DNA from: an uncultured Chloroflexia bacterium | Lineage (GTDB): Bacteria; Chloroflexota; Limnocylindria; Limnocylindrales; CSP1-4 | Direction: 5' to 3' | Assembly (NCBI GenBank): GCA_963829295.1 | Contig: CAWHHU010000003.1 | Span: 456,463-520,462 of the forward strand | Length of the DNA: 64,000 nucleotides | In this document: piece by piece, positions 1-64,000 of the stretch | Numbering within the stretch: position 1 is the stretch's first letter | Layout of the letters: every line of letters starts with the position of its first letter | Notes under the pieces: generated by a model | What the model was told of the DNA's origin: nothing | What the model saw: the letters and a program-made list of their open reading frames with translations, nothing else | Database searches by the model: none | Translations under genes and position numbers: made by a program

Positions 1-2
1 GC

Positions 3-995
3 GCCCATCACCACCTGTACTCGGCCCTCGCCCGCGGCATGCCCGCCCCGCCCGAGACCCCCAGGACCTTCCGCCAGGTCCTGGAACAGGTCTGGTGGCG
101 GCTCGACCGTGCGCTCGACCTCGAGATGATCGAATGGTCGGCGAAGCTCGGTGCGCTCGAGGCGCTCGAGTCGGGCACGACCGCGATCATCGATCATCAC
201 GAATCGCCCAATGCCGTCGAAGGGTCGCTGTCGGTCATCGCCGGCGCGTGCGCCGAGGTCGGGGTGAGGGTCGTGTGCGCCTACGGCGTGACCGATCGCA
301 ACGGGCCGGGCGAGGCGGCCCGGGGGCTCGAGGAGAACCGGCGCTTCCTGGCCGGCGGGGGCCGCGGCCTGGTCGGCCTTCACGCGGCCTTCACCTGTGG
401 CGACGCGACCCTGGAGGCGGCGGCCGGGCTCGCCCGGGAGCTCGGCGTGGGCGTCCACATCCACGTCTGCGAGGGACCCGAGGATGCGGCGGCGCCGGCC
501 CGGCTGGCCCGGCACGCGACACCGCAATGGCTGCTGGCGCACGCCGTCCACCTCCCGACGGCGCACGGCCTCGCTGGCACCATCGTCCACAACCCGCTCT
601 CGAACCTCAACAACGCGGTGGGCTACGCGAACCCCGCGCGGTTCGAAAATCCCGTGGCGCTCGGCAGCGACGGCATCGGCGCCTACATGCTCGAGACCTT
701 CCGGCTCGCCCACGCGCTGCATCGGTCGGTCGATATCACCACCTCGCCCGAGGTCGCCTGGCGCTGGCTGGAGGCAGGATGGGACCTCGTGCCCGAGGCG
801 CGCGCCGACCACGTGACCTGGTCGTATCAGCCGATCGACCCCTGGCACGTGGCCTTCACGCCCGGCATCCGGCCGCTGCGCGTCGAGATCGGCGGCACCG
901 TCGTCTGGGCAGACGGCCGACCGACGCTGGTGGACGCCGCCGAGATCCGGGCGAAGGCGCGGGAGCAGGCCGCCCGACTGCACGCCCGGCTGTGA
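3..995 (+). CDS. Metal-dependent amidohydrolase, SsnA/chlorohydrolase-like (5' end outside window)
   Basis: Frame from position 3 reads AHHHLYSALARGMP (HxH metal motif); also TTAIIDHH, HIHVCE and ALGSDG motifs of the amidohydrolase superfamily. Confidence 0.85.
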   Translation, partial: AHHHLYSALARGMPAPPETPRTFRQVLEQVWWRLDRALDLEMIEWSAKLGALEALESGTTAIIDHHESPNAVEGSLSVIAGACAEVGVRVVCAYGVTDRNGPGEAARGLEENRRFLAGGGRGLVGLHAAFTCGDATLEAAAGLARELGVGVHIHVCEGPEDAAAPARLARHATPQWLLAHAVHLPTAHGLAGTIVHNPLSNLNNAVGYANPARFENPVALGSDGIGAYMLETFRLAHALHRSVDITTSPEVAWRWLEAGWDLVPEARADHVTWSYQPIDPWHVAFTPGIRPLRVEIGGTVVWADGRPTLVDAAEIRAKAREQAARLHARL

Positions 996-1002
996 GGACA
1001 CC

Positions 1003-2868
1003 ATGACGCGCGAAGGGCCGGCGCTCAGCCCGTTTCCGCTTTCGACGCTGCTCGGGCGGATCGCGCACGAGTGGGCGACGCGGCGCCGGATCTTCGATCT
1101 TCCCGCAAGTCGCTTCTTCAACGCCTCCGCGGGGCCGGACCTCTCGATCCGGTTCCTGGGTCGCCAGGCGGCAACGCCGCTCGGCCCGGCGTCGGGCCCC
1201 CACACCCAGCTGGCCCAGAACATCGTGCTCGCGTGGCTCGGCGGCGGCCGCGTCATCGAGCTCAAGACGGTCCAGGTCCTCGACGAGCTCCGGATCGGAC
1301 GGCCGTGCATCGACATGGAGACCGTCGGCTACAACGTCGAGTGGAGCCAGGAGCTGCGGATCGAGCAATCGCTCGAGGAGTACGTCAAGGCCTGGATGAT
1401 CATCGAGATCCTTCGCGGCTGGGACGAGCTCGGGCCGTTCATCGGGTCCGACCCCGGGCCGCACATCTTCGATCTCTCGCTCGGCTACGACCTCGCCGGC
1501 ATCGCGTCGGACCGGGTGGCAGCCTTCATCGATGGGATGTCGGATGCCAGCCAGGTGATCGAGCGCCTCCGCAAGGACATCCCCGAGGCGTTCGCCGCGT
1601 GGCTGGATCACCCGTTCGCGCCCGGGATCGCGGGCTCGGTCACGCTTTCGACCTTCCATGGCTGCCCGCCGGACGAGATCGGCGCGGTTGCCAGGCACCT
1701 GATGACCCGACATGGGCTGGACGTCGTGGTGAAGCTCAACCCGACGCTGCTCGGCTTCGAGCGCGTGTCCGGGATCCTGGCCGATGAGCTCGGCTACGGG
1801 GAGATCCGGCTGCGCCGCTCCGACTTCGAGCACGATCTGTCGCTCGCCCGGGCGGTCGAGCTGATCGACGATCTGGACGCGTTCGCCCGGTCCCATGAGC
1901 GACGGTTCGGGATCAAGTGCACGAACACGCTCGTCGTCGGGAACCACCGTGGCGTGCTGCCCACTGATCCGATGTACCTGTCCGGACCACCGCTCCACGT
2001 GCTCGCGATGTCGGTCGTCGGAGCTATCCAGCAGGCGCTGCCGGGCCGGCTCGCGATCGGCGGCCAGAACGGCACGGTCGCCGCAGACGGCACGGTCGCC
2101 GCGGACGGCACGGTCGCCGCGGACGGCACGGTCGCCGCGGACGGCACGGTCGCCGTCAGCTTCTCGGCCGGCGTGACGAAGCACAACCTGCCCCCCCTGG
2201 CAGGGCTCGGCCTGGCGCCCATCACCGTCTGCTCGGACCTGCTGCGGCCGGGTGGCTATGGGCGGCTCCGACCGATGCTCGGCGCGTTGAGCGATGCGAT
2301 GACCGAGGCCGGTTGCGCCGACCTGACCGCCTGGCGACGACACGCCGGCGAGGTCGCCACCAGGTCAGGGTTCACGGATCCCGTCGCCGCCTACGTCGCC
2401 ACGCTCCATGACCCGGGCGGCAACGGCCGCTACACACGGGCCGGCACGACACCGAGACCCCGGCGTATCGGCCAGGTCCTCGAGACCTGGGGATGCATCG
2501 CCTGCAACCAGTGCGTCACGGTCTGCCCCAACGACGCCTTCTTCCGGGTCCCGACGCCGGCCGGGATGGAGGTCGACGGTGATCACCAGTACCTGCTGTT
2601 GGCGGAGCTGTGCAACGAGTGCGGGAACTGCATGGTGTTCTGTCCCCAGCTGGGCGACCCGGCCGTGGTGAAGCCCGCGCTGTTCCTGGACCCGGACCGC
2701 CTCGCCCGCGGCGACCAGGCGGGCTTCCTCCTCTCGCAGGCCGGCGGCGTGGTCGTGGTCACGCCGACGCCCGGTCGCGAGACGGACGCCCGGCACCTGA
2801 GCCGGATGCTCAACACGGCGGCCGGCCTGCCCGTCGATCCGGTTCACCTCGGGCCCGCCCGGGCCTGA
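1003..2868 (+). CDS. YgfK-like protein: N-terminal DHODH-like barrel plus C-terminal 2x[4Fe-4S] ferredoxin, lacking the central FAD/NADPH module
   Basis: GPASGPHTQLAQNI, ELKTVQ and RPCID motifs resemble the YgfK N-terminus; CIACNQCVTVCP and CNECGNCMVFCP ferredoxin motifs; follows an ssnA-like gene. Confidence 0.75.
   Translation: MTREGPALSPFPLSTLLGRIAHEWATRRRIFDLPASRFFNASAGPDLSIRFLGRQAATPLGPASGPHTQLAQNIVLAWLGGGRVIELKTVQVLDELRIGRPCIDMETVGYNVEWSQELRIEQSLEEYVKAWMIIEILRGWDELGPFIGSDPGPHIFDLSLGYDLAGIASDRVAAFIDGMSDASQVIERLRKDIPEAFAAWLDHPFAPGIAGSVTLSTFHGCPPDEIGAVARHLMTRHGLDVVVKLNPTLLGFERVSGILADELGYGEIRLRRSDFEHDLSLARAVELIDDLDAFARSHERRFGIKCTNTLVVGNHRGVLPTDPMYLSGPPLHVLAMSVVGAIQQALPGRLAIGGQNGTVAADGTVAADGTVAADGTVAADGTVAVSFSAGVTKHNLPPLAGLGLAPITVCSDLLRPGGYGRLRPMLGALSDAMTEAGCADLTAWRRHAGEVATRSGFTDPVAAYVATLHDPGGNGRYTRAGTTPRPRRIGQVLETWGCIACNQCVTVCPNDAFFRVPTPAGMEVDGDHQYLLLAELCNECGNCMVFCPQLGDPAVVKPALFLDPDRLARGDQAGFLLSQAGGVVVVTPTPGRETDARHLSRMLNTAAGLPVDPVHLGPARA
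2069..2155 (+). repeat. In-frame 18-bp tandem repeat, about 5 copies (GTVAAD)
   Basis: ACGGCACGGTCGCCGCGG units start at 2069, 2087, 2105, 2123 and 2141. Confidence 0.95.
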
Positions 2869-3072
2869 TGTCCCGGGATCGACGAGGAGCGCGGGCGTCC
2901 CCTACCCGGCAGATCGGCCACGTGGGAGCGGTATCCTCGCGTAGGGCTGCGAGGTGCCACGCAGCGCGAGAGCCGAGAACCTCCACGCGAGGGGACCGGG
3001 TCGCGGCCCAGCCTCGGCCGTGCAGCACCCATCGTCTGACCGCACCACTCCATGTCGCGAAGGAGTCCTCGC

Positions 3073-3699
3073 ATGGCCGACCTGGCCTCACTCTCCGCCG
3101 CCGTCGAGGAGGGCAACCGCAACGCCGCTGCCGAGCTCACGCAGTCGGCCCTCGACGAGGGCGCCGACCCTCAGACCGTGCTGGACGCGATGACCGCGGC
3201 CATGGACGTTGTGGGCCGCAGGTTCCAGGCCGGCGAGCTCTACGTGCCCGAGATGCTGATCGCGGCGCGGGCGATGAAGGCCGGTACCGCGATCCTCGAG
3301 CCGGTGCTGGTCGCGGCCGGCATCACGCCCGAGCACACGGCGGTTGTGGGCACGGTCGAGGGCGACCTCCACGACATCGGCAAGAACCTGGTCGGGATGA
3401 TGTGGAAGGGCGCCGGGTTCGAGGTCATCGATCTGGGCGTCAACGTCACGGCCGCGCAGTTCGTGGCCGCGGCGTCCGAGCACAGCGCCCACCTCATCGG
3501 ACTGTCGGCGCTGCTGACCACGACCATGCCCAACATGCGCGGCATCGTCGAGGCGGTGCGGGCAGCCGGGCTGTCGGCCAGGGTCGTCATCGGCGGCGCG
3601 CCCACCACGCCCGAGTTCGCGGCCCAGATCGGCGCCGATGGCTATGCCCCTGACGCGGGCGCCGCGGTCGACCTCGCCCGGGGCCTGCTGGCCCGCTAG
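3073..3699 (+). CDS. Corrinoid (B12-binding) protein, MtbC/MetH cap plus B12-binding domain
   Basis: GTVEGDLHDIGKNLV (DxHxxG), LSALLTTT, VIGGAP; AGGAG RBS before ATG 3073. Confidence 0.92.
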   Translation: MADLASLSAAVEEGNRNAAAELTQSALDEGADPQTVLDAMTAAMDVVGRRFQAGELYVPEMLIAARAMKAGTAILEPVLVAAGITPEHTAVVGTVEGDLHDIGKNLVGMMWKGAGFEVIDLGVNVTAAQFVAAASEHSAHLIGLSALLTTTMPNMRGIVEAVRAAGLSARVVIGGAPTTPEFAAQIGADGYAPDAGAAVDLARGLLAR

Positions 3700-4040
3700 A
3701 GCAGCCGCCCGCCGCGGCTCCGGGATCGAGGCAGCCCGGGGTGTTGTCCGTTCGGCTCTGGCACGGGGCGGCCGTCGCCCACCGAACGAGCTCCTGCTCA
3801 CCGGCATCGAGCGGGAGCGTGATGCCGCCATGGCGTGGGTGGGTGTGGCGGCCCCGGATGGGCTCCGGGCCCCGGTACCCGGGCGATGATGACCTCGCGT
3901 GATCCTCGGAGGCAGTCGATCGCCGTCCGCGGATCTGTCCGCGGAAGTGGGACGCGCAGCCGGGCCGCAGCGGCTGAGAGACGCTTGGTTCCATCCTCGC
4001 TCCCCGGCAGACGGATCACCCCCGGCGCCGTCGGTCCATG

Positions 4041-4624
4041 TCAGCCCTCGGCCGCCCGAGCCATGCCGAGGCCTTCCTCGAGATTCGACCGTCACCTGCC
4101 AGCCGAGCCGCTCCAGGGCCCGTCGCGGGTCGAGACGGCTGCGGGTGATGTCCTGCGCCCGGGGGCACCCCGTGCCGCACGGTCGGGCGCAACCCCGAGA
4201 CTCGCTCGAGGACGCCGATCACCTCATCGATGCTCGTGCTGCGGCCGCTCGCGACATTGACCGTCAGCGGCTCGTCGCGGGCCATTGCTCGCCGGACGGC
4301 ATCGGCGACGTCGGTCACGTAGACAAAGTCGCGCGTCCGCCGGCCGTTACCATCGACATCGAGCGGCAATCCGCGTCGCAGCCGGGCGATGAAGATCGCG
4401 ATCACCCCTGCCTCGAGATCGATGCGCTGTCGGGGCCCGTACGCGTTCGCGAGGCGCAGGATGATCACCGCGTGGCGCGGTCCGAGGACCTGAGCGAGAT
4501 AGCGCTCGGCGACCCACTTGCTCAGGCCGTAGGCGCTCAGCGGCTCGATCGGGCGATCCGCGTCACGGGGCGGGTACCTCGGGCGACCATAGAGCGCGCC
4601 ACCAGTCGTGATGTAGACCAGGTC
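4041..4624 (-). pseudogene. Decayed NAD-dependent epimerase/dehydratase (extended SDR): no N-terminal Rossmann motif, two C-terminal frameshifts
   Basis: SAYGLSK (YxxxK), LRLANAYGPRQ, RDFVYVTDVA; DITRSRLDP..LERLGW and LEEGL continue in two other frames. Confidence 0.8.
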
Positions 4625-4716
4625 GAGCCATGTGCGTTCGGCGGCGTGCGGTCCCGCCATGGCGATTACTCTCTCGCCGTGGCGATCGGACGTCACGCTG
4701 GAGGATCAGGACCACC

Positions 4717-6381
4717 GTGTTCGAGCTGAGCGTGATCATCCCGAGCCGCGATGCCGGCAGCCGTCTGAAGACGTGCCTGGCGGCCTTGGCGGCGCAGCGG
4801 GATGCGAAGAGCCGCTTCGAGGTCATCGTCGTCGACGACGGCTCGAGGACCCCGATCTCGGTGAGTCTGCAGACCGCAGGCGAATGGTTCCCGATTCGCA
4901 TCGTCCGCCGAGACGTGTCCGGCGGCCCCGCCGCCGCCCGCAACACGGGCTGGCGAGCCGCGAGCGGCCAGGTCTGCCTGTTCCTCGACGACGACGTGGA
5001 GGCTGATCCGTGTGTGGTGCGAGACCACATCGAGGCGCATCGCGGCGGTGCAATGCGCGTCGGGATCGGGCGTCTGACGGACCATGTCCCGGCGCGTGCC
5101 GACTGGCTGGCCCGCGCCTTCGCCGACGCGTGGAACGCCCACGACGCGGCGCTGGCGGCCGGCCGGCCCCCTCGGGCGAGCGACGGCTACAGCGGAGCGT
5201 GGTCGGCACCCGTCGAGCTGCTCCGCATGGCCGGTGGCTTCGACGAGCACATCCCGCGCAACGAGGACGTGGACCTGACCGCGCGCCTCGTCGAGCTCGG
5301 CGCGTCTCTGCGCATCGTCGGCCGTCCCAGCCGGCATCGAGAACACAAGGCGGGCCCCACGCTGCTGTCCGACGCCGGCCGTAACGGCGCCGTGGCGCCG
5401 CGGCTGGTCGCGCGCCATCCCTGGCTGCTCGCCGACACAGAGCTGGGATCCTTCGCTGCCACGGGGCAGCGTCAGCTTCTCGCGCGTCGGGTGCTGGCCC
5501 GCTCGCCGCTCCCGGCGGAGTGGATGGCCGGCATGGCGGGAACGCTCGCCCGCCCCGGGAACGGCGGGCGAGCGCACGCCGCGATGAACCTGCTCGTCCA
5601 CCACGCCTACTGGCGCGGGGTCCGCCGGTCGCTCGACAACAATTCCTACGCGCGGGCCACCGATGGTACGGCGATCCTGATGTACCACGGGTTCTCGCCG
5701 TCCCGGTCGGTGCCGAGCCGCTACGTCACGCCGTCCGCCCGGTTCGAGGCCCAGCTCCGGATGCTGCTCCGTCTGGGGCATCGTCCGTTGCGTCTGACGA
5801 CCTATCTCGAGCTGCGTCGTGCCAACATCCAGCCACCTGCCCGATCATTCGTGGTCACGATCGACGACGGCTACGCGGAGATCGAAACGATCGCTGCCCC
5901 GATCCTTCGCCGGCTGGGCATTCCGGCGACGATCTTTCTGGTAGCGAACGCGATCGGCGGTCGCAACGGCTGGGACCGCGGCGGATCGCTGGCCCACAGG
6001 TCCGTGCTGGACACGGACGCCATCCGCCGGCTTCGGTCCGCCGGCTTGGAGTTCGCCGCCCACAGCGCCGGCCATGCCAACCTGACCGGGCTGCCCGCCC
6101 GCAGGCTCGCCGCCGAGGTCGGAGGCGCCGTCGCGATGCTCGAGGATCGAATCGGCACGCTCGTGACGGCGTTCGCATACCCGTTCGGGGCTGCCGATGC
6201 CGCCGCCCGGGCGGCGGTCGAGGACGCCGGTCTCGTCGGTCTCGGGATAGCCGAAGGGCTCGCGTGCCCCGCGTCTCCGGCTGCGAGCCTCCCTCGCATC
6301 GAGGTTCGCGGCTCGGACTCACCACTGCGCCTTGCCCTGGCCACGCGCCTGGGCGGGACGCGTCGCCTGGTCCGCGCGTGA
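4717..6381 (+). CDS. GT2 glycosyltransferase fused to NodB-type polysaccharide deacetylase
   Basis: VIIPSRD, VVDDGS, FLDDD, EDVDL; then ILMYHGF, VTIDDGY, AHSAGH, AYPFG; GTG start after GGAGG. Confidence 0.88.
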   Translation: MFELSVIIPSRDAGSRLKTCLAALAAQRDAKSRFEVIVVDDGSRTPISVSLQTAGEWFPIRIVRRDVSGGPAAARNTGWRAASGQVCLFLDDDVEADPCVVRDHIEAHRGGAMRVGIGRLTDHVPARADWLARAFADAWNAHDAALAAGRPPRASDGYSGAWSAPVELLRMAGGFDEHIPRNEDVDLTARLVELGASLRIVGRPSRHREHKAGPTLLSDAGRNGAVAPRLVARHPWLLADTELGSFAATGQRQLLARRVLARSPLPAEWMAGMAGTLARPGNGGRAHAAMNLLVHHAYWRGVRRSLDNNSYARATDGTAILMYHGFSPSRSVPSRYVTPSARFEAQLRMLLRLGHRPLRLTTYLELRRANIQPPARSFVVTIDDGYAEIETIAAPILRRLGIPATIFLVANAIGGRNGWDRGGSLAHRSVLDTDAIRRLRSAGLEFAAHSAGHANLTGLPARRLAAEVGGAVAMLEDRIGTLVTAFAYPFGAADAAARAAVEDAGLVGLGIAEGLACPASPAASLPRIEVRGSDSPLRLALATRLGGTRRLVRA

Positions 6382-6390
6382 GCACTCGAC

Positions 6391-7350
6391 ATGGCTGACC
6401 GGGCGGGTCCGCGCACCCCAATGGAGGATCGGACATCGGAGTCGGCCGTGCTCGAACCTGCGACGCTGGTGATCCCGACGGTGGACCGCCCGGACCTCCT
6501 GGCCGGGGCGCTGGCCTCGGCGCTGGCATCTGAGCCGCCGCTCGACGAGATCCTGGTCGTCGACCAGTCGGCGGCGTGTGATGGTCGGGTCGAGCGTCTG
6601 GCCGAGGCGTCGGGCCATCCCGTGCGACACGTGCACGCGACCGTGCGTGGCGTGAGCCGCGCGCGGAATCTCGGTGCACGGCTCGCCCGGTCCGAGGTCC
6701 TGCTGTTCATGGACGACGACGCGCTCGTGGACTCGGCCTGGAGCCGCGCGTTGCGCGCGGCCCTCGCGGCGGCGCCCAGGGCCGTGATCACGGGTCGATA
6801 CGAGGCGACCATGCCGGAGCAACGCGGCGCGTTCGCGCCCTCGACGACAAGCGGCGACGAACCGCATACGTTCACGGAACCCGGCGACGTCGACGTGCTC
6901 TACTCGGGCAGCATGGCCATCCGGCGGTCCACACTTGCAGGCATCGGGGGCTTCGACGAGCGGCTGGGCCCCGGTACTCGCTATCCGAGCGCCGAGGACA
7001 ACGACCTCGCCCACCGTCTTCTCGTGGGCGGCGTCCCGATCATGTACGAGCCGGCGGCTCACGCCCACCATCGTGCCTGGCGACCGCCTCGGGATCTGGC
7101 CGGCGTCCGCTGGCGCTACGGGCGCGGACAGGGCGCGTTCCTCGCCAAGCATCTGACCGACGGGCGTGGTCGCACGAGCGCCCGGCTGCGGTCACACCTG
7201 CTGCGGTCCGCCCGTCGCGCCGCTCGATCGCTGGCAAGTCCGGTTCTGGCAGTGCCGGACGTGGCCTACCTCGCCGGGCTGCTCGTGGGCTCGTTCGAGT
7301 GGATCCTCCGGGAGCGTGTCATTCGCGGCGACAATCGGCCCGGCCGGTGA
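6391..7350 (+). CDS. GT2 glycosyltransferase
   Basis: VIPTVDR, VVDQS, ARNLG, FMDDD, GGFDERLGPG, AEDNDL. Confidence 0.9.
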   Translation: MADRAGPRTPMEDRTSESAVLEPATLVIPTVDRPDLLAGALASALASEPPLDEILVVDQSAACDGRVERLAEASGHPVRHVHATVRGVSRARNLGARLARSEVLLFMDDDALVDSAWSRALRAALAAAPRAVITGRYEATMPEQRGAFAPSTTSGDEPHTFTEPGDVDVLYSGSMAIRRSTLAGIGGFDERLGPGTRYPSAEDNDLAHRLLVGGVPIMYEPAAHAHHRAWRPPRDLAGVRWRYGRGQGAFLAKHLTDGRGRTSARLRSHLLRSARRAARSLASPVLAVPDVAYLAGLLVGSFEWILRERVIRGDNRPGR

Positions 7351-7354
7351 GCGG

Positions 7355-8986
7355 ATGATCGATCCGCCGGCGATCGAGCCCGAGGTGCTGCCCGATCCGC
7401 CGCCGGCCGGAGACGTCGCGGTTGCGGCTGACCTGCCGGGGGTCCGCCCGGCGCGTGGGCGGCGCACGCTGAAGAATGCCCTGGCGAATGGCACCAGCCG
7501 CGTCGTCTCGGTGGTCGCGTCGTTCCTGCTGACGCCGGTCATCCTGCATGCGGTCGGGACCGACGCGTTCGGGTTATGGGTCCTCGTCGGGTCCGTCGTT
7601 GCGTACGGTTCGCTGCTCGACCTCGGGATCGGCGGTGCGCTGACCAAGTACGTCGCGGAGCACCAGGCGACGGGCGACGTCCGCTCCACGCGCTCGGTCA
7701 TTGCCGCCGGGTTGCGGCTGTACGTCGGCCTCGGCGCGATCGCCGCCCTGTTGGGGCTCGGGCTCGCCGCCGTCGCGCCGACCCTCTTTCGCGTCCCGGA
7801 CACCTTGGCCGGCACGGCCGGTGAGATCACCGCGCTGATGGCCGTTGGACTGGGCGTCGCGATCCCGTGCACGACCGCGACTGCCGTGCTCCGCGGGCTG
7901 CACCGCTACGACCTCGCGGCGGCGATCGCCGTCGTGGGGACCGTGGCCTCGGTGGCGACAACCCTCGGGGCATTGGCGCTCGGATGGGGGGTCCTCGGGA
8001 TCGTCGCGTTGGGAATACCCATCCCCATCGCGACCCAGTTGCTGGCCATCGCCGCCATCCGACGCATCGAACCGGCGCTGCTCGACCGGGGTGGGGAGCG
8101 CGCGCCGGGTGCCACCCGGCGCATCGTGGCCTTCAGCTGGCCCCTGTTCCTGCTCGACATCGCGGGCCGGCTTCAGACGAAGACCGATGAGATCGTGGTC
8201 GGCGTCGCGCTCGCGCTGGGCTCGGTGACGCCGTACGCGTTGGGGCGCAAGCTCTCGACGATCCCGCGTCTCATCGCCGAGCAGTTCACGATGCTGCTCC
8301 TGCCGCTCGCGTCCGAGCTGCACGCTCGCGACGAGCATGAACGGCTGCGCTCGCTGTACCTGGTCGGCGTCCGCACGTCGCTCGCTATCGCATTGCCACT
8401 CACGACCGCCCTGATCGTCCTGGCCGGACCGATCCTGGACGCCTGGGTGGGACCGGACTACGAAGGCGGTGCCGCGGTCGTCGTTATCCTCGCGATCGCC
8501 TCGGTGGTCGACCTGAGCCTGTGGCCGGCCGGATTCGTGCTGCAGGGCATCGCCCGCCACCGTTGGCTGGCACCGATTGCCCTGGGCTCGGGCGTCGCCA
8601 ACCTCATCCTGTCGCTAGCTCTCGCCCGACCGCTGGGCCTGGTCGGAGTGGCGCTGGGAACCCTCCTGCCCACAACGATCGAGGCGCTCGTCGTGCTCAC
8701 GCCGTTCACGCTGCGGACCCTGAACATCACGCCCGGGCGTTTTGCGAGCGAGGCGCTCGTGCCGGCCCTGTGGCCGGTCATCCCGGCCAGCCTGCTCCTG
8801 ATCGTCCTCCGGGCCTTGCTCGCCCCGACCTCGGTCGCGTCGATCGTGGTACTCGTCATCCTCGTGCACGCCGCGTACGGCGTGGCGTACCTGGCCAACC
8901 CGGCGGCAGGGCTAGAACGACGCGTCATCGGCGGCCTGGTATCGGATGTTCGCTCGGTCAGGTGGCGGTCGGGCGGACGGCCCTAG
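7355..8986 (+). CDS. Wzx/MurJ-like oligosaccharide flippase
   Basis: Many hydrophobic segments; FGLWVL..., LLDLGIGGALTKYVA typical of polysaccharide exporters; lies within the GT cluster. Confidence 0.85.
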   Translation: MIDPPAIEPEVLPDPPPAGDVAVAADLPGVRPARGRRTLKNALANGTSRVVSVVASFLLTPVILHAVGTDAFGLWVLVGSVVAYGSLLDLGIGGALTKYVAEHQATGDVRSTRSVIAAGLRLYVGLGAIAALLGLGLAAVAPTLFRVPDTLAGTAGEITALMAVGLGVAIPCTTATAVLRGLHRYDLAAAIAVVGTVASVATTLGALALGWGVLGIVALGIPIPIATQLLAIAAIRRIEPALLDRGGERAPGATRRIVAFSWPLFLLDIAGRLQTKTDEIVVGVALALGSVTPYALGRKLSTIPRLIAEQFTMLLLPLASELHARDEHERLRSLYLVGVRTSLAIALPLTTALIVLAGPILDAWVGPDYEGGAAVVVILAIASVVDLSLWPAGFVLQGIARHRWLAPIALGSGVANLILSLALARPLGLVGVALGTLLPTTIEALVVLTPFTLRTLNITPGRFASEALVPALWPVIPASLLLIVLRALLAPTSVASIVVLVILVHAAYGVAYLANPAAGLERRVIGGLVSDVRSVRWRSGGRP

Positions 8987-9695
8987 CCAGGCTCACGACC
9001 GGGAACGACGGATCGTCGGTCTCGAGGTCCGATGCCGCGAGCTCCTCGGCAGCCGCCCCCGCCAGAAACGCGATCGCCGCCAGGACATTGCCGCGGCCCC
9101 CGACGCGGAGCTCCGCGTCGCCGAACGCCGCTTCGAGGAGCTGTTCGAGCCCGGTCGGCGTGAAACGCCATCGGTCGATGTCGACGTCCGAGCGGCCGAT
9201 GCGGCCGATGCACGGCACCGAGATCAGCAGCACACCGCCGGGCGCCAGTGCCTGGGCGAGGTTGGCGATGGCCGCCGGGACGTCCGTCACGTACTGCAGG
9301 ACCTGCGTGAGGACGATCGCGTTGAAGGTCCCCGCCGGCAAGCTGCCGGCCACCGAGAGATCGGCCCGGATCGTCGCTCGACGGTTCGTGTGATCGATGT
9401 CGACGATGTCCACGATGATCAACCCGTGTCCGAACCGGCTGGTGTATCCGGCATCGCGGACCTCGAGCACGCGGCCCGTGATGTCCGCGCGATGCTCCTC
9501 GAGGAAGGCCTCGATGTACCAGCGATCGATCGGCGTGCCGCGCTCGCGCCCCCAGTGATCGCTCAGCGGGCGCGTGCGTCGGAGTGTGCCGAACCAGAGC
9601 GGGTGCCGGAGGCGCTGCAGGCGCCGACGCAGCTCCGCTCGCCGGCCCGCGCGAGCGGAGCCAGGGTGGTGGGCGCGACCCGGCTCGGAGCTCAT
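8958..9695 (-). CDS. Class I SAM-dependent methyltransferase, glycan-cluster type
   Basis: RGTPIDRWYI, GRVLEV, LTQVLQY, LAPGGVLL; ATGA overlap with upstream deacetylase. Confidence 0.82.
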   Translation of the reverse strand: MSSEPGRAHHPGSARAGRRAELRRRLQRLRHPLWFGTLRRTRPLSDHWGRERGTPIDRWYIEAFLEEHRADITGRVLEVRDAGYTSRFGHGLIIVDIVDIDHTNRRATIRADLSVAGSLPAGTFNAIVLTQVLQYVTDVPAAIANLAQALAPGGVLLISVPCIGRIGRSDVDIDRWRFTPTGLEQLLEAAFGDAELRVGGRGNVLAAIAFLAGAAAEELAASDLETDDPSFPVVSLARAVRPTAT

Positions 9696-10480
9696 CTGGG
9701 CGTCGCGGCCGGGCCCAGCGCCAGGCGCCGAAGCAGCTCGACCGGTCCTTCACGCACCAGCCCGCGGCCGCTGGTGGCCGTGCGCAAGCGCACCAGGAAG
9801 TCCGGCAGTCGGTCACGCCCGTCGACGATGATCCTGGGCAGGGCGTAGATGTCGTCGTGGGGGTCGCTGAATGCCTGGTGCGTGGTGCAGGCGCTCCGGT
9901 AGCCACTGTCTCGCGCGATCTGGCGGACCCGCTCGTCATGCTCACCGTGCGGGTAGGCGACGTGGTGCACGTCCAGCCCCAGCCCGCTCGAGAGTTGCGC
10001 TCGCGATACCTCAAGCTCGCGCCGGATGGCGTCCAGGGACAGGTCCGGCAGGTGTGCGTGCGTCAGGCCATGGGAGCCGATCGAATGGCCCGCCGCCGCG
10101 AGATCGCGAAGCTCCGGCCAGCCGGCGAGCGCCAGACGAATCCCGCGTTCGTTCATGAGCCAGGCGCTGTCACGCCCGATCGCGCCCGCGACGATGAAGA
10201 ACGTCGCCCGCACGTTCGCCTCATGGAGCGCGGCACCGGCCACCTCGATGGCCTCAGCGTAGCCATCATCGAACGTGATCACGACGGCTCGGCGCGGCAG
10301 CGCCGCGCTGCCGTTGCGGGCGGACACGAGAGCATCAAGATCGATCGCCCGGTACCCGAGACGCCCAAGCAGGCTGAGCTGGGCGCGCAGGGCGTCGGGG
10401 TGGACCGTGTACTTCGCGAAGCCGTTCCGCACCACCCGACTGACGTGGTGGTACATCAGGATCGGGACGATGTCAGTCAC
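9692..10480 (-). CDS. Polysaccharide deacetylase (NodB/CE4)
   Basis: PILMYHHV, VITFDDGY, GSHGLTH, AYPHG; GTG start at 10480 after AGAGG. Confidence 0.88.
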   Translation of the reverse strand: MTDIVPILMYHHVSRVVRNGFAKYTVHPDALRAQLSLLGRLGYRAIDLDALVSARNGSAALPRRAVVITFDDGYAEAIEVAGAALHEANVRATFFIVAGAIGRDSAWLMNERGIRLALAGWPELRDLAAAGHSIGSHGLTHAHLPDLSLDAIRRELEVSRAQLSSGLGLDVHHVAYPHGEHDERVRQIARDSGYRSACTTHQAFSDPHDDIYALPRIIVDGRDRLPDFLVRLRTATSGRGLVREGPVELLRRLALGPAATPR

Positions 10481-10717
10481 GAATCCTCTGCATGGCCTCG
10501 CTGCGCTGCAAAGGCCGGCTCGCGCCGGCTGCTGCCCATTGTGCGGTACGACGCGTGCGTCGAACGTGACACCCGTCCCTGGCCACCGGCCGTGGCAGCC
10601 GGTCGGGACGCAGACGCATCGCGATGCGAACACAGGCCATCGAGTATCGTGCGCTGGACCGGACGGGCGCGCGATCGTCTCCGCGTCGGCGCCTGACCTG
10701 GGGGAGTTGTCGGATTC

Positions 10718-11944
10718 GTGACCATCCGTCATCGGCGTCGAATCCTGATCATCGCCCGGAGCCTGCCGGATCCGGTGGACGAGGGATACCGCATCCGTGT
10801 CCGCGCGCTGGCGCGCGGACTTGCGCGCCAGCATGACGTGACGCTCGTCGGTCACGTCGACGGCGACGCCACGGACGCACTCGCGAGCTTGCGCGCTGAT
10901 GGCATCGCCGCACATCCCGTGCCAGACCTCCACCACGCGACTGCGGTGCGACGCGCCCGCCGCTTTGCGAGCGGTCGTCCGTGGTTCACGCGCTCGTCCG
11001 ATCAACCAGAGCTGCGGGCGCTCATCGGCCGGTTGACTCGCGACCAGCCGTTCGACCTGATCCAGCTCGAGTCGAGCGAGTTCGCCGGACTGCCCGTACC
11101 GGCCGGGACACCGGTCGTCATCGACGAGCACAACATCTGGTCCGAGTTGATGCTGCGCCGCAGGGCGGTTCGGCCTTCGCCGGCACGAGGTCTGATCGAC
11201 CGGCTGGAGGCCGCTCAGCTGGCCAATGTCGAGCGTCGAGCCTGGAGCGCTGCGGCGGGGGTCGCCTTCTGTTCGGCCCGGGAGGTCGACATCGCGCGCC
11301 GCCGAGTGCCCAAGGGCACGTACGCGAGCATCCCCAACGGCTTCGACTCACTCGCATTCGAACCAGCAGCCGCCGACCTGGAGCAGGCGGATCGGCTGGT
11401 GTTCGTGGGTCTGTTGCGCTACACGCCGAACGCCGACGCCATGCGTTGGTTCTGCACGCAGATCCTGCCCATCGTCCGCGAGACAATCCCGGGGGCCCAC
11501 CTCGACGTCGTCGGCAAGGAACCACCGGCGGCCGTGCGTCTGCTGGCGGGCCCCGGGGTCGAGGTCTCGGGCACCGTCCCCGACGTGCGGCCGTCGCTCG
11601 CCCGCGCGTCGGTCGTGGTCGTGCCGCTCCGGGTCGCGAGCGGGACCCGGATCAAGATCCTCCAGGCGTTCGCCATGGCCAAGCCGGTCGTGACGACCAG
11701 CATCGGCTGCGAGGGTCTCGACGTTCGCGACGGCGAGCATGTGCTCATCGCCGACGACGAGCGGTCATTCGCTGCGGCCGTGTGTCGGTTGCTCGAGGAC
11801 CCGGCGCTGAGGCGCCAGCTGGGCGATGCCGGGCGACGCTTCGTCGCCGACGGCCATCAGTGGTCGCACAGCGTCGAGCGCCTGGAGGCATTCCACACGC
11901 AGATCCTCGCGCATCGAACGGCGTCGCCGCAGGGAGCGGCCTGA
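10718..11944 (+). CDS. GT4 family glycosyltransferase
   Basis: DEHNI, IPNG, FVG..Y.PN.DA, SGTRIKILQAFAMAKPVVTT. Confidence 0.88.
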   Translation: MTIRHRRRILIIARSLPDPVDEGYRIRVRALARGLARQHDVTLVGHVDGDATDALASLRADGIAAHPVPDLHHATAVRRARRFASGRPWFTRSSDQPELRALIGRLTRDQPFDLIQLESSEFAGLPVPAGTPVVIDEHNIWSELMLRRRAVRPSPARGLIDRLEAAQLANVERRAWSAAAGVAFCSAREVDIARRRVPKGTYASIPNGFDSLAFEPAAADLEQADRLVFVGLLRYTPNADAMRWFCTQILPIVRETIPGAHLDVVGKEPPAAVRLLAGPGVEVSGTVPDVRPSLARASVVVVPLRVASGTRIKILQAFAMAKPVVTTSIGCEGLDVRDGEHVLIADDERSFAAAVCRLLEDPALRRQLGDAGRRFVADGHQWSHSVERLEAFHTQILAHRTASPQGAA

Positions 11945-14900
11945 TTGGGCCGGGACGAACGCCAGGCTGCCCCATCTCGCGGAGACGACCGGCCGACCGG
12001 GCCGCTGCCTGCCGTCAGCGTCGTCGTGCCCACGACGGGACGCCCGGACGGGCTCGCGCGCCTGCTCGCGGCGCTCGACCGCCAGACCCTTCCGGCCGAC
12101 GCCGTCGAGATCATCGTCGTGTTCAACGGCCATGGAGCGCGGTCCGTTCTGCCGCCCGCCCGGGTCGGACCTCCTGTCCGGGTCGTCCGTCGCGATCCGC
12201 CCGGCCGCGGCGGGGCGTGCAACGCGGGGGTGGCTGTGGCGCGCGGCGAGCTGATCGTCTTCCTCGACGACGACATGGCACCGCTGCCGGGTTGCCTGGC
12301 GGCGCACCGACTGGCCCACTCCGGCGGAGAGCGGCGGCTCGTGCTCGGGCCCGTGCCGGTCATCGAGGACCGCCGCGCGGGCCCGGCCAACTGGTACGTG
12401 ACCGCACGCTTCCGACGCCACCTGGCCCGCATCGGTGCGATCGGATACGTCCCCGAGACGAGCGACGTCTACACGGGCAACGCATCGATCGAGCGCCGGG
12501 TCCTCCAGGCCGTCGGTGGCTTCGACGAGCGACTGGTTGAGTACGGCAACGAGGATCGTGAGCTTGCGACCCGCCTGGTCCGGGCTGGCGTGCGCATCGC
12601 GTTCGCGCCGGGCGCCGTCGCGAACCAGCGCTACGACAAGGATCTGACGGAGCTGCTCTCCGACAGCCGTGCCAAGGGTCGAACCGCCGCGGCAGTGGTC
12701 GCGCGCGACCCGTCGGCGACGGCCGCGACGCGGCTGGCGCGGCCGTTCGGACCCAAACGCCGTGCCGCTCGCGGGCTGCTCAGCGCCGTCGACGCAATTG
12801 ACGAACGCCCGGCGAGGGTCGTCGTCTCGGGGCTTGTGCGTGTGCACCGGGCGTGGGCGCTCGCGGCCGTGGAAGCACTGGTCGACCTGGAATTCTGGAA
12901 GGGTGTCGGGGAGGCCCGCGCGGCGGCTCGCATCCGACGCGTCGTTCATGTCCTCGACAGCACCGAGTTCGGGGGCGCGGAGCGCGTGCTCGAACAGCTC
13001 GTCACGGGCCTCGACGCTGCGAGCTGGCAATCGATCGTGGTTCTGCCGGCGGCGGCGCGGCGAGCACGGGAGCGACTGGCGCAGGCGGGGGTCCGCACGG
13101 TCGTGGCGCGGCTGTCCGGTCGGCGGGCCCTGCTCCAGGTGGCGACGACCGCAGCGACGCTCCACAGGCTGCGGCCGGACATCGTTCACGTCCAGCGTCC
13201 GTGGCCACGCGCCGGTCGGGTAGCGCTCCTCGCCGCAACGCTCGCGAACCCGCGGGCCATCGTCGTGACCGACCATCTCGCACTCGGACGCAGCTCAACG
13301 AGACGGCGCATGCTCGAACTGGCGCTCGCCATCCGCGTTCGACGCTGGATTGCCGTCTCGCCCCATGTCGCGGCCTGGCTCGAGGCGGGTATGGGTGCAT
13401 CGCCCGACCGCATCCGGGTGGTGCCCAATGGTGTCGAGATCCCCGAGCCCCTACCGGCGGCGGCTCCGCGTCGCCCCGCGGCGGCCCATCGGCCCGAGGC
13501 CGTGGCAGGAGGATCACGTGACCAGGATCCGCTCCGGCTGCTGATGGTCGCGCAACTGCGATCTCAGAAGGGCCACGACGTGCTGCTCGAAGCCGTCGCG
13601 CGCGTTCGCGAGCCCGTGTCGTTGACCCTGGCCGGGGACGGTCCCGAAAAGGCGGCCCTCGAACGCCACATCGCTCGGCTGGATCTCGGCCCACGTGTCC
13701 GCCTGGCTGGCTTTGTTGACGACGTCGCGACCCTCCTCGACGAAACCGACGTCGTCGTGCTGCCGTCGCGCTTCGAGGGCCTGCCGCTGGCCGTCCTCGA
13801 GGCCATGGCCGCAGGAGTCGCGGTCGTGGCGACCAGAGTGCCCGGTACCGCCGACGTCATCACCGATGGCCAGACCGGTCTGCTCGTCCCGCCCGAGGAT
13901 CCCGTAGCGCTGGCCGCCGCGATCCGTCGCCTGGCCCGAGATCCCACACTTCGTGAGCGCCTCGCCCGTGCGGGATGCGAGCTCGCCCGTTCGCGCTTCG
14001 ACGTCGGCCGCATGGTCGAGGCGGTCGAGTCCGTGTATCGCGAGGCCCTGCGCCTCGGGGAGAACCGGGACGAGGCGTACCGCCTGTCGACACGGTCGAT
14101 GCCAGAGTCCCGCCTCGACGCCCTGCTGCGCACCATCGACCTCCGCGTCCTGACCGGGAGCGTGGCGCCGGCATCGGCGGCGGCGATCGGGCACCAAGCC
14201 GACGCGCTCGTCGAGGCACTGTCCCATGTCGCCGGCACGGCTGTGCGCCTCGAGCCGGATGCTGGTCGTCGTTTCGGGCTGGTCGTCGCACGCGACCCGG
14301 ATCCGGGACAGGCGTCGACCGCCGCGGCCGCCGTTTCGCCGGGCGGCGGCCTGGTCGTGCTCAGCTCGCGCACGTCCGGTCAGGCGGCCGTGGTCCGGGC
14401 GCTCGACGGCGCGGGCCTGACGATCGTCGGACGGTATGCTCCCTGGCCCGCGCCCACGCGACCACGCGCGTGGCTGCCGATCGGCGTCCGGGAGCTGCGG
14501 GCCGTCCTCGAGCTCGATGTCGGACGCAGCAACGCCAGGACGATGATGCGCGCCGCCGCGGCCCTCGTCTGGCGATGGCGTGTCGCGACGGGACGCTGGC
14601 CGATTGCGATCGTGGCCCGGCGTGGCCCGGTTGGACAGGATTCGGGGGCGGCGGACGACGCCCTCGGGCTCGTCGGGTCGGACGGCCGACGCTGGCTCCT
14701 GCTGACCGGCGGCCGTCGAAGCCACAACCGCATCGTCGCTCTCGGGTACGCCCGGGATCCGAGGACCCCCGAGCGCGTGGCGACGGTTGCCCGGGTGCCT
14801 GCCTCCGTCGCCGGACTCCAGCGCGAGGCGAATGCCCTTCGGGCGCTCGCCCACCTCGGGCCGGCCGGCGTCAGCGGGGTGCCGTCGCTCGTGGACGAAC

Positions 14901-15664
14901 GCGGCGAGGCTTTGGGCACGATCGTGGTCCAGACCGGTCTCGGCGGGCGTCGACTGTCGCGTACCTTGCGCCACGCCGACTTCGAGGACGTCGCCGATCG
15001 CCTCGCCGACTGGCTCGTCCAGCTGATCCGACGGGCCGATCCGATGCCCGGCGATGCCGTTCGGCGCCAGCTTGTCGAGCCCCTTCTGGTCGACCTCGCC
15101 GAGGACTTCGGATCGGTGCTCGAGCCGCGGACACCCGAGCGCGTTCGGCGGCTGCTCGAGGGACTGGGCCCACTGCCGCGGGCGATCGAGCACCGTGACC
15201 TGGCCCCCTGGAACATTCGCGAGCTCCGGGCTGGCGCGCTCGGAGTGCTGGACTGGGAGTCGGCGGAGCTCGACGGCGTGGCGGGTCCCGATCTCCACTA
15301 CGCCATCGCCCACCTGGCGTTCGACCTGACCGGGGCCACGAGCCCAGAGGCGCAGATTCGCGTGTACTCCTCGCTGCTCGACCCCACGACGCGCCTGGGC
15401 GACGCCAGCGGGCGGGTGCTGGCACGCTACGCGCAGGCCGCCGGCATGGCGCTCTCGGACCTGCGCCGGACGGCGCTCCTGACGTGGCTGATCCACGGTC
15501 GGTCCGAATATGCGCGGCTCGCGGCCGACTCAGGGGGAGAACCGACGAGCGGGTCGCTCCGGCGCGCCTTCTTCCCACGGCTCCTGGTGCGGGTCGCCGA
15601 TGCGCTCGCTTACGACGGGCCAACCGACGGACCGGCGGCCAGCGATGGCGCCATCTGGCGCTAG
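11945..15664 (+). CDS. Multidomain GT2 + GT4 + APH/kinase-like fusion protein (1239 aa)
   Basis: GT2 (VVVPT, FLDDD, EDREL), GT4 (FGGAE, VVPNGV, FEGLPLAVLEAMA), C-terminal HRDLAPWN and LDWE phosphotransferase motifs, all in one open frame. Confidence 0.8.
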   Translation: MGRDERQAAPSRGDDRPTGPLPAVSVVVPTTGRPDGLARLLAALDRQTLPADAVEIIVVFNGHGARSVLPPARVGPPVRVVRRDPPGRGGACNAGVAVARGELIVFLDDDMAPLPGCLAAHRLAHSGGERRLVLGPVPVIEDRRAGPANWYVTARFRRHLARIGAIGYVPETSDVYTGNASIERRVLQAVGGFDERLVEYGNEDRELATRLVRAGVRIAFAPGAVANQRYDKDLTELLSDSRAKGRTAAAVVARDPSATAATRLARPFGPKRRAARGLLSAVDAIDERPARVVVSGLVRVHRAWALAAVEALVDLEFWKGVGEARAAARIRRVVHVLDSTEFGGAERVLEQLVTGLDAASWQSIVVLPAAARRARERLAQAGVRTVVARLSGRRALLQVATTAATLHRLRPDIVHVQRPWPRAGRVALLAATLANPRAIVVTDHLALGRSSTRRRMLELALAIRVRRWIAVSPHVAAWLEAGMGASPDRIRVVPNGVEIPEPLPAAAPRRPAAAHRPEAVAGGSRDQDPLRLLMVAQLRSQKGHDVLLEAVARVREPVSLTLAGDGPEKAALERHIARLDLGPRVRLAGFVDDVATLLDETDVVVLPSRFEGLPLAVLEAMAAGVAVVATRVPGTADVITDGQTGLLVPPEDPVALAAAIRRLARDPTLRERLARAGCELARSRFDVGRMVEAVESVYREALRLGENRDEAYRLSTRSMPESRLDALLRTIDLRVLTGSVAPASAAAIGHQADALVEALSHVAGTAVRLEPDAGRRFGLVVARDPDPGQASTAAAAVSPGGGLVVLSSRTSGQAAVVRALDGAGLTIVGRYAPWPAPTRPRAWLPIGVRELRAVLELDVGRSNARTMMRAAAALVWRWRVATGRWPIAIVARRGPVGQDSGAADDALGLVGSDGRRWLLLTGGRRSHNRIVALGYARDPRTPERVATVARVPASVAGLQREANALRALAHLGPAGVSGVPSLVDERGEALGTIVVQTGLGGRRLSRTLRHADFEDVADRLADWLVQLIRRADPMPGDAVRRQLVEPLLVDLAEDFGSVLEPRTPERVRRLLEGLGPLPRAIEHRDLAPWNIRELRAGALGVLDWESAELDGVAGPDLHYAIAHLAFDLTGATSPEAQIRVYSSLLDPTTRLGDASGRVLARYAQAAGMALSDLRRTALLTWLIHGRSEYARLAADSGGEPTSGSLRRAFFPRLLVRVADALAYDGPTDGPAASDGAIWR

Positions 15665-15727
15665 CTAGGCCGAAGTTCCAGCGCGCGGGCGTGCTCACCT
15701 GAGCACGGCGACGGTGTCGGGTTCTGA

Positions 15728-17458
15728 CTACACGCTGGCGGGTGTGAGCTCGAGCAGGGCGAGGGCCCGGGCCTGGAGGGCGGTCGGCACGGCGGTGATC
15801 TCGAACGCTGCCTCGGGCACGCCGGCCGGGGCGACCCGGTCGCGGGTGAGGGTCGCGAGCTCGGCGAGCAGGGTCCGGAAGCTGTGGGCGGGCGTGCCAT
15901 CCGCCAGCCGGCCGGTGCGCGCCTTGCGCTCCGCGGCCGCCGAGCGGCGGGCGGGGGCAACCGGGTCGGCGAGCTCGGGCGGCTGCTCGTCGCGGAACAG
16001 CAGCGGCGCCCAGGCCCGCTCGAGGTGCCACTGCACGTAGTAGGCGAGCATGCACAGCAGGATGTGGGCCCGGACCCGCGGCTCGGTCCAGTGGCGGATC
16101 GGGTGGATCGCGATGTCGGTCCCCTTGAACGCGCGGAACGCCCGCTCCACCCGGGTCAGGCGCTTGTACGCCCGGACGACGTCGGGTGCCGCCAGGCGCT
16201 CCGGGCCGACCGAGGTGCGCAGGACGTACAGGCCGTCGAGCGCCGCCTCCGCCGCGATCGACGCCTCGTCGCGGGTGATGGTGAGGGCCCCGTCGCTGAT
16301 CTCACACCGGAGATGCTTGGCCATCTTGTAGCGGTCGATCACCCGGCCCACCGCGAGCCCGATCCGGGCGGCGCCCGCCAGGCGTCCGAGCGCGACCCGG
16401 GCGACGATCGGGGCGAGTCTCGCCTCGGTCGCCGCGAGCAGGTCGGCCCGCTTGCGGGCCCGCTCGGCGGCGAGCAGCGGGTTGCGGCACACGACCAGGC
16501 GCTCGCCCGGGTAGTCGGGGCTCGCGATCTCGGCGAGGTTGCGCTCGTCGAACAGCCCGAGCTGGAGGTCGCCCGCCTCGAGCAGGCCCGCGAGCGCCGG
16601 GCCCCGGAGCGAGCTCACCCAGTCGAGCGAGGCGTCGCGGAGCGCGGCGATCCGGGCGCTGGTGAGCATCCCCCGGTCGCCCACAAGGATGGCCGAGGCG
16701 AGGCCGAACCGGGCCCGCAGCTTCTCGACCGCCGCGGGGACGGTGGCCGGGTCGGCGGTGTTGCCGGCCACGACCTCGACCGCGACCGGGCGGCCCTCGG
16801 GGTCGGTGAGCAGGCCGTACTCGACCTGGAGCGTGCCGGGCTTCCCGTCCCGGCTGTAGCCGATCCGCGCCAGCGGGTTGTGGCGGCCGGTGACCCAGGT
16901 GGACGACAGGTCGTACAGGACGAGACCGCCGGGCTCGAGGTGGCGGGCGGCAAGCCTCGCCTCGATCCGGGGCTGGCGCGCGAGCAGCCAGTCCATCGCG
17001 GCGTACAGCTCGTCGTCGGTGGCGTCCGCGACGCCGAGCACCGCGCCGAGCGTCGTCTGGGCCAGCCGCCTCGCGGTATCGAGCTTGGAGCCCGGGGCCA
17101 GCAGGCGGGCCACGATGAGCGCCACAGCGAGGTTGCGCCGCCGGCTCGGGCGGGGGTCGAGCAGCGACTCGAGCTCCAGGCGCCGCAGGGTGCCCAGGAT
17201 CGCCACCACCGCGCCGTGGGGCAGGCTCGCGGAGCGCTCGAGATCCAGATCGCCCGTGGCGAGGAACCGCTCGCCGCGCAGCCCGCGCCGGACGAGCTCG
17301 ATCAGCTCGGCCGGCAGGTGGGAGAGGTTGCCCACCGTCTCGGTCTTGACCTTGCCGTCCTCGCGGTACGACCGGCGCAGCAGGTGGGTCTCGTACAGCT
17401 TGCCCTTGTAGTGCCGACGCGTCGTCGAGACATGGACGGCGCCGCCTCGCGTGCTCAC
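15728..17458 (-). CDS. IS1634-family DDE transposase
   Basis: LLRRSYREDGKVKTETVGNLS N-terminus, VLYDLSS, LVGDRGM, VERAFR, VRAHILLCMLAY. Confidence 0.92.
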   Translation of the reverse strand: MSTRGGAVHVSTTRRHYKGKLYETHLLRRSYREDGKVKTETVGNLSHLPAELIELVRRGLRGERFLATGDLDLERSASLPHGAVVAILGTLRRLELESLLDPRPSRRRNLAVALIVARLLAPGSKLDTARRLAQTTLGAVLGVADATDDELYAAMDWLLARQPRIEARLAARHLEPGGLVLYDLSSTWVTGRHNPLARIGYSRDGKPGTLQVEYGLLTDPEGRPVAVEVVAGNTADPATVPAAVEKLRARFGLASAILVGDRGMLTSARIAALRDASLDWVSSLRGPALAGLLEAGDLQLGLFDERNLAEIASPDYPGERLVVCRNPLLAAERARKRADLLAATEARLAPIVARVALGRLAGAARIGLAVGRVIDRYKMAKHLRCEISDGALTITRDEASIAAEAALDGLYVLRTSVGPERLAAPDVVRAYKRLTRVERAFRAFKGTDIAIHPIRHWTEPRVRAHILLCMLAYYVQWHLERAWAPLLFRDEQPPELADPVAPARRSAAAERKARTGRLADGTPAHSFRTLLAELATLTRDRVAPAGVPEAAFEITAVPTALQARALALLELTPASV

Positions 17459-17464
17459 GCACGG

Positions 17465-17493
17465 ATCATCGCCGATCCAGGTGCATCTGTCAA
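17465..17493 (-). promoter_or_regulatory. Candidate sigma70-type promoter for the transposase (likely leaderless mRNA)
   Basis: Minus strand TTGACA (17493-17488), 17 nt, GATGAT (17470-17465), 6 nt, then the GTG start at 17458. Confidence 0.5.
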
Positions 17494-17724
17494 CTATATT
17501 AGTGCCTACGTCTCAGCACATGGGACAGGCGTCATCCGTGCTCAGACGGGGATCCGTTCGTGCTCACCGCCGGGCGGGCGGCCGCTGGAACTTCGGGCTA
17601 GGCCCGAACGTCGGGGCGCACGACCTCCGCCACAGGTGCAATTGATGCGTCAGAGCATGAGGCAAACCAACTGACACGCTCGCGTGGTACGCGGACGCCT
17701 CGCACCGCGTCGTGCGATCGCAGG

Positions 17725-18245
17725 TCAGGTGAGCTGAGTACGGAAGGCCTCCGCCGCCTCCATGTCGCGCCGCGCGCCGAGCTCCGAGAACGACGCGATC
17801 GCGGCGCGGGCCCCGCGAGCAGCGTCCCCCCAGTCGCCGAGGGCTGCAGCCGCGCGCGCCGCCTGCATCCGGCATCGGGCCGACTCGTAGGGAGCCCCGA
17901 CCGAACGCCACCGCAGAGCAGCGTCACGAACGAGGACGATCGCCCGAGCGGCGTCTCCATCGGCAAGCGAGACGCCACCCTGGCACGCCGCCGCGGTCGC
18001 CGCGAGGACTGGGCCGGGAAATGCATCGGCGAGGTCCGCGAGGTCGCCGCACAGCCCGCGAGCCCGATCCACGTCGCCGGCGCCGAGCGCGATCTCGACG
18101 ACCGCCGGAAGGTAGCGAGCGCGGGTCAACGGGTCATCCCCGGCGGCATCCAGAGCGCGGGTGATGGCGGCGAGCGCACCAAGGCCATCGCCCTCGGCGA
18201 GAAGCACCAGCGAGTGACCCGGACCCGGCGGCAGGCCGAACTCGG
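17725..18245 (-). pseudogene. 3' part of HTH-TPR (LuxR/MalT-like) regulator interrupted by a transposon
   Basis: EFGLPPGPG..., RWRSVGAPYESARCR, SELGA; joins in frame to 21312-22499. Confidence 0.88.
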
Positions 18246-18416
18246 TGTTGGCGGCATGACTGTATGGGCATGAACCCGCTGATGAGGGCCGCGCTGAATG
18301 GGGACGTCGACAGCGGGCGGCGCGCAGCTGAGATGATCTGACCCGACGCAACCAGGTGACCCCCCGAGGGATGTTGGCCCCCGGGGGGTCGGTGGTGGAG
18401 AAGTGGTCCACCGTCG

Positions 18417-19106
18417 GTGATCGTATGGCCCTGCGGGCTCGATGTCAGCGCGTATGCCGCGAAGGGGCGCGAGGTCGCGCCGCCCCGCGTGAGCTGCCCA
18501 CGCTGCGGCGGACCGACCGGGCCCTGGTCGGGATACCGCCGGCACCTGCGCGACGCGGAGCTCCACCGCATCTTCGTGCCCCGGGTGCGCTGCAAACGGT
18601 GCGGCGTGACCTCGGCCCTGCTGCCCTGGTTCGTGGCCCCGTACCGCTGGGACACCGTCGACGTCATCGGGCGGGCGCTGGAGCTCTCGGCGGGCGGCCA
18701 GGGGGTGCGCCGGATCGCGGCGTCGCTCGGGCGTCCCGAGACGACCGTCCGCGAGTGGGTCCGCCGGTTCGGCATCGTGGCCGCCGACCTTGCCCGGGCC
18801 CTGCTCGTGGCCGCGGTCGGGACCGGCTGGTCGGGCTTCGACCTGCCGACGGCGCCCGGTCCCCGAGCGGCTGCCGCGGTCGCCGCCCTCGCGTCAGCCT
18901 GGGCTCGCCGCCACGGACCCGCCGGGGCCTGGCGCCTGGCGGACCTCGTCACCGGCGGGGCCTGGCTCGCCCCCAACACGACCTCGCCCTTGGCACCGCC
19001 GGCGGTCTCCCATGTGATGGCCGGGAAACCCCGACCGCATCCTGGAGGTGACCCATGGCCGCCCGCGACCCCGCCGAAGCCCTCGCCCTCTGGCGGTACC
19101 ACCTGA
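18417..19106 (+). CDS. Transposon accessory protein, zinc finger plus HTH (DUF6431-like)
   Basis: CPRCG...RVRCKRCG..ALLPWF..PY; VRRIAASLGRPETTVREWVRRF helix-turn-helix. Confidence 0.75.
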   Translation: MIVWPCGLDVSAYAAKGREVAPPRVSCPRCGGPTGPWSGYRRHLRDAELHRIFVPRVRCKRCGVTSALLPWFVAPYRWDTVDVIGRALELSAGGQGVRRIAASLGRPETTVREWVRRFGIVAADLARALLVAAVGTGWSGFDLPTAPGPRAAAAVAALASAWARRHGPAGAWRLADLVTGGAWLAPNTTSPLAPPAVSHVMAGKPRPHPGGDPWPPATPPKPSPSGGTT

Positions 19107-20401
19107 TCGCCGAGGCCCTGAACCCGAGGCTCACCGGCCGCGAGCGTGGCCTCCTGGTCCGCCGGACCGTCGGCGAGCACGCCTGCCCCGGAGGCGACGT
19201 CCGATCGGCCAGCCGCAACACCCTCGACCGCTGGATCCGCCGGTACCGCGCCGAGGGCCTCGCCGGCCTGCGCGACCGGCCCCGCTCGGATCGGGGATCG
19301 GCGCGCCTCGACCCGGCGCTCCTCGACGAGGCGGTCCGCCTGCGCCTCGAGCAGCCCGCCCGGAGCGCCGCCCACATCAGCGAGATCATCAGGGCTCGCC
19401 ACGGCGTGCGGATCGCCGAGCGCACGCTCGCCGAGCAGTTCCGCCGCCGCGGCCTCGCCCGGGCCGAGCTGCTCCGGGACGGCCGGGCGTTCGGGCGGTA
19501 CGAGGCCGACGCGCCGAACGAGCGCTGGATCGGCGACGTGCTCGTCGGCCCGTTCGTGCCCCAGCCCCGGGCGCCGGGCTCGGTGCGCGCGCGCCTGTTC
19601 GTGCTGGTCGACGACCACTCCCGGCTCCTGGTCGCCGGCCGCTGGGCCGGCAACGAGACCCTGCGCGCGGGCCAGGAGCTGCTCCACGCGGCGATCCTGC
19701 GCCACGGCGCGCCCGAGTCGCTGTACGTGGACAACGGATCGGCGTACAGCGGCGCCGAGCTCGCGAGGAGCTGTGCGATCCTGGGCATCCGGCTCATCCA
19801 CAGCCGGCCGTACTCGCCCGAGGGCCGGGGCAAGCAGGAGCGCCTCAACCGGGTCATCCGGGAGCGCTTCCTCTTGGAGGCCACCCAGGTCGGGATCGCC
19901 AGCCTCGACGAGCTCAACGACCGCTTCGTGGCCTGGGTCGAGCGGTACCTCAACGTGCGGGTCCACTCCGAGACCGGCGAGTCGCCGCTCGCCCGGCACA
20001 GCCCGGCGAGGCGGCGCGACCCCCACCCCGACGTCCTCCGCTCGGCCTTCCTCTGGTCGGCCGCCCGGAGGGTGAGCCGGACCGCGGGCGTCAGCTTCGA
20101 GGGCAACGAGTACGAGGTCGACCCGAGCCTTGTCGGTCGGACGGTCGAGCTCCGGTTCCGCCCGGAGGACCTGTTCGCGATCGAGGTCTGGCACGCCGGC
20201 CGCCAGGTCGGCTGGGCGGAGCCGCGGCGGATCGCCCGCCACGTCCATCGATCTGCGCCGCCCCCTCCCGAGCCCGCGCCGGCGCCCCCGACCGGGATCG
20301 ACTACCTCGGCCAGGTGCTCGCCGACCACGAGGCCGAGACCGCCGGGCCGATCGCGTACCGCGCCGTTCCCGGTGCACCTGCAGAGGGAGAGCCGTTCTG
20401 A
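19055..20401 (+). CDS. DDE transposase/integrase (rve) with Mu-transposase-like C-terminus
   Basis: WIGD, YVDNGSAY, GKQER triad; N-terminal HTH; FEGNEYEV C-terminal motif; GGAGG RBS. Confidence 0.92.
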   Translation: MAARDPAEALALWRYHLIAEALNPRLTGRERGLLVRRTVGEHACPGGDVRSASRNTLDRWIRRYRAEGLAGLRDRPRSDRGSARLDPALLDEAVRLRLEQPARSAAHISEIIRARHGVRIAERTLAEQFRRRGLARAELLRDGRAFGRYEADAPNERWIGDVLVGPFVPQPRAPGSVRARLFVLVDDHSRLLVAGRWAGNETLRAGQELLHAAILRHGAPESLYVDNGSAYSGAELARSCAILGIRLIHSRPYSPEGRGKQERLNRVIRERFLLEATQVGIASLDELNDRFVAWVERYLNVRVHSETGESPLARHSPARRRDPHPDVLRSAFLWSAARRVSRTAGVSFEGNEYEVDPSLVGRTVELRFRPEDLFAIEVWHAGRQVGWAEPRRIARHVHRSAPPPPEPAPAPPTGIDYLGQVLADHEAETAGPIAYRAVPGAPAEGEPF

Positions 20402-21219
20402 TGAGCGAGCGCGCACCCTGGCAGGCCCACTTCGGCTTCACGCGATCACCCTTCGGCAAGAGCCTCGCGCCGTCGGAGCTGTTCACGAGGGTTCCCCACG
20501 AGGAGGCCGTCGCCCGGATCCGCCACTGCATCGCGGAGTCGGCGCTGGGCGTGATCACGGGCGAGGTCGGGACCGGCAAGACGGTCGCGGCCCGGGCCGC
20601 CCGGGCGTCGCTCGACCCGTCGCGCCACGCCCTCATCTACATCGCCAACCCCGCGTTCGGGACGCGCGGGCTCTATGTCACCGTGGTCCGGGCGCTGGGC
20701 GGGACGCCGCGCTTCCACAAGGCGGAGGTGATGGCCCAGACCGCCGAGCTGCTCGAGGCGGAAGAGGCCGAGCGCCACCGGCGGGTCGTGATCGTCGTCG
20801 ACGAGGCCCACCTGCTCACCCCGGAACAGCTCGAGGAGCTCCGGTTGCTCACCAACTCCGACATGGACAGCCGGAGCCCCTTCGCGGGGATCCTGCTCGG
20901 GCAGCCCTCCCTCGCCCGACAGCTCAGGCTCGGGGTGTTCGCCGCGCTCGACCAGCGGATCGCGGTCCGCTACCACATCGGCCCCATGGACCTCGGCGAC
21001 TCGACCGCCTACCTGCGCCACCACCTGGCCCTCGCCGGGCGGTCGGACCAGCTCTTCGCCGATGACGCCATCGTGCGCCTGCACCGCCAGTCCAACGGGA
21101 TCCCGCGGGCTCTCAACAACGCCGCGGTCGCGGCGCTCATCGCCGCCGCGGCGGATGGCAAGGAGATCGTCGACGACGCCTGCGCCAAGAAGGCGGTCGC
21201 CGAGCTCACCCGCGACTGA
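20401..21219 (+). CDS. ExeA-type AAA ATPase (transposition helper)
   Basis: HFGFTRSPF, Walker A GEVGTGKT, Walker B VVDEAH, ILLGQP, ALDQRI; TGATG coupling to the transposase. Confidence 0.92.
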   Translation: MSERAPWQAHFGFTRSPFGKSLAPSELFTRVPHEEAVARIRHCIAESALGVITGEVGTGKTVAARAARASLDPSRHALIYIANPAFGTRGLYVTVVRALGGTPRFHKAEVMAQTAELLEAEEAERHRRVVIVVDEAHLLTPEQLEELRLLTNSDMDSRSPFAGILLGQPSLARQLRLGVFAALDQRIAVRYHIGPMDLGDSTAYLRHHLALAGRSDQLFADDAIVRLHRQSNGIPRALNNAAVAALIAAAADGKEIVDDACAKKAVAELTRD

Positions 21220-21311
21220 TCAGCACGTGGCGGCGGCGTCTCCACCGAGCGCTGCCGTCACGCCTCCACCCAGTCCTGCCGGATGCTCACCAATCAGTGC
21301 GGCCGCCAACA

Positions 21312-22499
21312 CTCGGCCGCGCGATCGAACGCGTCGCGCGCCGCGAGGTCACCCTGTCGCAGCCGGATGTCTCCGAGCGCCGTGAGCGCCAGTGCGGTGT
21401 GGCCGAAGTCGTAGGCGCGCGACTCGACCGCAGCAGCTTCCGCCTCCTCGGCGCCGCGTTGCCAGTCGCCGCGGACGACGAGCACGGCAGCGCGGTGCGT
21501 CCGGCAGTCTCCCGGGAACCCCACGGTGCCAAGCGCCGGCGCACGCCGTTCGATCTCCTCGGTCCACTCGATGGCCCGCCGGTAGTCGAAGGTATCAAGG
21601 CACGCGCTCAGCGTCCGGCAATAGACCATGCCCTGCGCGAGGGTTCCCAGGTGGCCCGCCGTCGCGCTCGCCATCGCCTCGTCGAGGAGAGCGCGCCCGT
21701 CAGCGAGCCGCCCCTGGTGGACGAGCCCGAAGCCCTGGAACACGAGGCCCAGCGCCTGTATGTCCGGGTCGCCGGTCCGCCGACCGATATCGAACGCCGC
21801 GCGCGCATGCTCCAGGCCCGGTTCGAGCTCGCCCGTGCCGAGCTCATTCAGCGCCATCAGCGACAGCATGAGCCCGTGCTCGGGCCAGACGGCCGACTCG
21901 CCTGTCTCACCCTCTGCCGCCAGCAAGCGCCCCGCCGACGCCATCCAGCCGGCGACCACCGAGAACCGGAGCGTCACCGCGGCATTCCACCCGAGCCCCA
22001 AGGCGACACGTGCCGCCGATCGCCGATCGCCGACCGAGAGATAGGCCGCGTACGCCTGCTCGCGGGCCGCGGTCGATGCCTCGAACCGCCCCGTCCACGT
22101 CGCGGCGTCGCCGAGCAGCTCCAGGTCTGCGACCTCGAGGAGGCCGGCCGCGCCCGCCGCCGCGAGGGCGGCGTACGCCTCCTCCCACGCACGTCGTGCC
22201 GCGGCCCCGCGCCCGACCTCGACCGGACTCGTGCCAGCCGGCGGGCGTGGGCCGACGCCCGGGAGGAAGCCCCGCAGAACAGCCCCCCGCGCCAGCGCGA
22301 TCCGCCGGCTCTCCGTCCCTTCGGCGACCTCGAACTTGTCGTACAGGTTCAGGAGGTGCTGCTTGACGGCCGCCTCCGTCACCACGAGCTCGGCCGCGAT
22401 CTCGCGGATCGACGCGGGCATCGCGACAGGCCGCTCCGCTGCCAGAGGTCTGCACAGCGCTTCCAGCACGTCGTGCTCGCGGCGCGTGAGCGCCGGCAT
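21312..22499 (-). pseudogene. 5' part of regulator with N-terminal LuxR-like HTH followed by TPR-like repeats, interrupted by a transposon
   Basis: LTRREHDVL...SIREIAAELVVTEAAVKQHL HTH; ends at DRAAE, then reads into the TIR; reconstructed protein about 567 aa. Confidence 0.88.
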
Positions 22500-22555
22500 C
22501 GACCTCGCCCGCAACTCGGGAGCATCCACCTCGTGCGCGCGTCCTCCTCGACCGA

Positions 22556-22575
22556 ACCTTACCCCACGGCAAGGT
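22556..22575. promoter_or_regulatory. 20-bp dyad ACCTT-N10-AAGGT, candidate operator between divergent genes
   Basis: ACCTTACCCCACGGCAAGGT; same 5-10-5 geometry as lux boxes. Confidence 0.4.
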
Positions 22576-22672
22576 GAACTCTCACCTCCCGGGTCATTCC
22601 GGCGGTGGGGTCCGGGCCCATACGGTGGCACCGATCCCGCGGCACCCGCCGCGGCACCACGAGGAGAGCGAC

Positions 22673-22990
22673 ATGCAGCACGTTCGGATCGCGACCTACA
22701 AGCAGACCGCTGGCACCTTCGACGACCTGTGCCGGACCATCCACGCGCCCGGAGGCCTCGCGGACGTCTTCCGGGCGTCACCCGGGTTCGTCGCCTACAC
22801 CTTCGCCGACCTTGGCGACGGCACCAACTGCTCGATCAGCGTCTGGACCTCCGCCGAGGCGGCCGATGCGGCGATGGCTGCGGCGGGCATCTGGACGGCG
22901 GCCAACATCGCCGACCAGGGGTACCTCGTGGAGGACCGGACCGGCTGGCTGGGCTTCATCGTCGGCGAGCTGGCGGCCGTCCCGGCCTGA
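22673..22990 (+). CDS. Small ABM-like (dimeric alpha+beta barrel) protein
   Basis: SPGFVAY...SISVWTSAEAA pattern; GAGGAG RBS; divergent from the regulator. Confidence 0.7.
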   Translation: MQHVRIATYKQTAGTFDDLCRTIHAPGGLADVFRASPGFVAYTFADLGDGTNCSISVWTSAEAADAAMAAAGIWTAANIADQGYLVEDRTGWLGFIVGELAAVPA

Positions 22991-23133
22991 CGCGCGGCTG
23001 ACCGGCAGCTCATCTTCGCGAGGCGTCCTCGCGTCGCTGATCGCGACGCGAGGACGACGTGCTGCCAATCTCGGGCCACGGTCGCCGCTTGACGGCTTTC
23101 ACGTCCTGCACATGCTCACGGGTTGGCCAGGGC

Positions 23134-23154
23134 CTGGCGCCCCCGGACGGACTC
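23134..23154 (-). repeat. att-like duplicate of the tRNA-Arg 3' end (21 bp)
   Basis: CTGGCGCCCCCGGACGGACTC, identical to 24032-24052. Confidence 0.92.
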
Positions 23155-24052
23155 TGGCCGCGACAGCCGACACCACCCTCTGCAGGACCACCTTCCTGCC
23201 CGGGATCCCGTCCGATGACAGCCGTCACGCCCGCCTCGCGCAGGAGCTGGTTCTTGTTGGACGAAGGACGCGGTGAAGGACATCCTCCGGCGCGGCCGCT
23301 TCTACCTTGGCAAGGTCGTCTACCGTCGCGGCGCGGACGAGCGCGATGGGCGCCACCCCGCGATCCTCGACGAGGCCACGTGGGCGGCCGGCCGCAAGGC
23401 AGCGGACGCCCGCCTCAACAAGGCCGACCAGTCCTCGCGCGCGCACCGCACGTACCTGCTGACGGGCGTCCTCGAGTGTAAGTGCGGTCGCCGCTTCCAC
23501 GGCCAGACGCGTTCTTCGCGTGGCCACGAGTGGATGTACTACCTCTGTCGCGGCTGCGGCCGCTCGGCCATCGCGACCAAGGACGCCGACGGCGCAGTGC
23601 TCGCCGAGATCCGGCGGATCATCCTGCCGGCGGCGATCATCGAGACCAGCCGCGACGAGCTGCGTCGGCGACTTGCGCTTCCATCGCGCGGTACGTCCGA
23701 CGAGCTTCGCGTCCGACTGGAGCGGCGCCTCGAGCGCCTGAAGACCCAGTTCGAGTGGGGCGACATCGAACCTGCCGAGTACCGCGCGAAGATGCAAGAG
23801 ACACGTGCCGAGCTCGCGTTGCTGCCCGAGCCCGACAAGGTGATCACTTTCGACGCTGTCGCTGCCATCGTCGAGTCGCTGCGTGCGGCAATCGACACGG
23901 CAAGCCCCGAGCACCTCCGTGAGCTCATCGGGATGCTGGTCGAGCGGATCAAGGTGACCGAGGACGGCTTGTACGAGGTCGAGCCCGCCCCGGCCGCGCG
24001 GCCGTTCTTCTCGGTCGCGAATGATTTGCTTCTGGCGCCCCCGGACGGACTC
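23134..24052 (+). mobile_element. Collapsed integrative-element remnant at the tRNA-Arg 3' end
   Basis: Identical 21-bp direct repeats (23134-23154, 24032-24052) matching the tRNA 3' end flank a truncated serine recombinase. Confidence 0.85.
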
Positions 24053-24097
24053 GAACCGCCGACGCGCACCTTAGGACGGTGCCGCTCTATCCACTGA
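23258..24097 (+). pseudogene. C-terminal fragment of a large serine recombinase (recombinase tail, Zn ribbon, coiled coil); catalytic domain missing
   Basis: WTKDAVKDIL..RFYLGKV, YLLTGVLECKCG...YYLCRGC; in-frame stop at 23216 and no resolvase domain upstream; 3' end reads into the antisense tRNA. Confidence 0.82.
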
Positions 24098-24108
24098 GCT
24101 ACGGGGGC
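24033..24108 (-). tRNA. tRNA-Arg(CCT)
   Basis: 76-nt cloverleaf, acceptor stem GCCCCCG/CGGGGGC, anticodon loop GTCCTAA, GGTTCGAGT T-loop, encoded CCA. Confidence 0.95.
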
Positions 24109-24186
24109 GCAGCACAGGCATCGTACCGGACGCCGCACCGCGCGCGACGCGTGGTGAATCCGCCCGGATCGCGCGAACGGCCGGCG

Positions 24187-25458
24187 TCAGCGCGGCTCGG
24201 CGCCCTGCGTTCGAAGCTCGCGGAGGTGGATCTCGGCGTCCGTGCGCCGTTTGTCATCGCTCGAGGCCAGGTAGGCCTGGTACAGATCGATCGCCTCGTC
24301 GCGCCGGCCACCGAGACGGCGCAGCGCCTGGGCGCGTGAGAACAGGATCCCGGGTCGGTCGGTGAGCTGGCCGGCCCGCGTGAACTCGTCGTAGGCATGG
24401 GCGAAGTCGCCCGCTTCGTAGAGGACCGCGCCCTTCTCGAACTCGGCCTTTGCGGCGGGCGTGTCGATGTCCTCGATCCCGGTCCGGGCCGGTCCCTTCA
24501 AGTCAGCGATGTCCCGGGTGGCATCCCCGGCACGCTTCGGATCGCCGGTGGCGAGGTACTGCTGGTAGAGGCTGATCGCCTCGGGATCCCGGCCGCCCAG
24601 GCGGCGCAGGGCCTGGGCGCGCGAGAACAGCAGGCCGGCGCGGTGGCTCAGCTCCCAGGACTTGCTGAACTCGTCGTAGGCATGGGCGAAGTCGCCCGCT
24701 TCGTAGAGGGCCGCGCCCTTCTCGAACTCGGCCCTGGCGGCGGCCGTGTCAACGCTCTCGATCCCCGTTGACGCCGGCCCTCGCAGCTCCGCGATGAACC
24801 CCTCGGCTTCGGCCCGGCGCGGCGGATCGCCGGTTGCCAGATACGCCTCGTAGCAGGCGATGGCCTCCTCCCGCCGCCCACCCAGCTCGCGCAGCGCCTG
24901 ACCCTCGGAGAACAGGATCCCTGGCCGCGGCGCGAGCTCATGGGCGCGGACGAAGAAGTCGTAGGCGTGCGCGTAGTCGCCACGATCGTAGGCGGCCGCT
25001 CCCCGATCGAACACCTTCCTTGCGAGCGCGGTCTGGTCGGTGGCACCGGGTCCGGCGTCGATCACCGCCCACGTCCTGAGTCCCACGACGGCGTCGACGG
25101 CCAGTGGCGGGTTGGCAGACTGGACCTCCCGGACGGCCCTTGCGGTGATCGGCCCGAAGATGCCATCGACCTCGAGGGCCGTCGTCACGTCGGTTCGCGC
25201 GTTGAGGCTCGACTGCAGCTCGCGAACGTCGTCGCCGGTGGCGCCCTGGCGAAGCGTCCGATGGCTCGCGTCGGCGTCGTCCCGCTGGGCGGCCGTCAGC
25301 AGCTGCACGACGGCGGCGTTGCCGGCGGCCTCCTGGAGGTCCAGGATCCGCTGGGTGCCGGGCTCGAGAGCGCTCCCCCTCGAGCGAGGCGCGGCGGGCC
25401 GCTGCCGGTTGCCCGACACCGGCGCCCGCAGCCGGCCAGCCACCGCCGAGACGCTCAT
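24187..25458 (-). CDS. Peptidoglycan-binding domain plus three tandem 95-aa TPR modules
   Basis: LRQGATGDDVRELQ..L...VDGIFGPIT (PG_binding_1); three F.KG..LY.AGD.AHAY..F repeats with a 285-bp period. Confidence 0.85.
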   Translation of the reverse strand: MSVSAVAGRLRAPVSGNRQRPAAPRSRGSALEPGTQRILDLQEAAGNAAVVQLLTAAQRDDADASHRTLRQGATGDDVRELQSSLNARTDVTTALEVDGIFGPITARAVREVQSANPPLAVDAVVGLRTWAVIDAGPGATDQTALARKVFDRGAAAYDRGDYAHAYDFFVRAHELAPRPGILFSEGQALRELGGRREEAIACYEAYLATGDPPRRAEAEGFIAELRGPASTGIESVDTAAARAEFEKGAALYEAGDFAHAYDEFSKSWELSHRAGLLFSRAQALRRLGGRDPEAISLYQQYLATGDPKRAGDATRDIADLKGPARTGIEDIDTPAAKAEFEKGAVLYEAGDFAHAYDEFTRAGQLTDRPGILFSRAQALRRLGGRRDEAIDLYQAYLASSDDKRRTDAEIHLRELRTQGAEPR

Positions 25459-25560
25459 TCACGCGGAGCATACATCGGCGCCACCAGCTCATCGCCGCCG
25501 GTGTCCGGGATCCTGGCCCATTGACCGAGGCTCAGCCGACCCTCGCCCATCGACGCAGGC

Positions 25561-25977
25561 TCAGCCGGCGACCGCCTCCTCGCGGTTGCGCATGGCGTCG
25601 GCGGCCATCGTCATGTAGGCGTGCAGCTCGGCCGTCGCCTCCGACGGAGCCGCGGACGCATCGATCGCGCTCCGCATGTGGGTCAGCCACCGATCCCGCT
25701 CCGCCACGCCGATCGCGAACGGGGAGTGACGCGCCCGCAGCCGCGGGTGGCCTCGCTCCGCGAGGTAGGTCGTGGGACCGCCCCAGTACTGCGCGAGGAA
25801 CAGGGTCAGGCGGCGACGCGCGCCGGCGAGATCGTCGAGGTGCGGGTAGAGCGTGAGCAGGACGGTGTCCGACTCGACGCCAGCGTAGAAACGGTCGACC
25901 AGCGTCTCGAAGAACGGCATCCCGCCAACCCGGTCGTAGAGCGTCGCATCGACCACGGCACCATCCTGGTCGGTCAT
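25561..25977 (-). CDS. Group II truncated haemoglobin (trHbO)
   Basis: LYDRVGG..FF..LVDRFY, FLAQYWGGP..Y...GHPRLRARH.PF.I. Confidence 0.92.
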   Translation of the reverse strand: MTDQDGAVVDATLYDRVGGMPFFETLVDRFYAGVESDTVLLTLYPHLDDLAGARRRLTLFLAQYWGGPTTYLAERGHPRLRARHSPFAIGVAERDRWLTHMRSAIDASAAPSEATAELHAYMTMAADAMRNREEAVAG

Positions 25978-26088
25978 GACTCGATTGTACGAAGGAGTCT
26001 CGGGCGGAGTGGCCCGCCGGCGTGGCACGCTCGCCGCCGCTCAGCCCGCCGACGGGCCGATCCCGCGCGTCGCAACTACAATCGGCTT

Positions 26089-26403
26089 GTGATCCCCTCC
26101 CCGCCCGAGCTCGTCCTGTACGGGCGTCCGGGCTGCCACCTGTGCGAGGACGCGCGCGCGGCCCTCGATGTGCTCCTGGCGGACCGGGCGGCACACGGAT
26201 TGCCCGCGCCTGTGGTCCGGGAGGTCAGCATCGACGGCGACGAAGAGCTGCACCGGCGCTACGCGTTCACGATCCCGGTGGTCGCGTTGGGCGATCGCGA
26301 GCTGGAGCTGGCCACGAGCCCGGCCAGGCTCCAACGGCTGCTCACCGAGGTCCTCGACGGGGTGCCTGCCGCCGACCGCTTCTCGGAGCCCGAGCCCGCG
26401 TGA
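26089..26403 (+). CDS. Glutaredoxin-like protein (DUF836 type)
   Basis: LYGRPGCHLCEDA, RYAFTIPVV. Confidence 0.85.
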   Translation: MIPSPPELVLYGRPGCHLCEDARAALDVLLADRAAHGLPAPVVREVSIDGDEELHRRYAFTIPVVALGDRELELATSPARLQRLLTEVLDGVPAADRFSEPEPA

Positions 26404-27233
26404 CCGGCGACTACACGTTCATCGCCGCTATTGCCGCGGGCCTGATCTCGTTCGTGTCGCCATGCGTCCTGCCGCTGGTGCCCGCCTACCTGGGCCAGCT
26501 GACGGCCGTGGCCGTCGCCGCACAGGGCGCCGGAGCCACACCCTCCCGATGGATGGCACTGCGGCACGCGATCGCGTACGTCGCCGGGTTCGGGGCAGTG
26601 TTCACGCTGCTGGGCGTCAGCGCCACCTTCGCGGGTGGCGTGATGGCGGATTACGTTGGCACGCTGCGCTTCCTGGGCGGGGCGTTGCTGGTGATCCTGG
26701 GCCTCAGCCTGGCTGGGATCCTGCGGATCCCGATCCTCGAGCAGAGCTGGCGGCCGCTCGACGCTGGCGCATCGGCCGGCCTCGCCTCGATGACCGGTGG
26801 CATGACGCTCGCGCCGGCCGGTGGAGCTTCCGGTGGCAGCGCCGATGGTGGCGTCGGGGGCCGGATGGGCTCGTGGCTGGTGGGGCATCGGGCTGGTCTG
26901 GGGGCATCGTTTGCGCTGGGGGCCGTGTTCGCCGTCGGCTGGACGCCGTGCATCGGCATCTTCCTGGGCGGGGTGCTGACGATGGCCGCCGTCGCCTCGA
27001 CGCAGCTCCAGGGCGCGCTGCTGCTGGTCGGCTACACGCTCGGCCTGGGCATCCCGTTCCTGCTGGTGGCCGTGTTCTACGACCGAGCCCCGGTGCTGCT
27101 TCGACCACTGGTTCGCCACGGTCGCCTCGTCAACCTGATCGGCGGACTGCTCGTGGTGGCGATCGGCCTGGCGATGATGCTCAACCTGCTCGTGCTGTTG
27201 CCGCAGTACTTCCAGTTCGGTCCAGGGGCTTGA
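26400..27233 (+). CDS. ccdA: Cytochrome c biogenesis / DsbD-like membrane protein CcdA
   Basis: SFVSPCVLPLVPAYL and GWTPCIG conserved Cys motifs; GTGA overlap. Confidence 0.9.
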   Translation: MTGDYTFIAAIAAGLISFVSPCVLPLVPAYLGQLTAVAVAAQGAGATPSRWMALRHAIAYVAGFGAVFTLLGVSATFAGGVMADYVGTLRFLGGALLVILGLSLAGILRIPILEQSWRPLDAGASAGLASMTGGMTLAPAGGASGGSADGGVGGRMGSWLVGHRAGLGASFALGAVFAVGWTPCIGIFLGGVLTMAAVASTQLQGALLLVGYTLGLGIPFLLVAVFYDRAPVLLRPLVRHGRLVNLIGGLLVVAIGLAMMLNLLVLLPQYFQFGPGA

Positions 27234-27241
27234 TCGACGGG

Positions 27242-27928
27242 ATGAGCGAGGACGAGCCGCAGCTGCGACCGGGGCCCCCTGCGGTGCGACGGGTGCACGT
27301 CGGTCCGTTCAGCGGCCGCCAGCTGCTCACGATCGGCCTCGTGGTGGCGGTGGCCGCGATCGGGCTCACGCTCGCGACCCGACCGATCGCGCCCGGGTCC
27401 GGCGGCGCCACCCCGTTCCCGGCCTCGACGGTGTTCGTGGTGGGTCCGCCGGTGGCCGGTCTCCACGTGGGCGATCAGGCGCCCGAGCTGACCGTGACGC
27501 GTGGTGATGGGTCGACCGTGAGCCTCGCCGATCTCGACGGCCGTCCCGTCCGCCTCGCTGACCTGCGTGGCCACCTGGTGTGGCTCAACTTCTGGGCAAC
27601 CTGGTGCCCGCCGTGTCAGTCCGAGACGCCGGTCCTGCGGGACATGGATGCGACGTACCGGCAGCAGGGCCTCTCGATCGTTGCGATCGCGGTGCAGGAG
27701 ACGACGCCCGACGACGTCCGTGCCTACGCCCAGCGGTACGGGCTCGAGTTCCGGATTGCGTTCGACGCCTCGGCGGACTTCTTCGACGAATACAAGGTCT
27801 ATGCGCTGCCGACACAGTTCTTCATCGGCCCCGACGGACGGATCCTGGAGGTGGTCAACGGGCCGATGACGGACGCCTCGGCGCGGGCCCGCATCGAGGC
27901 CTGGCTCCCGAAAGGCTCGGCTGGATGA
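27242..27928 (+). CDS. TlpA/ResA-type thiol:disulfide oxidoreductase with membrane anchor
   Basis: LNFWATWCPPCQSETP; ALPTQFFI; TM segment near the N-terminus. Confidence 0.9.
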   Translation: MSEDEPQLRPGPPAVRRVHVGPFSGRQLLTIGLVVAVAAIGLTLATRPIAPGSGGATPFPASTVFVVGPPVAGLHVGDQAPELTVTRGDGSTVSLADLDGRPVRLADLRGHLVWLNFWATWCPPCQSETPVLRDMDATYRQQGLSIVAIAVQETTPDDVRAYAQRYGLEFRIAFDASADFFDEYKVYALPTQFFIGPDGRILEVVNGPMTDASARARIEAWLPKGSAG

Positions 27929-28097
27929 GGTTCCACCCCTGACGTTCGGCAGCACCACACGAGCCGTTCGGCCGGTGGCGGGCTCGGCCCTGCGTCGCGC
28001 ACGATATCGGCCTCGACGGTCTTCGTCGGCGATCGATCGCGCACCTGACGGTTCCCCGCGACGGGTGCGCAGTCCAACCTGAGGTGGTACCCGACCC

Positions 28098-28580
28098 GTG
28101 GACGACGCGGTCATCTACGAGCCCTATGGCTGGGACGACGAGCTCACGGGCCTCGACGGACCAGACCTCTGGCAGCGGGTGCTCGTGGCCGAAGCTGCGC
28201 GGGTCGCGAAGTACCACCGCCCGTTCACCGTGGTGGTGGTCGAGCTCGAGGGCATCCTCGAGCTGTGCGAGGTCTGGGGGGACGACCTCGCCCGGCATGC
28301 GATGCGCGTCATCGCGCAATGCCTCAGCCGCGAGACACGGGCGAGCGACTACTGCACCCGGATCGCGCTCACCCGCTTCGGGGTGGCGCTCACCGAGACC
28401 GACGAGATCGAGGCGATCAACTTCGTCGAGCGGGTTCGCGAATCGGTGCTCGGTGCGCTTCCCGGTGGCGCCGAGGCGCTCCGGCTCAGCTTCGGCTGGG
28501 CGAGCCCCAATCCCGGCGAATCCGCGGGATCCCTCGTCAACCGTGCCGAGCGACGTCTGATCGGCGAGCTGCTGCGGTAG
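28098..28580 (+). CDS. Stand-alone GGDEF-fold protein with degenerate active site
   Basis: DELTGL, E.AR..KY.RP, GD..., R.SD..R; IALTRF in place of GGDEF. Confidence 0.78.
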   Translation: MDDAVIYEPYGWDDELTGLDGPDLWQRVLVAEAARVAKYHRPFTVVVVELEGILELCEVWGDDLARHAMRVIAQCLSRETRASDYCTRIALTRFGVALTETDEIEAINFVERVRESVLGALPGGAEALRLSFGWASPNPGESAGSLVNRAERRLIGELLR

Positions 28581-28714
28581 CCCGTCGATCGCCGATCGCC
28601 GCCATCGCCGCCATCGCCGCCCGGCAGGTGGCCCCTCGCCAGCCCTGCGCCCGGCCCCTCGCCCAGCCTCGCTGTCGTCGCTCGGCGTCACCCTCGTCGC
28701 CCGGTCGCTGGCCC

Positions 28715-28841
28715 CCGCCCGTTCTGCGCCCGGTGTACCTCGCCCGTTCGTCGCCCAGGCCTCGCCCCTCGCCCGTTCGTCGGCCGGTGCTGGCGTCGTC
28801 GCCCGTTCGCGCCGTCGTCGTCCGGCTCCTTCGCCCGTTCG
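28715..28841 (+). repeat. Array of TCGCCCGTTCG motifs spaced 25-32 bp apart
   Basis: Exact copies at 28740, 28769, 28799 and 28831; partial copy at ~28715; differing intervening sequence. Confidence 0.8.
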
Positions 28842-28901
28842 CGCCGCCGTCGCCCGGCTCCCTCACCCCCTCTCGGCCAGATCGCGGGCCGAGGGCCGCG
28901 C

Positions 28902-29393
28902 TCATCGGTGGCCCGGCCCCCAGCTGCCGGTTACCTGGCGAAGGACCGCAAGCTCTCCCACGTGGTACGAGCTGTGGTTGGCGATCACGCGCAACGCGCG
29001 CGTCACCGTGTGCTGCGGCGCGTGCGGGATCGGCGCCAGCACGTCCACCGCAGGATCGCGCGCAATCATCTCGAGCTCGCGCCGGTCGGCCATGAAGCCC
29101 TCGACCGATGCCGCGAACCCGGCCGGCGTCGTCTCGGCCGCCGGATCCGGCCAGTACTCGCGCGGCCATTCGGGGGAGAGGTGACCCGGATCGCGCATGT
29201 ACTCGAGCATGTCCCATTGCGTGATCCGCAGGTGCTCGACGAGCTGCCACGGCGTGTACTCGACGTTGGGCGGTCGCGTGTTGATGGCCCAGGTGGGGAA
29301 ATCGGCGACCGCCTCCTCGAATGGCATATGCGCATCCGCGCCGCGCAACCCTCGCACCAGCTGCTCGCGAATGTCATCCGTGTTGCCCGTCAT
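28902..29393 (-). CDS. DinB/YfiT-family protein
   Basis: AHMPFEEAV, TPWQLVEHLRI.Q.D, HSSYHVGEL His motif. Confidence 0.88.
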   Translation of the reverse strand: MTGNTDDIREQLVRGLRGADAHMPFEEAVADFPTWAINTRPPNVEYTPWQLVEHLRITQWDMLEYMRDPGHLSPEWPREYWPDPAAETTPAGFAASVEGFMADRRELEMIARDPAVDVLAPIPHAPQHTVTRALRVIANHSSYHVGELAVLRQVTGSWGPGHR

Positions 29394-29590
29394 CGCCTCG
29401 ACCTCCGTAGTCCACGATCCCGTCTCCGATCCGCTCCGCGCGCCGGCGTCCGCGCACCGGCGTCCTCGCGCCGGGATCCTCGCGCCATTGTCCTCGCGCC
29501 GGTCGCGCATGCTCGGCGCCGCGCTTCGGGCTCTCGTGGCCGGCCCGGAGCACAGGGCTCCTCGCACCGGGCTCCGCGTACCTGCGCCGC

Positions 29591-29769
29591 ATGCGTGACA
29601 CGCTTAGCCGGCGTGCATTCGGCCGCATGCGCGCCGGCCGCCCTCCTGACCCGCCGCGTTGCCGCCGACCTCATGCGTCACAGGCATGGAACCGGCGATA
29701 TCCCGCACCGCCCGCCCGGGCGGACCTCCACACACAGCCGTATATCGCACAGCTAAGCGTGTCACGCAT
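29591..29769. mobile_element. MITE-like 179-bp element
   Basis: Perfect 18-bp inverted repeats ATGCGTGACACGCTTAGC (29591-29608 / 29752-29769), flanked by direct repeat CGCCGC (29585-29590, 29770-29775); no credible CDS inside. Confidence 0.55.
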
Positions 29770-29788
29770 CGCCGCGCCACTGGGCCGG

Positions 29789-29943
29789 TGGGCGCGGTCG
29801 CGAGCGACGGTCGTGGCCACGGGCGATGACCGCGGCCACTGGGCGATGGCCGGGTCCGGCCTGGGCCGGTGGGCCGCTGGGCCGGTGGCCGCTGGGCCGC
29901 TGGGCGCGGCCGCGAGCGGAGGCCGTGGCCACGGGCGATGACC
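29789..29943 (+). repeat. Two 43-bp direct repeats plus TGGGCCG(G/C) tandem units
   Basis: 29789-29831 and 29901-29943 differ at 4 positions. Confidence 0.85.
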
Positions 29944-30156
29944 AAGTACCGCCTGGGCAGGTGGGCCGGTAAGCCGGTGCACGTGACCACGGAAACGGGC
30001 GTCGGAACGGGCGATGGCCGCGCTCGGGGTGGCGGAGCTGCGATCGCCTGCACTGCCTCGCCCGGCATATCTGCCATCTTCGGGGCCACCGCGCGCCCGG
30101 CGCGGCGCCAGCCGGTGGCGCTGCGGCGGCGCCCGAGCAGCGATGACGATGCGGCC

Positions 30157-31026
30157 CTACAGCTCCTCGAACCGGAACCGGTCGCGATCCGGGGTCAGGC
30201 GGCCCACCGGGTTGCGCGACTCGTGCGACAGCGCCACCAGCCAGTCGTCCTCGACCGCGCGCCGGAACAGCTCGCCCTTGACGGCCACGCTGTCGAGCGG
30301 GAAGTCGTCGAACGCCGTCACCCACCGGGGGTTGGCGGCCCACGGGCGCATGCACAGATCGCCGAAGAACGCGAGCGCCCGGGCGCCCGGACCGGTCCCA
30401 CGGACGAGGATCGCCTGGTGTCCCGCCGAGTGGCCGCCGGTCCGAACCACGGACACGCCCGGCAACAGCTCGCGGTCGCCTTCGGCCCAGCCCTCGGCAC
30501 CCCAGTCCGCGACCAGCCGCAGCTCGGGCTGGTCGTAGGAGGCCCCGATGCGACTGTTGTCACCCAGCGCGATCTCCCATTCCGCACGCTGGGCCACGAT
30601 CCGTGCCCGAGGGAACGCACGCGACCCGTCGCCGAGCAGGAGCCCACCCGCGTGATCGAAATGGAGATGGCTCATGGCCACCACGTCCACCGTGGCGGGA
30701 TCGAACCCGGCCTCACGCAGGGCCGGCACCACCGGCGTTCCCCGGTAGTCGCGCATGGCGCGGTTCTTGTCGTCCAGCCGCTCACCGATCCCGGTCTCGA
30801 TCAGGACCCGGCCGGCGGGCGTCTCGACCAGCAGGCAGTTGAGCGCCTGGAGGAGCCGCCGGTTGGCATCGAGCTCGCTCTCGCCCCATGGGCGCCACAG
30901 GATCCAGGGGACCGGACCGAACAGGGCGCCGGCGTCGGATCGGAACGTGCCGGCCTGGATCAGGGCGACGGTCGTGCCGCCGCCGAGGTCGGTTCGCCAA
31001 TGGACCGCGTCGTTCAGTCCCGTAAT
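30157..31026 (-). CDS. MBL-fold metallo-hydrolase; start apparently non-canonical (ATT 31026 or CTG 31017)
   Basis: [41 protein letters not shown]; no in-frame ATG/GTG/TTG between the stop at 31347 and 30756. Confidence 0.85.
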
Positions 31027-31625
31027 GGTTCCTCCTCGTGCCGTGCGAGCTTGCGCCCGCGATCGAAGTCTGCGTGGAAGGCGGACGCGGTGGGCTCGGA
31101 CTGCCCCTGGTACTTCGACCCGAGCTCCGCCGAGCCGTATGGACGCTCCACCGGCGAGCTCATCCGGAAAAAGCTGATCTGGCCGATCCGCATCCCGGCA
31201 TAGAGCGCGATCGGCAGGTTGGCGACGTTGGACAGCTCGAGGGTGAGCGTGCCCTTCCAGCCGGGATCGACATAGCCCGCGGTCGAATGGATGAGCAGCC
31301 CCAGGCGGCCAAGCGAGCTCTTCCCTTCGAGCCTGGCGACGAGGTCACCGGGCAGCTCCACCCATTCGAGCGTCTGGCCCAGCACGAACTCCCCCGGATG
31401 CAGGATGAACGGCTCCTCGTCGTCGACGGTCAGCAGCTCGGTCAGGTCCGGCTGCGGCGTGCGGGGGTCGATGAACGCGTACCGGTTGTTGCGGAACACA
31501 CGGAACCTGCGATCGAGGTGGAGATCCACCGACGATGGCTGGAGATCCGCGGGATCGTAGGGGTCGATCCGGACCCGGCCGGTCTCAAGCTCCGCCCGGA
31601 TGTCGCGATCGGCGAGCACGCTCAC
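31014..31625 (-). CDS. dcd: dCTP deaminase
   Basis: [40 protein letters not shown]. Confidence 0.96.
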
Positions 31626-32107
31626 GCGCTGAGGCTCCCCTTCCTGGCCGCGCGACCCTCGGCGAACAGCGAGTCAACCTCGCGCTTGAGGTCGGCGAGG
31701 TCCTCGAAGCTCTGGTAGACCGAGGCGAACCGGATGTAGGCGATGTGGTCCAGGGACCGCAGGCTGGCCATCGCCATCGCGCCGATCCGCGAGCTCGGGA
31801 TCTCGGACTGCCCGGACGAGCGCAGCTCGCTCTCAATGGCGTCGGCTGCCCGCTCCGCCGCGTCGTCCGGGACGGGACGCCGGGTCAGCGCCTTGGCGAG
31901 GCCCGATGCGAGCTTGTCCCGATCGAACTCCTGGCGCGTACCGTCACGCTTGGCGACCACGAGGCGCGCTGCTTCCACGCGCTCGTAGGTGGTGAACCGG
32001 GTCGAGCAGGCCGGGCATTCCCGGCGACGCCGGATGGTCGTCGCCTCCTCAAGGTCCCGCGAGTCCACGACGCGCGTGTCGCGGGTGCCGCACTGGGGGC
32101 AGCGCAT
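31622..32107 (-). CDS. nrdR: Transcriptional repressor NrdR
   Basis: CPQC...VVDSR...[16 protein letters not shown]; ATP cone; [10 protein letters not shown]. Confidence 0.97.
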
Positions 32108-32128
32108 TCGCCCTCCGAGTCCTACCCA

Positions 32129-32175
32129 CCACAATCCCTAGTGGTGCGAATCGAGCATACCACTACATGCGGGGG
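32129..32175. promoter_or_regulatory. Tandem NrdR-box-like sites
   Basis: CCACAATCCCTAGTGG (32129-32144) and CCACTACATGCGGGGG (32160-32175), 31 bp start to start, directly upstream of nrdR. Confidence 0.6.
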
Positions 32176-32804
32176 TGTTGCGGGGAGTCATCGCCCTCCC
32201 AGCCATCGACCGGATACGTCGGCCGGGCGCGCCCGGTGCCGACTGCCGTGGGTCGCCCCCGGGACCCGGAGCCGGTGCGCTCGATGAGGTCGGCGGGTCG
32301 GATCGAGGCGATCTCCGCGACCACCCGGGCGCTCGCCTCCCGCGCATGGCGCAGGTTGAGCGCCCCCCGCTTGAGCGACGTCTGCGCCTCGAGCTCCCGG
32401 CCGCTGCGACCGGCGAGCAGCGCATCGAGGCCGTGCTCGACCATGTCGGCCGCACGGCTCGCCCGTTCGACCTCGTCGGCCAGCGCCGTGCGCAGGGCCG
32501 CCGTCCCGGTTGGCGCCCGCAGCCCGCGCGCCTCGCCGACCAGCCCGCGCAGGGCCGTCTGGGTGGCCTCCAGGTGGTCGGCGAGGGCCTGCGGATCGCC
32601 CGCCCGCCGGCGGATGTCGTCGAGCCGGCTGACCATCGGCTCCGTGATCGCCGCCAGCTGCGTGTCGAGCGAGCCCGCCGATCGCTGGAAGTGCTCGAGG
32701 TCACGGGTTCGGGCCACCAGCACCGACATCCGCCGGAGCACGATGGCGAACATCGCCGCGAGCGCGATCAGGACGATCAGCCAGACCGCCACTCCCACCG
32801 TCAT
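32163..32804 (-). CDS. Hypothetical protein with N-terminal TM helix and helical cytoplasmic domain
   Basis: Hydrophobic N-terminus; co-oriented within the etf-nrdR gene run. Confidence 0.65.
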   Translation of the reverse strand: MTVGVAVWLIVLIALAAMFAIVLRRMSVLVARTRDLEHFQRSAGSLDTQLAAITEPMVSRLDDIRRRAGDPQALADHLEATQTALRGLVGEARGLRAPTGTAALRTALADEVERASRAADMVEHGLDALLAGRSGRELEAQTSLKRGALNLRHAREASARVVAEIASIRPADLIERTGSGSRGRPTAVGTGRARPTYPVDGWEGDDSPQHPRM

Positions 32805-32840
32805 CGTCGGCCGCCCCGTCCCCGATCGCGCCCTGGCTCG

Positions 32841-33818
32841 TCAGCCACCGCGTCGCGCGCGGAGCTCGGCTGCGAGGGCGGGCCCGACATCGAACAGATC
32901 GCCTACCACCAGCAGGTCGGCGATCTCGCCGATCGGTGCGTCAGGGTCCCTGTTGACGGCCACGATCGCGTCGGCCGACTGCATCCCCACCCGATGCTGC
33001 ATCGCGCCCGACACCCCGAGCCCGAGGTAGAGGGCGGGCTTGACGATCTTGCCCGTCTGGCCGATCTGGCGCGCGTAGGCGATCCAGCCCGCGTCGACGG
33101 ATGCGCGGGTGGCCCCGACCACGCCGCCCAGCACCTCGGCCAGCTCGTCGACCAGGCTGAAGCCGTCCGGTCCCCCGATGCCCCGCCCGCCGACCACGAC
33201 CACCCGGGCCTCCTCGAGCGACACCTCGGCACCCGCCTCGGCGACGCGATCCAGGACCTTCGCCGTCGGGATGGGCGGTGAGCCGTCCGCGTCCCTTGCC
33301 ACCACGCTGCCCTGCGTGCCGGCCGGCTCGCTGGTCACGGCTCCCGGGCGCACGGTGACGACACCCGTCTGCCCGGTCAATGTGCTGCGGACGATGGCCT
33401 TGCCGCCGAGCACGCTCGCCTCGATCACGGGTCCGGGTCCGTCCCAGGTGACCGAGCCGGCGTTCGCGAGCAGACCCCAGCCGAGCCGGCCCACGATGAG
33501 GCCGGCCAGGTCGCGGGCGTCGGCGGTGACTCCCAGCAGCACGTGCGTGACGCCCGCGGCCGCCAGCCGATCGATCTCGACCAGCGCATGGGGCGCCCAT
33601 GTCTCGCCCGCCGTTGCCGGCGCCGTGACGGCCTCGACGTGGGGCAGGTACGTCGCAAGCTCCGCTGCGGCAGCGTCGGGCGCCGGGTCGACGACCAGCC
33701 CCAGCGCGCTGCCACCGGCCGCCTCGGCGAGCGATCGGGCCAGGGTCGCGGTCTCGCCCGACAGCCGACTCAAGGCCCCGTCGGTCACCTCCCCGACCGC
33801 GAGGATGCGCGGTGCCAT
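32841..33818 (-). CDS. etfA: Electron transfer flavoprotein alpha subunit
   Basis: LEEARVVVVGGRG, GATRASVDAGW, QIGQTGKIVKP, SGAMQHRVGM. Confidence 0.95.
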   Translation of the reverse strand: MAPRILAVGEVTDGALSRLSGETATLARSLAEAAGGSALGLVVDPAPDAAAAELATYLPHVEAVTAPATAGETWAPHALVEIDRLAAAGVTHVLLGVTADARDLAGLIVGRLGWGLLANAGSVTWDGPGPVIEASVLGGKAIVRSTLTGQTGVVTVRPGAVTSEPAGTQGSVVARDADGSPPIPTAKVLDRVAEAGAEVSLEEARVVVVGGRGIGGPDGFSLVDELAEVLGGVVGATRASVDAGWIAYARQIGQTGKIVKPALYLGLGVSGAMQHRVGMQSADAIVAVNRDPDAPIGEIADLLVVGDLFDVGPALAAELRARRGG

Positions 33819-34603
33819 CAGATCAGCCTCCGATCGGCGAGGAAGTCCGCGATCTCGCGCGCGGCTTCGGGCGCCGGCGCCCTGATCACGCGCCCGGCGG
33901 CACGCGCGGGAGGTGGATCGGCGGCGATGACCCGCGTGGCCCAGGCACCGTCCGACGGTGCCAGCCCGCCGTCCAGATCCGCCAGCCCCAGCACCGCGAT
34001 CTCGCGCGAGCGGGCGGCCATGATCCCCTTGAGCGATGGATACCGCGGCGCGCCCAGCGCCTGCGTGCACGAGACGACGGCGGGCATCGGTGCCTCGATG
34101 ACGTCGTACCCGCGTGCGCTCAGGCGCCGCACGCGGACCGTCCCCCCGGTGGGATCGGGCTCGATCGCCGCGGCCGACGACAGCAGCGGGAGGCCCAGCC
34201 TGGCCGCGATCCCGGCCGCCACGGCGCCGCCTGTCCCGTCGGACGTGTCGAGGCCGGCCAGCAGCAGATCGAACGTCTCCTTGGCCGCGGCAGCCGCCAG
34301 GACCCTGACCGTGGTCGGGATGTCGGCCCCGGCCAGGGCGGGATCCGTGACCAGGACGCCGCGCAGCGCACCCATCGCGAGCGCCTTGCGCATGGTGTCG
34401 GTGGCATTCGCCGGGGCCATCGACATGATGGCGACCTCGCCGCCATGGGCTTCCACCAGCTGGAGGGCGGCCTCGAGCGCGTACTCGTCGTTGCCGTTGA
34501 CGACGGTTGGCGACGCTGCCCGGTCGAGCCGGTGGTCGGGACCAAGTCGCTCCGAGCCCGCGGCCGGATCGGGAACGGGCTTGGTCAGGACGAGGATTCG
34601 CAC
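33818..34603 (-). CDS. etfB: Electron transfer flavoprotein beta subunit
   Basis: VLTKPVPD, DEYALEAAL, LRKALAMGA, PRYPSLKGIMAA. Confidence 0.95.
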   Translation of the reverse strand: MRILVLTKPVPDPAAGSERLGPDHRLDRAASPTVVNGNDEYALEAALQLVEAHGGEVAIMSMAPANATDTMRKALAMGALRGVLVTDPALAGADIPTTVRVLAAAAAKETFDLLLAGLDTSDGTGGAVAAGIAARLGLPLLSSAAAIEPDPTGGTVRVRRLSARGYDVIEAPMPAVVSCTQALGAPRYPSLKGIMAARSREIAVLGLADLDGGLAPSDGAWATRVIAADPPPARAAGRVIRAPAPEAAREIADFLADRRLI

Positions 34604-34663
34604 GCGGTCACTGCTCCTGGGTACCTGGCTACCGGGTCCATTCGCGCCGGCCCGGCACGCGGC

Positions 34664-35851
<1,188 letters not shown>

Positions 35852-35982
35852 CGTAGCAGCGGCCGGGCCGCATCCGATCGTCAGGCGTGACATCCAGCGC
35901 ACCTCCGTCTACGCTGGAGGCGCGACCGGCGTGGGTGCCAACGGCCACCGGGGGTCCGGGCTCCCGCCGGAAGGGATGCACG

Positions 35983-36207
35983 ATGGACCAGACTTACCTG
36001 CTCCTGCTCGGGGTCGCCGTGCTGGTGGCGATCGTGGCCACGCTCCTGATCAGGACCCGCATGCGCGAGGACGATGCAGAGACCGTGCCGCCCGAATCCC
36101 CATACGCCACCTCCACCGAGGGCATGAAAGTGTGCCCGAGGTGTGGCATGGGCAACCTGTGGACGGATCGCCAGTGCATCAGCTGCGGAGCGGCGCTCAA
36201 GGGCTGA
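35983..36207 (+). CDS. Small membrane-anchored zinc-ribbon protein
   Basis: N-terminal TM helix; CPRCG...CISCG. Confidence 0.7.
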   Translation: MDQTYLLLLGVAVLVAIVATLLIRTRMREDDAETVPPESPYATSTEGMKVCPRCGMGNLWTDRQCISCGAALKG

Positions 36208-36252
36208 GCTTGCCGGGTACCGACGCACCGCCACCGGGTCTCGCGGGTGGCG

Positions 36253-38565
36253 CTACTCGAAGCGGGTCGACTCGCTTGCGGTGACCCGGCCGACGAGCGG
36301 CATGGCCGTCATCACGACCCCCATCGCACCCGCCGTGGCAACGGTCAGCAGCCCGATGACGCCCAGGTCCGGGCCCGGCGACCCACCGCTGCGCAGCGCG
36401 CGAAGGATGACCTGCGCCACGACCGTGCCCAGCAGCGCCGAGAGGATGGCCACCGCCACCAGCGGCGCGGCGGCTTCGAGCAGCAGCACAGCCCGCAGTC
36501 GCCCCAGCGGGATCCCGGACAACCGCAGCAGGGCGAACGGGAGCCTGCGCTCGACCAGGCCGCTGGCCACGGCGATCGCCAGGCTGGCGCCCGCGAGCAG
36601 CATGGCCACGATGACGCCCATGGACACCACGCGGCCCAGCTCGGTGACCGTCGCGGAACTGTCGGTCGCGACCTCACCGATGGTCAGCACGACCGAGGTC
36701 GGCATCGCGACCTCGAGCGCCGTCCTCGCTTGCTCGACCGCAGCCGGCGAGCCGTCGGTCAGCACGGCAATTCGCGTCGGGGCGAAGGCGGCCATACCCG
36801 CCGGGAACGCCGTTGGGTCGATGATCGCGGCCGGGAGTCCCGGGCGCGCACCGGGGGCGACGGTCGCCGGCGCATACCGATCGATTGCCGCCGGGTCGAC
36901 GCTGAGCGAGACGTACTGCACGGGCGCCGTCGTAGCCACCCCCGGACCGCCCAGGAACCGCATCGTGAGCAGGGTCGCCGAGCCAAACGGCCGACCGCCA
37001 GGACCGAGATGGACGAGGCCCGGGCCACAGGTCAGCGTGGGCGCCGCAAGCACCTCGACGAACGATGGGCACGACACCACGATGCCCTGCTGGAAGGCGC
37101 CGTCGGCGTCGATCAGCACCTCGCGCAGCTCGACGGCCTCGAGAGCTCCTGCCGCCACGGCCGCCCGCACCCCGAGCTCGGCGACCGACGCTCGTTCCCC
37201 GGGGACCGTCGCCAGCAGCACGTCCGGTCGCACCGCGAGATCGTCGACGCCGAATCCTGCCGAGGAGGTGAACGAGGCGATCGAGAGATAGGTGCTGCCG
37301 ACGAACACGGCCATCACCATCCCGCCGATCGCGCCGTAGGCGCTTCGCGGATCGTCGGTCAGCCGCCGGCCGGCCAGCAGGCCGACGGGCCCGCGGCTGA
37401 TCCGGGTGACGGCGGCGCCCACCAGCATCGTGACCCACGGGCCGGCGATCCCGATGCCAACGATGATCCCGAGGAAGCTGCCGATCAGGAGCCACAGCAG
37501 CACGTCCCCGATCCCTGTCGACGATGACGCGATGCGAACCACCACGGCCACGAACACGACGAGGCACGCCAGCATCGGCACCAGCCGAAGCCGGCGCAGC
37601 GGTCCCCGACGCTCCCGACGTCGAACGCCCAGCGGCGACGACGCCACCCGGCGCAGCGCCACCACCGCGGCGGCGACACCCACCACCTGGACCACGACCA
37701 GCAGCGCGAGCGCCGGCACGAGCGGCGGGACGATCGTGCCCGGAAACCACGTCGCCTGCGCCAGCGGGATCATCGCGACCAGGGGTCGCAGCAGGAGGAA
37801 CAGGAGCACGCCACCGAGCGCTCCTGGGATCGTGGCTGCCAGCGCCTCGACGGCCGCGAACACGGTCACCTGGCCCGGCGTCGCCCCGGCCAGTCGCAGC
37901 GCCGCCAGCCGCTGCTCGCGACGCGCAGCCGACAGCCGCGTGGCGGTCGCCACGAACACCGCCACCGGCGTCAGCGCGCCAGCCACGGCGAGCACGACCA
38001 GAAGCTGGATCAACGGGTTCGAGGGCACCGGGATCCGGCCCGTCCCATCGAGCGCCGTCGCGACGCGCGCCCCCTCGACGCGGAGCTCGTCCGGGTCTCG
38101 GCCGACGATCATGGCGATCTCGTCGGGCGCCATCAATCCCGCCTCCCCGATCGTGCCCACGACCTGTCCCAGCCGGGCCGCGAGCTGGTCGGGCGGGACC
38201 GTCGCCGCCAGTGACGCCAGGGCGGGCGACACGAACGTCTCCCCGGCCGCCGGGACGTGATCCAGACCGGGCGGCACCGGCGCACCGGGCGAGAGGGCAG
38301 CGACGTCCATGCGCACGATCGAACGGCCCTGCCAGTGATCGTCCGTCCGGGCGAGCATCAGGCCGCGGTTGGCCGTCGCGAGATCGACCGTGCCCGGGGT
38401 GTCCCGCCACGCGGCGTGGGCGTAGCGCGCGATCAGGGCCGGCTCGAACGACAGCGCGAACAGGAGGATGGCCGTGCCGAACGCAACCGCGACCGCGGTG
38501 AGCGCCGTCGTCAGCGCGGTCGACCGGCCGCCCGCGGCGGCCAGGCGCCAGGCGAGCCGGATCAT
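36253..38565 (-). CDS. ABC transporter permease, FtsX-like (two repeats)
   Basis: RLSAARREQRLAALRLAGAT, ERRLPFALLRLSG; multiple TM helices. Confidence 0.9.
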   Translation of the reverse strand: MIRLAWRLAAAGGRSTALTTALTAVAVAFGTAILLFALSFEPALIARYAHAAWRDTPGTVDLATANRGLMLARTDDHWQGRSIVRMDVAALSPGAPVPPGLDHVPAAGETFVSPALASLAATVPPDQLAARLGQVVGTIGEAGLMAPDEIAMIVGRDPDELRVEGARVATALDGTGRIPVPSNPLIQLLVVLAVAGALTPVAVFVATATRLSAARREQRLAALRLAGATPGQVTVFAAVEALAATIPGALGGVLLFLLLRPLVAMIPLAQATWFPGTIVPPLVPALALLVVVQVVGVAAAVVALRRVASSPLGVRRRERRGPLRRLRLVPMLACLVVFVAVVVRIASSSTGIGDVLLWLLIGSFLGIIVGIGIAGPWVTMLVGAAVTRISRGPVGLLAGRRLTDDPRSAYGAIGGMVMAVFVGSTYLSIASFTSSAGFGVDDLAVRPDVLLATVPGERASVAELGVRAAVAAGALEAVELREVLIDADGAFQQGIVVSCPSFVEVLAAPTLTCGPGLVHLGPGGRPFGSATLLTMRFLGGPGVATTAPVQYVSLSVDPAAIDRYAPATVAPGARPGLPAAIIDPTAFPAGMAAFAPTRIAVLTDGSPAAVEQARTALEVAMPTSVVLTIGEVATDSSATVTELGRVVSMGVIVAMLLAGASLAIAVASGLVERRLPFALLRLSGIPLGRLRAVLLLEAAAPLVAVAILSALLGTVVAQVILRALRSGGSPGPDLGVIGLLTVATAGAMGVVMTAMPLVGRVTASESTRFE

Positions 38566-39335
38566 CGAGGCGATTCGGGCGCGATCCGGCCGTCGCGGAC
38601 GATGACCTCGCGATCGGCATAGGCGGCGATCCGGGGCTCGTGGGTCACGAGCACGACCGAAGCGCCCTGCTCCCGGGCGGCGTCGGTCAGGAGCTCCATC
38701 ACCTGCTCGCCCGAAACGGAATCCAGGGACCCGGTGGGCTCGTCGGCGAACAGCACCCGGGGTCCCGCGACCAGCGCGCGGGCGACGGCCACCCGCTGGG
38801 CCTGGCCACCGGACAGCTCTCCCGGCCGCCGCAACTCGAGGCCGCCCAGGTCCAGGCGCGGGAACCAGGTCGCCGCGCGATCCAGGGCCTCCCGCCGGTG
38901 GGTCCCACCGAGCAGCAGCGGCAGCGCGATGTTCTCGATCGCCGGCAGCTCTGGGACCAGCTGGCCGAACTGGAACACGAACCCGAACTCGGTTCGTCGG
39001 AGCCGGCTGCGTGCCGCCTCGCCAAGGTCGTCGATCCGCCGGCCCGCGAACAGCACCTGACCGCGGTCCGGCCGAAGGATCCCGGCCACGCAGTGGAGCA
39101 GCGTCGACTTGCCGGAGCCGCTGGGGCCCATGATCGCGACGATCTCACCGCCCACGACCCGCATGTCGATACCGCGCAGCGCCTCGGTCATGCCGAATCG
39201 CTTCTCGAGGCCCGTTGCGTCGATGACCACCTCGCGGACCGCCTGGGCGGCCTCACCGGTGGCACGCGCCACATCGGCAGCGCCCGCCGAGCTCGAAGCC
39301 AGGCGACCTTGAAGCGGGGCGAGCTGGAGCATCAC
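38562..39335 (-). CDS. ABC transporter ATP-binding protein (LolD/MacB-like)
   Basis: GPSGSGKST, LSGGQAQR, FADEPTG, VTHE. Confidence 0.95.
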   Translation of the reverse strand: MMLQLAPLQGRLASSSAGAADVARATGEAAQAVREVVIDATGLEKRFGMTEALRGIDMRVVGGEIVAIMGPSGSGKSTLLHCVAGILRPDRGQVLFAGRRIDDLGEAARSRLRRTEFGFVFQFGQLVPELPAIENIALPLLLGGTHRREALDRAATWFPRLDLGGLELRRPGELSGGQAQRVAVARALVAGPRVLFADEPTGSLDSVSGEQVMELLTDAAREQGASVVLVTHEPRIAAYADREVIVRDGRIAPESPR

Positions 39336-39895
39336 GCGTTCTCCGTGTGGGTGACCACCGGCATCGGCGGCAGGGGGGCGATCTGGCTGCGGAGGTCGTC
39401 GGCGCGAGCGGCGGTCTGCTCGATCCAGCGCAGGTCGGCCTCGAGGTGGAACAGGGCATAGTCGGCCAGCAGGGCCATGGCCGGCGGCGCCGTGCGGCGG
39501 AGCGCCGTCAGCTCTCGCATCCGGCCGAGGTGGGCGTGGCGCTGACGGTCCAGCAGGGCGACCACGGATCGCCCGCTCAGGACGGCGAGCGTGACCTTCG
39601 TGAACAGCGTTGCCTGGAGGTGAGGCTCCGGATCGCTCGGCTCATCGAGCCACCGCTCGAGCGCGTCCTCCCCCGCACCGGTGATGGCGTACGCCTTGCG
39701 CTCGGGTCCCTCGTCCTGGTCGACCGAGGCGACCAGGACCTCACCGTCCCGTGCCAGCCGGGCGAGCGTCGCATACACCTGGCCGAAGGCCAGCGGATGA
39801 TCCGGCGCAAAGTAGCCGTCGAACAGCCGCTTGAGCTCGTAGCCATGCCGGGGCATGGGCTCGAGCAGGCCGAGCAGCGCGTAGCGGACGGACAT
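39332..39895 (-). CDS. PadR-family transcriptional regulator
   Basis: LLGLL..PRHGYEL, GQVYATLARL, RKAYAIT..G. Confidence 0.93.
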   Translation of the reverse strand: MSVRYALLGLLEPMPRHGYELKRLFDGYFAPDHPLAFGQVYATLARLARDGEVLVASVDQDEGPERKAYAITGAGEDALERWLDEPSDPEPHLQATLFTKVTLAVLSGRSVVALLDRQRHAHLGRMRELTALRRTAPPAMALLADYALFHLEADLRWIEQTAARADDLRSQIAPLPPMPVVTHTENA

Positions 39896-39902
39896 CGTGC
39901 GC

Positions 39903-39925
39903 CACTATACACCCGGCGTATAGTG
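39903..39925. promoter_or_regulatory. Palindromic operator overlapping a TATAGT -10 element, 8 nt before the padR start
   Basis: CACTATAC-N7-GTATAGTG, perfect 8-bp arms. Confidence 0.6.
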
Positions 39926-40025
39926 CCATCGACGCTCTCGGGAACAGGCCGCGGGATCGCGCCTCTTCGACGTCGGCCCCATCCGCGACCGCCGGCGACG
40001 CGAGCGTCGGCCGCGCGGGCGTCGG

Positions 40026-42152
40026 TCAGCCCTGGACCACCGGCAGCCGACGGCCGGCCGGCACCTCGCGCCCCGCGAACGGCATCACCGCGGCCGCCAG
40101 CAGCTCGCTGATGTCCTGGGCCGTGACCGCGTCCTCACCATCGACGCGTCCCGCGTCGGTGAGCCCGTCGCGGAGCATCGTCATGCAGAACGGGCACGCC
40201 GTGGCGAGGGTATCGGCCCCGGTCTCGAGCACCTGGCGCGTGCGCTCCGCGTTGATCCGCGTGCCGCGCGTCTCCTCCATCCACATCCGACCACCGCCGG
40301 CGCCGCAGCAGAAGGTCTGCCGGCCGCTCGCCTCCATCTCCCGCAGCTCGACGCCCGGGATCGCACCCAGCACGTCGCGTGGCGCGCTGATGACGCCATT
40401 GTAGCGGGCGAGATAACAGGAGTCGTGATAGGTCACCGAGCGACCCGGCAGCCCGTCGGTGCCGATCCGCAGCCGGCCGTCCCTGACCAGCGAGGCGAGG
40501 TACTCGGAATGGTGGCGGATCGTGAACGAGCCGCCCAGCTGACCGTACTCGTTGCCGATCGTGTTGAAGCAGTGGGGGCAGGCGGTGACGATCGTGCGTT
40601 CCCCCATCCCGTAACGGTTGAGCGTCTCCACGTTCTGGCCGGCCAGGATCTGGAACACGTACTCGTTGCCCATCCGGCGCGCCGGATCGCCGGTGCAGCT
40701 CTCCTCCTGGCCGAGCACCGCGAACGAGACGCCCGCGGCATCGAGACAGGTGGCCACGGCGCGCGCGACGCGCCGGTTGCGATCGTCGAAGGCGGCGGCG
40801 CAGCCCACCCAGTAGAGGACCTCGAGCCCGTCGAGCTCGCCCGCCGCCTGCACGGCGGCCACCGTCCGGATCTCGAACGGCAGCCCCCTGGCCCAGTCGA
40901 GCCGCGCCGACGGCGGCTGGCCCCACGGGTTGGCGACCGACTCCATGCCCCGAAACGCGCTCGTCAGCTCCTGGGGGAACCTGGAGTCCTCGAGCACCAG
41001 GTTCCGCCGCAGGCCGACGATCTTGTCCACGTGCTCGATCGTCACCGGGCACGCCTCGACGCATGCGCCGCAGGTGAGGCAGTCCCACACCGCGTCGTAC
41101 GGGATCGCGACGTCCACCAGGGGTCGCGCGAGCGCGTCCGGCTTGAGCGTGTCGTCGAGCCCGAAGGTGGCGCGCACCGACGGCGAGTTGGGAATGAGCG
41201 GCAGCCCCGCCTCGGCCGCCACCGACTCGTGACGGATGTTCATGATCAGGGACTTGGGGTTGAGCGGCTTCCCGGTCGCGTACGCCGGACACGCCTGCTG
41301 GCAGCGCCCGCACTCGGTGCAGGTGAAGCCGTCGAGCAGGTCCTTCCACGACAGGTCGGCGACGGTCCGGATGCCGTAGGTCGCATCGGTGGCCTCGAGG
41401 TCCATCGCGGGCAGCTCGCCCCGCGGCCGGAGCTTGCGCAGCAGGACGTTGGGGATCGCCGTCGCGATGTGGAGGTGCTTGGAGAACGGCAGGTACACCA
41501 GGAAGGCCGCCACCAGCACCATGTGGGTCCACCACAGGACCGCGAACACGGCCTGACCGGCGTCCGGGTCGACCCCGGTCAGCAGCCCGCCGATCGTGTC
41601 GGCTGCGAACGCGCCCGACACGTCGCCCCGCAGCGCGACCTCGAACACCTGCGAGCCCAGCTCGGCGCCGACGATGCCACCGATGAGGACCAGGACGAAC
41701 AACGCGTCGCGGTTGAGCGACAGCCTCGCGGGCCGCAGGACCAGGCGCCGGAGGAACGCATAGCCGACGGCCACCAGGACGATCAGCGCGACGGCGTTCT
41801 GGAGCGCGTTGACGAGCGCCCACAGCAGCCCGTCGAACGGATACGCCACCACCGCCTCGATGAGGCCACCGGTGACGATGTTGGCCGTCCCGATGGTGAG
41901 CAGGACGAAGCCCCAGAAGATCGCGAAGTGCATCGCCCCCGCCGGCGGATCCCGGAACATGCGGACCTGGAGCAGCGCGTAGCGCACAACCCCGCCCAGC
42001 CGCCGCCACGGGTGGTCCGTTGGGGTTGCCGAACCGGCAGCCGCGAACACCCGCAGGTGGCGCGCCATCGCCAGCGCGAAGAAGGCGGCCGACCCCCAGA
42101 ACAGGGGCAGCACCAGCGGGTACAGCGGAACGTCGGCGAACGACTCGAACAT
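40026..42152 (-). CDS. Membrane Fe-S oxidoreductase (FadF/HdrD-like, CCG domains)
   Basis: N-terminal TM region; CTECGRCQQACP, CLTCGACVEACP; CTGDP, TYHDSCYL, CCGAGGG, ACPFC. Confidence 0.92.
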   Translation of the reverse strand: MFESFADVPLYPLVLPLFWGSAAFFALAMARHLRVFAAAGSATPTDHPWRRLGGVVRYALLQVRMFRDPPAGAMHFAIFWGFVLLTIGTANIVTGGLIEAVVAYPFDGLLWALVNALQNAVALIVLVAVGYAFLRRLVLRPARLSLNRDALFVLVLIGGIVGAELGSQVFEVALRGDVSGAFAADTIGGLLTGVDPDAGQAVFAVLWWTHMVLVAAFLVYLPFSKHLHIATAIPNVLLRKLRPRGELPAMDLEATDATYGIRTVADLSWKDLLDGFTCTECGRCQQACPAYATGKPLNPKSLIMNIRHESVAAEAGLPLIPNSPSVRATFGLDDTLKPDALARPLVDVAIPYDAVWDCLTCGACVEACPVTIEHVDKIVGLRRNLVLEDSRFPQELTSAFRGMESVANPWGQPPSARLDWARGLPFEIRTVAAVQAAGELDGLEVLYWVGCAAAFDDRNRRVARAVATCLDAAGVSFAVLGQEESCTGDPARRMGNEYVFQILAGQNVETLNRYGMGERTIVTACPHCFNTIGNEYGQLGGSFTIRHHSEYLASLVRDGRLRIGTDGLPGRSVTYHDSCYLARYNGVISAPRDVLGAIPGVELREMEASGRQTFCCGAGGGRMWMEETRGTRINAERTRQVLETGADTLATACPFCMTMLRDGLTDAGRVDGEDAVTAQDISELLAAAVMPFAGREVPAGRRLPVVQG

Positions 42153-42155
42153 CGG

Positions 42156-42752
42156 TCAGGCGTCCTCGCGCGGGCCCGGAGGGAGGTCGTGCCGTCCGGC
42201 CGCCCGGGCGGCGGCGTGATCGAACGGTCCCGCGAGCGTCTCGAGCGCATGGTCCAGCAGCGGGACCACCGTCTCCAGCGACTCCAGGGCGCCCCTGGGC
42301 GAGCCCGGCAGGTTCACGATCAGGGTGCGGTCGCGAACCCCGACGACGCCCCGCGAGAGGGCCGCGAAGGGGGTGGAGCGGCGGCCGTCGGCCCGTATCG
42401 CCTCCGCGATCCCCGGGATCTCATAGTCGAGCACGGCCCGGGTTGCCTGCGGGGTGACGTCGCGTGGGGTAAGCCCGGTGCCCCCGGTGGTCACGATCAG
42501 GGCGAAGGTCGCAGCGCCGTCGATGAGCATCTCCTCGATCGCCCACTGCTCGTCGGCGACGACCCGTCGCTCCACCCCGAACCCGAGCTCCGTGAGCCGC
42601 CCTGCCACGCCCTCACCCGAGGTGTCGGGGCGTCGGCCCACCGCCGCCCGGTCGCTCGCGGTGACCACGAGCGCGGAGCGGGCGCCCGCGGACCCGTCGC
42701 CTGCGGGCCGGGCGGCCGCGGGTCGGGATGCGGGCCGGGCGCCTGGTTCCAC
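42156..42752 (-). CDS. MogA/MoaB molybdopterin adenylyltransferase (start uncertain)
   Basis: VTASDR, VTTGGTGLTPRDVTPQAT, SRGVVG, NLPGSP. Confidence 0.88.
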   Translation of the reverse strand: MEPGARPASRPAAARPAGDGSAGARSALVVTASDRAAVGRRPDTSGEGVAGRLTELGFGVERRVVADEQWAIEEMLIDGAATFALIVTTGGTGLTPRDVTPQATRAVLDYEIPGIAEAIRADGRRSTPFAALSRGVVGVRDRTLIVNLPGSPRGALESLETVVPLLDHALETLAGPFDHAAARAAGRHDLPPGPREDA

Positions 42753-42763
42753 CGGGTCGCCCC

Positions 42764-43354
42764 TCAACCCGGTCCCTTGCGCTTGCCGAGGCGGCCGGCC
42801 ATCCGGTCCGCGCCCCGCCGCCGGGGGGCCGGTGCCCCGTCCGTGCCGGCCGGCCTGAACCATTCGCCGCTCTTGCCGCCGGTCTTGGAGATCAGCCGGA
42901 TCGCGCGGATCTCCACGCCGCGTTCCACGCCCTTGACCATGTCATACACGGTCAGCGCGGCGACCGCCGCCGCCGACATCGCCTCCATCTCGACGCCGGT
43001 GGGCGCCGTCGTGGCAGCCTCGGCGCGGATCCGAAGGACCGACGCGGCCCGGTCCGGCGTGATCGCCACGGCGAGGTCCGTGAGCGGCAGCGGGTGACAC
43101 AGCGGGATCAGCTCGGAGGTCCGCTTGCCGCCCATCACCCCGGCGAGCTCGGCGACCGTGAGCACGTCCCCCTTCTCGCCGCCGCCGTCGATCACCAGGC
43201 TCAAGGTCTCGGCCGAGACCGCGACCTCGGCCTCCGCGACGGCCCGGCGCGCGGTGGGCGGCTTGGCGCTCACGTCGACCATGCGCGGACGGCCTCGCCG
43301 GTCGATGTGGCTGAGTCGGCGCCGCTCGGCGCGCGGGACGTCGCTGCGATCCAT
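42764..43354 (-). CDS. moaC: Cyclic pyranopterin monophosphate synthase
   Basis: MVDVSAK, KRTSELIPLCH, TGVEMEA, YDMVK, KTGGKSG. Confidence 0.96.
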   Translation of the reverse strand: MDRSDVPRAERRRLSHIDRRGRPRMVDVSAKPPTARRAVAEAEVAVSAETLSLVIDGGGEKGDVLTVAELAGVMGGKRTSELIPLCHPLPLTDLAVAITPDRAASVLRIRAEAATTAPTGVEMEAMSAAAVAALTVYDMVKGVERGVEIRAIRLISKTGGKSGEWFRPAGTDGAPAPRRRGADRMAGRLGKRKGPG

Positions 43355-43406
43355 CGGTCCTCCTCGTGTCGCGAATCGTAACCGGTGCCGGGTACGGGGT
43401 GGGCCG

Positions 43407-44747
43407 TCAGCCGCGATCGAGCCAGCGGAGCTCCACCTCGGTTCCCGCCGACACCCGCTCCAGCGGCTCCGGGATCACGGCCAGCGCGTCCGCCGCCGCG
43501 AGCGCCGACAGCACGTGGCTCCCCTGCCCACCCGCGAGCCTGACCCGGACCCGCCCGCGGCGATCGCGCGACGGCGTCCCGTCACGCTCGCGGAGGGCCA
43601 CCACGCGCTGGTATCCCCGGCGGCCAAGACTCTTGGTGACCGGATCCTCGAGCACAGCCCGGTCCGCCGGCCGGTGCAGGTGCGGGTGCCCGGCCAGGCG
43701 CCGCAGCACGGGGCGGACGAACAGCTCGAAGGTGACGAACGCAGACACGGGATTGCCGGGCAGCCCGAACAGCAGGACCGGGCTGCCGCGCGATGCGCCG
43801 GAGTGGCCGCCGCTGTCGGCGCGACCGAAGGCGAACGGCTTGCCCGGCTGGACGGCAACCCGCCACAGGTCGATCGAGCCGACGGCGTCGAAGGCGAGCC
43901 GGACGACGTCGTAGGGGCCGACGGAGACGCCGCCCGAGACGACGACCAGGTCGGCCTCCGCCACGCCGCGTCGCAGCCGCTGCTCGACGTCCTCCAGATC
44001 GTCGATCGCGATCCCCAGGTCCAGCGGGATCCCGCCGGACTCGGCGATCAGCGCCCGCAGGCCCGGGCCGTTGGCATCCGGGATCCCCGCGTCGCCGAGA
44101 TCCGCCCCCGATGCCCGGACCTCATCGCCCGTCGCAAGCACACCGACGATCGGCCGCCGGCGGACGACGAGCTCTGACGTCCCGCAGCCGGCGGCGAGCG
44201 CAACCACGGCCGGTGTCACGGTGACGCCCGCCGAAGCCACCACCGCGCCCGCTTCGACATCGCTGCCCAGGATCCGGATCGCGTTGCCGGGCCCCACCCG
44301 CTCGTGCACCAGGCAGGCCGCCGGCAGCGGCCCGGTGGCGTCGCGGCCGCGAGGCCCCGGATTGCCGCTCGCGTCGAGCGGGGTCGTCATCTCTACCGGG
44401 ACCACCGCGTCCGCGCCGCCCGGGATCCGGGCCCCCGTCGCGATCCGGATCGCCGTCCCGGCGATCACCCTGGCATCGGGCGCCACGCCGGCACGCGACT
44501 CGCCGACGACGGTCAGACGGATCGCCGACGCGTCACCGGCACCGTCGACGTCCGCGGCCCGGATCGCGTAGCCATCCATCGCCGAGTTGTCCCATGGTGG
44601 CAGCGACACCCGCGCGGCCAGCGGCTCCGCGAGCACCCGCCCCAGCGCCGCCTCCGGGGTCACCTGCTCGGTGTCGCTGAACGGCTCCACCCCCGCGAGC
44701 ACGGTTGCCTGGGCCGCCTCCACGGGCAGCAGGCCCTTGTGGCTCAT
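43407..44747 (-). CDS. moeA: Molybdopterin molybdotransferase
   Basis: PPWDNSAMDGYA, ATGDEV, SGGVSVGPYD, QPGKP, LPGNPVSA. Confidence 0.95.
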   Translation of the reverse strand: MSHKGLLPVEAAQATVLAGVEPFSDTEQVTPEAALGRVLAEPLAARVSLPPWDNSAMDGYAIRAADVDGAGDASAIRLTVVGESRAGVAPDARVIAGTAIRIATGARIPGGADAVVPVEMTTPLDASGNPGPRGRDATGPLPAACLVHERVGPGNAIRILGSDVEAGAVVASAGVTVTPAVVALAAGCGTSELVVRRRPIVGVLATGDEVRASGADLGDAGIPDANGPGLRALIAESGGIPLDLGIAIDDLEDVEQRLRRGVAEADLVVVSGGVSVGPYDVVRLAFDAVGSIDLWRVAVQPGKPFAFGRADSGGHSGASRGSPVLLFGLPGNPVSAFVTFELFVRPVLRRLAGHPHLHRPADRAVLEDPVTKSLGRRGYQRVVALRERDGTPSRDRRGRVRVRLAGGQGSHVLSALAAADALAVIPEPLERVSAGTEVELRWLDRG

Positions 44748-44828
44748 TGCCGATCCGCGTGCATCGAGCGGGCCGTGGTCATCATCGTGTCCTCACCACG
44801 GCGGGGTGCGGCCGAAGCGACCAGAATC

Positions 44829-44892
44829 CGCATCCGTGACCTCATCGGCCGCATCCGTGACCTCATCGGCCGCATCGGTGACCTCATCGGCC
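44829..44892 (+). repeat. 21-bp tandem repeat x3
   Basis: CGCATC(C/G)GTGACCTCATCGGC at 44829, 44850 and 44871; the third copy contains the site-2 protease stop codon. Confidence 0.92.
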
Positions 44893-46032
44893 GGTGCCGG
44901 TGGCGCCGGCCTGACGGGCCGCCCGCAAACGAACGAGATCGGCCACGCCGTCCCGGGTCAGCAGTCCGGCGAGCCGCCCGCGATCGGCCACCGCCAGCCC
45001 GTCCTGACCCGACGACCCGAGCAGCTCGATCGCACCCCACAGCGCATCGCCGGGGGCGAGCACCGGCACCTCCGGCGGGGCCGCCATCACCTCGCCTACC
45101 CTGGCCTCTCCGAGCCTCCCGCGGCCGAGGCGAGCCACCCGGCGCCGGCCGATGACGCCAACCACGATGTCGCCGTCGACCACCGGCAGCGCCGCCAGCG
45201 CGTCAGGGCCCCGGAACCGGTCCGCGAACGTGTCGACCGTCAGATGCGGGCTGATGGAGCCGGTGTCCCGCCGCATCGCGTCCTCGACATGGGTCCCTTG
45301 CAGCAACCGCTCCATGGCAACCTGGCGCTCCACCGTCCGCCCGCTGCTGGTGAGCATCCAGCCGAAACCCAGCCCCACCAGGCCCTCGAGCACGAGGTTC
45401 GCGAGCACAGCGGCGACACCGATGCCAACGATCGCCCAGCCGACCAGCCGGCCCACCCGTGCGCTCACCAGGCTCGCCCGGTCCGGGTCGCCGGTTCGGG
45501 CCCAGACGATCGCCCGAACGACCCGGCCACCGTCCACCGGCATCGCGGGCACCAGGCTGAGGGTAGCCATGGCCAGGTTGAGCAGACCGACGACGATCAG
45601 CGCGTCGGCCACGACCCCGACCTCGGGCGCCACCGTCACCACCAGCAGCCCGAGCGCCGTCAGCACCAGCGCCGCGACTCCTGACAGCAGCGGGCCGGCG
45701 ATCGCGATCAGCAGCTCGTCGCGCGGCCGCGCGGCACGGATCGAAAGGGGCGCGAGCCCTCCGAGGAAGCCGAGCACCACCGTCCCCGCCGGGACGCCAC
45801 GGCGTCGCCCGACCAGCGCGTGCCCCAGCTCATGGGCGGCGACCGACACCAGAAACATCAGGGCGATCCCGGCACCGATCAGCCACTGGATCACCGGGTT
45901 GAGCTCCGGCGCGTCGAGCGTCGCGAGCTCCACGCCCATGACCGTCACGACCGCCAGCAGCAGGATCCAGGCGAGCGATACCCGGACCTCGATCCCAAGC
46001 ACGCGCGCGATCGGCACGCCGCCCGGGTTCAT
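44884..46032 (-). CDS. Site-2 protease (M50) with CBS domains
   Basis: AHELGH, NL..AMPVDGGR, C-terminal CBS pair. Confidence 0.92.
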   Translation of the reverse strand: MNPGGVPIARVLGIEVRVSLAWILLLAVVTVMGVELATLDAPELNPVIQWLIGAGIALMFLVSVAAHELGHALVGRRRGVPAGTVVLGFLGGLAPLSIRAARPRDELLIAIAGPLLSGVAALVLTALGLLVVTVAPEVGVVADALIVVGLLNLAMATLSLVPAMPVDGGRVVRAIVWARTGDPDRASLVSARVGRLVGWAIVGIGVAAVLANLVLEGLVGLGFGWMLTSSGRTVERQVAMERLLQGTHVEDAMRRDTGSISPHLTVDTFADRFRGPDALAALPVVDGDIVVGVIGRRRVARLGRGRLGEARVGEVMAAPPEVPVLAPGDALWGAIELLGSSGQDGLAVADRGRLAGLLTRDGVADLVRLRAARQAGATGTGR

Positions 46033-46739
46033 CGCGCTGCCGCCGGGATGGGCATGCCGCCCGGGCCGAGCGCGGCGGCAGCCTCGATCACGGCCGCGCG
46101 CCGCCGGCCCAGCCACGCCAGCCCGAGGCTGAGGGCGACGACGACGATCCCGACCCCGATCGTCGTCTCGACCCAGAACGTCTCGGGGAACAGCTGCACC
46201 AGACGGTCTGTACGGGGGTCGAACAGGAAGCTCCCGGGCGGGAAGAACAGCTCGTGGAACAGCTCGAAGGCGGTGTCGAAGAACAGCAGGCCCAGGAGGC
46301 CGACCACCACCGTGCCCACCGCGATCACGCGTCCGATCCGGCCCAGGCGGCGCCACAGCCAGGCACGCGCCGTCGGCCGCCGGCCGAGCGCGAAGGCCAG
46401 GCCGAGCACCGCCGCTCCGATGATCGCCGCCGCGTAGAAACCGGCGAACACGCTGCGCACGTCGCGCATGTGCTGCCGCTCGCGCTCGTTGAGGACCGGC
46501 GACCCATGGAGCGTGACGCCGAAGTCGGGTGGGCCGACCACGAGGTCGGACAGGATCGATCCGGTCACGGTCCGCAGGTCGGCCGCATCGAACCCGGTCC
46601 ATGCCGCGGCCTGCGCACGACCCTGCTCGAACCCGACCCAGACGGGGTTGAGGAACGGGAGGATCGCCAGCGCGATCAGGACCAGGACGGTTGCGATACC
46701 GAGCACGATCGAGGACAGCGCCTCGCGGATGAGCTCCAT
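46029..46739 (-). CDS. DUF1461/TIGR01906 membrane protein, lipoprotein intramolecular transacylase (Lit)-like
   Basis: E..HMRDVR, F..FHELFF, FLFDP...L..LFPE.FW. Confidence 0.75.
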   Translation of the reverse strand: MELIREALSSIVLGIATVLVLIALAILPFLNPVWVGFEQGRAQAAAWTGFDAADLRTVTGSILSDLVVGPPDFGVTLHGSPVLNERERQHMRDVRSVFAGFYAAAIIGAAVLGLAFALGRRPTARAWLWRRLGRIGRVIAVGTVVVGLLGLLFFDTAFELFHELFFPPGSFLFDPRTDRLVQLFPETFWVETTIGVGIVVVALSLGLAWLGRRRAAVIEAAAALGPGGMPIPAAAR

Positions 46740-46791
46740 CAGTCGCCTGATGGTATCTGGTGATCGGTGCCCGGCGCCCCCGATCGGTCGA

Positions 46792-47181
46792 TCAGGCTTC
46801 CTGGAGCGTCCGCGCCTGCTCCCACCAGGTGTCGATCATCAGCTCGGCCGGGGTCTCCCAGTTGAGCTCCTGGGCCGCCCGGGCAAGCCGGGACCGGAAC
46901 GCCTCGAGGTCGAGCGCCAGCACGTCGCGGAGCCCCTCGATCCCGGCCTGGATGAACAGCTGGTGCTCGGTGCCCCCGAACCCGGCCAGATTGAGCAGCA
47001 GGGCCTCATCGCGCCAGCGCACGACGTCGTTGGGCGTGGCGGCTACGTGGTCGGCCAGCGACTGACGGCGCGTGGACGTCTCCGACACGTCGAGCAGGAT
47101 CCCGGTCGTGAAGATGCCCTGCTTCTCGAGCCGGGCGAGGTGCGCGGGTTCGATGCGGGTGAGCTCGGTGATGGGCGGCAC
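46792..47181 (-). CDS. DUF4332-like protein (HhH repeats)
   Basis: RLEKQGI.TT..LL, W...A.L..L.G.G.....L...AGI. Confidence 0.7.
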   Translation of the reverse strand: MPPITELTRIEPAHLARLEKQGIFTTGILLDVSETSTRRQSLADHVAATPNDVVRWRDEALLLNLAGFGGTEHQLFIQAGIEGLRDVLALDLEAFRSRLARAAQELNWETPAELMIDTWWEQARTLQEA

Positions 47182-47291
47182 GCGGCGTGGGACCTCCGTG
47201 GGCTGGCAGATGATGGCGGCGCCATTATCGCGGGTCGCGCCGGGTCTCGCGGTGGTCCACGGGCCGGCCGGGGGCGTCGCGAGCGGACGCC

Positions 47292-47651
47292 TCAGCGTTC
47301 AAGCGCCTGGTTCTCCAGCACGACGTCCCAGTGCGCGTCGAGGATCTCGAACCGCCGCCGCTCCTCCGCCTTGAACGTCGCCTGGTCCGGGTACAGCCGC
47401 TCCGCCAGCTCCGCGTCGGCGTGCTCCTCCATGGCCGCCCAGTCCCGGTAGGTGATCGAGACCAGCACGTCCCAGTCGGCGTGGCCATCACCGTGGAACC
47501 GCGGAGCCCACAGCTCCACGTTGGTGAACCGCCCGGCCGCCTGGAGCTCGCGCAGGATCGGCCAGTGGTTCTTGCGGAACAGGCGCACGAACTCGTCGTG
47601 GCTGCCCCACTTCGTCCGGTAGAAGTACAGAACCTCGATCGGATCGGACAT
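47292..47651 (-). CDS. Hypothetical protein, possibly a NIPSNAP-like alpha+beta barrel
   Basis: Y..KWG..DEF..LF.KNHWP, WDVLV.I.Y; GGAGG RBS. Confidence 0.6.
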   Translation of the reverse strand: MSDPIEVLYFYRTKWGSHDEFVRLFRKNHWPILRELQAAGRFTNVELWAPRFHGDGHADWDVLVSITYRDWAAMEEHADAELAERLYPDQATFKAEERRRFEILDAHWDVVLENQALER

Positions 47652-47698
47652 CGTCGGTCGCCTCCTGGTTGCGGGATCTCGGGATCCGGTGGGTCGTG

Positions 47699-49207
47699 TC
47701 AGCCGTCGAGCCTGGCTGCCTCGGCGCGGAGGAGCTCCCACGCGCGCTCGACATGGCGGCGCTGCGTTCGCAGGTTGCTGACCGCCAGCCGGATCGTGAA
47801 CCGGTCGTGGAGCCGGGTGTGGGACAGGAACACCTCGCCCGTGGCGTTCACTGCGTTGAGCAGGCGCTCATTGAGATCGTCGAGCAGATCGGGCACGTCC
47901 GCTTCGCCCTCCTGGGGCGCGAGCGAGGCCGGGCGGTAGCGCAGGCAGACGGTCGAGAACGGGACCGGCGCCAGGCGCTCCCAGTCCGGGTCGGCGTCGA
48001 CCCAGGCGGCGAGCTCGGCGGCCAGGGCGAGATGGAACGCCAGCCGCCGTCGCAGACCCTCGAGCCCGAACCAGCGCAGCTGCATCCACAGCTTGAGGGC
48101 GCGCATCCGGCGCCCCAGCTGCGGCTGGTACTCGTTGTAGTCGAGCACCGGGTGCTCACGGTCGAGCGTCCGCAGGTACTCGGGAACGAGGCTGAACGCG
48201 GCTCGCACCTGGTCCATCCGGCGCGACAGGAGCAACGATGCGTCGAGCGGCGTGAACAGCCATTTGTGGGGATTGATCACGATCGAATCGGCGCGCTCCC
48301 AGCCCGCGAAGGGTGCCCGGCGATCTGGCATCAGCGCCACGACCCCCGCGTACGCGCTGTCGACATGGAGCCACACGCCCTCGCCTGCGGCGATGTCCGC
48401 GATCGCCGCCACAGGATCCACCGAGGTCGACGACGTCGTTCCGATCGTGGCCACGATCGCCACCGGTCGTCGTCCCGCCGCCCGATCCTCGTCGATCGCC
48501 GCGTGGAGCGCCGCCGGATCCAGCTCGTAGTCCGTGTTGGTGGGGATCCTGACCAGCGCCGATCGCCCAAGTCCCAGCGTCATGCACGCCTTGTCCACCG
48601 AGCTGTGCGCCTCGGCCGAAGCGTAGACGCGCGGCGCGGCGACCTCGGCACGACCGGCGAGGCCCTCCGCCGCCGCCTGGAGCCCGGCGGCCTCACGCGC
48701 GGCACCGAGCGCGATCAGCGTCGAGGTGGAGGCCGTGTCGGTGAGCATGCCGCCGAACTCCTCGGGCAGACCCAGGGCAGTCCGCAGCCAGTCGACGACG
48801 ACCGTCTCGAGCTCGGTCCCGATGGGCGAGGTGCGCCACAGCATGGGGTTCTGGCCCAGGGCCGCGGTCAGCATCTCCCCGAGGATCCCGGGGCTCGACG
48901 CCGACGTCGAGAAGTAGGCGAAGAAGCCGGGGTGCTGCCAGTGCGTCGCGTTGGGCAGGACGAGGCGGTCGAGGTCGGCCAGGATCGCTCCCATCGGCTC
49001 CGGGTCCTCGGGGGCCGTGCGGGGAAGCCGGGGACGGATCGAGCCCGGTTCGATGGGCGGCAGCACGGGATACCGCTCCACGGTTGCCAGGTAGTCGGCG
49101 ATCCGGTCGACGACGGCATGCGCCGCAGCCCGGAACGCCTCAGGGTCCATGTCGTTGACGCCGTCGACCTGCTCCGGATCGAGAGAGGTCCCGGACGGTT
49201 CGGTCAC
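47699..49207 (-). CDS. PLP-dependent aromatic amino-acid decarboxylase (group II)
   Basis: THWQHP.FFAYF, AHSSVDKA, WLHVDSAYAG, INPHKWL, GRRMRALKLW. Confidence 0.93.
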   Translation of the reverse strand: MTEPSGTSLDPEQVDGVNDMDPEAFRAAAHAVVDRIADYLATVERYPVLPPIEPGSIRPRLPRTAPEDPEPMGAILADLDRLVLPNATHWQHPGFFAYFSTSASSPGILGEMLTAALGQNPMLWRTSPIGTELETVVVDWLRTALGLPEEFGGMLTDTASTSTLIALGAAREAAGLQAAAEGLAGRAEVAAPRVYASAEAHSSVDKACMTLGLGRSALVRIPTNTDYELDPAALHAAIDEDRAAGRRPVAIVATIGTTSSTSVDPVAAIADIAAGEGVWLHVDSAYAGVVALMPDRRAPFAGWERADSIVINPHKWLFTPLDASLLLSRRMDQVRAAFSLVPEYLRTLDREHPVLDYNEYQPQLGRRMRALKLWMQLRWFGLEGLRRRLAFHLALAAELAAWVDADPDWERLAPVPFSTVCLRYRPASLAPQEGEADVPDLLDDLNERLLNAVNATGEVFLSHTRLHDRFTIRLAVSNLRTQRRHVERAWELLRAEAARLDG

Positions 49208-49274
49208 CCGATCAGTCTACCGGTGCTACCGATCAGGACATCCAATCCCGGGCCGGAGGGTGCTCCGCGCTGGC

Positions 49275-49997
49275 TCACCGTTGGTCGGGCTCGGCCGCCT
49301 GCGCTTCTGGCGGCAGGAACATGTAGCCGAGGCGCCGCTCCGTCCTGATGTACCGGGGATGATCCGGGTCATCGCCCAGCTTCTCCCGCAGCCGGCGGAT
49401 GTAGACCCGGATGTAGTCCACCTCATCCACGTACTCCCGGCCCCACACCTTCGCCAGCAGGGTGCCGTGCTGGAGGACGTGCCCAGCGTTCCGGATCAGG
49501 TGGTAGAGAAGCTTGTACTCGGTCGGGGTGAGCTCGATCCGCTCGCCCCGCAACCGTGCCTCGTGCGTCGCGTAGTCCACCTCGAGGTCACCGGACCGGA
49601 AGGAGGGCGTACGACTCGACGGAGCCGGCATGTCCAGGCGCCGCAGGACGGCCTTGACCCTGGCCATCAGCTCCAGGTGGTTGAACGGCTTCGTCACGTA
49701 GTCGTCGGCACCGAGCTCGAGGCCCTTGACCTTGTCCATCGCGTCATCCCGCGCGGTCAGCATGACAACGGGAACGTCGGAGAAGGCGCGGAGCTCCCGC
49801 AGCACCGCGAACCCGTCATCACCCGGAAGCCCAACGTCGAGCAGGACGATGTCAGGCCGCTGTCGCTCCACGATGTCGAGCGCGGCCTCACCGGTGCCGG
49901 CCCCCAGCACCTCGACCTCCCGCCACTGGAGCGTGAACCCGAGCTGGATCGACTCGACCACATCGGGCTCGTCGTCAACCACCAGGATGCGCATCAC
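49275..49997 (-). CDS. OmpR/PhoB-family response regulator
   Basis: LVVDD, LLDVGLP, LTAR, GADDYVTKPF, LTPTEY.LL, YIRRLREKL. Confidence 0.95.
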   Translation of the reverse strand: MMRILVVDDEPDVVESIQLGFTLQWREVEVLGAGTGEAALDIVERQRPDIVLLDVGLPGDDGFAVLRELRAFSDVPVVMLTARDDAMDKVKGLELGADDYVTKPFNHLELMARVKAVLRRLDMPAPSSRTPSFRSGDLEVDYATHEARLRGERIELTPTEYKLLYHLIRNAGHVLQHGTLLAKVWGREYVDEVDYIRVYIRRLREKLGDDPDHPRYIRTERRLGYMFLPPEAQAAEPDQR

Positions 49998-51118
49998 GGT
50001 TCGTCGTCCGGGCCTGAGGTCGGGACGACCAGGGTGAATGTGCTTCCCTGGCCGAGAGCGCTCCGGACCTCGATCGTACCGCCATGCGCCTGGGCAATGG
50101 CCAGAGCCGTGGGCAGGCCGAGGCCCACCCCTTCCTGGGGGCCCGAGCGATCATTGCGACCGACGAAGAACCGCTCGAACAGCCGGGCCTGATCCGTCTC
50201 CGAGATCCCCGGACCATCGTCGGTCACGCTCCAGGCGGTCATCAGCCCATGCTCCTCCACGCCAACGCTCACCGTCCCGCCATCGGGAGCGAAGCGCTGG
50301 GCGTTCGAGATCAGGTTCAGGAGCGCCTGCTCGAGACGTCGGTGGTCGCCGTACACCCGGTGGTCGCCGTACACCCGGTGGTCGCCCGTTGAGGATTGGA
50401 TCCGCTCGAGGTGCTGACCGTGCTGGGCGGCGAGCGGCGCGACGACGGCCATGGCCGAGTCGGCCATGGCGTTCGCGCTGAACCGGCGAAGCTGCAGGCT
50501 CACGCTCCCCGACCGGAACCTCGACAGCTCGAGGATGTCGGCGACGAGACGCTGCATGCGCTCGCCGTTGCGCTCGATCGACTGCAGTAGCGCCTGGCGC
50601 TGCTCCTCGGTCGGCTCGGCGGTCGGTTCGAGCAGGAGGCCGACGCTGGTGCGAACCGCCGTGAGTGGGGTCCGGAGCTCATGGGCGATCGTGGACAGCA
50701 GGTCGGTCCGCAGGCCTTCGAGCTCCGCGAGCGTCACCTGTGCGCCCCCGTTCAGTCCGTCGGTCGCGTAGCGGTTCCCGAGCGTCGTCGCGACGAACCG
50801 GGCGGCGCCGCCAGTCCGCTGCGTGACGCGGATGAGCCCGAGGTCCACGAGATCGTCGAGGAGGCGTTCCGCCGTGTGCGGATGCAGCTCGGCGCCGCTC
50901 GCAGCGAAGCGGCGCTCGAGATCGGCGGCGGTCACCGAGGGCGGCACAAGGGCCAGGGCGGCGTGGAGCAACGCCGAGGGCTTCACCAGGTCAGCGCCAC
51001 GGGCGAGCTCAGCCGGGCTCCCCGAACCGTCGTCCGTCCGTTTGCGAGCCATGCGTTCGAGGATAGCCCCGGCCTCCTGCTCCGGCACGACCCGGATGGC
51101 GGCCCGGGGATCGCCCAT
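49994..51118 (-). CDS. Cytoplasmic histidine kinase with winged-helix-like N-terminus
   Basis: AHELRTPL, LLNLISNA, VTDDGPG, GLGL; no TM segment. Confidence 0.9.
   Translation of the reverse strand: MGDPRAAIRVVPEQEAGAILERMARKRTDDGSGSPAELARGADLVKPSALLHAALALVPPSVTAADLERRFAASGAELHPHTAERLLDDLVDLGLIRVTQRTGGAARFVATTLGNRYATDGLNGGAQVTLAELEGLRTDLLSTIAHELRTPLTAVRTSVGLLLEPTAEPTEEQRQALLQSIERNGERMQRLVADILELSRFRSGSVSLQLRRFSANAMADSAMAVVAPLAAQHGQHLERIQSSTGDHRVYGDHRVYGDHRRLEQALLNLISNAQRFAPDGGTVSVGVEEHGLMTAWSVTDDGPGISETDQARLFERFFVGRNDRSGPQEGVGLGLPTALAIAQAHGGTIEVRSALGQGSTFTLVVPTSGPDDEP
50340..50386 (-). repeat. In-frame 18-bp tandem duplication (GDHRVY x2.6)
   Basis: CGGTGGTCGCCGTACACC at 50340 and 50358, partial copy at 50376. 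Confidence 0.9.
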
Positions 51119-51147
51119 GGCCCACCGGCCGCCCGCATGAACGGCGT

Positions 51148-51195
51148 GTCCATCCTGCCGGCCACGATGTTCACGTCCCGTTCATGTTCGTCCAT
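51148..51195 (+). promoter_or_regulatory. GT(T/C)CA direct repeats, candidate OmpR-family binding site
   Basis: GTTCAC 51169 and GTTCAT 51180 (11-bp period); GTCCAT 51148 and 51190. Confidence 0.35.
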
Positions 51196-51267
51196 GCCTT
51201 CGTTTCCGGACCCGGACGAGGCTTTGAGGAGGTCAACGGCCCCGACCGCATCGCCTGGAGATCATTG

Positions 51268-52557
51268 ATGGCCACGGATATCGCCCCTCGAATTGCCATC
51301 GCCCACCGCACCACCGGACAGGACGCCCTCGCCGCGGCGCTCACGCAGTTCGACGCCGCCGCCGAGCACCTCGACCTGGAGTCTGACCTGCGCGCGATCC
51401 TCCGTGCCCCGCACCGCGAGTACACGGTGCGGTTTCCGGTCGCGATGGATGACGGGACCGTGCGCGTGTTCACCGGCTACCGGGTGCAGCACAACGTGGC
51501 TCGTGGCCCGGCGAAGGGCGGACTCCGGTACCACCCGCAGACCGATCTCGACGACGTCCGGGCGCTGGCGATGTGGATGACCTGGAAGTGCGCGCTCGCG
51601 GATGTGCCCTTCGGCGGCGCGAAAGGGGGCGTGACCTGCGACCCGCAGGCGATGAGCGGCAAGGAGGTCGAAGCCCTGACCCGACGCTTTGCCACGGAGA
51701 TGGAGCCCATCGTCGGACCGGAGTCGGATATCCCGGCCCCCGACGTCGGCACCAACGCGCAGGTGATGGCCTGGTTCATGGACACGGTATCGATGCACAA
51801 GGGCTACTCCGTGCCCGGCGTGGTCACCGGCAAGCCGCTCGCCATCGGGGGTTCCGTTGGCCGCCAGGACGCGACGGGACAGGGTGTCGTCTACACGATC
51901 CACGACGTCGCCCACCGTCTTGGCCTCAGCGTCGAGGGGGCGACCGTCGCCGTCCAGGGCTTCGGGAACGTGGGCGAGGCAACTGCCCGCCTGCTGGCCG
52001 AGGATGGCGCCAGGGTCGTGGCGGTCACCGATGTCGGCGGCGGCGCGTACGACCCCGACGGCCTGGACGTTGCCGAGCTGGCGCGGCGGTTCCGTGCCTA
52101 TGGCACCGTGGCGGGCTCGCCGGGCACCCAGCTCATCGACAACGAGTCCCTGTTCGGGCTCGACGTGGACGTTCTGGTGCTGGCCGCGCTCGAGGGGCAG
52201 ATCACGTCCGCCAACGCCGACCGCGTTCGAGCACGGATCCTTGCCGAGGGCGCGAACGGCCCGACCGATCCATCGGCCGACCCGATCCTCTCGGCGAACA
52301 ACGTGACCGTGATCCCCGACATCCTGTGCAACGCCGGCGGCGTGATCGCGAGCTACTTCGAATGGGCGCAGAACCGGTCGGCCCTCGCGTGGACGCGCGA
52401 TGAGGTCAACGACCGGCTCCGCCGTCAGATCCTCTCGGCCGCGGACGCGGTGTGGCAACGCGCCGCGGCCGACGGGATCACGCCTCGCCTGGCCGCGAAC
52501 GCGATCGCCGTCGGCCGTGTCGCCACGGCCACCCGACTCCGCGGCCTCTATCCCTGA
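51268..52557 (+). CDS. gdhA: Glutamate dehydrogenase (Glu/Leu/Phe/Val dehydrogenase family)
   Basis: GPAKGGLRYHP, MTWKCA, GGAKGG, DIPAPDV, VQGFGNVG, EGANGP, NAGGV..SYFEW. Confidence 0.95.
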   Translation: MATDIAPRIAIAHRTTGQDALAAALTQFDAAAEHLDLESDLRAILRAPHREYTVRFPVAMDDGTVRVFTGYRVQHNVARGPAKGGLRYHPQTDLDDVRALAMWMTWKCALADVPFGGAKGGVTCDPQAMSGKEVEALTRRFATEMEPIVGPESDIPAPDVGTNAQVMAWFMDTVSMHKGYSVPGVVTGKPLAIGGSVGRQDATGQGVVYTIHDVAHRLGLSVEGATVAVQGFGNVGEATARLLAEDGARVVAVTDVGGGAYDPDGLDVAELARRFRAYGTVAGSPGTQLIDNESLFGLDVDVLVLAALEGQITSANADRVRARILAEGANGPTDPSADPILSANNVTVIPDILCNAGGVIASYFEWAQNRSALAWTRDEVNDRLRRQILSAADAVWQRAAADGITPRLAANAIAVGRVATATRLRGLYP

Positions 52558-52591
52558 TCCCAATCGGTCGACCCTAGATCGGAGGCACCGC

Positions 52592-52843
52592 ATGCACACC
52601 TACGCCAGTCCTCGCCGCGGCCACTGCGCCTCGTGCGACGGCACCATCACCGGACGTCCCGTGTATCGGATGGACGAGGCGTACTGCTGCCTCGGCTGTG
52701 CGCAGGGGGGCCCCTGCATCTGCACCTACGAGCAGGACCTTGCGAACGACGGCGTTGACCATCTCGGTCTGCCGTTCGCCATGGAGCCGGCCACAGCGGA
52801 AGTCGCCGCCGAAGCCGACACCCAGGAGGTCGCCGTCGGATAG
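52592..52843 (+). CDS. Small Cys-rich metal-binding protein, bacterial metallothionein-like
   Basis: CASC...YCCLGCAQGGPCIC; GGAGG RBS; acidic tail. Confidence 0.7.
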   Translation: MHTYASPRRGHCASCDGTITGRPVYRMDEAYCCLGCAQGGPCICTYEQDLANDGVDHLGLPFAMEPATAEVAAEADTQEVAVG

Positions 52844-52883
52844 CGGGTGCACCCATCCGCGATCCCGGAAGACGCCCAGCTCC

Positions 52884-53906
52884 TCAGGGGCTGGGCGTCT
52901 TCGCGTCCGATGCGCCTGCCGCTGGTGCCCGTCGCGACCGTGATCGGGCTGGCACGAGGACGCGCAGAGCTCCCGGGAGACACTCGGCCTCGAGCGATGC
53001 CGTGCCCACCAGGTCGCCGTCGACCTCGATCGGCGTCGCGGCAGCGCCCTCGACACGGACCGAGCGCGCTCGCAGCCGGCGAGCGTGGCCGCTGTCCGGT
53101 CGCCCTGTCCCCCGCCGCACGACCGCCTCGAGGCCGCCCAGGATCGCCGCGAGCATCCCATCGCCCTCGACCACGATCAGGTCGAGCAGGCCATCGGCCG
53201 GATCGATCCGGTGCGCCGGCCGCAGGACCCCCGGGATGAGCTCCCCGCTGTTGGCGACCAGGACCTCGATCGCCTGCAGATCAACCGCCTCGCCGTCCGC
53301 CACGATCCGCGTCGCCACGCCTGGCGTGTTGCGCAGCAGCCCGAGCGCCGTCGCGAAGTAGGCGTAGCGGCCGATCCGTCGCTTGGCGCCGTCGCCGGTG
53401 GCGGCCATCACCCGGGCGTCGAAGCCCATGCCGGCCGCCACCACGAAGACTCGCCACTCGCTCTCGACACGGTCCGACATGCCCCAGCGCGCGATGCCCA
53501 GGTCGACGCGCCTGACCCGGGCGCCGGGCAGCGAGCGGGCCGCCCGCCGAGGGTCGAGCGGGATCCGGAGCGAGCCGGCGAACAGGTTCGCCGTGCCGAC
53601 GGGAATGATCGCCAGCGGCACGTCACGTCCGGACAGGACGGCCGCGAGATCGCGCACCGTCCCGTCACCACCCACCGCCACCACCAGCCCGACGCCATCG
53701 TCGAGGGCAGCCCTCACGCGCCGCACCATCGTGTCCCGGTTCGCATCGACCAGGAGCCCGGGCTCCAGCCCCGTTCGCGCGACGACCGATCGACGCACCT
53801 CGGCGAGGATCCCGTCGCGGCGCTTCGGGTCGCTGAGCCGCGAGGCCCGGGGGTTGACGGCAATGACGGCCGCCACCGGCAGCGCTCGCGATTCCGCACG
53901 CTCCAT
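52884..53906 (-). CDS. Diacylglycerol-kinase-family lipid kinase
   Basis: VNPRAS, GGDGTV, IPVGTANLFA, GMGFDA, EVDGD. Confidence 0.92.
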   Translation of the reverse strand: MERAESRALPVAAVIAVNPRASRLSDPKRRDGILAEVRRSVVARTGLEPGLLVDANRDTMVRRVRAALDDGVGLVVAVGGDGTVRDLAAVLSGRDVPLAIIPVGTANLFAGSLRIPLDPRRAARSLPGARVRRVDLGIARWGMSDRVESEWRVFVVAAGMGFDARVMAATGDGAKRRIGRYAYFATALGLLRNTPGVATRIVADGEAVDLQAIEVLVANSGELIPGVLRPAHRIDPADGLLDLIVVEGDGMLAAILGGLEAVVRRGTGRPDSGHARRLRARSVRVEGAAATPIEVDGDLVGTASLEAECLPGALRVLVPARSRSRRAPAAGASDAKTPSP

Positions 53907-54047
53907 GGGGCCATTGTGCCCGGGGACCGGGCCCGGAGCGTCCCGCACGTATGCGCGGGGGGCCCGTCCCTGGGCGCTACCCTCGCGCCGGTGATCCACT
54001 CGCGCTCACCGGCTCGGGCAACCGATCGCGGGCCGACCTCGCAGATG

Positions 54048-54326
54048 TCACGAGCCCAGTCGCTGCTCGACCTCGTCCACGATGCCCACCACCACCGTCC
54101 GCAGCGGCCCGTGGGTTGCGCCCACGATCTGGCGCGCCGAGTTGCCCTCGTCGAGGATCAGCACGAGCTCGCCGGCGCCCGCGCCAACGGTGTCCACCGC
54201 GATCAGGTACCCACCCGCGGGCGCACCCGAGGGGTCCACCAGGTCACACAGCAGCAGGGTGCGGTCCTCGAAGATGGGCGAGGTGATCGTCGACACGACG
54301 GTGCCCACGACCTGTCCGAGCTTCAA
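54048..54326 (-). CDS. BMC pentamer vertex protein (EutN/CcmL)
   Basis: LGQVVGTVVST, AVDTVGAGAGE.V, VVGIVD; TTG start overlapping the upstream stop. Confidence 0.92.
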   Translation of the reverse strand: MKLGQVVGTVVSTITSPIFEDRTLLLCDLVDPSGAPAGGYLIAVDTVGAGAGELVLILDEGNSARQIVGATHGPLRTVVVGIVDEVEQRLGS

Positions 54327-54607
54327 CGGTCGCCTCCCCGCAGCGCCTCGACCGCGTCCACGATGCCCACGATCGCGTGGTCGACCGGCACGAACCGCTC
54401 CTCCATGGCCTCCGCCGCCTCCCGGGCGCCGACGATGTACACCAGCTCCCCGGGACCGGCCATGTGCACGGCATCGCCCGCCACGACCGGGGTCCCGATG
54501 TCGGTCAGCTGGCGGGTCAGGGGCTGGACGATCAACAGCCGCACGCCCTCGAGCCCGGGGGCCTTCACGGTCGCCACGACGGTGCCGATCACCCGCGCGA
54601 GCTGCAT
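54323..54607 (-). CDS. BMC pentamer vertex protein (EutN/CcmL)
   Basis: MQLARVIGTVVAT.K, D.V..GPGE.V, VDHAIVGIVD. Confidence 0.93.
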   Translation of the reverse strand: MQLARVIGTVVATVKAPGLEGVRLLIVQPLTRQLTDIGTPVVAGDAVHMAGPGELVYIVGAREAAEAMEERFVPVDHAIVGIVDAVEALRGGDR

Positions 54608-54610
54608 CGA

Positions 54611-55372
54611 TCAGGCCCTCGGGCCGGCGATCCGCGCATGGAAGCGCGGGTCGGCTCGCAGCTCGTCGCGGAGCTCGGCGTGGAGCTGCGAGATCACGCG
54701 CGAGATCGGGGCCCGGCGGCCGCCGGCGGGTGAACCCGGCACGCCGGGATCGATGACCCGCTCGCAGCCGATCGCGACCGCCGCCTCCACCTCGGCCACC
54801 GGCCCGTCGAACAGCAGGTAGCCCTTGCCACCGAGGTCGTCGCCCAGCCGCATGTCGAGCAGCCGCACCCGTGCGCCCTTGACCCCGGCATCCGCCGCCA
54901 CGATGGTGGCCGCGACCGACCACGTCTCAACGATCCCCAGCGCCTCGCCCTCACTCTCCTGGCGCTGCCCGCGCAGCGCCGCGACGACCTGATCGTGAAC
55001 GTTGGGCAGGTAGACCGAGTCCACGATGCACGGGCCACCGACGGCACGCCCGGCGTCGAACGCCTCCTCGACGTCACCGACCGTGCCCCCCACCAGGACC
55101 AGGTAGCGACCCGGGTGGATCGTGCCGGCCCGCAGCATGTCGACCGGCGCCCGTTTGACCATGGCGTCGCCGGCCTCGATCCCGACCGCGATCGAATCGA
55201 GCTCGAGCAGCGCGATCGCGGGCTGCATCGCGTCGGCGGCGGACGACGCGCCGGCGGCGGATGCGCCGGCGGGCGATGCGCCGGCGGCGCTCCTCGCGCG
55301 AGAGCGAGCCAGGGTCCTCGCGCTGGAGGCGTTCGTCGCGCTGGAGCCGGTTCGTGCTCGGGCGTCGGTCAT
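54611..55372 (-). CDS. Tandem-domain BMC shell protein, PduT-like, with a possible 48-aa low-complexity N-terminal extension
   Basis: AIALLELDSIA.G...GDAMVK...TIHPGRY; second domain ALGIVET.SVAA...AAD..VK; alternative start at 55228. Confidence 0.88.
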   Translation of the reverse strand: MTDARARTGSSATNASSARTLARSRARSAAGASPAGASAAGASSAADAMQPAIALLELDSIAVGIEAGDAMVKRAPVDMLRAGTIHPGRYLVLVGGTVGDVEEAFDAGRAVGGPCIVDSVYLPNVHDQVVAALRGQRQESEGEALGIVETWSVAATIVAADAGVKGARVRLLDMRLGDDLGGKGYLLFDGPVAEVEAAVAIGCERVIDPGVPGSPAGGRRAPISRVISQLHAELRDELRADPRFHARIAGPRA

Positions 55373-56823
55373 CACACGATCCGCAGCGCGCCGACGACGG
55401 TGATCCGGCGCTCGCGTGAGAAGGTCCGCGGCCGGGTCATCCCGTCCCCCGATGGGCTCGCGATGGACATCGTGGCAAAGCCCTCGCCGCCCTCGCCCAG
55501 CCCCGAGAAGTTCGGTCCGTTGGTGACGAAGATCGAGCAGTTCATCGCGCGCGCCATGCGGGTGATCACCTCGACATTGGTGGAATGAATCGAGGCCGTG
55601 TGGCGGAAGCCGTGCTCGGACCGGACGGCGAGGTCGATCGCGCGGTCCACGTCCGGCACCCTGACCACGGGCAGCACCGGCATCATCTGCTCGGTCCACA
55701 CCAGGCTGTGCTCGACCGGCACCTCGGCGACCAGCAGTCGCGGCTCCACGGCCGGCCGAACCCCGATCTCGGCCAGGATCCGTGCCGCGTCGCGGCCGAT
55801 CCAGGCGGGGTTCACATGGCCGGGCTTGCCCGGCGCCCCGAGCTCGGTGAAGATCACGCGCTCCAGCCGCCGCAGCTCGTGCTCCGCGAGGACGTAGCCG
55901 CCGCTGTTGCCCATGGCCCGCACGAGCCGGTCACCGACCGACGAGACCACGATCGCGGTCTTCTCGTCGGTGCACACGATGTTGTTGTCGAACGAGGCAC
56001 CGCGCACGATGTCGGCGGCGGCACGCTCGACATCGGCGGTCTCATCGACGACGGCCGGCGGGTTGCCGGGGCCGGCGGTGATCGCTCGCTTGTTGGTCTT
56101 GAGCGCCTCGCGCACGACCCCCGGGCCGCCGGTGACCAGCAGCAGGCGGACGTCGGGGTTCGCCATCAGCGCCCGCGCGCTCTCGATGGTGGGCTCAACC
56201 GTGGACACCACGAAGTTCGGCGGGCCGCCGGCGGCCAGGATCGCCCGATTAAGCAGGCGGACCACGGCGTTGGACGATCGGCGCGCGTTGGGGTGCGGGT
56301 TGAACACTACCGCGTTGCCGGCCGAGACGATGCTGATCGCATTGTTGATGACCGTCGAGGTCGGGTTGGTGACGGGCGTGATCGCCCCCACCACCCCGAA
56401 CGGGGCGAACTCCGTGATCATCATCCCGCGGGACCCGGACACCGCCTGGACCTCGAGGTCCTCTGGCCCCGGCGCCTTGCTGGCCACCAGCCGGTTCTTG
56501 ACGATCTTGTCCTCGATCCGCCCGAGCCCGGTCTCCTCGCGGGCGAGGCGGGCCAGCATCTCCGCCTGGTCGAGCGCGGCGCTCCGGACGGCGTTGATGA
56601 TGACCTTGCGCTGGTCGAGCTCGAGCGGCGCAGCGCGGTAGGCTGCCGACGCCGCCTGCACCGCGTCATCGAGGGTCGCGAACACGCCGTCCCCGACCTG
56701 GTTCACCGAAGGGGCGGCGAGCTCGGCCTGCACGGCCATCCGCCGGGCGCCCTGGGGGTCGGGCGATCCGACACGCCGGCGCACCCGTTCGATGATGTCT
56801 TCGATCTCGCGTTCGTCGAACAC
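55372..56823 (-). CDS. CoA-acylating aldehyde dehydrogenase (EutE/PduP-like) with N-terminal encapsulation peptide
   Basis: PVTNPTST, VTGGPGVV, AGPGNPP, FDNNIVCTDEK, EQMMP, EHGFRHTA. Confidence 0.93.
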   Translation of the reverse strand: MFDEREIEDIIERVRRRVGSPDPQGARRMAVQAELAAPSVNQVGDGVFATLDDAVQAASAAYRAAPLELDQRKVIINAVRSAALDQAEMLARLAREETGLGRIEDKIVKNRLVASKAPGPEDLEVQAVSGSRGMMITEFAPFGVVGAITPVTNPTSTVINNAISIVSAGNAVVFNPHPNARRSSNAVVRLLNRAILAAGGPPNFVVSTVEPTIESARALMANPDVRLLLVTGGPGVVREALKTNKRAITAGPGNPPAVVDETADVERAAADIVRGASFDNNIVCTDEKTAIVVSSVGDRLVRAMGNSGGYVLAEHELRRLERVIFTELGAPGKPGHVNPAWIGRDAARILAEIGVRPAVEPRLLVAEVPVEHSLVWTEQMMPVLPVVRVPDVDRAIDLAVRSEHGFRHTASIHSTNVEVITRMARAMNCSIFVTNGPNFSGLGEGGEGFATMSIASPSGDGMTRPRTFSRERRITVVGALRIV

Positions 56824-56863
56824 GCTGCTCGTTCCTTCGGCTCGCGGGCCAGGTGCCCGCTGG

Positions 56864-57151
56864 CTACTTGTGGTAGATCTCCGAGCCGCCGATCTCCCAC
56901 GTGTCGACGATCGCCATGATCACCGCATCGCAGGGCCGGTCCCTGGTGACCTCCGTCTGGCGCGCCGAGCTGCCGCTCGCGTACAGCACCACCTCGCCGA
57001 CGCCGGCTCCCACCGTGTCGACGCCCACGACATACCCGCCGGTCGGCTGGTTGTCCGCGCCGAGCTGCTGCACGAGCAGCAGCCGCCAGCCCTCCATCAG
57101 CGGCTCCTTGCGGCTGGCAACGACCGTGCCGGCAATGCGTCCCAGAAGCAT
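56864..57151 (-). CDS. BMC pentamer vertex protein (EutN/CcmL)
   Basis: [24 protein letters not shown]...[14 protein letters not shown]. Confidence 0.93.
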
Positions 57152-57182
57152 TCGGTCCTCTCCGGCCTCTCCGGCCTGGTTC

Positions 57183-57208
57183 CGGGGCGGCCGTCGCCGG
57201 CCGCCCCG
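57183..57208. other. Intercistronic GC-rich stem-loop downstream of the hexamer gene
   Basis: CGGGGCGGCC-N6-GGCCGCCCCG perfect 10-bp stem. Confidence 0.7.
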
Positions 57209-57230
57209 CAAGGGTCCTGTGGCTGCGGGC

Positions 57231-57533
57231 TCAGCCGAGCTCGGCCTTGCCCTCCTCGGCGCGGCCCAGCGGCAGCACGGTGTCCACGTTGGCGTGCGGC
57301 CGCGCGATCACGTGGGTCGCCACGACCTCGCCGACCTTGGCGGCGCTGCGCGCGCCCGCCTCGACGGCTGCCTTGACCGCAGCCACGTCACCGCGTACGA
57401 CCGCGGTCACGTACCCGCCCCCGGTCTTCTCGTAGGTCACCAGCTCCACCTTGGCGGCCTTGACCATCGCGTCCGCCGCCTCGACCACCGCGGCGAACCC
57501 GCGGGCCTCGATCATCCCCAGTGCCTCTGCCAT
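57231..57533 (-). CDS. BMC hexamer shell protein (EutM/PduA/CcmK-like)
   Basis: [46 protein letters not shown]. Confidence 0.96.
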
Positions 57534-57601
57534 CGGACCCTCTCCGTTGCTACCTTGCTCGCGACGGCCGGGCGGCCGCCGGTTTGGTGTCTATGACCTC
57601 G

Positions 57602-58231
57602 TCATCCCTTGGCCTCGCGGCCGTCGATCGCCTCGATCGCGGCCACCGCCGCACGCCAGCCCACGTCGATGTCCCGCTCCTCGCCTCCCAGGTACACCCG
57701 GCCCATCGAGCCGAACGAGCGGACCTCGAGGATGTTGATCTCGGCGGCCTTCTCGGCCTCGTTCGCAGCCAGCGCCGCATACGCGGCCGGCTCCATCTCG
57801 AGCACGTACAGCGTCTGCCCGCCGAGCAGCATCTCGCCGTGCCGGGTGCGGTTGATGAGCTGCGCCTGGTGGGCGTCGATACGGCGGATGATCTGGCTCG
57901 ACAGGATGCGCGGCTTGATCCGGTCGCTCTCGGCCAGGCCGAGCTCGGACAGGATCGCGGCGCCGGCGGCGCGGACCTCGGCCTGAGCCGGCGAGTGGAC
58001 CTCGAGCAGGCCGAAGTAGCGCTCGATGATCTGCATCCCCGGTTTCACGGACGTCGACTTGAGCGCGATGTCGGTCAGCCGGTTGATCTCGATGCCCGGT
58101 GAGACCTCGATGTACAGCGATGCGTCGCCCGCGAGCGGCAGGAACCCCTGCGCGACGGTGCCCAGAAACGCCGCGTACTGGGCCTGGAGGTTGTCCAGGA
58201 ACACGTACGCTCGAAGGTCAATATTGGCCAC
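57602..58231 (-). CDS. Permuted, stacking BMC trimer (CcmP-like)
   Basis: [23 protein letters not shown]....[19 protein letters not shown]. Confidence 0.88.
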
Positions 58232-59087
58232 GAGTCTCACCCTCTCCCGTCACGATCTTGACGCCGGCGGACGCTCCGATCCGGGTCGCGCCGGCGGCGA
58301 TCATCTCCTCGACATCCGACTTGGTCCGGATTCCGCCGGCGGCCTTGACCCCCATCCGCGGTCCGACGGCCTCGCGCATCAGCGCGACGTCGAACACCGT
58401 CGCGCCGCCCGATGCGTAGCCCGTGGAGGTCTTGACGAAGTCTGCCTTCGCGTCCTTCGCCAGCCGGCAGGCGATCACCTTCTCCGCGTCGGTCAGGAGC
58501 GCCGTCTCGATGATCACCTTGTTCAGCGCACCCACCTCGTGGCACGCGTCCGAGACCCGGGCGATGTCGTCCCGCACCAGCTCGAGCATGCCGGACCTGA
58601 GCGCCCCGACGTTGATCACCATGTCGATCTCGCGGGCGCCGTCCCGGATCGCCTGCCGCGCCTCGTGGGCCTTCACCTCGGGCGTCGAGGCGCCGAACGG
58701 GAAGCCGATGACCGAGGCCACCGGCACCGTTGTGCCCCGCAGGTTGCCCGCCGCGCGTGCGACCCACACCGGGTTGATGCACACGGCCGCGAACTCGTGC
58801 GCCACGGCCTCTGCGCACAACCGGTCGATGTCGGCCGCCGTGGCGTCCGGGCGGAGCAGCGTGTGGTCGATGAACCTGGCCACGTCCTTGGGCACATAGC
58901 CCGCCTCGCCCTGGTAGCTGACCCGTGAGGCGCCGCTGCTGACCACCTCCTGGACGCGGTTGAGGCAGCGGGCCGCACAGCCACCGGAGCATGACCCGCA
59001 GTCCCGGCCGTCGCCGGCGAACATCGCGAGCACCTGGTTCGTGATCGCGTCGATGAGCTGGGCGCGGTCGTCGGGCGGCGCGGTCAT
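58218..59087 (-). CDS. deoC: Deoxyribose-phosphate aldolase with N-terminal encapsulation peptide and Cys cluster
   Basis: [43 protein letters not shown]. Confidence 0.94.
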
Positions 59088-59741
59088 CTCGTGGGTTCCT
59101 CTGGCTGTGGCCGGCTATGGCGCTGTTCGATGGCGGTGATCTTGGCGACGCGCCGGCCGTGGCGTTCCGCACCCCAGGGCGTGGCGAGGAAGGTATCGAC
59201 GATCTCGAGGGCCAGGCCCTCTCCGATCATCCGCGCGCCGAGCGTCAGCACGTTGGCGTAGTTGTGCTCCCGAGCGTTGCGGGCCATCGAGGTGTCGTGC
59301 GCATTGGCGGCCCGCACGCCCGGGACCTTGTTGGCGGCCATCGCCGAGCCGATCCCGGCGCCGTCGATAACGATCCCCGATGGCGCATGCCCCCGACGCG
59401 ACGAGGCTCGCGACGACCTCGGCGAAGTCCGGATAGTCCACCGGCTCCGGTCCGCTGGTCCCGCAGTCCGTCACCTCGAAGCCCTTGTCGGTGAGCGCCT
59501 TGACCAGGACGCCCTTGAGGGCGACCCCACCGTGGTCGGCGGCGATGGCGACCGTCACCGGGCCAGCGGCCGTTGGAGGCGACGGCAGCAGGGCGGCGGT
59601 GCGAGCCGTCGCATCGGGGCTCGTCGTCACGGCAGGCCCCGGGCTCGTGCCACCCGCCTCGAGCTGCTCGAGCGCGCGCTCGACCAGCTGGCGAACCACC
59701 GCCGGCGACGGGGCCCCGGCCTGCCTTCCGTCCTGGGTCAT
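59084..59741 (-). pseudogene. rpiB: RpiB/LacAB-family sugar-phosphate isomerase with encapsulation peptide; single +1 frameshift at 59375-59378
   Basis: IAADHGG and VDYPD in one frame; GIVIDGAGIGSAMAANKVPG, HNYANVLTLG and RHGRRV in another; removing one G from GGGG restores the frame. Confidence 0.85.
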
Positions 59742-60721
59742 GACCGCGGTCCCCGGGCCAGGGCCCACTCCGCCGTCGCGGCATCGGTGACCAGGACGTT
59801 CAGGCACCGCGCCCGAAGAGCCGCCACCGTGATCGGTCCACGGCCGGGCCCCGCCGCGAGGCCCATCGCCACCCGGCCGGCGCCCAGCTCGGCGAGCGGG
59901 ATCCCGATCGTCCGATCGTCGAGATCCGGGCTCGCGATCGCCCCGTCGGGGCGGAGGAACCGCCCGACGACGTCCCCCACCGCCCCAGCAAGCCGGAGCC
60001 CGGCCAGATCCTGATCGGTCAGGTAGCCGGACTCAACCAGGACGCTGTCGGGGCCAAGAACGCCGAGACTGAAGACGGCCACCGAGGTGGCCCGAGCCGC
60101 GGACAGCGTCTCGCCCACCGAAGGGTCCGCCTCGAGGGCCCGGCGCAGCTCCCCGGAGCCCACGATGGCCGGCGCCGCCAGCAGCCTGATCTGGGCACCG
60201 GTGGTCGTCCCGAACCGCTCCGCGATCTCGGTGGCGCGGGTGGGCCGCGCGGATCGCGACGTCGCGCCGTTCAGCTGGACGATCTCGGTCGGAGACGCCC
60301 AGCCGGGTTCCAGCTGGCCGGCAAGCTCGAACATCGTCCGCCCCCAGGACACGCCGATCGAGCCCGACGGGCGCAACTCGGCGAGGTAGCCGGCAGCGGC
60401 CCTCGCCACCAGCTCCCTGGTCAGGGTCTCCGCGGCCTCCCCGGTCGTCGCCGGCGGCACGTCCACGACCACCGCCGCCTCGAGCCCGAACCGATCGCCA
60501 AGCTCACCCTCGAGCTCCGGGACACGGGCATCCGGCTGCACGATCTCGATCTGGATGATCCCGTCGCGAAGTGCCCGATCCAGCAGACGCCCGACCTGGA
60601 ACCGGCTGAGACCGAGACGATCGCCGATCTGCTGCTGGCTGAGCTGCATCCGGTAGTACATCTGCGCGACGCGAACCATCAGCCGCGCATCGGCGACACC
60701 GCCGCGGCGCGTCGTCCTCAT
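59738..60721 (-). CDS. SorC/DeoR-family sugar-binding transcriptional regulator
   Basis: VAQMYY...SQQQI..RLGLSRFQVGRLLDRA, GVSWGRT, APAIV, GDVVGRF..DG; alternative starts at 60742/60748. Confidence 0.92.
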   Translation of the reverse strand: MRTTRRGGVADARLMVRVAQMYYRMQLSQQQIGDRLGLSRFQVGRLLDRALRDGIIQIEIVQPDARVPELEGELGDRFGLEAAVVVDVPPATTGEAAETLTRELVARAAAGYLAELRPSGSIGVSWGRTMFELAGQLEPGWASPTEIVQLNGATSRSARPTRATEIAERFGTTTGAQIRLLAAPAIVGSGELRRALEADPSVGETLSAARATSVAVFSLGVLGPDSVLVESGYLTDQDLAGLRLAGAVGDVVGRFLRPDGAIASPDLDDRTIGIPLAELGAGRVAMGLAAGPGRGPITVAALRARCLNVLVTDAATAEWALARGPRS

Positions 60722-60741
60722 CGGTCCGCGAGCTTGTAGCA

Positions 60742-60775
60742 TGCTCATACGAGCAACATGATACTCATATGTGCA
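60742..60775. promoter_or_regulatory. Tandem palindromic operator sites upstream of the BMC operon
   Basis: TGCTC-ATAC-GAGCA (60742-60755) and TACTC-ATAT-GTGCA (60762-60775) in an AT-rich patch. Confidence 0.6.
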
Positions 60776-60989
60776 ATAGGTGGAGAGACTGCCCGCGCAC
60801 CCCCTGAACACGCGGCGGTGGCCACGGCTGATCGCACATCCACGCGCGGCCGACCCGGATTGCCGCCCGGTGGCATGCAGCTCCCACCGGGCCACGGGCC
60901 CTCGCCACGTTGCCCGCACACCTGCCGTCGCCTAGGATCAAGCTCTGGCCAGGGCCCAGGAAGTGCTCCATCCACCCAGAGAGCGAGGC

Positions 60990-61199
60990 ATGATCGTGTC
61001 CAGCGCGATGCACGAATGGCAGATCCGCACGCTCGACGCCGGCGGAACCGCGATGGTCGTGGCCGTGTGTTCGGCATGTGGCGTCATCCGATCGGCCGTG
61101 GTGCCATCGCCGACCATGGAGCGTGTCATCGGCCTCGGCGGCGAGTGCCCACGGCTGCCACAGCACCAGAGCGACCAGCCGCAAGCCCGCACGGATTGA
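60990..61199 (+). CDS. Small hypothetical protein with HxW/CxxC motif
   Basis: HEW...VCSACG...C; GAGG before ATG; GC-rich third positions. Confidence 0.45.
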   Translation: MIVSSAMHEWQIRTLDAGGTAMVVAVCSACGVIRSAVVPSPTMERVIGLGGECPRLPQHQSDQPQARTD

Positions 61200-61320
61200 G
61201 GGCAGCACGTCCGGTCGTCCCGACGCGGACTGGCTCGCCACGCGCAGGATCGTCCCTGCGAGCATGGTGTCGGAATGGGGCGCGTGGATGGCCCGCGCGT
61301 ACCGGTCGCCGATGGCTGCG

Positions 61321-61467
61321 CCGGACCTTGCACCACGCGCAGCGCCACCTGACCGATCGAGGCTGGCCTTCGCCGAAAGGCGGCGCGCATACTCCTGCTA
61401 GGAACGGAACCGCGCGACGAACCCGACCACAGTCAGCTCAATCATCGACCGGACCTTGCACCACGCG
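61321..61467 (+). repeat. 19-bp perfect direct repeat, 128 bp apart
   Basis: CCGGACCTTGCACCACGCG at 61321-61339 and 61449-61467. Confidence 0.9.
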
Positions 61468-61506
61468 AGGTTGCGCGATCCGTTTGCGATGCACGGAGGT
61501 TTGTCG

Positions 61507-62631
61507 ATGCGCATGCGGCGTTCCCGAGCGGGATCCGTGCCGGGCGGATTCCTACTTGCCATGGCATTCCTCGTAACGGCCTGCTCCGGGAGCGGGGCGT
61601 CGCAGCAGCCGCCAGGCTTGCCCACCCAGACAATCGCCCCGGCATCGACTGCCGCCCCCACCTCCACCCGGACCCCGGTTCCGCCGACGAGCAGCCCCTC
61701 AGCCACGCCGACCGCTGCCGCCAGCAACGAGCCGCTCTCCATGACGACACTGAGGGAGTTGACCGGGTTCGTGGAGTACGAGGTGAACGGAACCCCGGAC
61801 TGGCAGGCGGTCTCCAAGGACGCGGTCTGGGTGGCGGACGATTTTGCCCACCAGATCTACCGCATCGATCCGTCGCACAACAAGCTCACCAGCCTGGACG
61901 TCGGCTTCGGACCGTGCAACGGCATGGCCGTGGGCTTCAGCGCGCTCTGGACAGCCGACTGCTTCGGGAAGAAGCTCGTCCGCATCGGCCTCGACACCCG
62001 GAAGGTGGACGGCAGGCTTGACACCCCGATCGCCAGCGGAGGAGAGGGGCTGGTGGCTGCCGGTGAGGGCTACGTCTGGATCGTCGGCCAACCGGGGACT
62101 CTGCTCGCGGTTCATCCCAGGACCATGAAGGTCGCAGCTCGGGTCGCCGTGCCGCAGGGGGCAACGTCCGTGGCCGTCGGCCTCGGCGCCACCTGGGTCG
62201 CGGATCCAGACCAGGGGACCGTGAGCCGCGTCGATCCGGTGGCCTTCAAGGTCGTCGCGACCGTCGATGTCGGCGGCTCGCCACGCTTCCTCACCGCGGG
62301 TGAGGACGCGATCTGGGTGCTCAACCAGGCCGACGGCACGGTAGCCCGAATCGATCCGGCGACGAACCAGGTGACCGCCACCGTGGACGCCAGGTCCGGC
62401 GGTGAGGGCGGCTGCATCGCGGCCGGGGCGGGGAGCGTGTGGACCACGACCTTCGCCCGGCCGCTGACCCGCATCGACGAGGGGACCGGGACGATCGTCG
62501 ACGATTTCATCGGGGGGCAGTACGGCGACTGCCTGAGCGTCGCGTTCGACTCCGTCTGGCTGTCCAACCTGCGCTCCGGCACCATCTGGCGGCTCCCGCT
62601 CGCGGGCCTGGACGGCCTGGCCGACGGGTGA
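61507..62631 (+). CDS. Lipoprotein with P/T linker and beta-propeller (Vgb/YncE-like)
   Basis: Lipobox LVTAC; repeats of G.G..WV.......V.RIDP. Confidence 0.85.
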   Translation: MRMRRSRAGSVPGGFLLAMAFLVTACSGSGASQQPPGLPTQTIAPASTAAPTSTRTPVPPTSSPSATPTAAASNEPLSMTTLRELTGFVEYEVNGTPDWQAVSKDAVWVADDFAHQIYRIDPSHNKLTSLDVGFGPCNGMAVGFSALWTADCFGKKLVRIGLDTRKVDGRLDTPIASGGEGLVAAGEGYVWIVGQPGTLLAVHPRTMKVAARVAVPQGATSVAVGLGATWVADPDQGTVSRVDPVAFKVVATVDVGGSPRFLTAGEDAIWVLNQADGTVARIDPATNQVTATVDARSGGEGGCIAAGAGSVWTTTFARPLTRIDEGTGTIVDDFIGGQYGDCLSVAFDSVWLSNLRSGTIWRLPLAGLDGLADG

Positions 62632-62793
62632 CCTGCGGCAGGCGCGGGCAGGAGGCCTGCCGGTCGATCAGGCGTTCGGCCGCGCCTGGCCGAAGGTCCC
62701 CGAGCGGTCCCGGAAGGCCAGCTTCGTGCTCATATCGACCGTCGGTACGCCGCGATCCGCTCCCCTATCCCACGCCGGCCATGGCGCACGGGA

Positions 62794-63516
62794 TCACTGG
62801 AACTGGAGACTGTCGAGGACGGGCTGCGCCTGAGCGGCCACCGCGTCGAACTGATCGCTCGCGCCCTCGACGACAACCGCTACCAGCCGGCGACCAACCG
62901 ACAGGAAGGCAACCCGGTCCTTGGCCTTCGAGCTGAAGGTGTATCCGGTGTGGTCGCCGGCGACGAACCCAGTGATCAACTGGGTCTTGGTCGTGACGTC
63001 GAAGACCACGCCGCTCGCGCCCCCGATCGTGATCGGCTGCGGTTCGGTCAGCTTGAGCGCCCGGTTCTTGCCCATGTCCGCCTCGATAGTCGCGGGATCG
63101 GCGCCGGCCGGGACCTGCATGGTGTCCATCGTGTCGCTGATGAACACGAGGCTCACGTCGCCGACGAAGATGTAGGCAGGGCCCTTCTCCAGGTCGAACA
63201 GGCTCGGATCCCCATCCGGATCCGTGGCGGTCCAGCCATCGTCGACCGTGAACACGACGCCCGGCGTCGGGGCGACCTCGTAGGTGCCCGCTCCGAGCAC
63301 ACCCGCTGCGAACGGCTGCGGCGTCGGGGTGGGCGATGGCGTCGGGCTCGGGGTGGGCGATGGCGTCGGGCTCGAGGTGGGCGCAGCGGTTGGCGCAGCG
63401 GTTGGCGGTGCCGCCGTGGGCGCCGCCGTCGGGCTGGCACTCCCGCAGGCGGCGACCAGCAGCAAGACCCACGCGATCGCGCCGGATGATCGCAGGTCTC
63501 GCGTCAGGCTCGACAT
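62794..63516 (-). CDS. Hypothetical lipoprotein with P/T/A-rich linker
   Basis: Lipobox VAAC; PTAA/PSPT repeats; GGGAGG RBS. Confidence 0.8.
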   Translation of the reverse strand: MSSLTRDLRSSGAIAWVLLLVAACGSASPTAAPTAAPPTAAPTAAPTSSPTPSPTPSPTPSPTPTPQPFAAGVLGAGTYEVAPTPGVVFTVDDGWTATDPDGDPSLFDLEKGPAYIFVGDVSLVFISDTMDTMQVPAGADPATIEADMGKNRALKLTEPQPITIGGASGVVFDVTTKTQLITGFVAGDHTGYTFSSKAKDRVAFLSVGRRLVAVVVEGASDQFDAVAAQAQPVLDSLQFQ

Positions 63517-63796
63517 GGTGCCTCCCTCCCGGTCCTGCCCGTACCTCCCAAGGTCGGCTATTCTGACCACAATGCTTGCCCCTTGGCAACCTATTGAGGG
63601 GGCCCCCTGTCGATCGGTCAGGCGCGAGGGATGACCTCATGTTCGTGTCGCGATCGGGAGCATCGACTGTCGACGCCCGACTGAACGTGACGCAGGGTGC
63701 GCGTCCTGGCCGACCGACGGTCGGTGTGGTCGGACGATGCGCTTCGCCGAAGATCTGCGAGCCGTCGGGGGTCGAATGCGGGTGCAGCGCCAAACG

Positions 63797-63822
63797 AAAG
63801 CCCCTCCGTCCGGAGGGGCTTT
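63797..63822 (-). terminator. Intrinsic terminator downstream of tRNA-Pro
   Basis: AAAGCCCCTCCG-TC-CGGAGGGGCTTT hairpin with A/T flanks. Confidence 0.85.
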
Positions 63823-63838
63823 ATCGTTCTCGGATCGA

Positions 63839-63915
63839 TGGTCGGGGCGGAGCGATTCGAACGCTCGACCTCCTGAACCCCATTCAGGTGCGCTACCAGG
63901 CTGCGCCACGCCCCG
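63839..63915 (-). tRNA. tRNA-Pro(GGG)
   Basis: 77-nt cloverleaf CGGGGCG...CGCCCCGACCA; anticodon loop ATGGGGT; TTCGAAT T-loop. Confidence 0.96.
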
Positions 63916-64000
63916 ACGGGCGCGAGTCTATCACTGCCGCCCGGCGACTCCCCGGCCTGCTACTCGACCCCCGGCCAGGTACTCGACCCTCAGCCTGCCC

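Follow-up and report, generated by a model that had tools for sequence, protein, structure and literature searches.

Can one polypeptide both build a glycan and mark it as finished? For glycans that depend on ABC transporters, ending the chain with a phosphate or methyl-phosphate cap is the paradigm of how length is controlled and export licensed, and to our knowledge it has so far been characterised in a few enterobacterial systems only, all of them with coiled-coil rulers. The question is raised here by a reading frame in a window of 64,000 nucleotides (the whole stretch of DNA that was analysed), in which two glycosyltransferases, a methyltransferase-like domain and a kinase follow one another in a single chain. 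We propose, with moderate confidence, that this fusion is a cytoplasmic multi-module enzyme of lipid-linked glycan assembly, whose kinase phosphorylates and thereby caps the glycan before export.

An unbroken four-domain reading frame

The fusion is composed as follows.

11945..15664, + strand: fusion reading frame, 1239 aa; GT2, GT4, methyltransferase-fold domain X and APH-type kinase, in that order
12008..12934, + strand: GT2 domain, about residues 22-330; EpsD/MftF-like
12938..14059, + strand: GT4 (GT-B) domain, about residues 332-705; stp2-like
14102..14629, + strand: domain X, about residues 720-895; class I methyltransferase fold
14687..15610, + strand: APH/eukaryotic-like kinase domain, about residues 915-1222

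The frame and its characteristic motifs, as given in the original prediction, were found exactly as described, with GLVVARDP at residue 778, AAVSPGGGLVV at 795, HRDLAPWN at 1083-1090 and DWE at 1103-1105. Translation likely starts at TTG 11945, with GGGAG 8 nt upstream, and stops at TAG 15662-15664. This TTG abuts the TGA of an upstream GT4 gene, to which the fusion is translationally coupled. The proposed division into four domains was borne out by Pfam for the GT2, GT4 and APH domains, and by an AlphaFold model searched with Foldseek for the linker.

Indels merging three adjacent genes into one frame would give the same picture, and split versions do exist: GT2-GT4 and the C-terminal domains lie in different frames in locus L001, and L008, L010 and L025 have separate, neighbouring genes for the GT2, the GT4 and the C-terminal domains. 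We give such a sequencing or assembly error almost no credence, and three observations in practice refute it. The same architecture recurs in at least nine fused relatives of 37-54% identity, so that homologues are not always separate genes; among the fused proteins, six homologues of 1207-1263 aa are 44-54% identical to the window protein, and loci L014 and L029 hold additional triple fusions. The codon signal is even across all 1239 codons (GC3 about 0.83, GC2 about 0.55). Finally, contigs from four independent soil-metagenome runs cross both the GT2/GT4 and the GT4/X junctions with zero indels.

Glycosyltransferase and methyltransferase-fold domains

Both glycosyltransferases carry intact motifs. 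The GT2 domain is matched by PF00535 at residues 25-146 (E=2.4e-15; 57.3 bits against a cutoff of 23.3) and by PF13641 at 22-235, and its DXD motif, D108-D109-D110, is invariant across eight homologues. In the GT4 domain both Rossmann halves are matched, by PF13439 at 342-498 (73 bits) and PF00534 at 525-677 (141.9 bits, E=1.9e-41), with GT4 structures in the PDB matching down to E=1e-18; the EX7E motif, E611...E619, is likewise invariant in the same homologue comparison.

Domain X gave zero sequence-family matches, with no Pfam methyltransferase match among them. Its AlphaFold model (pLDDT 76) gave class I SAM-methyltransferase folds as all of the top 50 Foldseek matches in the PDB, with E values of 1e-6 to 2e-5. 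The glycine-rich SAM loop (motif I, GxGxG) is absent from all 134 family members carrying the domain; at its position these have the consensus 'RxDWRFLLPxPxP', and the window protein has 'DLRVLTGSVAP'. Nor was the conserved acidic residue for SAM binding found after beta2 in domain X, where the end of the strand is variable. Since the SAM loop is missing family-wide, domain X is probably a non-catalytic pseudo-enzyme as judged from its sequence. The linker had been predicted to be a degenerate class I methyltransferase; the fold is thus supported, and the loop expected of a working enzyme is lost.

The kinase domain and its nucleotide pocket

Scanned alone, residues 907-1239 match APH (PF01636) with 41.3 bits (E=2e-10; gathering score 23.2), a match not reported in a Pfam scan of the full-length protein. 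This amounts to an annotation gap: the kinase half is unseen by full-length Pfam scans, and public sources call these proteins 'glycosyltransferase'. The AF2 model (pLDDT 87) matches APH structures. The kinase domain contains these elements.

14705..14731, + strand: Gly-rich loop, T921-G-G-R-R-S-H-N-R929; family consensus TGGxRSxNK
14783..14794, + strand: beta3 segment, T947-V-A-R950; 'K-x-x-R' in the family
15191..15214, + strand: catalytic loop, H1083-R-D1085-L-A-P-W1089-N1090
15251..15259, + strand: DFG-equivalent metal-binding Asp, D1103-W-E

The HxDxxxxN loop and the downstream metal-binding Asp are both kept in the window kinase. Among 153 family representatives, D1103 is present in all, and D1085, N1090, E961 and R950 in 152 each; within the window's clade, whose members are 37-54% identical, all five are unchanged. 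Two lysines of the pocket that the family conserves are replaced in this clade. Position 929 has changed from Lys to Arg in the Gly-rich loop, and the canonical beta3 Lys, found in 143 of the 153 representatives, is Thr947 in the window protein and Thr, Ile or Leu across the clade. The usual pair of beta3 Lys and alphaC Glu is consequently incomplete, with E961 kept, the Lys lost and Arg950 three residues further on.

The best fold and profile matches of this kinase are APH(3')-Ia, Vph and the macrolide kinase MPH(2')-I, which share the HxDxxxxN loop and the downstream Asp; a profile of 19 kinase sequences run against the PDB found Vph (E=7.6e-5) and MPH(2')-I, and not WbdD. Both Vph and MPH have Arg at the position of R950, and in Vph, the viomycin kinase, the Lys before it is missing as well, giving a Cys/Arg pattern at the aligned positions. 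Vph is an active kinase. In contrast to the window module, APH antibiotic kinases are stand-alone enzymes acting on small molecules, and have no methyltransferase-fold partner, glycosyltransferase context, TGGxRSxNK loop or DWES motif.

A two-domain module of soil bacteria

Domain X and the kinase form a two-domain module, X-APH, that has not previously been named. With the module alignment as query, a word-indexed search for homologues gave eight matches only, and an exhaustive search was needed to reveal the family, which comprises 964 cluster representatives and occurs in the soil phyla Chloroflexota, Gemmatimonadota, Acidobacteriota and Actinomycetota; NCBIfam has zero models for it. The module is mostly stand-alone and usually downstream of an orthologous GT4 gene, which lies immediately 5' of it in about 18 loci. 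Fusions are seen with GT4, with GT2 at either end and with a Wzx flippase, and a rough tree indicates that several of them apparently arose independently.

Gene cluster and exporter

The fusion is the last gene of a conserved cluster, the remainder of which is given here together with the insertion sequence (IS) that follows it.

4630..6381, + strand: GT2-polysaccharide deacetylase fusion, first gene of the cluster
6391..7350, + strand: GT2 glycosyltransferase, MftF/EpsD-like
7166..8986, + strand: MOP/Wzx-type flippase (Polysacc_synt); true start probably near 7347
8958..9695, - strand: stand-alone Methyltransf_23-type methyltransferase; accompanies the module in 15 loci or more
9692..10480, - strand: polysaccharide deacetylase, PgaB/IcaB/HfsH-like; the listed frame runs to 11131, homologues have 262 aa
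10718..11944, + strand: stp1-like GT4 glycosyltransferase of the same operon; its stop abuts the fusion start
15665..17601, - strand: IS element with a 576-aa DDE transposase and 43-nt terminal inverted repeats

The window cluster and its closest relatives have no ABC transporter, and a MOP/Wzx flippase stands in its place; loci L002 and L069 also have this flippase and not Wzm/Wzt with a cap-binding domain. No Wzy and no initiating transferase were found in the window cluster. A different exporter accompanies the module in 15 related loci, including those of the triple fusions L014 and L029, where it lies beside Wzm and a Wzt with a conserved 170-aa extension. This extension matches Wzt_C at E=7e-6, a score below the Pfam gathering score, and aligns to full-length Aquifex Wzt. 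By analogy with characterised systems, in which the Wzt_C-type domain reads the terminal cap (PMC11231755), such an arrangement is the genetic signature of cap-then-export systems. The stand-alone methyltransferase gave nothing significant against the PDB, for which reason we do not rely on it as a phosphate-methylating partner; NCBIfam has no model for it either.

Comparison with known terminators

The original prediction compared the C-terminal half with the chain terminator WbdD (E. coli O9a / K. pneumoniae O3; PDB 4azs, 4ax8), and this parallel holds at the level of fold only. Both have the same N-to-C order, a methyltransferase fold followed by a eukaryotic-like kinase, and Foldseek aligns the module co-linearly with 4ax8, 4azs and 4azt over 520-553 columns (E 1.6e-5 to 3.7e-5), with low TM-scores of 0.25-0.31. 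In both kinases the Asp of the catalytic loop is followed four residues on by Trp-Asn (D-x3-W-N), a spacing known in WbdD from D351 and W355 (PMC3482155). Furthermore, WbdD works with polymerising GT4-type transferases and the module is likewise tied to GT4, and many of its relatives adjoin Wzm/Wzt with a Wzt_C-type domain, as in WbdD-type systems. Sequence homology to WbdD was not detected by HMMER searches of the PDB: phmmer with the C-terminal 534 aa gave only spurious low-complexity matches (MelC), and a profile of seven C-terminal sequences gave weak catalytic-loop matches (CDK5, E=0.04) and no WbdD. The two also differ in organisation. Domain X of the window family lacks the SAM loop, and WbdD recruits its glycosyltransferases whereas the window module is covalently fused to them. 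The C-terminal coiled-coil ruler and membrane anchor of WbdD-type proteins are missing from the window protein, which ends 17 residues past the kinase domain and contains no Pro/Gly-free stretch of at least 35 aa and no hydrophobic anchor, and the exporter at its locus is a MOP/Wzx flippase.

The original prediction recognised no counterpart of the architecture among characterised proteins, but a precedent exists in K. pneumoniae O7 ORF6, a single chain in which a methyltransferase-kinase terminator is joined to two polymerase modules of GT2 type (PMC11231755). The likeness, a polypeptide that holds both the polymerase and the kinase terminator, is one of architecture only, and extends to an APH/AmiN-like kinase that was missed by sequence annotation, as in the window protein. 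The order is reversed in ORF6 (MTase-kinase-CBM-coiled coil-GT2-GT2), which unlike the window protein has an active methyltransferase, a coiled-coil ruler, a CBM and a dependence on an ABC transporter; its reported orthologues are proteobacterial or cyanobacterial (PMC11231755). WbbB of K. pneumoniae O12 / Raoultella terrigena also polymerises and terminates an O-polysaccharide within one polypeptide (PMC11231755), although there a beta-Kdo glycosyltransferase and not a kinase ends the chain, and, unlike the window protein, WbbB has a coiled-coil ruler.

Proposed function and alternatives

We suggest the following sequence of events. The inverting GT2 and the retaining GT4 module would add sugars to a polyprenol-linked glycan, alongside the other glycosyltransferases and the deacetylases of the cluster, and the methyltransferase-fold domain may serve as a scaffold or bind the acceptor, packed against the kinase. 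With a nucleotide as donor, the kinase would then phosphorylate a sugar hydroxyl of the glycan freshly made by the GT modules, most likely on its non-reducing terminal residue, and this cap would mark the chain as finished ahead of export, by Wzm/Wzt with a Wzt_C domain in most related loci and by a MOP/Wzx-type flippase in the window's clade. The data establish what the domains are, that the fusion is genuine and recurs, that its catalytic residues are conserved and which genes accompany the module; we infer that the kinase acts on the glycan, that the phosphate sits at the terminus and that it serves termination and export. For the window's clade termination by capping is extrapolated from relatives, and we only infer it there because the clade has a flippase and lacks both an ABC transporter and a coiled-coil ruler. 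The earlier claim that extension and phospho-capping are combined in one polypeptide is thus sustained for the fusion of the domains and the near-invariant catalytic residues, and weakened by the replaced lysines and by a locus with neither Wzt-CBD nor ruler.

Another function is possible, if less probable than capping: the kinase might phosphorylate an internal sugar of a lipid-linked repeat unit or oligosaccharide, the phosphate serving as a charge or as a gate for the next transferase and not as a terminator. WaaP phosphorylates LPS core heptose in this manner, and POMK and Fam20B act in eukaryotic glycans. Flippases of the MOP/Wzx type, which serve the window cluster and its nearest relatives, normally act on short units that are already complete. 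A coiled-coil ruler is missing from the window protein, the set of five GT domains and two deacetylases points to an oligosaccharide of defined structure, and some relatives have the module joined directly to Wzx. Against in-line decoration stand the WbdD-like architecture of the module and the presence, in most related loci, of Wzm/Wzt with a Wzt_C-type domain, the cap reader of characterised systems (PMC11231755).

It is unlikely that the kinase of this clade performs no phosphotransfer and, together with the dead methyltransferase-fold domain, only provides a platform on which the glycosyltransferases and the exporter dock or are regulated. Loss of the beta3 Lys is a classic indicator of a pseudokinase, the changes at 947 and 929 are specific to the clade, and the adjoining domain X is already a pseudo-enzyme; however, invariance of D1085, N1090, D1103, E961 and R950 at such identities would not be expected without selection for catalysis, and the viomycin kinase lacks the same Lys and is active. 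Still less probable is phosphorylation of a free sugar or other small molecule, feeding an activated donor to the fused GTs. The anomeric kinases NahK and AmgK and the choline kinase LicA belong to the same APH/choline-kinase superfamily, and the Pfam match is to generic APH only, but a sugar-1-phosphate or phosphocholine would have to be activated by a nucleotidyltransferase, and neither the window cluster nor the syntenic loci with Pfam labels (L002, L068 and L069) contain one. Fusion to the flippase and adjacency to GT4 also point to a membrane-proximal, lipid-linked substrate.

Were the preferred reading, phosphorylation and capping of the growing glycan, to hold, the cap-termination principle would extend to abundant, mostly uncultured soil phyla, and a terminator could work ruler-free when fused straight to its polymerase. 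As natural experiments, variants of the module that differ in exporter (Wzt-CBD or MOP flippase), in being fused or separate and in having or lacking the canonical lysines would help to dissect the coupling of capping, length control and export. A more far-reaching version, which we regard as doubtful, takes X-APH as a large family of pseudo-methyltransferase-kinase glycan terminators, of which the window's clade would be a ruler-less GT fusion with a rewired pocket (K929R, K947T/I/L) and with MOP/Wzx swapped in for Wzm/Wzt-CBD, implying ruler-free length control and a MOP cap-dependent export checkpoint.

Downstream boundary of the cluster

The cluster ends where the IS element begins, directly after the stop codon of the fusion, and the element lies outside the glycan system. 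An IS-free copy of the downstream flank was searched for in the window and is absent from it. As a source of the stop codon, or as a cause of truncation of the C-terminus, the element is ruled out by IS-free contigs, which match through position 15667, past the TAG.

A single reading frame for the fusion

The fusion gene lies in a window of about 72% G+C and is an ORF of 1239 codons (11945-15664, + strand). All four motifs quoted in the original prediction were found in it: HRDLAPWN at residues 1083-1090, DWE at 1103-1105, GLVVARDP at 778 and AAVSPGGGLVV at 795. GC3 (~0.83) and GC2 (~0.55) are uniform across all 100-codon blocks, and therefore a frame switch is not indicated. The earliest start, TTG at 11945, immediately follows the TGA that ends the upstream GT4 gene and has GGGAG 8 nt 5' of it; initiation at the next in-frame start would remove part of the first GT2-domain strand. 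Pfam recognizes both glycosyltransferase domains:

Glycosyltransferase domains of the fusion (residues)
GT2: PF00535, 25-146; PF13641, 22-235
GT4: PF13439, 342-498; PF00534, 525-677, E ~1e-41

The nearest NCBIfam models for the two halves are EpsD-like and stp2/EpsE-like transferases, well under equivalog cutoffs, and the GT2 DXD (D108-110) and GT4 EX7E (E611, E619) motifs are invariant across 8 homologues.

That the fused frame arises by error is very unlikely. Six proteins of 1207-1263 aa cover 96-98% of the query at 44-54% identity, and a scan of species-representative genomes found single-frame GT2-GT4-X-APH ORFs in the Chloroflexia MAGs L003 and L014 and the Nocardioidaceae MAG L029, so that the predicted architecture recurs in other genomes. 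Independent sequence also confirms the frame: the gene was found in four soil-metagenome runs, and metagenome contigs span the GT2/GT4 junction (12750-13073) and the GT4/X junction (13121-14103, 13678-14133 and 13943-14320) with substitutions only and zero indels. Separate-gene versions exist as well. At about 18 loci an orthologous GT4 gene lies immediately 5' of a 520-550-aa module gene; at L008, L010 and L025, GT2, GT4 and module are three neighbouring genes; and at L001 the X-APH module, which has a Met of its own and a single internal stop, comes after the end of the GT2-GT4 gene in a different frame. Fused homologues, indel-free contigs and separate-gene versions together argue that the window protein is a real, evolutionarily maintained fusion of three adjacent genes from a conserved operon. 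The L001 stop (Chloroflexi MAG GCA_020063745.1, 2430-3983) is in frame within domain X of the split module ('SAGL*PVHF') and would be either a MAG error or a pseudogene.

Fold of the X-APH module

No Pfam family matches residues 706-906. AlphaFold models residues 706-1239 with confidence (pLDDT 87, pTM 0.86), and the Foldseek matches of this model are APH(3')-Ia and other antibiotic kinases (E ~1e-6) and WbdD, the E. coli O9a methyltransferase-kinase chain terminator (4ax8, 4azs, 4azt; E ~2-4e-5, 520-553 alignment columns). The WbdD alignments cover both WbdD domains in identical order, with low TM-scores (0.25-0.31). Domain X modelled alone (pLDDT 76) gave a Foldseek top 50 made up only of class I SAM-methyltransferase folds, including the non-catalytic methyltransferase-like domain of anamorsin and the cyclase SpnF, and because of this the original impression of a degenerate class I methyltransferase holds at the fold level. 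It does not extend to SAM binding: the Gly-rich loop is absent, the segment reading 'DLRVLTGSVAP' in the fusion with a consensus of 'RxDWRFLLPxPxP' in 134 family members, and there is no conserved acid at the end of beta2. Since both features are missing, we conclude that domain X is a pseudo-methyltransferase, predicted not to methylate; its role is most likely that of a scaffold or acceptor-binding domain.

Kinase domain

A full-length Pfam scan reports nothing for residues 706-1239, whereas residues 907-1239 scanned alone match PF01636 (APH) with 41.3 bits, above the gathering score of 23.2. APH is also missing from the precomputed Pfam lists of all seven full-length proteins, and consequently public annotation says only 'glycosyltransferase'.

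Kinase residues and their conservation among family representatives
D1085: catalytic Asp, 152/153
N1090: Mg ligand, 152/153
D1103-W-E: DFG-equivalent, 153/153
E961: alphaC Glu, 152/153
R950: Arg after beta3, 152/153

Ahead of beta2 the family has a loop of its own, TGGxRSxN[K]. The family has Lys at 947 (canonical beta3 'VVK') in 143/153 and at 929 in 140/153. Both are replaced together, K929 by R and K947 by T, I or L, in the window's immediate clade (the window protein, P0002-P0007, P0103/L014, P0052 and P0067); P0063, the split form at L001, is intermediate, and both lysines are kept in the L029 triple fusion and in all other fusion types. In the window the two codons lie at 14729-14731 and 14783-14785, and joint replacement is confined to its triple-fusion clade.

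A missing beta3 Lys is one of the classic marks of a pseudokinase, and its loss would fit a pure pseudokinase scaffold. We consider this reading less likely, and argue for retained catalysis, because the D/N/D/E/R set is unchanged in clade members sharing just 37-54% identity, and because in a profile alignment viomycin kinase (Cys and Arg, 'VVCLPR') and MPH(2')-I (Arg and Arg) likewise have no Lys at the position of 947 ahead of the Arg of 950. Judged by its residues, the nucleotide pocket of the clade is atypical, and nucleotide handling may be altered. A D-x3-W-N spacing in the catalytic loop is atypical of APH enzymes. The fusion kinase has this spacing, which equals that of D351/W355 in the catalytic loop of WbdD (PMC3482155).

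The module as a family

In an exhaustive HMMER search with residues 706-1239, 964 cluster representatives scored E<1e-3, among them 234 with E<1e-30; the majority are 500-550 aa long and span X and kinase. Stand-alone members match only APH in Pfam, their N-terminal domain being unannotated; NCBIfam has no model for the module, and we found no paper on the family. Carriers are nearly all uncultured soil MAGs, from Chloroflexota, Gemmatimonadales, Acidobacteriota and a few Actinomycetota and Bacillota. Other fusion types are GT4-module, GT2-module, module-GT2, Wzx-module and partial-GT2-GT4-module. A rough NJ tree, built without bootstraps, groups the triple fusions together and places GT4-module fusions near them and Wzx- and other GT2-fusions elsewhere, a scatter which suggests that module fusions arose several times independently. 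In the metagenomic proteins P0110 and P0075 (~950 aa) a Polysacc_synt/Wzx-type flippase is joined to the module, which would put the kinase physically at the export step.

Gene cluster and exporters

Genes of the polysaccharide cluster
4630-6381, +: GT2-deacetylase fusion
6391-7350, +: GT2
7166-8986, +: MOP/Wzx-type flippase
8958-9695, -: Methyltransf_23-type methyltransferase
9692-about 10480, -: PgaB/HfsH-like deacetylase
10718-11944, +: stp1-like GT4
11945-15664, +: GT2-GT4-X-APH fusion

The homologues at L002 and L069, 54% and 48% identical, lie in clusters with the same gene order. None of the three clusters showed an ABC transporter, a Wzy, an initiating transferase or a nucleotidyltransferase. 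Two polysaccharide deacetylase domains are present (4630-6381, +; 9692-11131, -), one of them fused to GT2. The minus-strand ORF 9692-11131 overlaps the GT4 start and its homologues are only 262 aa, so its true start is probably near 10480. The stand-alone methyltransferase (8958-9695, -) has VLEVRDAGYTSRFG at the expected motif I position; Pfam methyltransferase profiles match its C-terminal half only, and neither an NCBIfam nor an informative PDB relative was found. It may methylate the phosphate or a sugar, or be inactive. GC3 is 0.81-0.84 in the cluster genes of 9700-15664 and higher, 0.87-0.97, in most other window genes; this low-GC3 cluster may have been acquired horizontally.

A Wzm/Wzt ABC exporter pair adjoins the module in 15 other loci, including the triple fusions L014 and L029 and the GT2-module fusion L031, and the stand-alone methyltransferase is also present in at least 10 of them. 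Their Wzt bears a conserved ~170-aa extension that scores slightly under the cutoff for Pfam Wzt_C (E=7e-6, 26.5 against 30.4 bits), and full-length Aquifex Wzt (8dku/7k2t) aligns with the entire protein, the extension included. In characterised systems the Wzt C-terminal domain binds the terminal cap and licenses export (PMC11231755; PMC3482155). In Gemmatimonadales-type loci (L068, L011, L016-L018, L020, L024, L028, L030) a convergent Wzt(+Wzt_C)-Wzm-PMT_2 (GT-C) block comes after the module, an arrangement which hints at extracytoplasmic glycosylation after export.

Proposed role

The best-supported reading is that the fusion is a multi-module glycan assembly enzyme that extends and then phosphorylates its product. 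GT2 and GT4 would lengthen a lipid-linked glycan, and the WbdD-like module, a dead methyltransferase-fold domain plus kinase, would phosphorylate it, the phosphate serving as a completion cap, most likely at the non-reducing end. This reading agrees with the original idea of a build-and-cap enzyme, with corrections: methylation by the fused domain is not expected, the SAM loop being absent; a coiled-coil ruler is missing; and the clade's nucleotide pocket departs from the norm. Export in the window's clade is by a MOP flippase and not by Wzm/Wzt-CBD, so that chain termination there is inferred from relatives. Its chief competitor is a reading in which a defined oligosaccharide is decorated or gated at a non-terminal site, as by WaaP or POMK, which is compatible with the Wzx context of the window's cluster; a role as precursor kinase appears less likely than extension followed by capping.

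That one polypeptide can unite polymerase and kinase terminator is known from a characterised protein, K. pneumoniae O7 ORF6, which has the order MTase-kinase-CBM-coiled coil-GT2-GT2 (PMC11231755). WbdD is the structural archetype. Compared with ORF6 the domain order of the fusion is reversed. It further differs from known systems in its GT2+GT4 pair, its pseudo-methyltransferase domain, its APH-type kinase with a distinctive loop and Arg, its phylogenetic range and, in the window's clade, its exporter type; furthermore, no coiled-coil ruler is present in the fusion. A MOP-flippase checkpoint or ruler-free length control, if true, would raise its significance.

Mobile elements downstream of the fusion

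15665-17601: IS element, 43-nt terminal inverted repeats at 15665-15707 / 17559-17601
15728-17458, -: 576-aa DDE transposase in the IS
18417-19103: second mobile element, directly after the first, DUF6431/HTH protein
19055-20401: second mobile element, rve/Mu-type transposase
23273-24097: recombinase zinc-ribbon fragment

The IS begins directly 3' of the TAG of the fusion gene. In other soil samples the match of contigs to the window breaks at 15665-15667, after which they carry a different flank, CTTGCCCCGGACAAAGTCATCGG, not found in the window, and depth is 9-30x over the IS against 2-7x over the fusion gene. It follows that the insertion is both multi-copy and polymorphic, and that the DNA downstream has been rearranged. 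The polysaccharide cluster abuts a zone rich in mobile elements.

What the first reader, a model, noticed from the sequence alone, without database searches (positions are those of the whole stretch)
18246..21311. Compact three-gene TG...CA transposon with exactly defined ends and a Zn-finger/HTH accessory gene
Seen: 10-bp TIR (extending imperfectly to ~22 bp), 5-bp TSD CTCGG, and excision restores DRAAE|FGLP in the host regulator, so the boundaries are certain. Known: TG...CA ends, 5-bp TSD, an rve/Mu-type transposase and an AAA helper are hallmarks of the Mu/Tn7/Tn5053 group, where a Zn-binding TniQ/TnsD selects targets. IS21 elements have only two genes. Inference: the third gene may be a TniQ-analogous target selector or regulator in a minimal, poorly characterised transposon family.
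Basis: partly seen in the sequence, partly recalled or inferred. Interest (0 to 1): 0.72.

Follow-up and report, generated by a model that had tools for sequence, protein, structure and literature searches.

The report
Three-gene Mu/Tn552-type insertion sequence
A 3,066-bp jumping gene with exactly defined ends has split a regulator gene; it pairs a Mu/Tn552-type transposase and helper ATPase with a conserved, uncharacterised zinc-ribbon DNA-binding protein that does not resemble the known target selector TniQ and that also survives alone in 0.9-kb mini-copies.

Summary
Window 18246-21311 is a 3,066-bp element with TGT...ACA ends: a 10/10 inverted repeat (17/22 when extended), a 5-bp duplication CTCGG, and an excision that restores a 679-aa LuxR/MalT-like ORF.

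- **Genes.** ORF1 has DUF6431 zinc-ribbon and HTH_23 domains. ORF2 has HTH, rve and Mu-transposase C-terminal domains. ORF3 is an AAA_22 ATPase.
- **Closest relatives.** ORF2 and ORF3 are homologous to the Tn552 p480/ATPase pair. The ORF3 profile hits MuB and TnsC.
- **Distribution.** The same three-gene cassette occurs in many Chloroflexota MAGs, with identical termini, and in Actinomycetota.
- **Insertion sites.** Fifty independent insertion sites share no sequence. There is only a weak CCNGG-like bias in the duplicated 5-mer, as I recall for Mu.
- **TniQ analogy.** ORF1 shows no sequence, profile or fold similarity to TniQ, so that reading is not supported.
- **Unexpected finding.** An ~891-bp mini-element keeps the same ends and only a diverged ORF1 homologue. 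It sits at six or more sites, two of them with perfect 5-bp duplications, and its dN/dS equals that of full-length ORF1.

Best reading: a Mu/Tn552-like, probably replicative IS whose third protein acts on the element's own DNA, either marking its ends or regulating it. I rate it a new variant of a known kind. No IS family name or paper was found for it.

The parts
18241..18245 (.). Left copy of the 5-bp target-site duplication, CTCGG
   Evidence: Identical 5-mer at 21312-21316. Excision keeping one copy restores the host ORF.
18246..18267 (+). Left terminal inverted repeat, TGTTGGCGGC... (10/10, 17/22 when extended)
   Evidence: I16. Similarity to 18 related loci begins exactly here.
18265..18306 (+). 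Left subterminal region with inward-facing TGGNSAYG repeats at element positions 20 (TGGGCATG) and 54 (TGGGGACG). The position-35 copy is degenerate in this element. These are candidate transposase or ORF1 binding sites.
   Evidence: The motif recurs at L 20/35/54 and R 20/44/68 in 8 full-length relatives and 4 mini-elements. Background is 0.74 per kb per strand. The motif was defined after seeing the data.
18358..18390 (+). Conserved 12-bp hairpin or palindrome in the ORF1 leader (GACCCCCCGAGGG...CCCCCGGGGGGTC)
   Evidence: RNAalifold on 11 copies shows 4 pairs with compensatory changes. Analogous GGCCCTCCCG...CGGGAGGGCC stems lie upstream of the ORF1 homologues in L021, L026 and L027. The mini-elements have no comparable strong hairpin; RNAalifold predicts only two weak 7-pair stems there.
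18394..18412 (+). Second, invariant hairpin (GGTGGA...TCCACC) just upstream of the ORF1 GTG start. It may occlude the ribosome-binding site.
   Evidence: All 6 core pairs are invariant in 11 copies, so there is no covariation evidence either way.
18417..19106 (+). ORF1, 229 aa: CxxC...CxxC zinc ribbon (DUF6431), then HTH_23, then a helical C-terminal domain. The last ~17 codons overlap ORF2.
   Evidence: Pfam. Weak match to the ISL3 transposase N-terminus, E 1.5e-5. More than 120 full-length homologues at 69-84% identity. 1,244 clusters at 50% identity with E<=1e-3. AF2 pLDDT 90.8 for residues 1-135. dN/dS 0.30-0.49.
19055..20401 (+). ORF2, 448 aa: DDE transposase with N-terminal HTH (HTH_28/29/32), an rve core, the Mu-transposase C-terminal beta-barrel and a C-terminal tail. 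It has its own ATG preceded by GGAGG.
   Evidence: Pfam and NCBIfam. 24-26% identity end-to-end to Tn552-type p480, E 8e-23 and 4e-28. dN/dS median 0.27.
20401..21219 (+). ORF3, 272 aa: AAA+ (AAA_22, 'ExeA-like') ATPase of the MuB/TnsC type, translationally coupled to ORF2 (ATGA overlap)
   Evidence: Pfam AAA_22 E 1.5e-23. Profile against PDB: MuB 8xvb E 8e-7, ShTnsC 7m99 E 2.9e-6. 24% identity to the ATPase of a Tn552-like Bacillus element, E 9e-9. dN/dS median 0.11.
21237..21292 (-). Right subterminal region with inward-facing TGGNSAYG-type repeats at positions 20, 44 and 68 from the right end. Only the position-68 copy (TGGAGACG) fits the pattern exactly in this element.
21290..21311 (-). 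Right terminal inverted repeat, ...GCCGCCAACA
   Evidence: Similarity to 9 related loci ends exactly here.
21312..21316 (.). Right copy of the 5-bp target-site duplication, CTCGG
17725..18245 (-). C-terminal part of the disrupted host gene (LuxR/GerE HTH plus MalT-like TPR regulator)
   Evidence: The restored 679-aa ORF has weak GerE and TPR_MalT Pfam hits.
21312..22781 (-). N-terminal part of the disrupted host regulator gene

Best explanation
This is an intact, recently active insertion sequence of the MuA/MuB (TnsB/TnsC, Tn552 p480/p271) mechanistic class.

**Shown**
- ORF2 is the DDE transposase and ORF3 is a MuB/TnsC-type AAA+ ATPase.
- The ends are TGT...ACA and carry two or three inward-facing 8-mer repeats each.
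- Insertion duplicates 5 bp.
- Sites are essentially unrestricted, apart from a weak CCNGG-like preference inside the duplicated 5-mer.

**Inferred from the homologous systems**
- ORF2 binds the repeated end sites and cuts only the 3' ends.
- ORF3 coats target DNA and delivers and activates ORF2.
- The element has no TnsA-like second nuclease and no resolvase. Transposition is therefore probably replicative or Mu-like, and cointegrates are resolved by the host.
- This would also explain why about half of the copies in long-read assemblies lack a matched duplication.

**ORF1**
- ORF1 is not a TniQ-type target selector.
- It is a sequence-specific DNA-binding accessory protein (zinc ribbon plus HTH) that acts on the element's own DNA, either the repeated end sites or the palindromic leader.
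- My preferred version is that it works preferentially in cis to mark the ends or assemble them for capture by ORF2/ORF3. That would explain why the only non-autonomous derivatives found keep this gene, intact and under the same selective constraint, together with about 60-75 bp of each end.
- A repressor role at the same sites is nearly as likely.
For: **Element anatomy and boundaries:**

**Transposase and ATPase class**
- Pfam shows rve, Mu-transpos_C and AAA_22.
- ORF2 against Tn552 p480 gives E 8e-23, and against a Tn552-like Bacillus transposase E 4e-28.
- ORF3 against that element's ATPase gives E 9e-9.
- The ORF3 profile hits MuB at 8e-7 and ShTnsC at 3e-6, and does not hit IstB.

**Repeated end motifs:** they sit at conserved positions in full-length and mini copies.

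**No site specificity**
- Fifty unique left flanks and 16 right flanks show no mutual similarity.
- TSD position 4 is G in 72% of sites (p 1.6e-6). Position 1 is C in 54%. CYNRG occurs 9/50 against 1.5 expected.

**ORF1 is conserved and linked to ORF2/ORF3 across phyla**
- Streptomyces plasmids.
- Amycolatopsis and Saccharopolyspora chromosomes.
- The ORF1 alignment holds over its full length at 32-45% identity.

**ORF1 is a DNA binder:** DUF6431 plus HTH_23, ISL3 N-terminus-like, confident model.

**ORF1 is not TniQ:**

**Mini-elements**
- They are ~891 bp with the same ends and an ORF1 homologue only, 37% identical to ORF1 at E 5e-23.
- They occupy six or more distinct sites with unrelated neighbours and no rve or AAA gene nearby.
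- Two sites have perfect TSDs, CCTGC and GGGGG.
- dN/dS is 0.38-0.53 against 0.30-0.49 for full-length ORF1.

**TSD-less copies in long-read assemblies:** L005, L009, L080 and L082-84.
Against: - No experiment exists. ORF1's DNA target, partners and effect on transposition are all inferred.
- The end motif TGGNSAYG was defined after seeing the data, and the copies are related, so positional conservation is partly inheritance.
- Retention of ORF1 in mini-elements could be host-level selection for a repressor (compare P-element KP elements, from memory). It could also be an accident of ORF1 lying next to the left end. The ~0.4 dN/dS and the deep divergence from full-length ORF1 argue against pure accident.
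- ORF2 has its own HTH domains and may not need help to find the ends.
- The replicative mode rests on the absence of TnsA and a resolvase and on TSD-less copies. Recombination between copies or, in short-read contigs, chimeric assembly could also produce such copies.
- The catalytic core scores best against the IS481 HMM (171 bits), so a copy-out-paste-in route cannot be excluded.
- ISfinder and TnCentral could not be queried, so a classified relative may exist.
Confidence: 0.6

Rival explanations
1. ORF1 is a transposition repressor or autoregulator, working like IS1 InsA, IS3-family OrfA, the Mu repressor or Tn3-family TnpR. It binds the ends or the leader palindrome and shuts down the ORF1-ORF2-ORF3 operon or blocks transpososome assembly. 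The ORF1-only mini-elements would then be repressor elements kept because they tame the autonomous copies.
For: - ORF1 is the first gene of the operon, directly behind the left end.
- A conserved palindrome or hairpin lies between the end sites and the ORF1 start in Chloroflexota and Actinomycetota copies. The mini-elements, which have no transposase operon, lack a comparable strong hairpin.
- ORF1 occupies the position that the resolvase/regulator holds in Tn552-like elements.
- dN/dS is below 1 in both contexts.
Against: - ORF1's DNA-binding module (zinc ribbon plus HTH_23) is not a copy of the ORF2 N-terminus. The classic mechanism of competition by an identical DNA-binding domain therefore does not apply directly.
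- ORF1 is never seen to be lost from intact three-gene cassettes across two phyla. That fits an essential component at least as well as a dispensable brake.
- A hairpin with compensatory changes fits an RNA structure as well as an operator.
Confidence: 0.3
2. ORF1 is a target selector that is functionally analogous, though not homologous, to TniQ, TnsD or TnsE. It would couple the ORF3 ATPase to some feature of target DNA, such as a structure, replication forks or a bound protein, rather than to a sequence.
For: - The partnership with a TnsC/MuB-type ATPase is the context in which TniQ-like adaptors work.
- ORF1 has a zinc-binding domain plus an HTH, as TniQ does in a broad sense.
- A structure- or process-directed selector would not leave a conserved flanking sequence.
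Against: - There is no sequence, profile or fold similarity to TniQ or TnsD.
- Fifty insertion sites share nothing beyond a weak bias inside the 5-bp duplication.
- Insertions lie inside ordinary genes, such as the regulator here.
- A trans-acting selector gives no reason for non-autonomous mini-elements to keep their own diverged copy under selection.
- Mu works with MuA and MuB alone (established knowledge).
Confidence: 0.08
3. ORF1 and ORF2 are fused by programmed -1 ribosomal frameshifting, in the IS1/IS3 style, so that ORF1 supplies the DNA-binding domain of the real transposase.
For: In this copy ORF2 is in the -1 frame relative to ORF1, and they overlap by 52 nt.
Against: - The overlap contains no slippery heptamer (read directly).
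- ORF2 has its own ATG six nt after GGAGGT, and its own HTH domains.
- In Actinomycetota relatives the two genes are separated by 68-99 nt.
Confidence: 0.02

Closest known systems
Tn552 (Staphylococcus aureus; p480 transposase, p271 ATP-binding protein, BinL resolvase) and Tn552-like elements of Bacillus
   Same: - The transposase shares the whole architecture (HTH, rve core, Mu-type C-terminal barrel) at 24-26% identity, E 8e-23 to 4e-28.
- An AAA+ gene follows it and is translationally coupled. The ATPases are homologous at E 9e-9.
- Both have TG...CA-type ends.
   Different: - There is no serine resolvase or res site. A DUF6431 zinc-ribbon/HTH gene sits in that upstream position instead.
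- There are no passenger genes.
- The TSD is 5 bp; I recall 6-7 bp for Tn552.
- The hosts are Chloroflexota and Actinomycetota.
'TnsBC elements' of Streptomyces (Hsieh et al. 2024, bioRxiv 10.1101/2024.11.13.623437)
   Same: - A TnsB-like transposase is followed by an AAA+ TnsC-like gene.
- There is no tnsA and no tniQ.
- Ends are TGT/ACA, and the two-ended basal members have a 5-bp TSD.
- ORF1/ORF3 homologues occur on Streptomyces plasmids, including one of strain YIM 121038, which that paper names.
   Different: - That paper describes telomeric one-ended forms, and basal forms that carry a serine recombinase.
- It does not mention any HTH, zinc or DUF6431 gene.
- Whether the present family falls inside their tree was not tested.
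Bacteriophage Mu MuA/MuB
   Same: - The ORF3 profile's best solved-structure hit is MuB, E 8e-7.
- ORF2 has the Mu-transposase C-terminal domain.
- Both have a 5-bp TSD, TG...CA ends with several subterminal sites, and near-random targets.
- The palindromic 5-mer bias found here (CCNGG-like) resembles Mu's CYSRG, which I cite from memory.
   Different: - This is a 3-kb IS, not a phage.
- The ORF2 core is closer to IS481 and retroviral-integrase HMMs than to MuA by sequence.
- There is no enhancer/repressor system of the Mu kind.
- It has the extra ORF1.
Tn5053/Tn402 (TniA, TniB, TniQ, TniR)
   Same: A 5-bp TSD, a transposase with the Mu C-terminal domain, an NTP-binding partner and a third zinc-associated protein.
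   Different: - ORF1 against TniQ gives hhalign probability 0.09%.
- ORF3 against TniB gives E 0.74.
- ORF2 against TniA matches over only 47 aa.
- There is no resolvase and no res-site targeting.
IS21 (IstA/IstB) and IS481 families
   Same: - TG ends, an rve transposase and, in IS21, an AAA+ helper.
- The IS481 HMM is the best NCBIfam hit to ORF2, at 171 bits.
   Different: - Both scores are below the family cut-offs: IS481 171 against 224, and IS21 50 against 160.
- ORF3 is MuB/TnsC-like, not IstB/DnaC-like.
- IS481 elements are ~1-kb single-gene elements (from memory).
Small DNA-binding accessory proteins of transposons: IS1 InsA (zinc finger plus HTH), IS3-family OrfA, P-element KP repressor, PIF/Harbinger Myb-like protein (all from memory)
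   Same: A small protein with a zinc-dependent or HTH DNA-binding module is encoded at the element's 5' end. Deletion derivatives that keep only that protein are known for P elements (KP).
   Different: - No homology has been shown.
- Here the accessory gene is a separate cistron with a DNA-binding module unlike that of its transposase.
- The partner system is a MuB/TnsC-type two-protein transposase.

Membership tests
Tn5053/Tn402 | TniQ protein (Pfam PF06527) | tested here: not met
   No TniQ Pfam hit for ORF1. hhalign of the ORF1 profile against R751 TniQ gives probability 0.09%, E 0.58. Foldseek finds no TniQ.
Tn5053/Tn402 | TniB-family NTP-binding protein (PF05621) | tested here: not met
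   ORF3 hits AAA_22 but not TniB at E<0.01. BLASTP against R751 TniB gives E 0.74.
Tn5053/Tn402 | TniR/TniC serine resolvase plus res site, with res-site targeting | tested here: not met
   There are only three genes in 3,066 bp and none is a recombinase. Insertion sites are unrelated to each other.
Tn7-like | TnsA endonuclease | tested here: not met
   No such gene in the element.
Tn7-like | TnsC-type AAA+ regulator | tested here: met
   The ORF3 profile hits ShTnsC at E 2.9e-6 and VchTnsC at E 2.7e-3.
Tn7-like | TnsD/TniQ or another dedicated target selector, with an attachment site | tested here: not met
Tn552 | p480-type transposase | tested here: met
   24% identity over 363 aa to the pSA1379 protein, E 8e-23. 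26% over 413 aa to the Bacillus homologue, E 4e-28.
Tn552 | p271-type ATP-binding protein downstream of the transposase | tested here: met
   ORF3 against the AAA ATPase of the Tn552-like B. toyonensis element: 24% over 221 aa, E 9e-9. The gene order is the same.
Tn552 | Serine resolvase (BinL) and res site upstream of the transposase | tested here: not met
   A resolvase is present in L078 and L079. Here it is absent and ORF1 (DUF6431-HTH) holds that position.
Tn552 | 6-7 bp target duplication (recalled from memory) | tested here: not met
   The TSD is 5 bp in the window copy, L007, L011 and two mini-element sites.
IS21 | IstA transposase above the family cut-off, and an IstB (PF01695) helper | tested here: not met
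   The IS21 HMM scores 49.9 bits against a cut-off of 160. There is no IstB_IS21 Pfam hit and no IstB among the PDB hits.
IS481 | Single-gene element whose transposase passes the IS481 model | tested here: not met
   171.3 bits against a cut-off of 224. The element has three genes and an extra Mu-type C-terminal domain. The TGT ends are shared.
TnsBC elements (Hsieh et al. 2024) | TnsB-like transposase followed by a TnsC-like AAA+ gene, no tnsA or tniQ, TGT/ACA ends, 5-bp TSD in two-ended members | tested here: met
   The descriptive criteria are met, read against the description.
TnsBC elements (Hsieh et al. 2024) | Placement inside their TnsB phylogeny | not tested
   Their sequences and tree were not available to me.
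IS1/IS3-type OrfA-OrfAB organisation | Programmed -1 frameshift that fuses the upstream DNA-binding ORF to the catalytic ORF | tested here: not met
   There is no slippery site in the 52-nt overlap. ORF2 has its own SD and ATG. The genes are separated by 68-99 nt in Actinomycetota relatives.

The most novel reading that the evidence does not exclude
These three-gene elements, with a DUF6431-HTH gene, would form an undescribed IS family in which a third, non-TniQ protein is an obligatory, cis-acting end-recognition or 'licensing' subunit of a MuA/MuB-type transposase. The ORF1-only 0.9-kb elements would then be a new kind of semi-autonomous bacterial transposon. Each carries its own licence gene and borrows the transposase and ATPase from full-length copies.
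Probability: 0.3. Interest if true: 0.75.

Novelty: new variant of a known kind. Interest (0 to 1): 0.55.

Why it matters
AAA+-assisted DDE transposons (Mu, Tn7 and the CRISPR-associated CAST transposons, Tn552, Tn5053, IS21) are the models for how an ATPase couples target choice to transposase activation, and they underlie programmable DNA-insertion tools.

This 3-kb element has a TnsB/TnsC-type pair but no TnsA, no TniQ and no resolvase. It may be one of the smallest natural versions of that machinery. Its one extra protein is conserved across two phyla, and about 1,200 sequence clusters carry a domain (DUF6431) with no known function.

The mini-elements that keep only this gene offer a natural experiment. 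They point to a role at the element's own DNA. They also give a simple genetic test: mobilise a mini-element with and without its ORF.

If ORF1 proves dispensable, the finding shrinks to a well-delimited member of a poorly annotated IS family. That is still useful for annotation, because RefSeq currently labels the parts 'DDE-type integrase', 'ExeA family protein' and 'DUF6431 domain-containing protein'.

Tried and rejected
1. **TniQ analogy.** A Pfam scan, hhalign against R751 TniQ and two Foldseek searches were all negative. The first Foldseek search used a poor full-length model (pLDDT 63). The second used a good 1-135 model (pLDDT 90.8).
2. **Frameshift fusion of ORF1 and ORF2.** Rejected.
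3. **Site-specific targeting.** An all-against-all tblastx of flanks found nothing, apart from one 34-aa chance-level hit.
4. **ORF1 as a copy of the ORF2 DNA-binding domain.** BLASTP gives E 0.42.
5. **Rfam.** A search of the element found no family at E<=1.
6. **Promoters and terminators.** A sigma-70/terminator scan found no + strand promoter and no terminator. It found one outward-facing consensus match on the minus strand at 18448-18420, which I do not interpret.
7. **Ends of the actinobacterial relatives (L021, L025, L026, L027).** Repeated subterminal motifs are visible and the L026 left end (TGTCCGGCGGCAT...) resembles this one. I could not fix both termini or TSDs with confidence. L026 shows an unexplained 25-nt direct repeat spanning its right end.
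8. **Solo DUF6431 genes on Mycobacterium and Rhodococcus plasmids (L023, L024).** No flanking inverted repeats were found. PLSDB omits pseudogenes, so this is inconclusive.
9. **Short-read metagenome contigs that span a whole copy.** Most show no TSD (also L001, L003, L008 and L013). I attribute this to chimeric repeat assembly and did not count it as evidence.
10. **Literature.** Searches for DUF6431, ExeA plus transposase, TniQ/TniB in Actinobacteria, and Tn552/TnsB/TnsC found no description of this architecture.
11. **ISNCY transposases.** Those of Enterobacteriaceae that match ORF2 at 24% identity are single-gene elements, not this architecture.

Full report
**1.

Window 18246-21311 is a 3,066-bp insertion. 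Its ends are TGTTGGCGGC... and ...GCCGCCAACA, a 10/10 inverted repeat that is 17/22 when extended. CTCGG is present on both sides. Removing the element with one CTCGG copy fuses two minus-strand ORF fragments into one 679-aa ORF reading ...DRAAE|FGLP.... That ORF has weak GerE/LuxR HTH and MalT-type TPR matches.

The boundaries do not rest on this copy alone.
- Related Chloroflexota loci become similar exactly at TGTTGG and stop exactly at AACA, with unrelated DNA outside.
- One metagenome assembly contains a 3,063-bp contig that is element positions 3-3065 at 100% identity, the signature of a collapsed multi-copy repeat.
- Two further full-length copies have perfect 5-bp duplications: L007 has CCTGC and L011 has CCTGT.

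**2. The genes**

- **ORF1** (18417-19106, 229 aa) has a CxxC...CxxC zinc ribbon (Pfam DUF6431), an HTH_23 domain and a helical C-terminal part. It also matches weakly the N-terminal 100 residues of ISL3 transposases.
- **ORF2** (19055-20401, 448 aa) has N-terminal HTH domains, an rve core and the Mu-transposase C-terminal barrel. The IS481 model is its best NCBIfam hit but scores below the cut-off (171 against 224 bits).
- **ORF3** (20401-21219, 272 aa) is an AAA_22 ATPase that databases call 'ExeA family'.

ORF2 and ORF3 overlap by ATGA. ORF1 overlaps ORF2 by 52 nt, and ORF2 has its own GGAGG-ATG start.

**3. What the transposase/ATPase pair is**

ORF2 aligns end-to-end with Tn552-type p480 transposases. 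Against S. aureus pSA1379 it gives E 8e-23, and against a Tn552-like Bacillus toyonensis element E 4e-28. ORF3 aligns with the ATPase of that Bacillus element at E 9e-9.

A five-sequence ORF3 profile finds MuB (E 8e-7) and type V-K TnsC (E 3e-6) as the best solved structures. It does not find IstB.

Against Tn402 of R751 the matches are negligible.
- ORF2 against TniA matches over only 47 aa.
- ORF3 against TniB gives E 0.74.
- ORF1 against TniQ gives hhalign probability 0.09%.

So the pair belongs with MuA/MuB, TnsB/TnsC and Tn552. It is not a Tn5053, Tn7, IS21 or canonical IS481 member (see the membership table).

The descriptive class 'TnsBC elements' (a TnsB-like gene followed by a TnsC-like gene, no tnsA or tniQ, TGT/ACA ends, 5-bp TSD) was recently defined in Streptomyces (Hsieh et al. 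2024). That paper mentions no HTH or zinc protein.

**4. The family**

ORF1 has more than 120 full-length homologues at 69-84% identity, mostly on ~3-kb metagenome contigs. It has 1,244 clusters at 50% identity with E<=1e-3.

The same cassette, an ORF1 homologue followed by rve/Mu-C and then AAA_22, is found in several Actinomycetota.
- On Streptomyces plasmids, where a small extra ORF sits before the ATPase.
- On the Amycolatopsis and Saccharopolyspora chromosomes.

ORF1 is alignable there over its whole length at 32-45% identity. In those relatives ORF1 and ORF2 are separated by 68-99 nt, which rules out a general IS1/IS3-style frameshift fusion. RefSeq gives all these proteins generic names with no IS family. 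The only two papers that mention DUF6431 merely list it in tables, in one case next to a DDE integrase in Ruminococcus gnavus.

**5. The ends**

Each end carries inward-facing copies of an 8-mer, TGGNSAYG. They lie at positions 20, 35 and 54 on the left and 20, 44 and 68 on the right. These positions are kept across diverged full-length copies and in the mini-elements. Background density is 0.74 per kb per strand. Some copies of the motif are degenerate in the window element. The motif was defined after seeing the data, so I treat it as suggestive. Several subterminal sites are what Mu, Tn7, Tn552 and IS21 ends look like (established knowledge).

Between the left sites and ORF1 lies a 12-bp hairpin or palindrome with four compensatory pairs in 11 copies. 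An invariant hairpin follows it, next to the start codon. Comparable stems precede the ORF1 homologues in actinobacterial copies. No Rfam family matches.

**6. Target choice**

A scan of metagenome contigs with the left-end pattern, added to the genome loci, gave 50 distinct left junctions and 16 right junctions. The flanks share no similarity.

Within the duplicated 5-mer there is a bias.
- Position 4 is G in 72% of sites (p 1.6e-6).
- Position 1 is C in 54%, and position 2 is C in 52%.
- CYNRG occurs 9/50 against 1.5 expected.

This is a weak, roughly palindromic CCNGG-like preference. It resembles Mu's CYSRG consensus, which I cite from memory. It is the kind of bias that a transposase-target DNA interaction gives, not an attachment site. 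Together with the negative TniQ comparisons and two Foldseek searches (the second on a pLDDT-90.8 model), this leaves the TniQ analogy unsupported.

**7. The mini-elements**

Three metagenome contigs carry an ~890-bp element whose first ~61 nt and last ~75 nt match the 3-kb element. It is flanked by a perfect CCTGC duplication. Inside is a single gene, a diverged ORF1 homologue that is 37% identical over 200 aa at E 5e-23 and has the DUF6431 and HTH domains.

Relatives of this gene occur as solo genes among unrelated host genes (glycosyltransferases, an MmeI-type enzyme, RHS proteins), with no rve or AAA gene nearby. All of them lie in ~891-bp units that are 79-86% identical to one another and have family-type ends. 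One more has a perfect GGGGG duplication. Two further sites appear in the metagenome set, which makes at least six distinct sites.

All four copies analysed keep the reading frame open. dN/dS is 0.38-0.53, the same as full-length ORF1 (0.30-0.49). For comparison, ORF2 has a median of 0.27 and ORF3 a median of 0.11. The mini-elements keep the end motifs. They have no comparable leader hairpin; RNAalifold predicts only two weak 7-pair stems there.

These are therefore long-lived non-autonomous elements. They must borrow the transposase and ATPase, yet they maintain their own ORF1-like gene.

**8. Mechanism**

Shown:
- the anatomy;
- the homologies;
- the 5-bp duplication;
- the lack of site specificity;
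- the conservation of ORF1 and its linkage to ORF2/ORF3;
- the existence of ORF1-only elements and the selective constraint on them.

Inferred:
- ORF2 binds the repeated end sites and ORF3 acts as a MuB/TnsC-like target-DNA activator.
- Transposition is probably replicative, because the element has no second nuclease and no resolvase. In long-read assemblies about half the copies lack matched duplications (L005, L009, L080, L082-84). Recombination between copies would give the same picture.
- ORF1 acts on the element's own DNA.

I favour a cis-acting role for ORF1 in marking or assembling the ends, because that gives a non-autonomous element a direct reason to keep the gene. A repressor role is nearly as likely. 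The leader palindrome is a possible operator, it is absent from the mini-elements, and ORF1 holds the position that the resolvase/regulator has in Tn552.

**9. Novelty and score**

The transposase/ATPase chemistry is a known kind. Three things are not described in anything I could search:
- a compact resolvase-less, TniQ-less TnsB/TnsC-type IS;
- a conserved DUF6431-HTH third gene;
- the ORF1-only derivatives.

ISfinder could not be queried. I rate this a new variant of a known kind, with interest 0.55.

Noticed in passing
L075:1477-2367, L042:188-1075, L059:1678-2567, L080:4412-5304, L081:4377-5267, L082:2687-3577 (also L083, L084, L045, L055): ~891-bp mini-elements have the same termini and end motifs as the 3-kb element but contain only a diverged ORF1 homologue. 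Its dN/dS is about 0.4. Perfect 5-bp TSDs occur at two sites (CCTGC, GGGGG). The neighbours are unrelated host genes.
   Followed up: yes
window 18358-18412: The ORF1 leader has two hairpins. The first (12 bp) shows 4 compensatory pairs in 11 copies, and analogous stems occur in actinobacterial relatives. The second is invariant and abuts the start codon. The structure could be an RNA element or a DNA operator. There is no Rfam match.
   Followed up: partly
window 15665-17601: A second mobile element lies about 125 bp from the 3' end of the disrupted regulator. It is an IS1634-family IS with a 576-aa transposase on the minus strand (NCBIfam 300 bits against a cut-off of 100) and 43-nt imperfect terminal inverted repeats.
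   Followed up: partly
L028 (ENA ERZ25039483 contig_68696, 3,063 bp): A stand-alone contig equals element positions 3-3065 at 100% identity. It is most simply a collapsed multi-copy repeat. A circular or excised form cannot be excluded from the sequence alone.
   Followed up: partly
L033, L047, L049/L072, L052, L057/L063, L065, L068, L062/L077: Solo left-end stubs of 46-160 nt are followed by unrelated sequence, with no ORF1, ORF2 or ORF3 and no right end. They could be deletion scars or short-read assembly chimeras.
   Followed up: partly
L026:4780-4804 and 7990-8016 (Amycolatopsis sp. cg5 chromosome): A 25-nt direct repeat, CACCGTCACCGGCCCAGAGCCCGAG, lies just outside the left end and spans the presumed right end of the actinobacterial three-gene element. 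It is unexplained. It might reflect insertion into a remnant of a related end, or a long duplication.
   Followed up: no
L021:3822-4052 and L025:6560-6781 (Streptomyces plasmids): Streptomyces versions of the cassette have an extra 73-76-aa ORF between the transposase and the ATPase. In the window element that position is held by the C-terminal tail of ORF2. This may be a split or fused ATPase-interaction segment.
   Followed up: no
L005, L009 (full-length) and L080, L082-L084 (mini), all long-read assemblies: Copies with clean ends but different 5-mers on the two sides. This fits intramolecular replicative transposition or recombination between copies.
   Followed up: partly
window 18448-18420 (minus strand): The only sigma-70-like consensus match in the element is CTGACA-17-TACGAT. 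It points outward toward the left end from inside the start of ORF1. It is a consensus match only, in a high-GC organism.
   Followed up: no
L023:4465-5037 and L024:4447-5025 (Mycobacterium and Rhodococcus plasmids): DUF6431-HTH genes are annotated without an adjacent transposase or ATPase. No flanking inverted repeats were found. PLSDB tables omit pseudogenes, so decayed partners may be hidden.
   Followed up: partly

What the first reader, a model, noticed from the sequence alone, without database searches (positions are those of the whole stretch)
54048..60775. Complete DeoC/RpiB/aldehyde-dehydrogenase microcompartment operon with its regulator and operators
Seen: regulator, rpiB, deoC, stacking trimer, hexamer, pentamer, aldehyde dehydrogenase, PduT-like trimer and two more pentamers, mostly with overlapping or closely spaced stop/start codons. 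Known: DeoC plus RpiB defines the bioinformatically described sugar-phosphate-utilisation (SPU) BMC class, which to my knowledge has little experimental characterisation. DeoC yields acetaldehyde, which the dehydrogenase converts to acetyl-CoA. This locus has no phosphotransacylase, acetate kinase, alcohol dehydrogenase or transporter, so CoA and NAD+ recycling are unexplained. Inference: a minimal organelle for (deoxy)sugar-phosphate or DNA-derived carbon.
Basis: partly seen in the sequence, partly recalled or inferred. Interest (0 to 1): 0.72.

Follow-up and report, generated by a model that had tools for sequence, protein, structure and literature searches.

The report
Known SPU3 sugar-phosphate microcompartment operon
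This is a typical example of an already catalogued bacterial protein organelle (subtype SPU3) thought to break down the deoxyribose-phosphate released from DNA; its "missing" enzymes are a published feature of the subtype, and one gene (rpiB) carries a one-base frameshift in this sequence.

Summary
Artefact or real mutation could not be settled. The locus matches the published SPU3 subtype point by point: the only enzymes are AldDh, DERA and RPI, the encapsulation peptides are N-terminal, and the PduT-like trimer has no PduS partner and no pore cysteine. The absence of phosphotransacylase, alcohol dehydrogenase and PduS is therefore a known subtype feature, and I found none of them, nor acetate kinase, in the genes I scanned across the 64 kb. 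A 2024 paper characterised SPU enzymes: DERA is active, RPI is inactive and binds DERA. The closest relatives are uncultured Chloroflexia MAGs. Verdict: ordinary new member of a known kind. Side observations are the conserved operators and a four-cysteine cluster in the DERA extension.

The parts
60762..60775 (-). Distal operator half-site O1, TGCACATATGAGTA (13/14 match to the palindrome TGCWCATATGWGCA)
   Evidence: Conserved in L082/L088, L085, L083 and L090, while the flanking intergenic DNA does not align.
60758..60763 (-). -10-like hexamer TATCAT between the two half-sites (putative promoter element; inferred)
   Evidence: Read directly from the sequence. It is identical in L082. The consensus promoter scan found no full sigma-70 match, so this is only a lead.
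60742..60755 (-). Proximal operator half-site O2, TGCTCGTATGAGCA (13/14; a perfect palindrome in L082, L085 and L084)
   Evidence: It lies 20 bp from O1 (start to start). These two are the only sites with 1 mismatch or fewer in the 64 kb.
59738..60721 (-). SorC/DeoR-family transcriptional regulator (327 aa from ATG 60721; an upstream ATG at 60748 would overlap the operators)
   Evidence: PF04198 Sugar-bind, E=1e-47, plus an N-terminal HTH. Best PDB match is B. subtilis DeoR 8R7Y, E=7e-41. The NCBIfam DeoR model scores 221 bits, below its 420-bit cutoff. The start was inferred by comparing the coding region with L082.
59084..59741 (-). rpiB (SPU-type RPI pseudo-isomerase with N-terminal encapsulation peptide and linker), interrupted by a +1 frameshift
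   Evidence: After deleting one G, PF02502 matches 1-138/138 with E=2e-50. tblastn splits it into residues 1-122 (59741..59376) and 122-218 (59377..59087). The repaired protein aligns without gaps to 9 intact homologues. The motif IVIDGAGIG has Asp at the Cys66 position.
59375..59378 (-). GGGG run holding the extra base (GGG in the orthologue in L082)
   Evidence: DNA comparison. It is the only clear mid-gene frame switch found by the GC3 scan of the window.
58218..59087 (-). deoC: deoxyribose-5-phosphate aldolase (DERA) with a ~67-aa N-terminal extension (amphipathic helix plus CxxCxxxCxxxC)
   Evidence: TIGR00126 deoC equivalog, 273 bits against a 117-bit cutoff. PDB DERA 8QPS, E=3e-75, covers residues 68-284 only. 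The motifs EIDMVIN, NKVIIET and FVKTSTG are present.
57602..58240 (-). BMC-T(dp): CcmP-like double-stacking tandem-BMC trimer
   Evidence: PDB CcmP 4HT5, E=7e-89, aligned full length. The IER motif that I recall (from memory) as CcmP's Glu/Arg gating pair is retained. The L082 orthologue carries PF27545 CsoS1D_N.
57231..57533 (-). BMC-H hexamer shell protein (100 aa)
   Evidence: PF00936, E=4e-29. The identical protein and DNA occur in an independent Logan contig, L081.
56864..57151 (-). BMC-P pentamer 1 (95 aa)
   Evidence: PF03319, E=5e-28.
55372..56823 (-). CoA-acylating aldehyde dehydrogenase with N-terminal encapsulation peptide (residues ~3-18)
   Evidence: PF00171. NCBIfam PRK15398, 607 bits. 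PDB 5JFL, E=2e-128, aligned from residue 35, with the catalytic Cys motif SFDNNIVCTDEK aligned. Residues 5-18 are the most amphipathic 14-mer in the protein.
54611..55372 (-). BMC-T(s): PduT-like tandem-BMC trimer. The start is ambiguous (ATG 55372 overlapping the aldh stop, or ATG 55228)
   Evidence: PF00936 x2, E=1e-30. PDB PduT 3N79, E=4e-38. His (TIHPGRY) sits at the position of PduT's pore Cys38.
54323..54607 (-). BMC-P pentamer 2 (94 aa)
   Evidence: PF03319, E=8e-25.
54048..54326 (-). BMC-P pentamer 3 (92 aa, TTG start overlapping the P2 stop)
   Evidence: PF03319, E=1e-22.

Best explanation
The region is one autoregulated operon encoding an SPU3-type metabolosome in a high-GC, probably Chloroflexota, genome.

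Shown by sequence:
- A SorC/DeoR-family repressor gene leads the operon. Two 14-bp palindromic half-operators lie just upstream, 20 bp apart and flanking a -10-like TATCAT.
- Nine translationally coupled or closely spaced genes follow.
- DERA retains its catalytic Asp and both Lys motifs. The aldehyde dehydrogenase is of the CoA-acylating, BMC-associated type and retains the catalytic Cys.
- All three enzymes carry N-terminal extensions that non-BMC homologues lack.
- The shell set is one BMC-H, three BMC-P, a CcmP-like BMC-T(dp) and a PduT-like BMC-T(s) without a pore cysteine.

Inferred from the literature on these families:
- The repressor binds as a tetramer, one dimer per half-operator. 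A sugar phosphate releases it, most likely deoxyribose-5-phosphate as in B. subtilis DeoR.
- Deoxyribose-5-phosphate enters the shell. DERA cleaves it to glyceraldehyde-3-phosphate, which leaves, and acetaldehyde, which is retained.
- AldDH converts acetaldehyde, CoA and NAD+ to acetyl-CoA and NADH.
- RPI (Cys66 replaced by Asp) is not an isomerase here. It is a DERA-binding scaffold that carries an encapsulation peptide.

The one-base insertion in rpiB is most likely a residual homopolymer error of a long-read assembly or a very recent mutation. It is not an old pseudogene and not a programmed frameshift.
For: Gene identities.

Match to SPU3: the point-by-point comparison uses Sutter et al. 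2021, Supplementary Data 2. [quoted passage not shown]

Synteny: the same gene order occurs in L001-L005, L022, L029, L030 and L082-L084, and (first three genes checked) in L085-L090.

Biochemistry of homologues: DERA is active on dR5P, RPI is inactive and carries Cys66 to Asp in all SPU RPIs, and DERA and RPI form a complex (PMC11585597). The window's RPI has IVIDGAGIG. The proposal that acetyl-CoA exits through T(dp) in PTAC-less subtypes is.

Operators: the footprint is, and the pair is unique in the window. SorC repressors bind two half-operators as tetramers, and DeoR senses dR5P (PMC11229326).

Frameshift:
- The run is GGGG here and GGG in L082.
- All 120 listed homologues are about 176-224 aa long, consistent with intact genes.
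- The downstream frame keeps every invariant residue and has GC3 of 0.86.
- The closest relatives come from Nanopore-only, Flye/Medaka assemblies.
Against: - No experiment exists for any SPU3 locus. Substrate, encapsulation and cofactor exchange are all inferred.
- The regulator scores below the DeoR equivalog cutoff (221 against 420 bits). It has Asn (QLNGA) where DeoR has the Lys of QLKGG, which I recall, unverified, to be the residue that binds dR5P covalently. The effector may therefore differ or bind differently.
- No nucleoside phosphorylase, phosphopentomutase or transporter that would supply dR5P is in the 64 kb.
- The window's own sequencing platform is unknown, so a real rpiB-inactivating mutation cannot be excluded.
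- Formal subtype assignment with the authors' HMM set was not possible.
Confidence: 0.82

Rival explanations
1. The rpiB frameshift is real. This strain makes a truncated RPI (encapsulation peptide, linker and about 60 residues of the fold, followed by an out-of-frame Arg-rich tail). The organelle then either works without its RPI scaffold, as SPU5 loci that lack RPI do, or fails to assemble.
For: The sequence as given has the extra G. No other mid-gene frame switch was seen in 64 kb, so the assembly is not riddled with indels. RPI is absent from SPU5 and from 11 of 29 SPU4 loci, so it is dispensable in some subtypes.
Against: All relatives examined have an intact gene. Downstream of the shift, the correct frame keeps every invariant residue and a coding GC3, so any inactivation would have to be very recent. 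The change is a 1-nt length difference in a homopolymer, the typical residual error of Nanopore assemblies, and the closest relatives come from such assemblies.
Confidence: 0.25
2. The compartment's physiological substrate is not deoxyribose-5-phosphate but another, rarer sugar phosphate. The Asp-variant RPI would then be a working isomerase for that substrate, feeding an aldol cleavage by the DeoC-family enzyme.
For: The SPU RPI is conserved, including its His and the Asp substitution, across many phyla. That degree of conservation is unexpected for a pure scaffold. Dwyer et al. themselves leave this possibility open. The regulator lacks the DeoR Lys and falls below the DeoR equivalog score.
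Against: The DeoC protein scores far above the deoC equivalog cutoff (273 against 117 bits). The SPU6 orthologue cleaves dR5P. The regulator's nearest characterised relative is the dR5P-sensing DeoR. No candidate pathway links an RPI product to DERA.
Confidence: 0.12
3. The locus is a new, minimal kind of microcompartment whose cofactor recycling needs an undiscovered mechanism.
For: Cofactor recycling in PTAC-, ADH- and PduS-less SPU loci has not been demonstrated experimentally.
Against: The gene set is the published SPU3 architecture. It recurs with the same order in many MAGs of several phyla. A hypothesis for acetyl-CoA exit through T(dp) is already in print. Nothing in this particular locus departs from that pattern.
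Confidence: 0.05

Closest known systems
SPU3 subtype of sugar-phosphate-utilising bacterial microcompartments (Sutter et al. 2021, Nat Commun; Supplementary Data 2)
   Same: The enzyme set is limited to AldDh, pfam01791 DERA and pfam02502 RPI, with RPI upstream of DERA. There are N-terminal extensions/EPs on AldDh and DERA. The shell has one BMC-H, a BMC-P triplet with two adjacent genes, a CcmP-like BMC-T(dp), and a BMC-T(s) without PduS and without a pore Cys. The host phyla include Chloroflexi and Actinobacteria.
   Different: The papers I read do not describe a regulator or operators for this subtype. Here RPI and DERA are separate genes (they are fused in some SPU3 loci). rpiB is frameshifted in this sequence.
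SPU6 locus of Chloroflexi bacterium GWB2_54_36 (Dwyer, Sutter & Kerfeld 2024, Commun Biol), the only SPU with characterised enzymes
   Same: [quoted passage not shown] DERA has a ~70-aa N-terminal extension. RPI has an EP and Cys66 replaced by Asp. Both have a BMC-P triplet and a BMC-T(dp), and neither has PTAC or PduS.
   Different: In SPU6 the regulator is GntR/UTRA (here SorC/DeoR), the AldDH EP is C-terminal (here N-terminal), and the T(dp) belongs to the 'blue' clade (here CcmP-like). The SPU6 example lists no BMC-T(s). SPU6-like loci in my set (L012, L014, L018) have a different gene order, and their AldDH is only 31% identical.
Bacillus subtilis DeoR (SorC family) and its dra-nupC-pdp operator
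   Same: It is the best structural and family match to the regulator. Both have an HTH plus a sugar-phosphate-binding domain. Both control a deoC-containing operon. The operator has two half-sites spanning about 35-40 bp and overlapping the promoter.
   Different: The score is below the DeoR equivalog cutoff. The half-site sequence differs (TGCWCATATGWGCA against TTGAAC..TTCAA). Here the regulator is the first gene of the operon it controls. The Lys of QLKGG is Asn.
Beta-carboxysome CcmP and Pdu PduT shell proteins
   Same: BMC-T1 aligns full length with CcmP (E=7e-89) and retains the IER motif. BMC-T2 aligns with PduT over both BMC domains (E=4e-38).
   Different: The context is catabolic, not a carboxysome. 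T2 has His instead of the Fe-S-ligating Cys of PduT, and no PduS partner is encoded.

Membership tests
SPU microcompartment class | A pfam01791 deoxyribose-phosphate aldolase encoded within a BMC shell-gene locus (the signature enzyme) | tested here: met
   PF01791. deoC equivalog, 273 bits. It lies between rpiB and BMC-T(dp).
SPU microcompartment class | An aldehyde dehydrogenase (pfam00171) of the CoA-acylating BMC type | tested here: met
   The catalytic Cys motif is aligned with 5JFL.
SPU microcompartment class | A pfam02502 RpiB-type protein with Asp replacing the catalytic Cys66 | tested here: inconclusive
   The domain and the Asp (IVIDGAGIG) are present, but the gene is frameshifted in this sequence. 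Whether the organism has an intact copy is unknown.
SPU microcompartment class | [quoted passage not shown] | tested here: met
   There are three EutN_CcmL genes, 35-44% identical to each other. P2 and P3 overlap by 4 nt. Colour-clade assignment was not testable.
SPU microcompartment class | An N-terminal extension on DERA that non-BMC DERAs lack | tested here: met
   All PDB DERAs align only from residue ~66-70 onward. The extension is conserved in related loci.
SPU3 subtype | No PTAC, PduS, TPI or alcohol dehydrogenase in the locus | tested here: met
   None within the operon, and none among about 50 of the 60 called genes scanned with Pfam across the 64 kb.
SPU3 subtype | A BMC-T(dp) of the CcmP-like clade | tested here: met
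   The best PDB hits are CcmP 4HT5 and 5LSR (E~1e-88), ahead of HO T(dp) and CsoS1D. This ranks by similarity and is not a phylogeny.
SPU3 subtype | A BMC-T(s) without a co-occurring PduS and with no cysteine in the pore | tested here: met
   His sits at the PduT Cys38 position. Close orthologues have His or Gln there. No PduS-like gene was found.
SPU3 subtype | An N-terminal encapsulation peptide on AldDh (it is C-terminal in SPU6) | tested here: met
   Homology to solved AldDHs starts at residue 35. The C-terminus aligns to the end of 5JFL with no extension. The helix at residues 5-18 has the highest hydrophobic moment in the protein.
SPU3 subtype | Clustering with SPU3 by the catalogue's own shell and enzyme HMMs (BMC Caller) | not testable with these tools
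   The HMM set and BMC Caller are not available here.
Bacterial microcompartment (any) | A shell assembles and encloses the enzymes | not testable with these tools
   This needs expression, purification and microscopy.
SorC/DeoR repressor (B. subtilis DeoR equivalog) | Scores above the curated DeoR equivalog threshold | tested here: not met
   221 bits against a cutoff of 420. It is a SorC-family member closest to DeoR, not a DeoR equivalog.
SorC/DeoR repressor (B. subtilis DeoR equivalog) | An operator made of two half-sites suited to a tetramer | tested here: met
   Two 14-bp palindromes lie 20-21 bp apart and are conserved across loci. The architecture follows PMC11229326. Binding itself was not tested.
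SorC/DeoR repressor (B. subtilis DeoR equivalog) | Deoxyribose-5-phosphate as effector, bound covalently | tested here: inconclusive
   The Lys of DeoR's QLKGG aligns with Asn (QLNGA). That this Lys is the covalent ligand is my recollection and was not verified in the text I read.

The most novel reading that the evidence does not exclude
The conserved four-cysteine cluster in the N-terminal extension of the SPU DERA ([12 protein letters not shown] here; at least 4 Cys in 76 of 85 related loci, often ending in C-P like ferredoxin motifs) may bind an iron-sulfur cluster. In PduS-less subtypes such as SPU3, that cluster would provide the missing route for regenerating NAD+ or exporting electrons from the lumen. 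A more modest version is that it is a structural Zn or Fe-S site needed for cargo packing, which would also explain why full-length DERA was insoluble in E. coli.
Probability: 0.07. Interest if true: 0.7.

Novelty: new member of a known kind. Interest (0 to 1): 0.3.

Why it matters
It matters little as a discovery, because the locus is a standard SPU3 operon. Three points are useful.

(1) The SorC/DeoR-type regulator and its conserved operator pair offer a simple, testable handle on what induces an SPU compartment. Binding assays with and without deoxyribose-5-phosphate would test the DNA-scavenging hypothesis, which so far rests on enzyme content.

(2) The four-cysteine cluster in the DERA extension is widespread and is not discussed in the SPU papers I could read.

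(3) Automated annotation of this contig will miscall rpiB because of the frameshift, and it may truncate the N-terminal extensions of the enzymes.

Tried and rejected
Attempts to get independent sequence over the rpiB frameshift all failed:
- Exact-protein look-ups of AldDH, DeoC and both aberrant rpiB products found nothing.
- The BMC-H look-up gave only a 1.3-kb Logan contig (L081). It is 100% identical to window 56396-57727 but does not reach rpiB.
- A DNA pattern allowing 3 or 4 G found nothing in the metagenome collection.
- No protein at least 90% identical to the repaired RpiB exists in the large protein database; the best match is 77-80% over the full length.

Readings considered and rejected:
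- Programmed frameshift: rejected because no relative has the shift.
- SPU6 assignment: rejected because the AldDH EP is N-terminal, the T(dp) is CcmP-like, a T(s) is present, and SPU6-like loci have a different order and a distant AldDH.
- Actinobacterial origin: this was suggested by the first DERA scan (best 66-67%) and dropped once closer relatives turned up in Chloroflexia MAGs (regulator 86%, DERA 97%).
- The DAG-kinase-like gene downstream (52884-53876) as part of the operon: rejected because it is conserved only in L082, not in L083 or L084.

Searches that found nothing:
- Additional operator copies elsewhere in the window, which would indicate a regulon: none with 1 mismatch or fewer.
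- The consensus promoter and terminator scan found nothing useful in the locus.
- The His at the T(s) pore as a conserved metal ligand: it is not conserved, being His or Gln in close orthologues.
- The supplement of the 2024 paper is not held.

Structure prediction was not run. The tool returns no coordinates, so it could not show whether the four cysteines cluster in space.


Full report
**What is in the sequence.** The window is about 72% G+C, so long spurious ORFs occur in all frames. Third-position GC and family searches pick out ten real genes on the minus strand between 54048 and about 60750:
- a SorC-type regulator (59738-60721; Sugar-bind PF04198, E=1e-47)
- rpiB (59084-59741)
- deoC (58218-59087)
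- a divergent tandem-BMC protein (57602-58240)
- a BMC-H (57231-57533)
- a BMC-P (56864-57151)
- an aldehyde dehydrogenase (55372-56823)
- a tandem-BMC protein (54611-55372, or from 55228)
- two more BMC-P (54323-54607 and 54048-54326)

rpiB is in two frames. Residues 1-122 are read from 59741 and residues 122-218 end at the stop at 59084, with the switch inside a GGGG run at 59375-59378. Deleting one G gives a protein that matches the whole LacAB_rpiB model (1-138/138, E=2e-50). That protein aligns without a gap to nine intact homologues through a block of invariant residues (GACxxGIVIDGAGIGSAM). The orthologous DNA in the closest relative reads GGG where the window reads GGGG. All 120 listed homologues are about 176-224 aa long, consistent with intact genes, and rpiB matches as a single segment in every related locus.

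**How to read the frameshift.** A crude GC3 frame scan found no other mid-gene frame switch in the 64 kb. Downstream of the shift the correct frame still has GC3 of 0.86 and keeps every invariant residue, so this is not an old pseudogene. I could not obtain independent sequence over the site. The nearest relatives come from Nanopore-only Flye assemblies polished once with Medaka, in which a one-base homopolymer error is plausible. The window's own platform is unknown. I rate an artefact or very recent change as most likely and a real inactivating allele at about one in four.

**Identity of the parts.**
- The first tandem-BMC protein is a close homologue of the beta-carboxysomal double-stacking trimer CcmP (4HT5, E=7e-89, full length). 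It retains the IER motif that I recall as CcmP's Glu/Arg gating pair.
- The second is PduT-like (3N79, E=4e-38), with His in TIHPGRY where PduT has its Fe-S-ligating pore cysteine. Close orthologues have His or Gln there, and Cys (CPGK) appears only in distant loci.
- The aldehyde dehydrogenase is of the CoA-acylating, BMC-associated type (5JFL, E=2e-128; catalytic Cys motif aligned).
- DeoC scores well above the deoC equivalog cutoff (273 against 117 bits). Solved DERAs align only with residues 68-284.
- The RPI has Asp at the position of the catalytic Cys66 (IVIDGAGIG).
- All three enzymes have N-terminal extensions that solved homologues lack. Homology starts at about residue 62 (RPI), 68 (DERA) and 35 (AldDH), and each extension contains an amphipathic helix. 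The AldDH helix is the most amphipathic 14-mer in that protein.

**Comparison with what is known.** The SPU class was defined in 2014 and expanded to more than 280 loci in seven subtypes in 2021. The catalogue's description of SPU3 fits this locus feature by feature:
- The enzymes are only AldDh, pfam01791 and pfam02502, in that gene order.
- The encapsulation peptides are N-terminal.
- The hosts include Chloroflexi and Actinobacteria.

SPU6, the other Chloroflexi subtype, is excluded by its C-terminal AldDH peptide, its different T(dp) clade and its gene order.

**What this means for the "missing" enzymes.** Their absence is the published pattern, not an anomaly. I confirmed that no PTAC, acetate kinase, alcohol dehydrogenase, PduS, TPI, nucleoside-catabolic gene or sugar transporter occurs among about 50 of the 60 called genes that I scanned across the window. 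There are no satellite shell genes.

**Experimental background.** Dwyer et al. 2024 showed that an SPU6 DERA cleaves deoxyribose-5-phosphate. They also showed that the SPU RPI is essentially inactive on ribose-5-phosphate (Cys66 is Asp in all SPU RPIs) and that DERA and RPI form a complex. They proposed that acetyl-CoA leaves through the T(dp) pore in subtypes without PTAC. A 2025 preprint discusses NAD+ regeneration by a PduS/MNdh-T(s) electron relay in SPU-like loci that have a CPGK pore motif. This locus lacks both components, so NAD(H) exchange remains unexplained for SPU3 in general.

**Regulator and operators.** Upstream of the regulator, in the only A+T-rich spot, are TGCACATATGAGTA (60775-60762) and TGCTCGTATGAGCA (60755-60742). 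These are two near-palindromes 20 bp apart, with TATCAT between them. They are the only matches with one mismatch or fewer in the 64 kb. In the closest relative the flanking intergenic DNA cannot be aligned, yet this ~42-nt block is almost identical and the proximal site is a perfect palindrome. The pair, or at least the proximal site, recurs upstream of the SorC regulator in L083, L084, L085, L088, L089 and L090. It was not found, at two mismatches or fewer, in L086 or L087.

The regulator's nearest characterised relative is B. subtilis DeoR (8R7Y, E=7e-41). DeoR represses a deoC-containing operon, senses deoxyribose-5-phosphate and, like other SorC repressors, binds two half-operators as a tetramer. 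Two cautions apply. The protein scores below the DeoR equivalog threshold. It also has Asn where DeoR has the Lys of QLKGG, which I recall, but did not verify, to be the covalent effector ligand. More distant relatives with the same nine structural genes use a GntR/UTRA regulator instead.

**Origin.** Closer relatives are 'uncultured Chloroflexia bacterium' MAGs of the Microflora Danica project (regulator 86%, DERA 97%). The ten-gene unit is conserved while its flanks differ between relatives, so the DAG-kinase-like gene downstream is not part of it.

**A side observation.** The DERA extension contains [12 protein letters not shown]. Across the related loci, 76 of 85 have at least four cysteines in this 42-residue stretch, and 69 have exactly four. 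The spacing varies (for example CPGCVQRCAQTC, CxCHx6CCP), and a few loci lack them. The 2024 paper describes the extension as a helix plus two low-confidence strands and does not mention cysteines there. A metal site is a reasonable guess, but nothing here tests it.

**Verdict.** The system is an ordinary member of a catalogued subtype, so interest is low to moderate. It rests on the operator pair, which gives a way to test the inducer, and on the cysteine cluster.

Noticed in passing
window 58965-59000 (deoC residues 30-41); also L001-L090: There is a four-cysteine motif, [12 protein letters not shown], in the DERA N-terminal extension. At least 4 Cys are conserved in 76 of 85 related loci, with variable spacing. 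They are absent in L003, L005, L006, L034 and L071. The SPU papers I read do not discuss it. It could be a Zn or Fe-S site.
   Followed up: partly
window 61321-61339 and 61449-61467: A perfect 19-nt direct repeat, CCGGACCTTGCACCACGCG, occurs twice 128 bp apart. It lies in the divergent intergenic region between the regulator and the lipoprotein-like gene that starts around 61500. It is unexplained.
   Followed up: no
L001 8569-9378, compared with window 59738-60721: The regulator has been swapped. Actinomycetota relatives with the same nine structural genes carry a GntR/UTRA regulator upstream of rpiB, whereas the window and its Chloroflexia relatives carry a SorC/DeoR-type one.
   Followed up: partly
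window 55229-55372: BMC-T(s) may have a 48-aa Ala/Ser/Arg/Gly-rich N-terminal extension, starting at an ATG that overlaps the aldh stop. Orthologues are called with extensions of variable length. The codon-position GC is atypical (GC2 0.90), so the true start is uncertain.
   Followed up: partly
window 60300-60310 (regulator residue ~140, QLNGA): The regulator has Asn where B. subtilis DeoR has the Lys of QLKGG. I recall that Lys as the residue that forms the covalent adduct with deoxyribose-5-phosphate. Effector chemistry may differ.
   Followed up: no
window 15728-21219: There are mobile-element genes: a DDE_Tnp_1 transposase (15728-17458, minus strand) and an rve/Mu-transposase-C protein followed by an AAA_22 ATPase (19055-21219). 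They sit beside a large glycosyltransferase and polysaccharide cluster (4717-15664).
   Followed up: no
window 52884-53876; L082 15770-16744: A DAGK_cat/YegS-like lipid kinase gene lies directly downstream of the operon here and in the closest relative, but not in L083 or L084. It is probably just a neighbour.
   Followed up: yes
window 32841-35851 and 40026-42152: The window also holds electron-transfer flavoprotein alpha and beta subunits with an acyl-CoA dehydrogenase, and a CCG/4Fe-4S oxidoreductase next to molybdopterin biosynthesis genes. No link to the microcompartment is evident.
   Followed up: no
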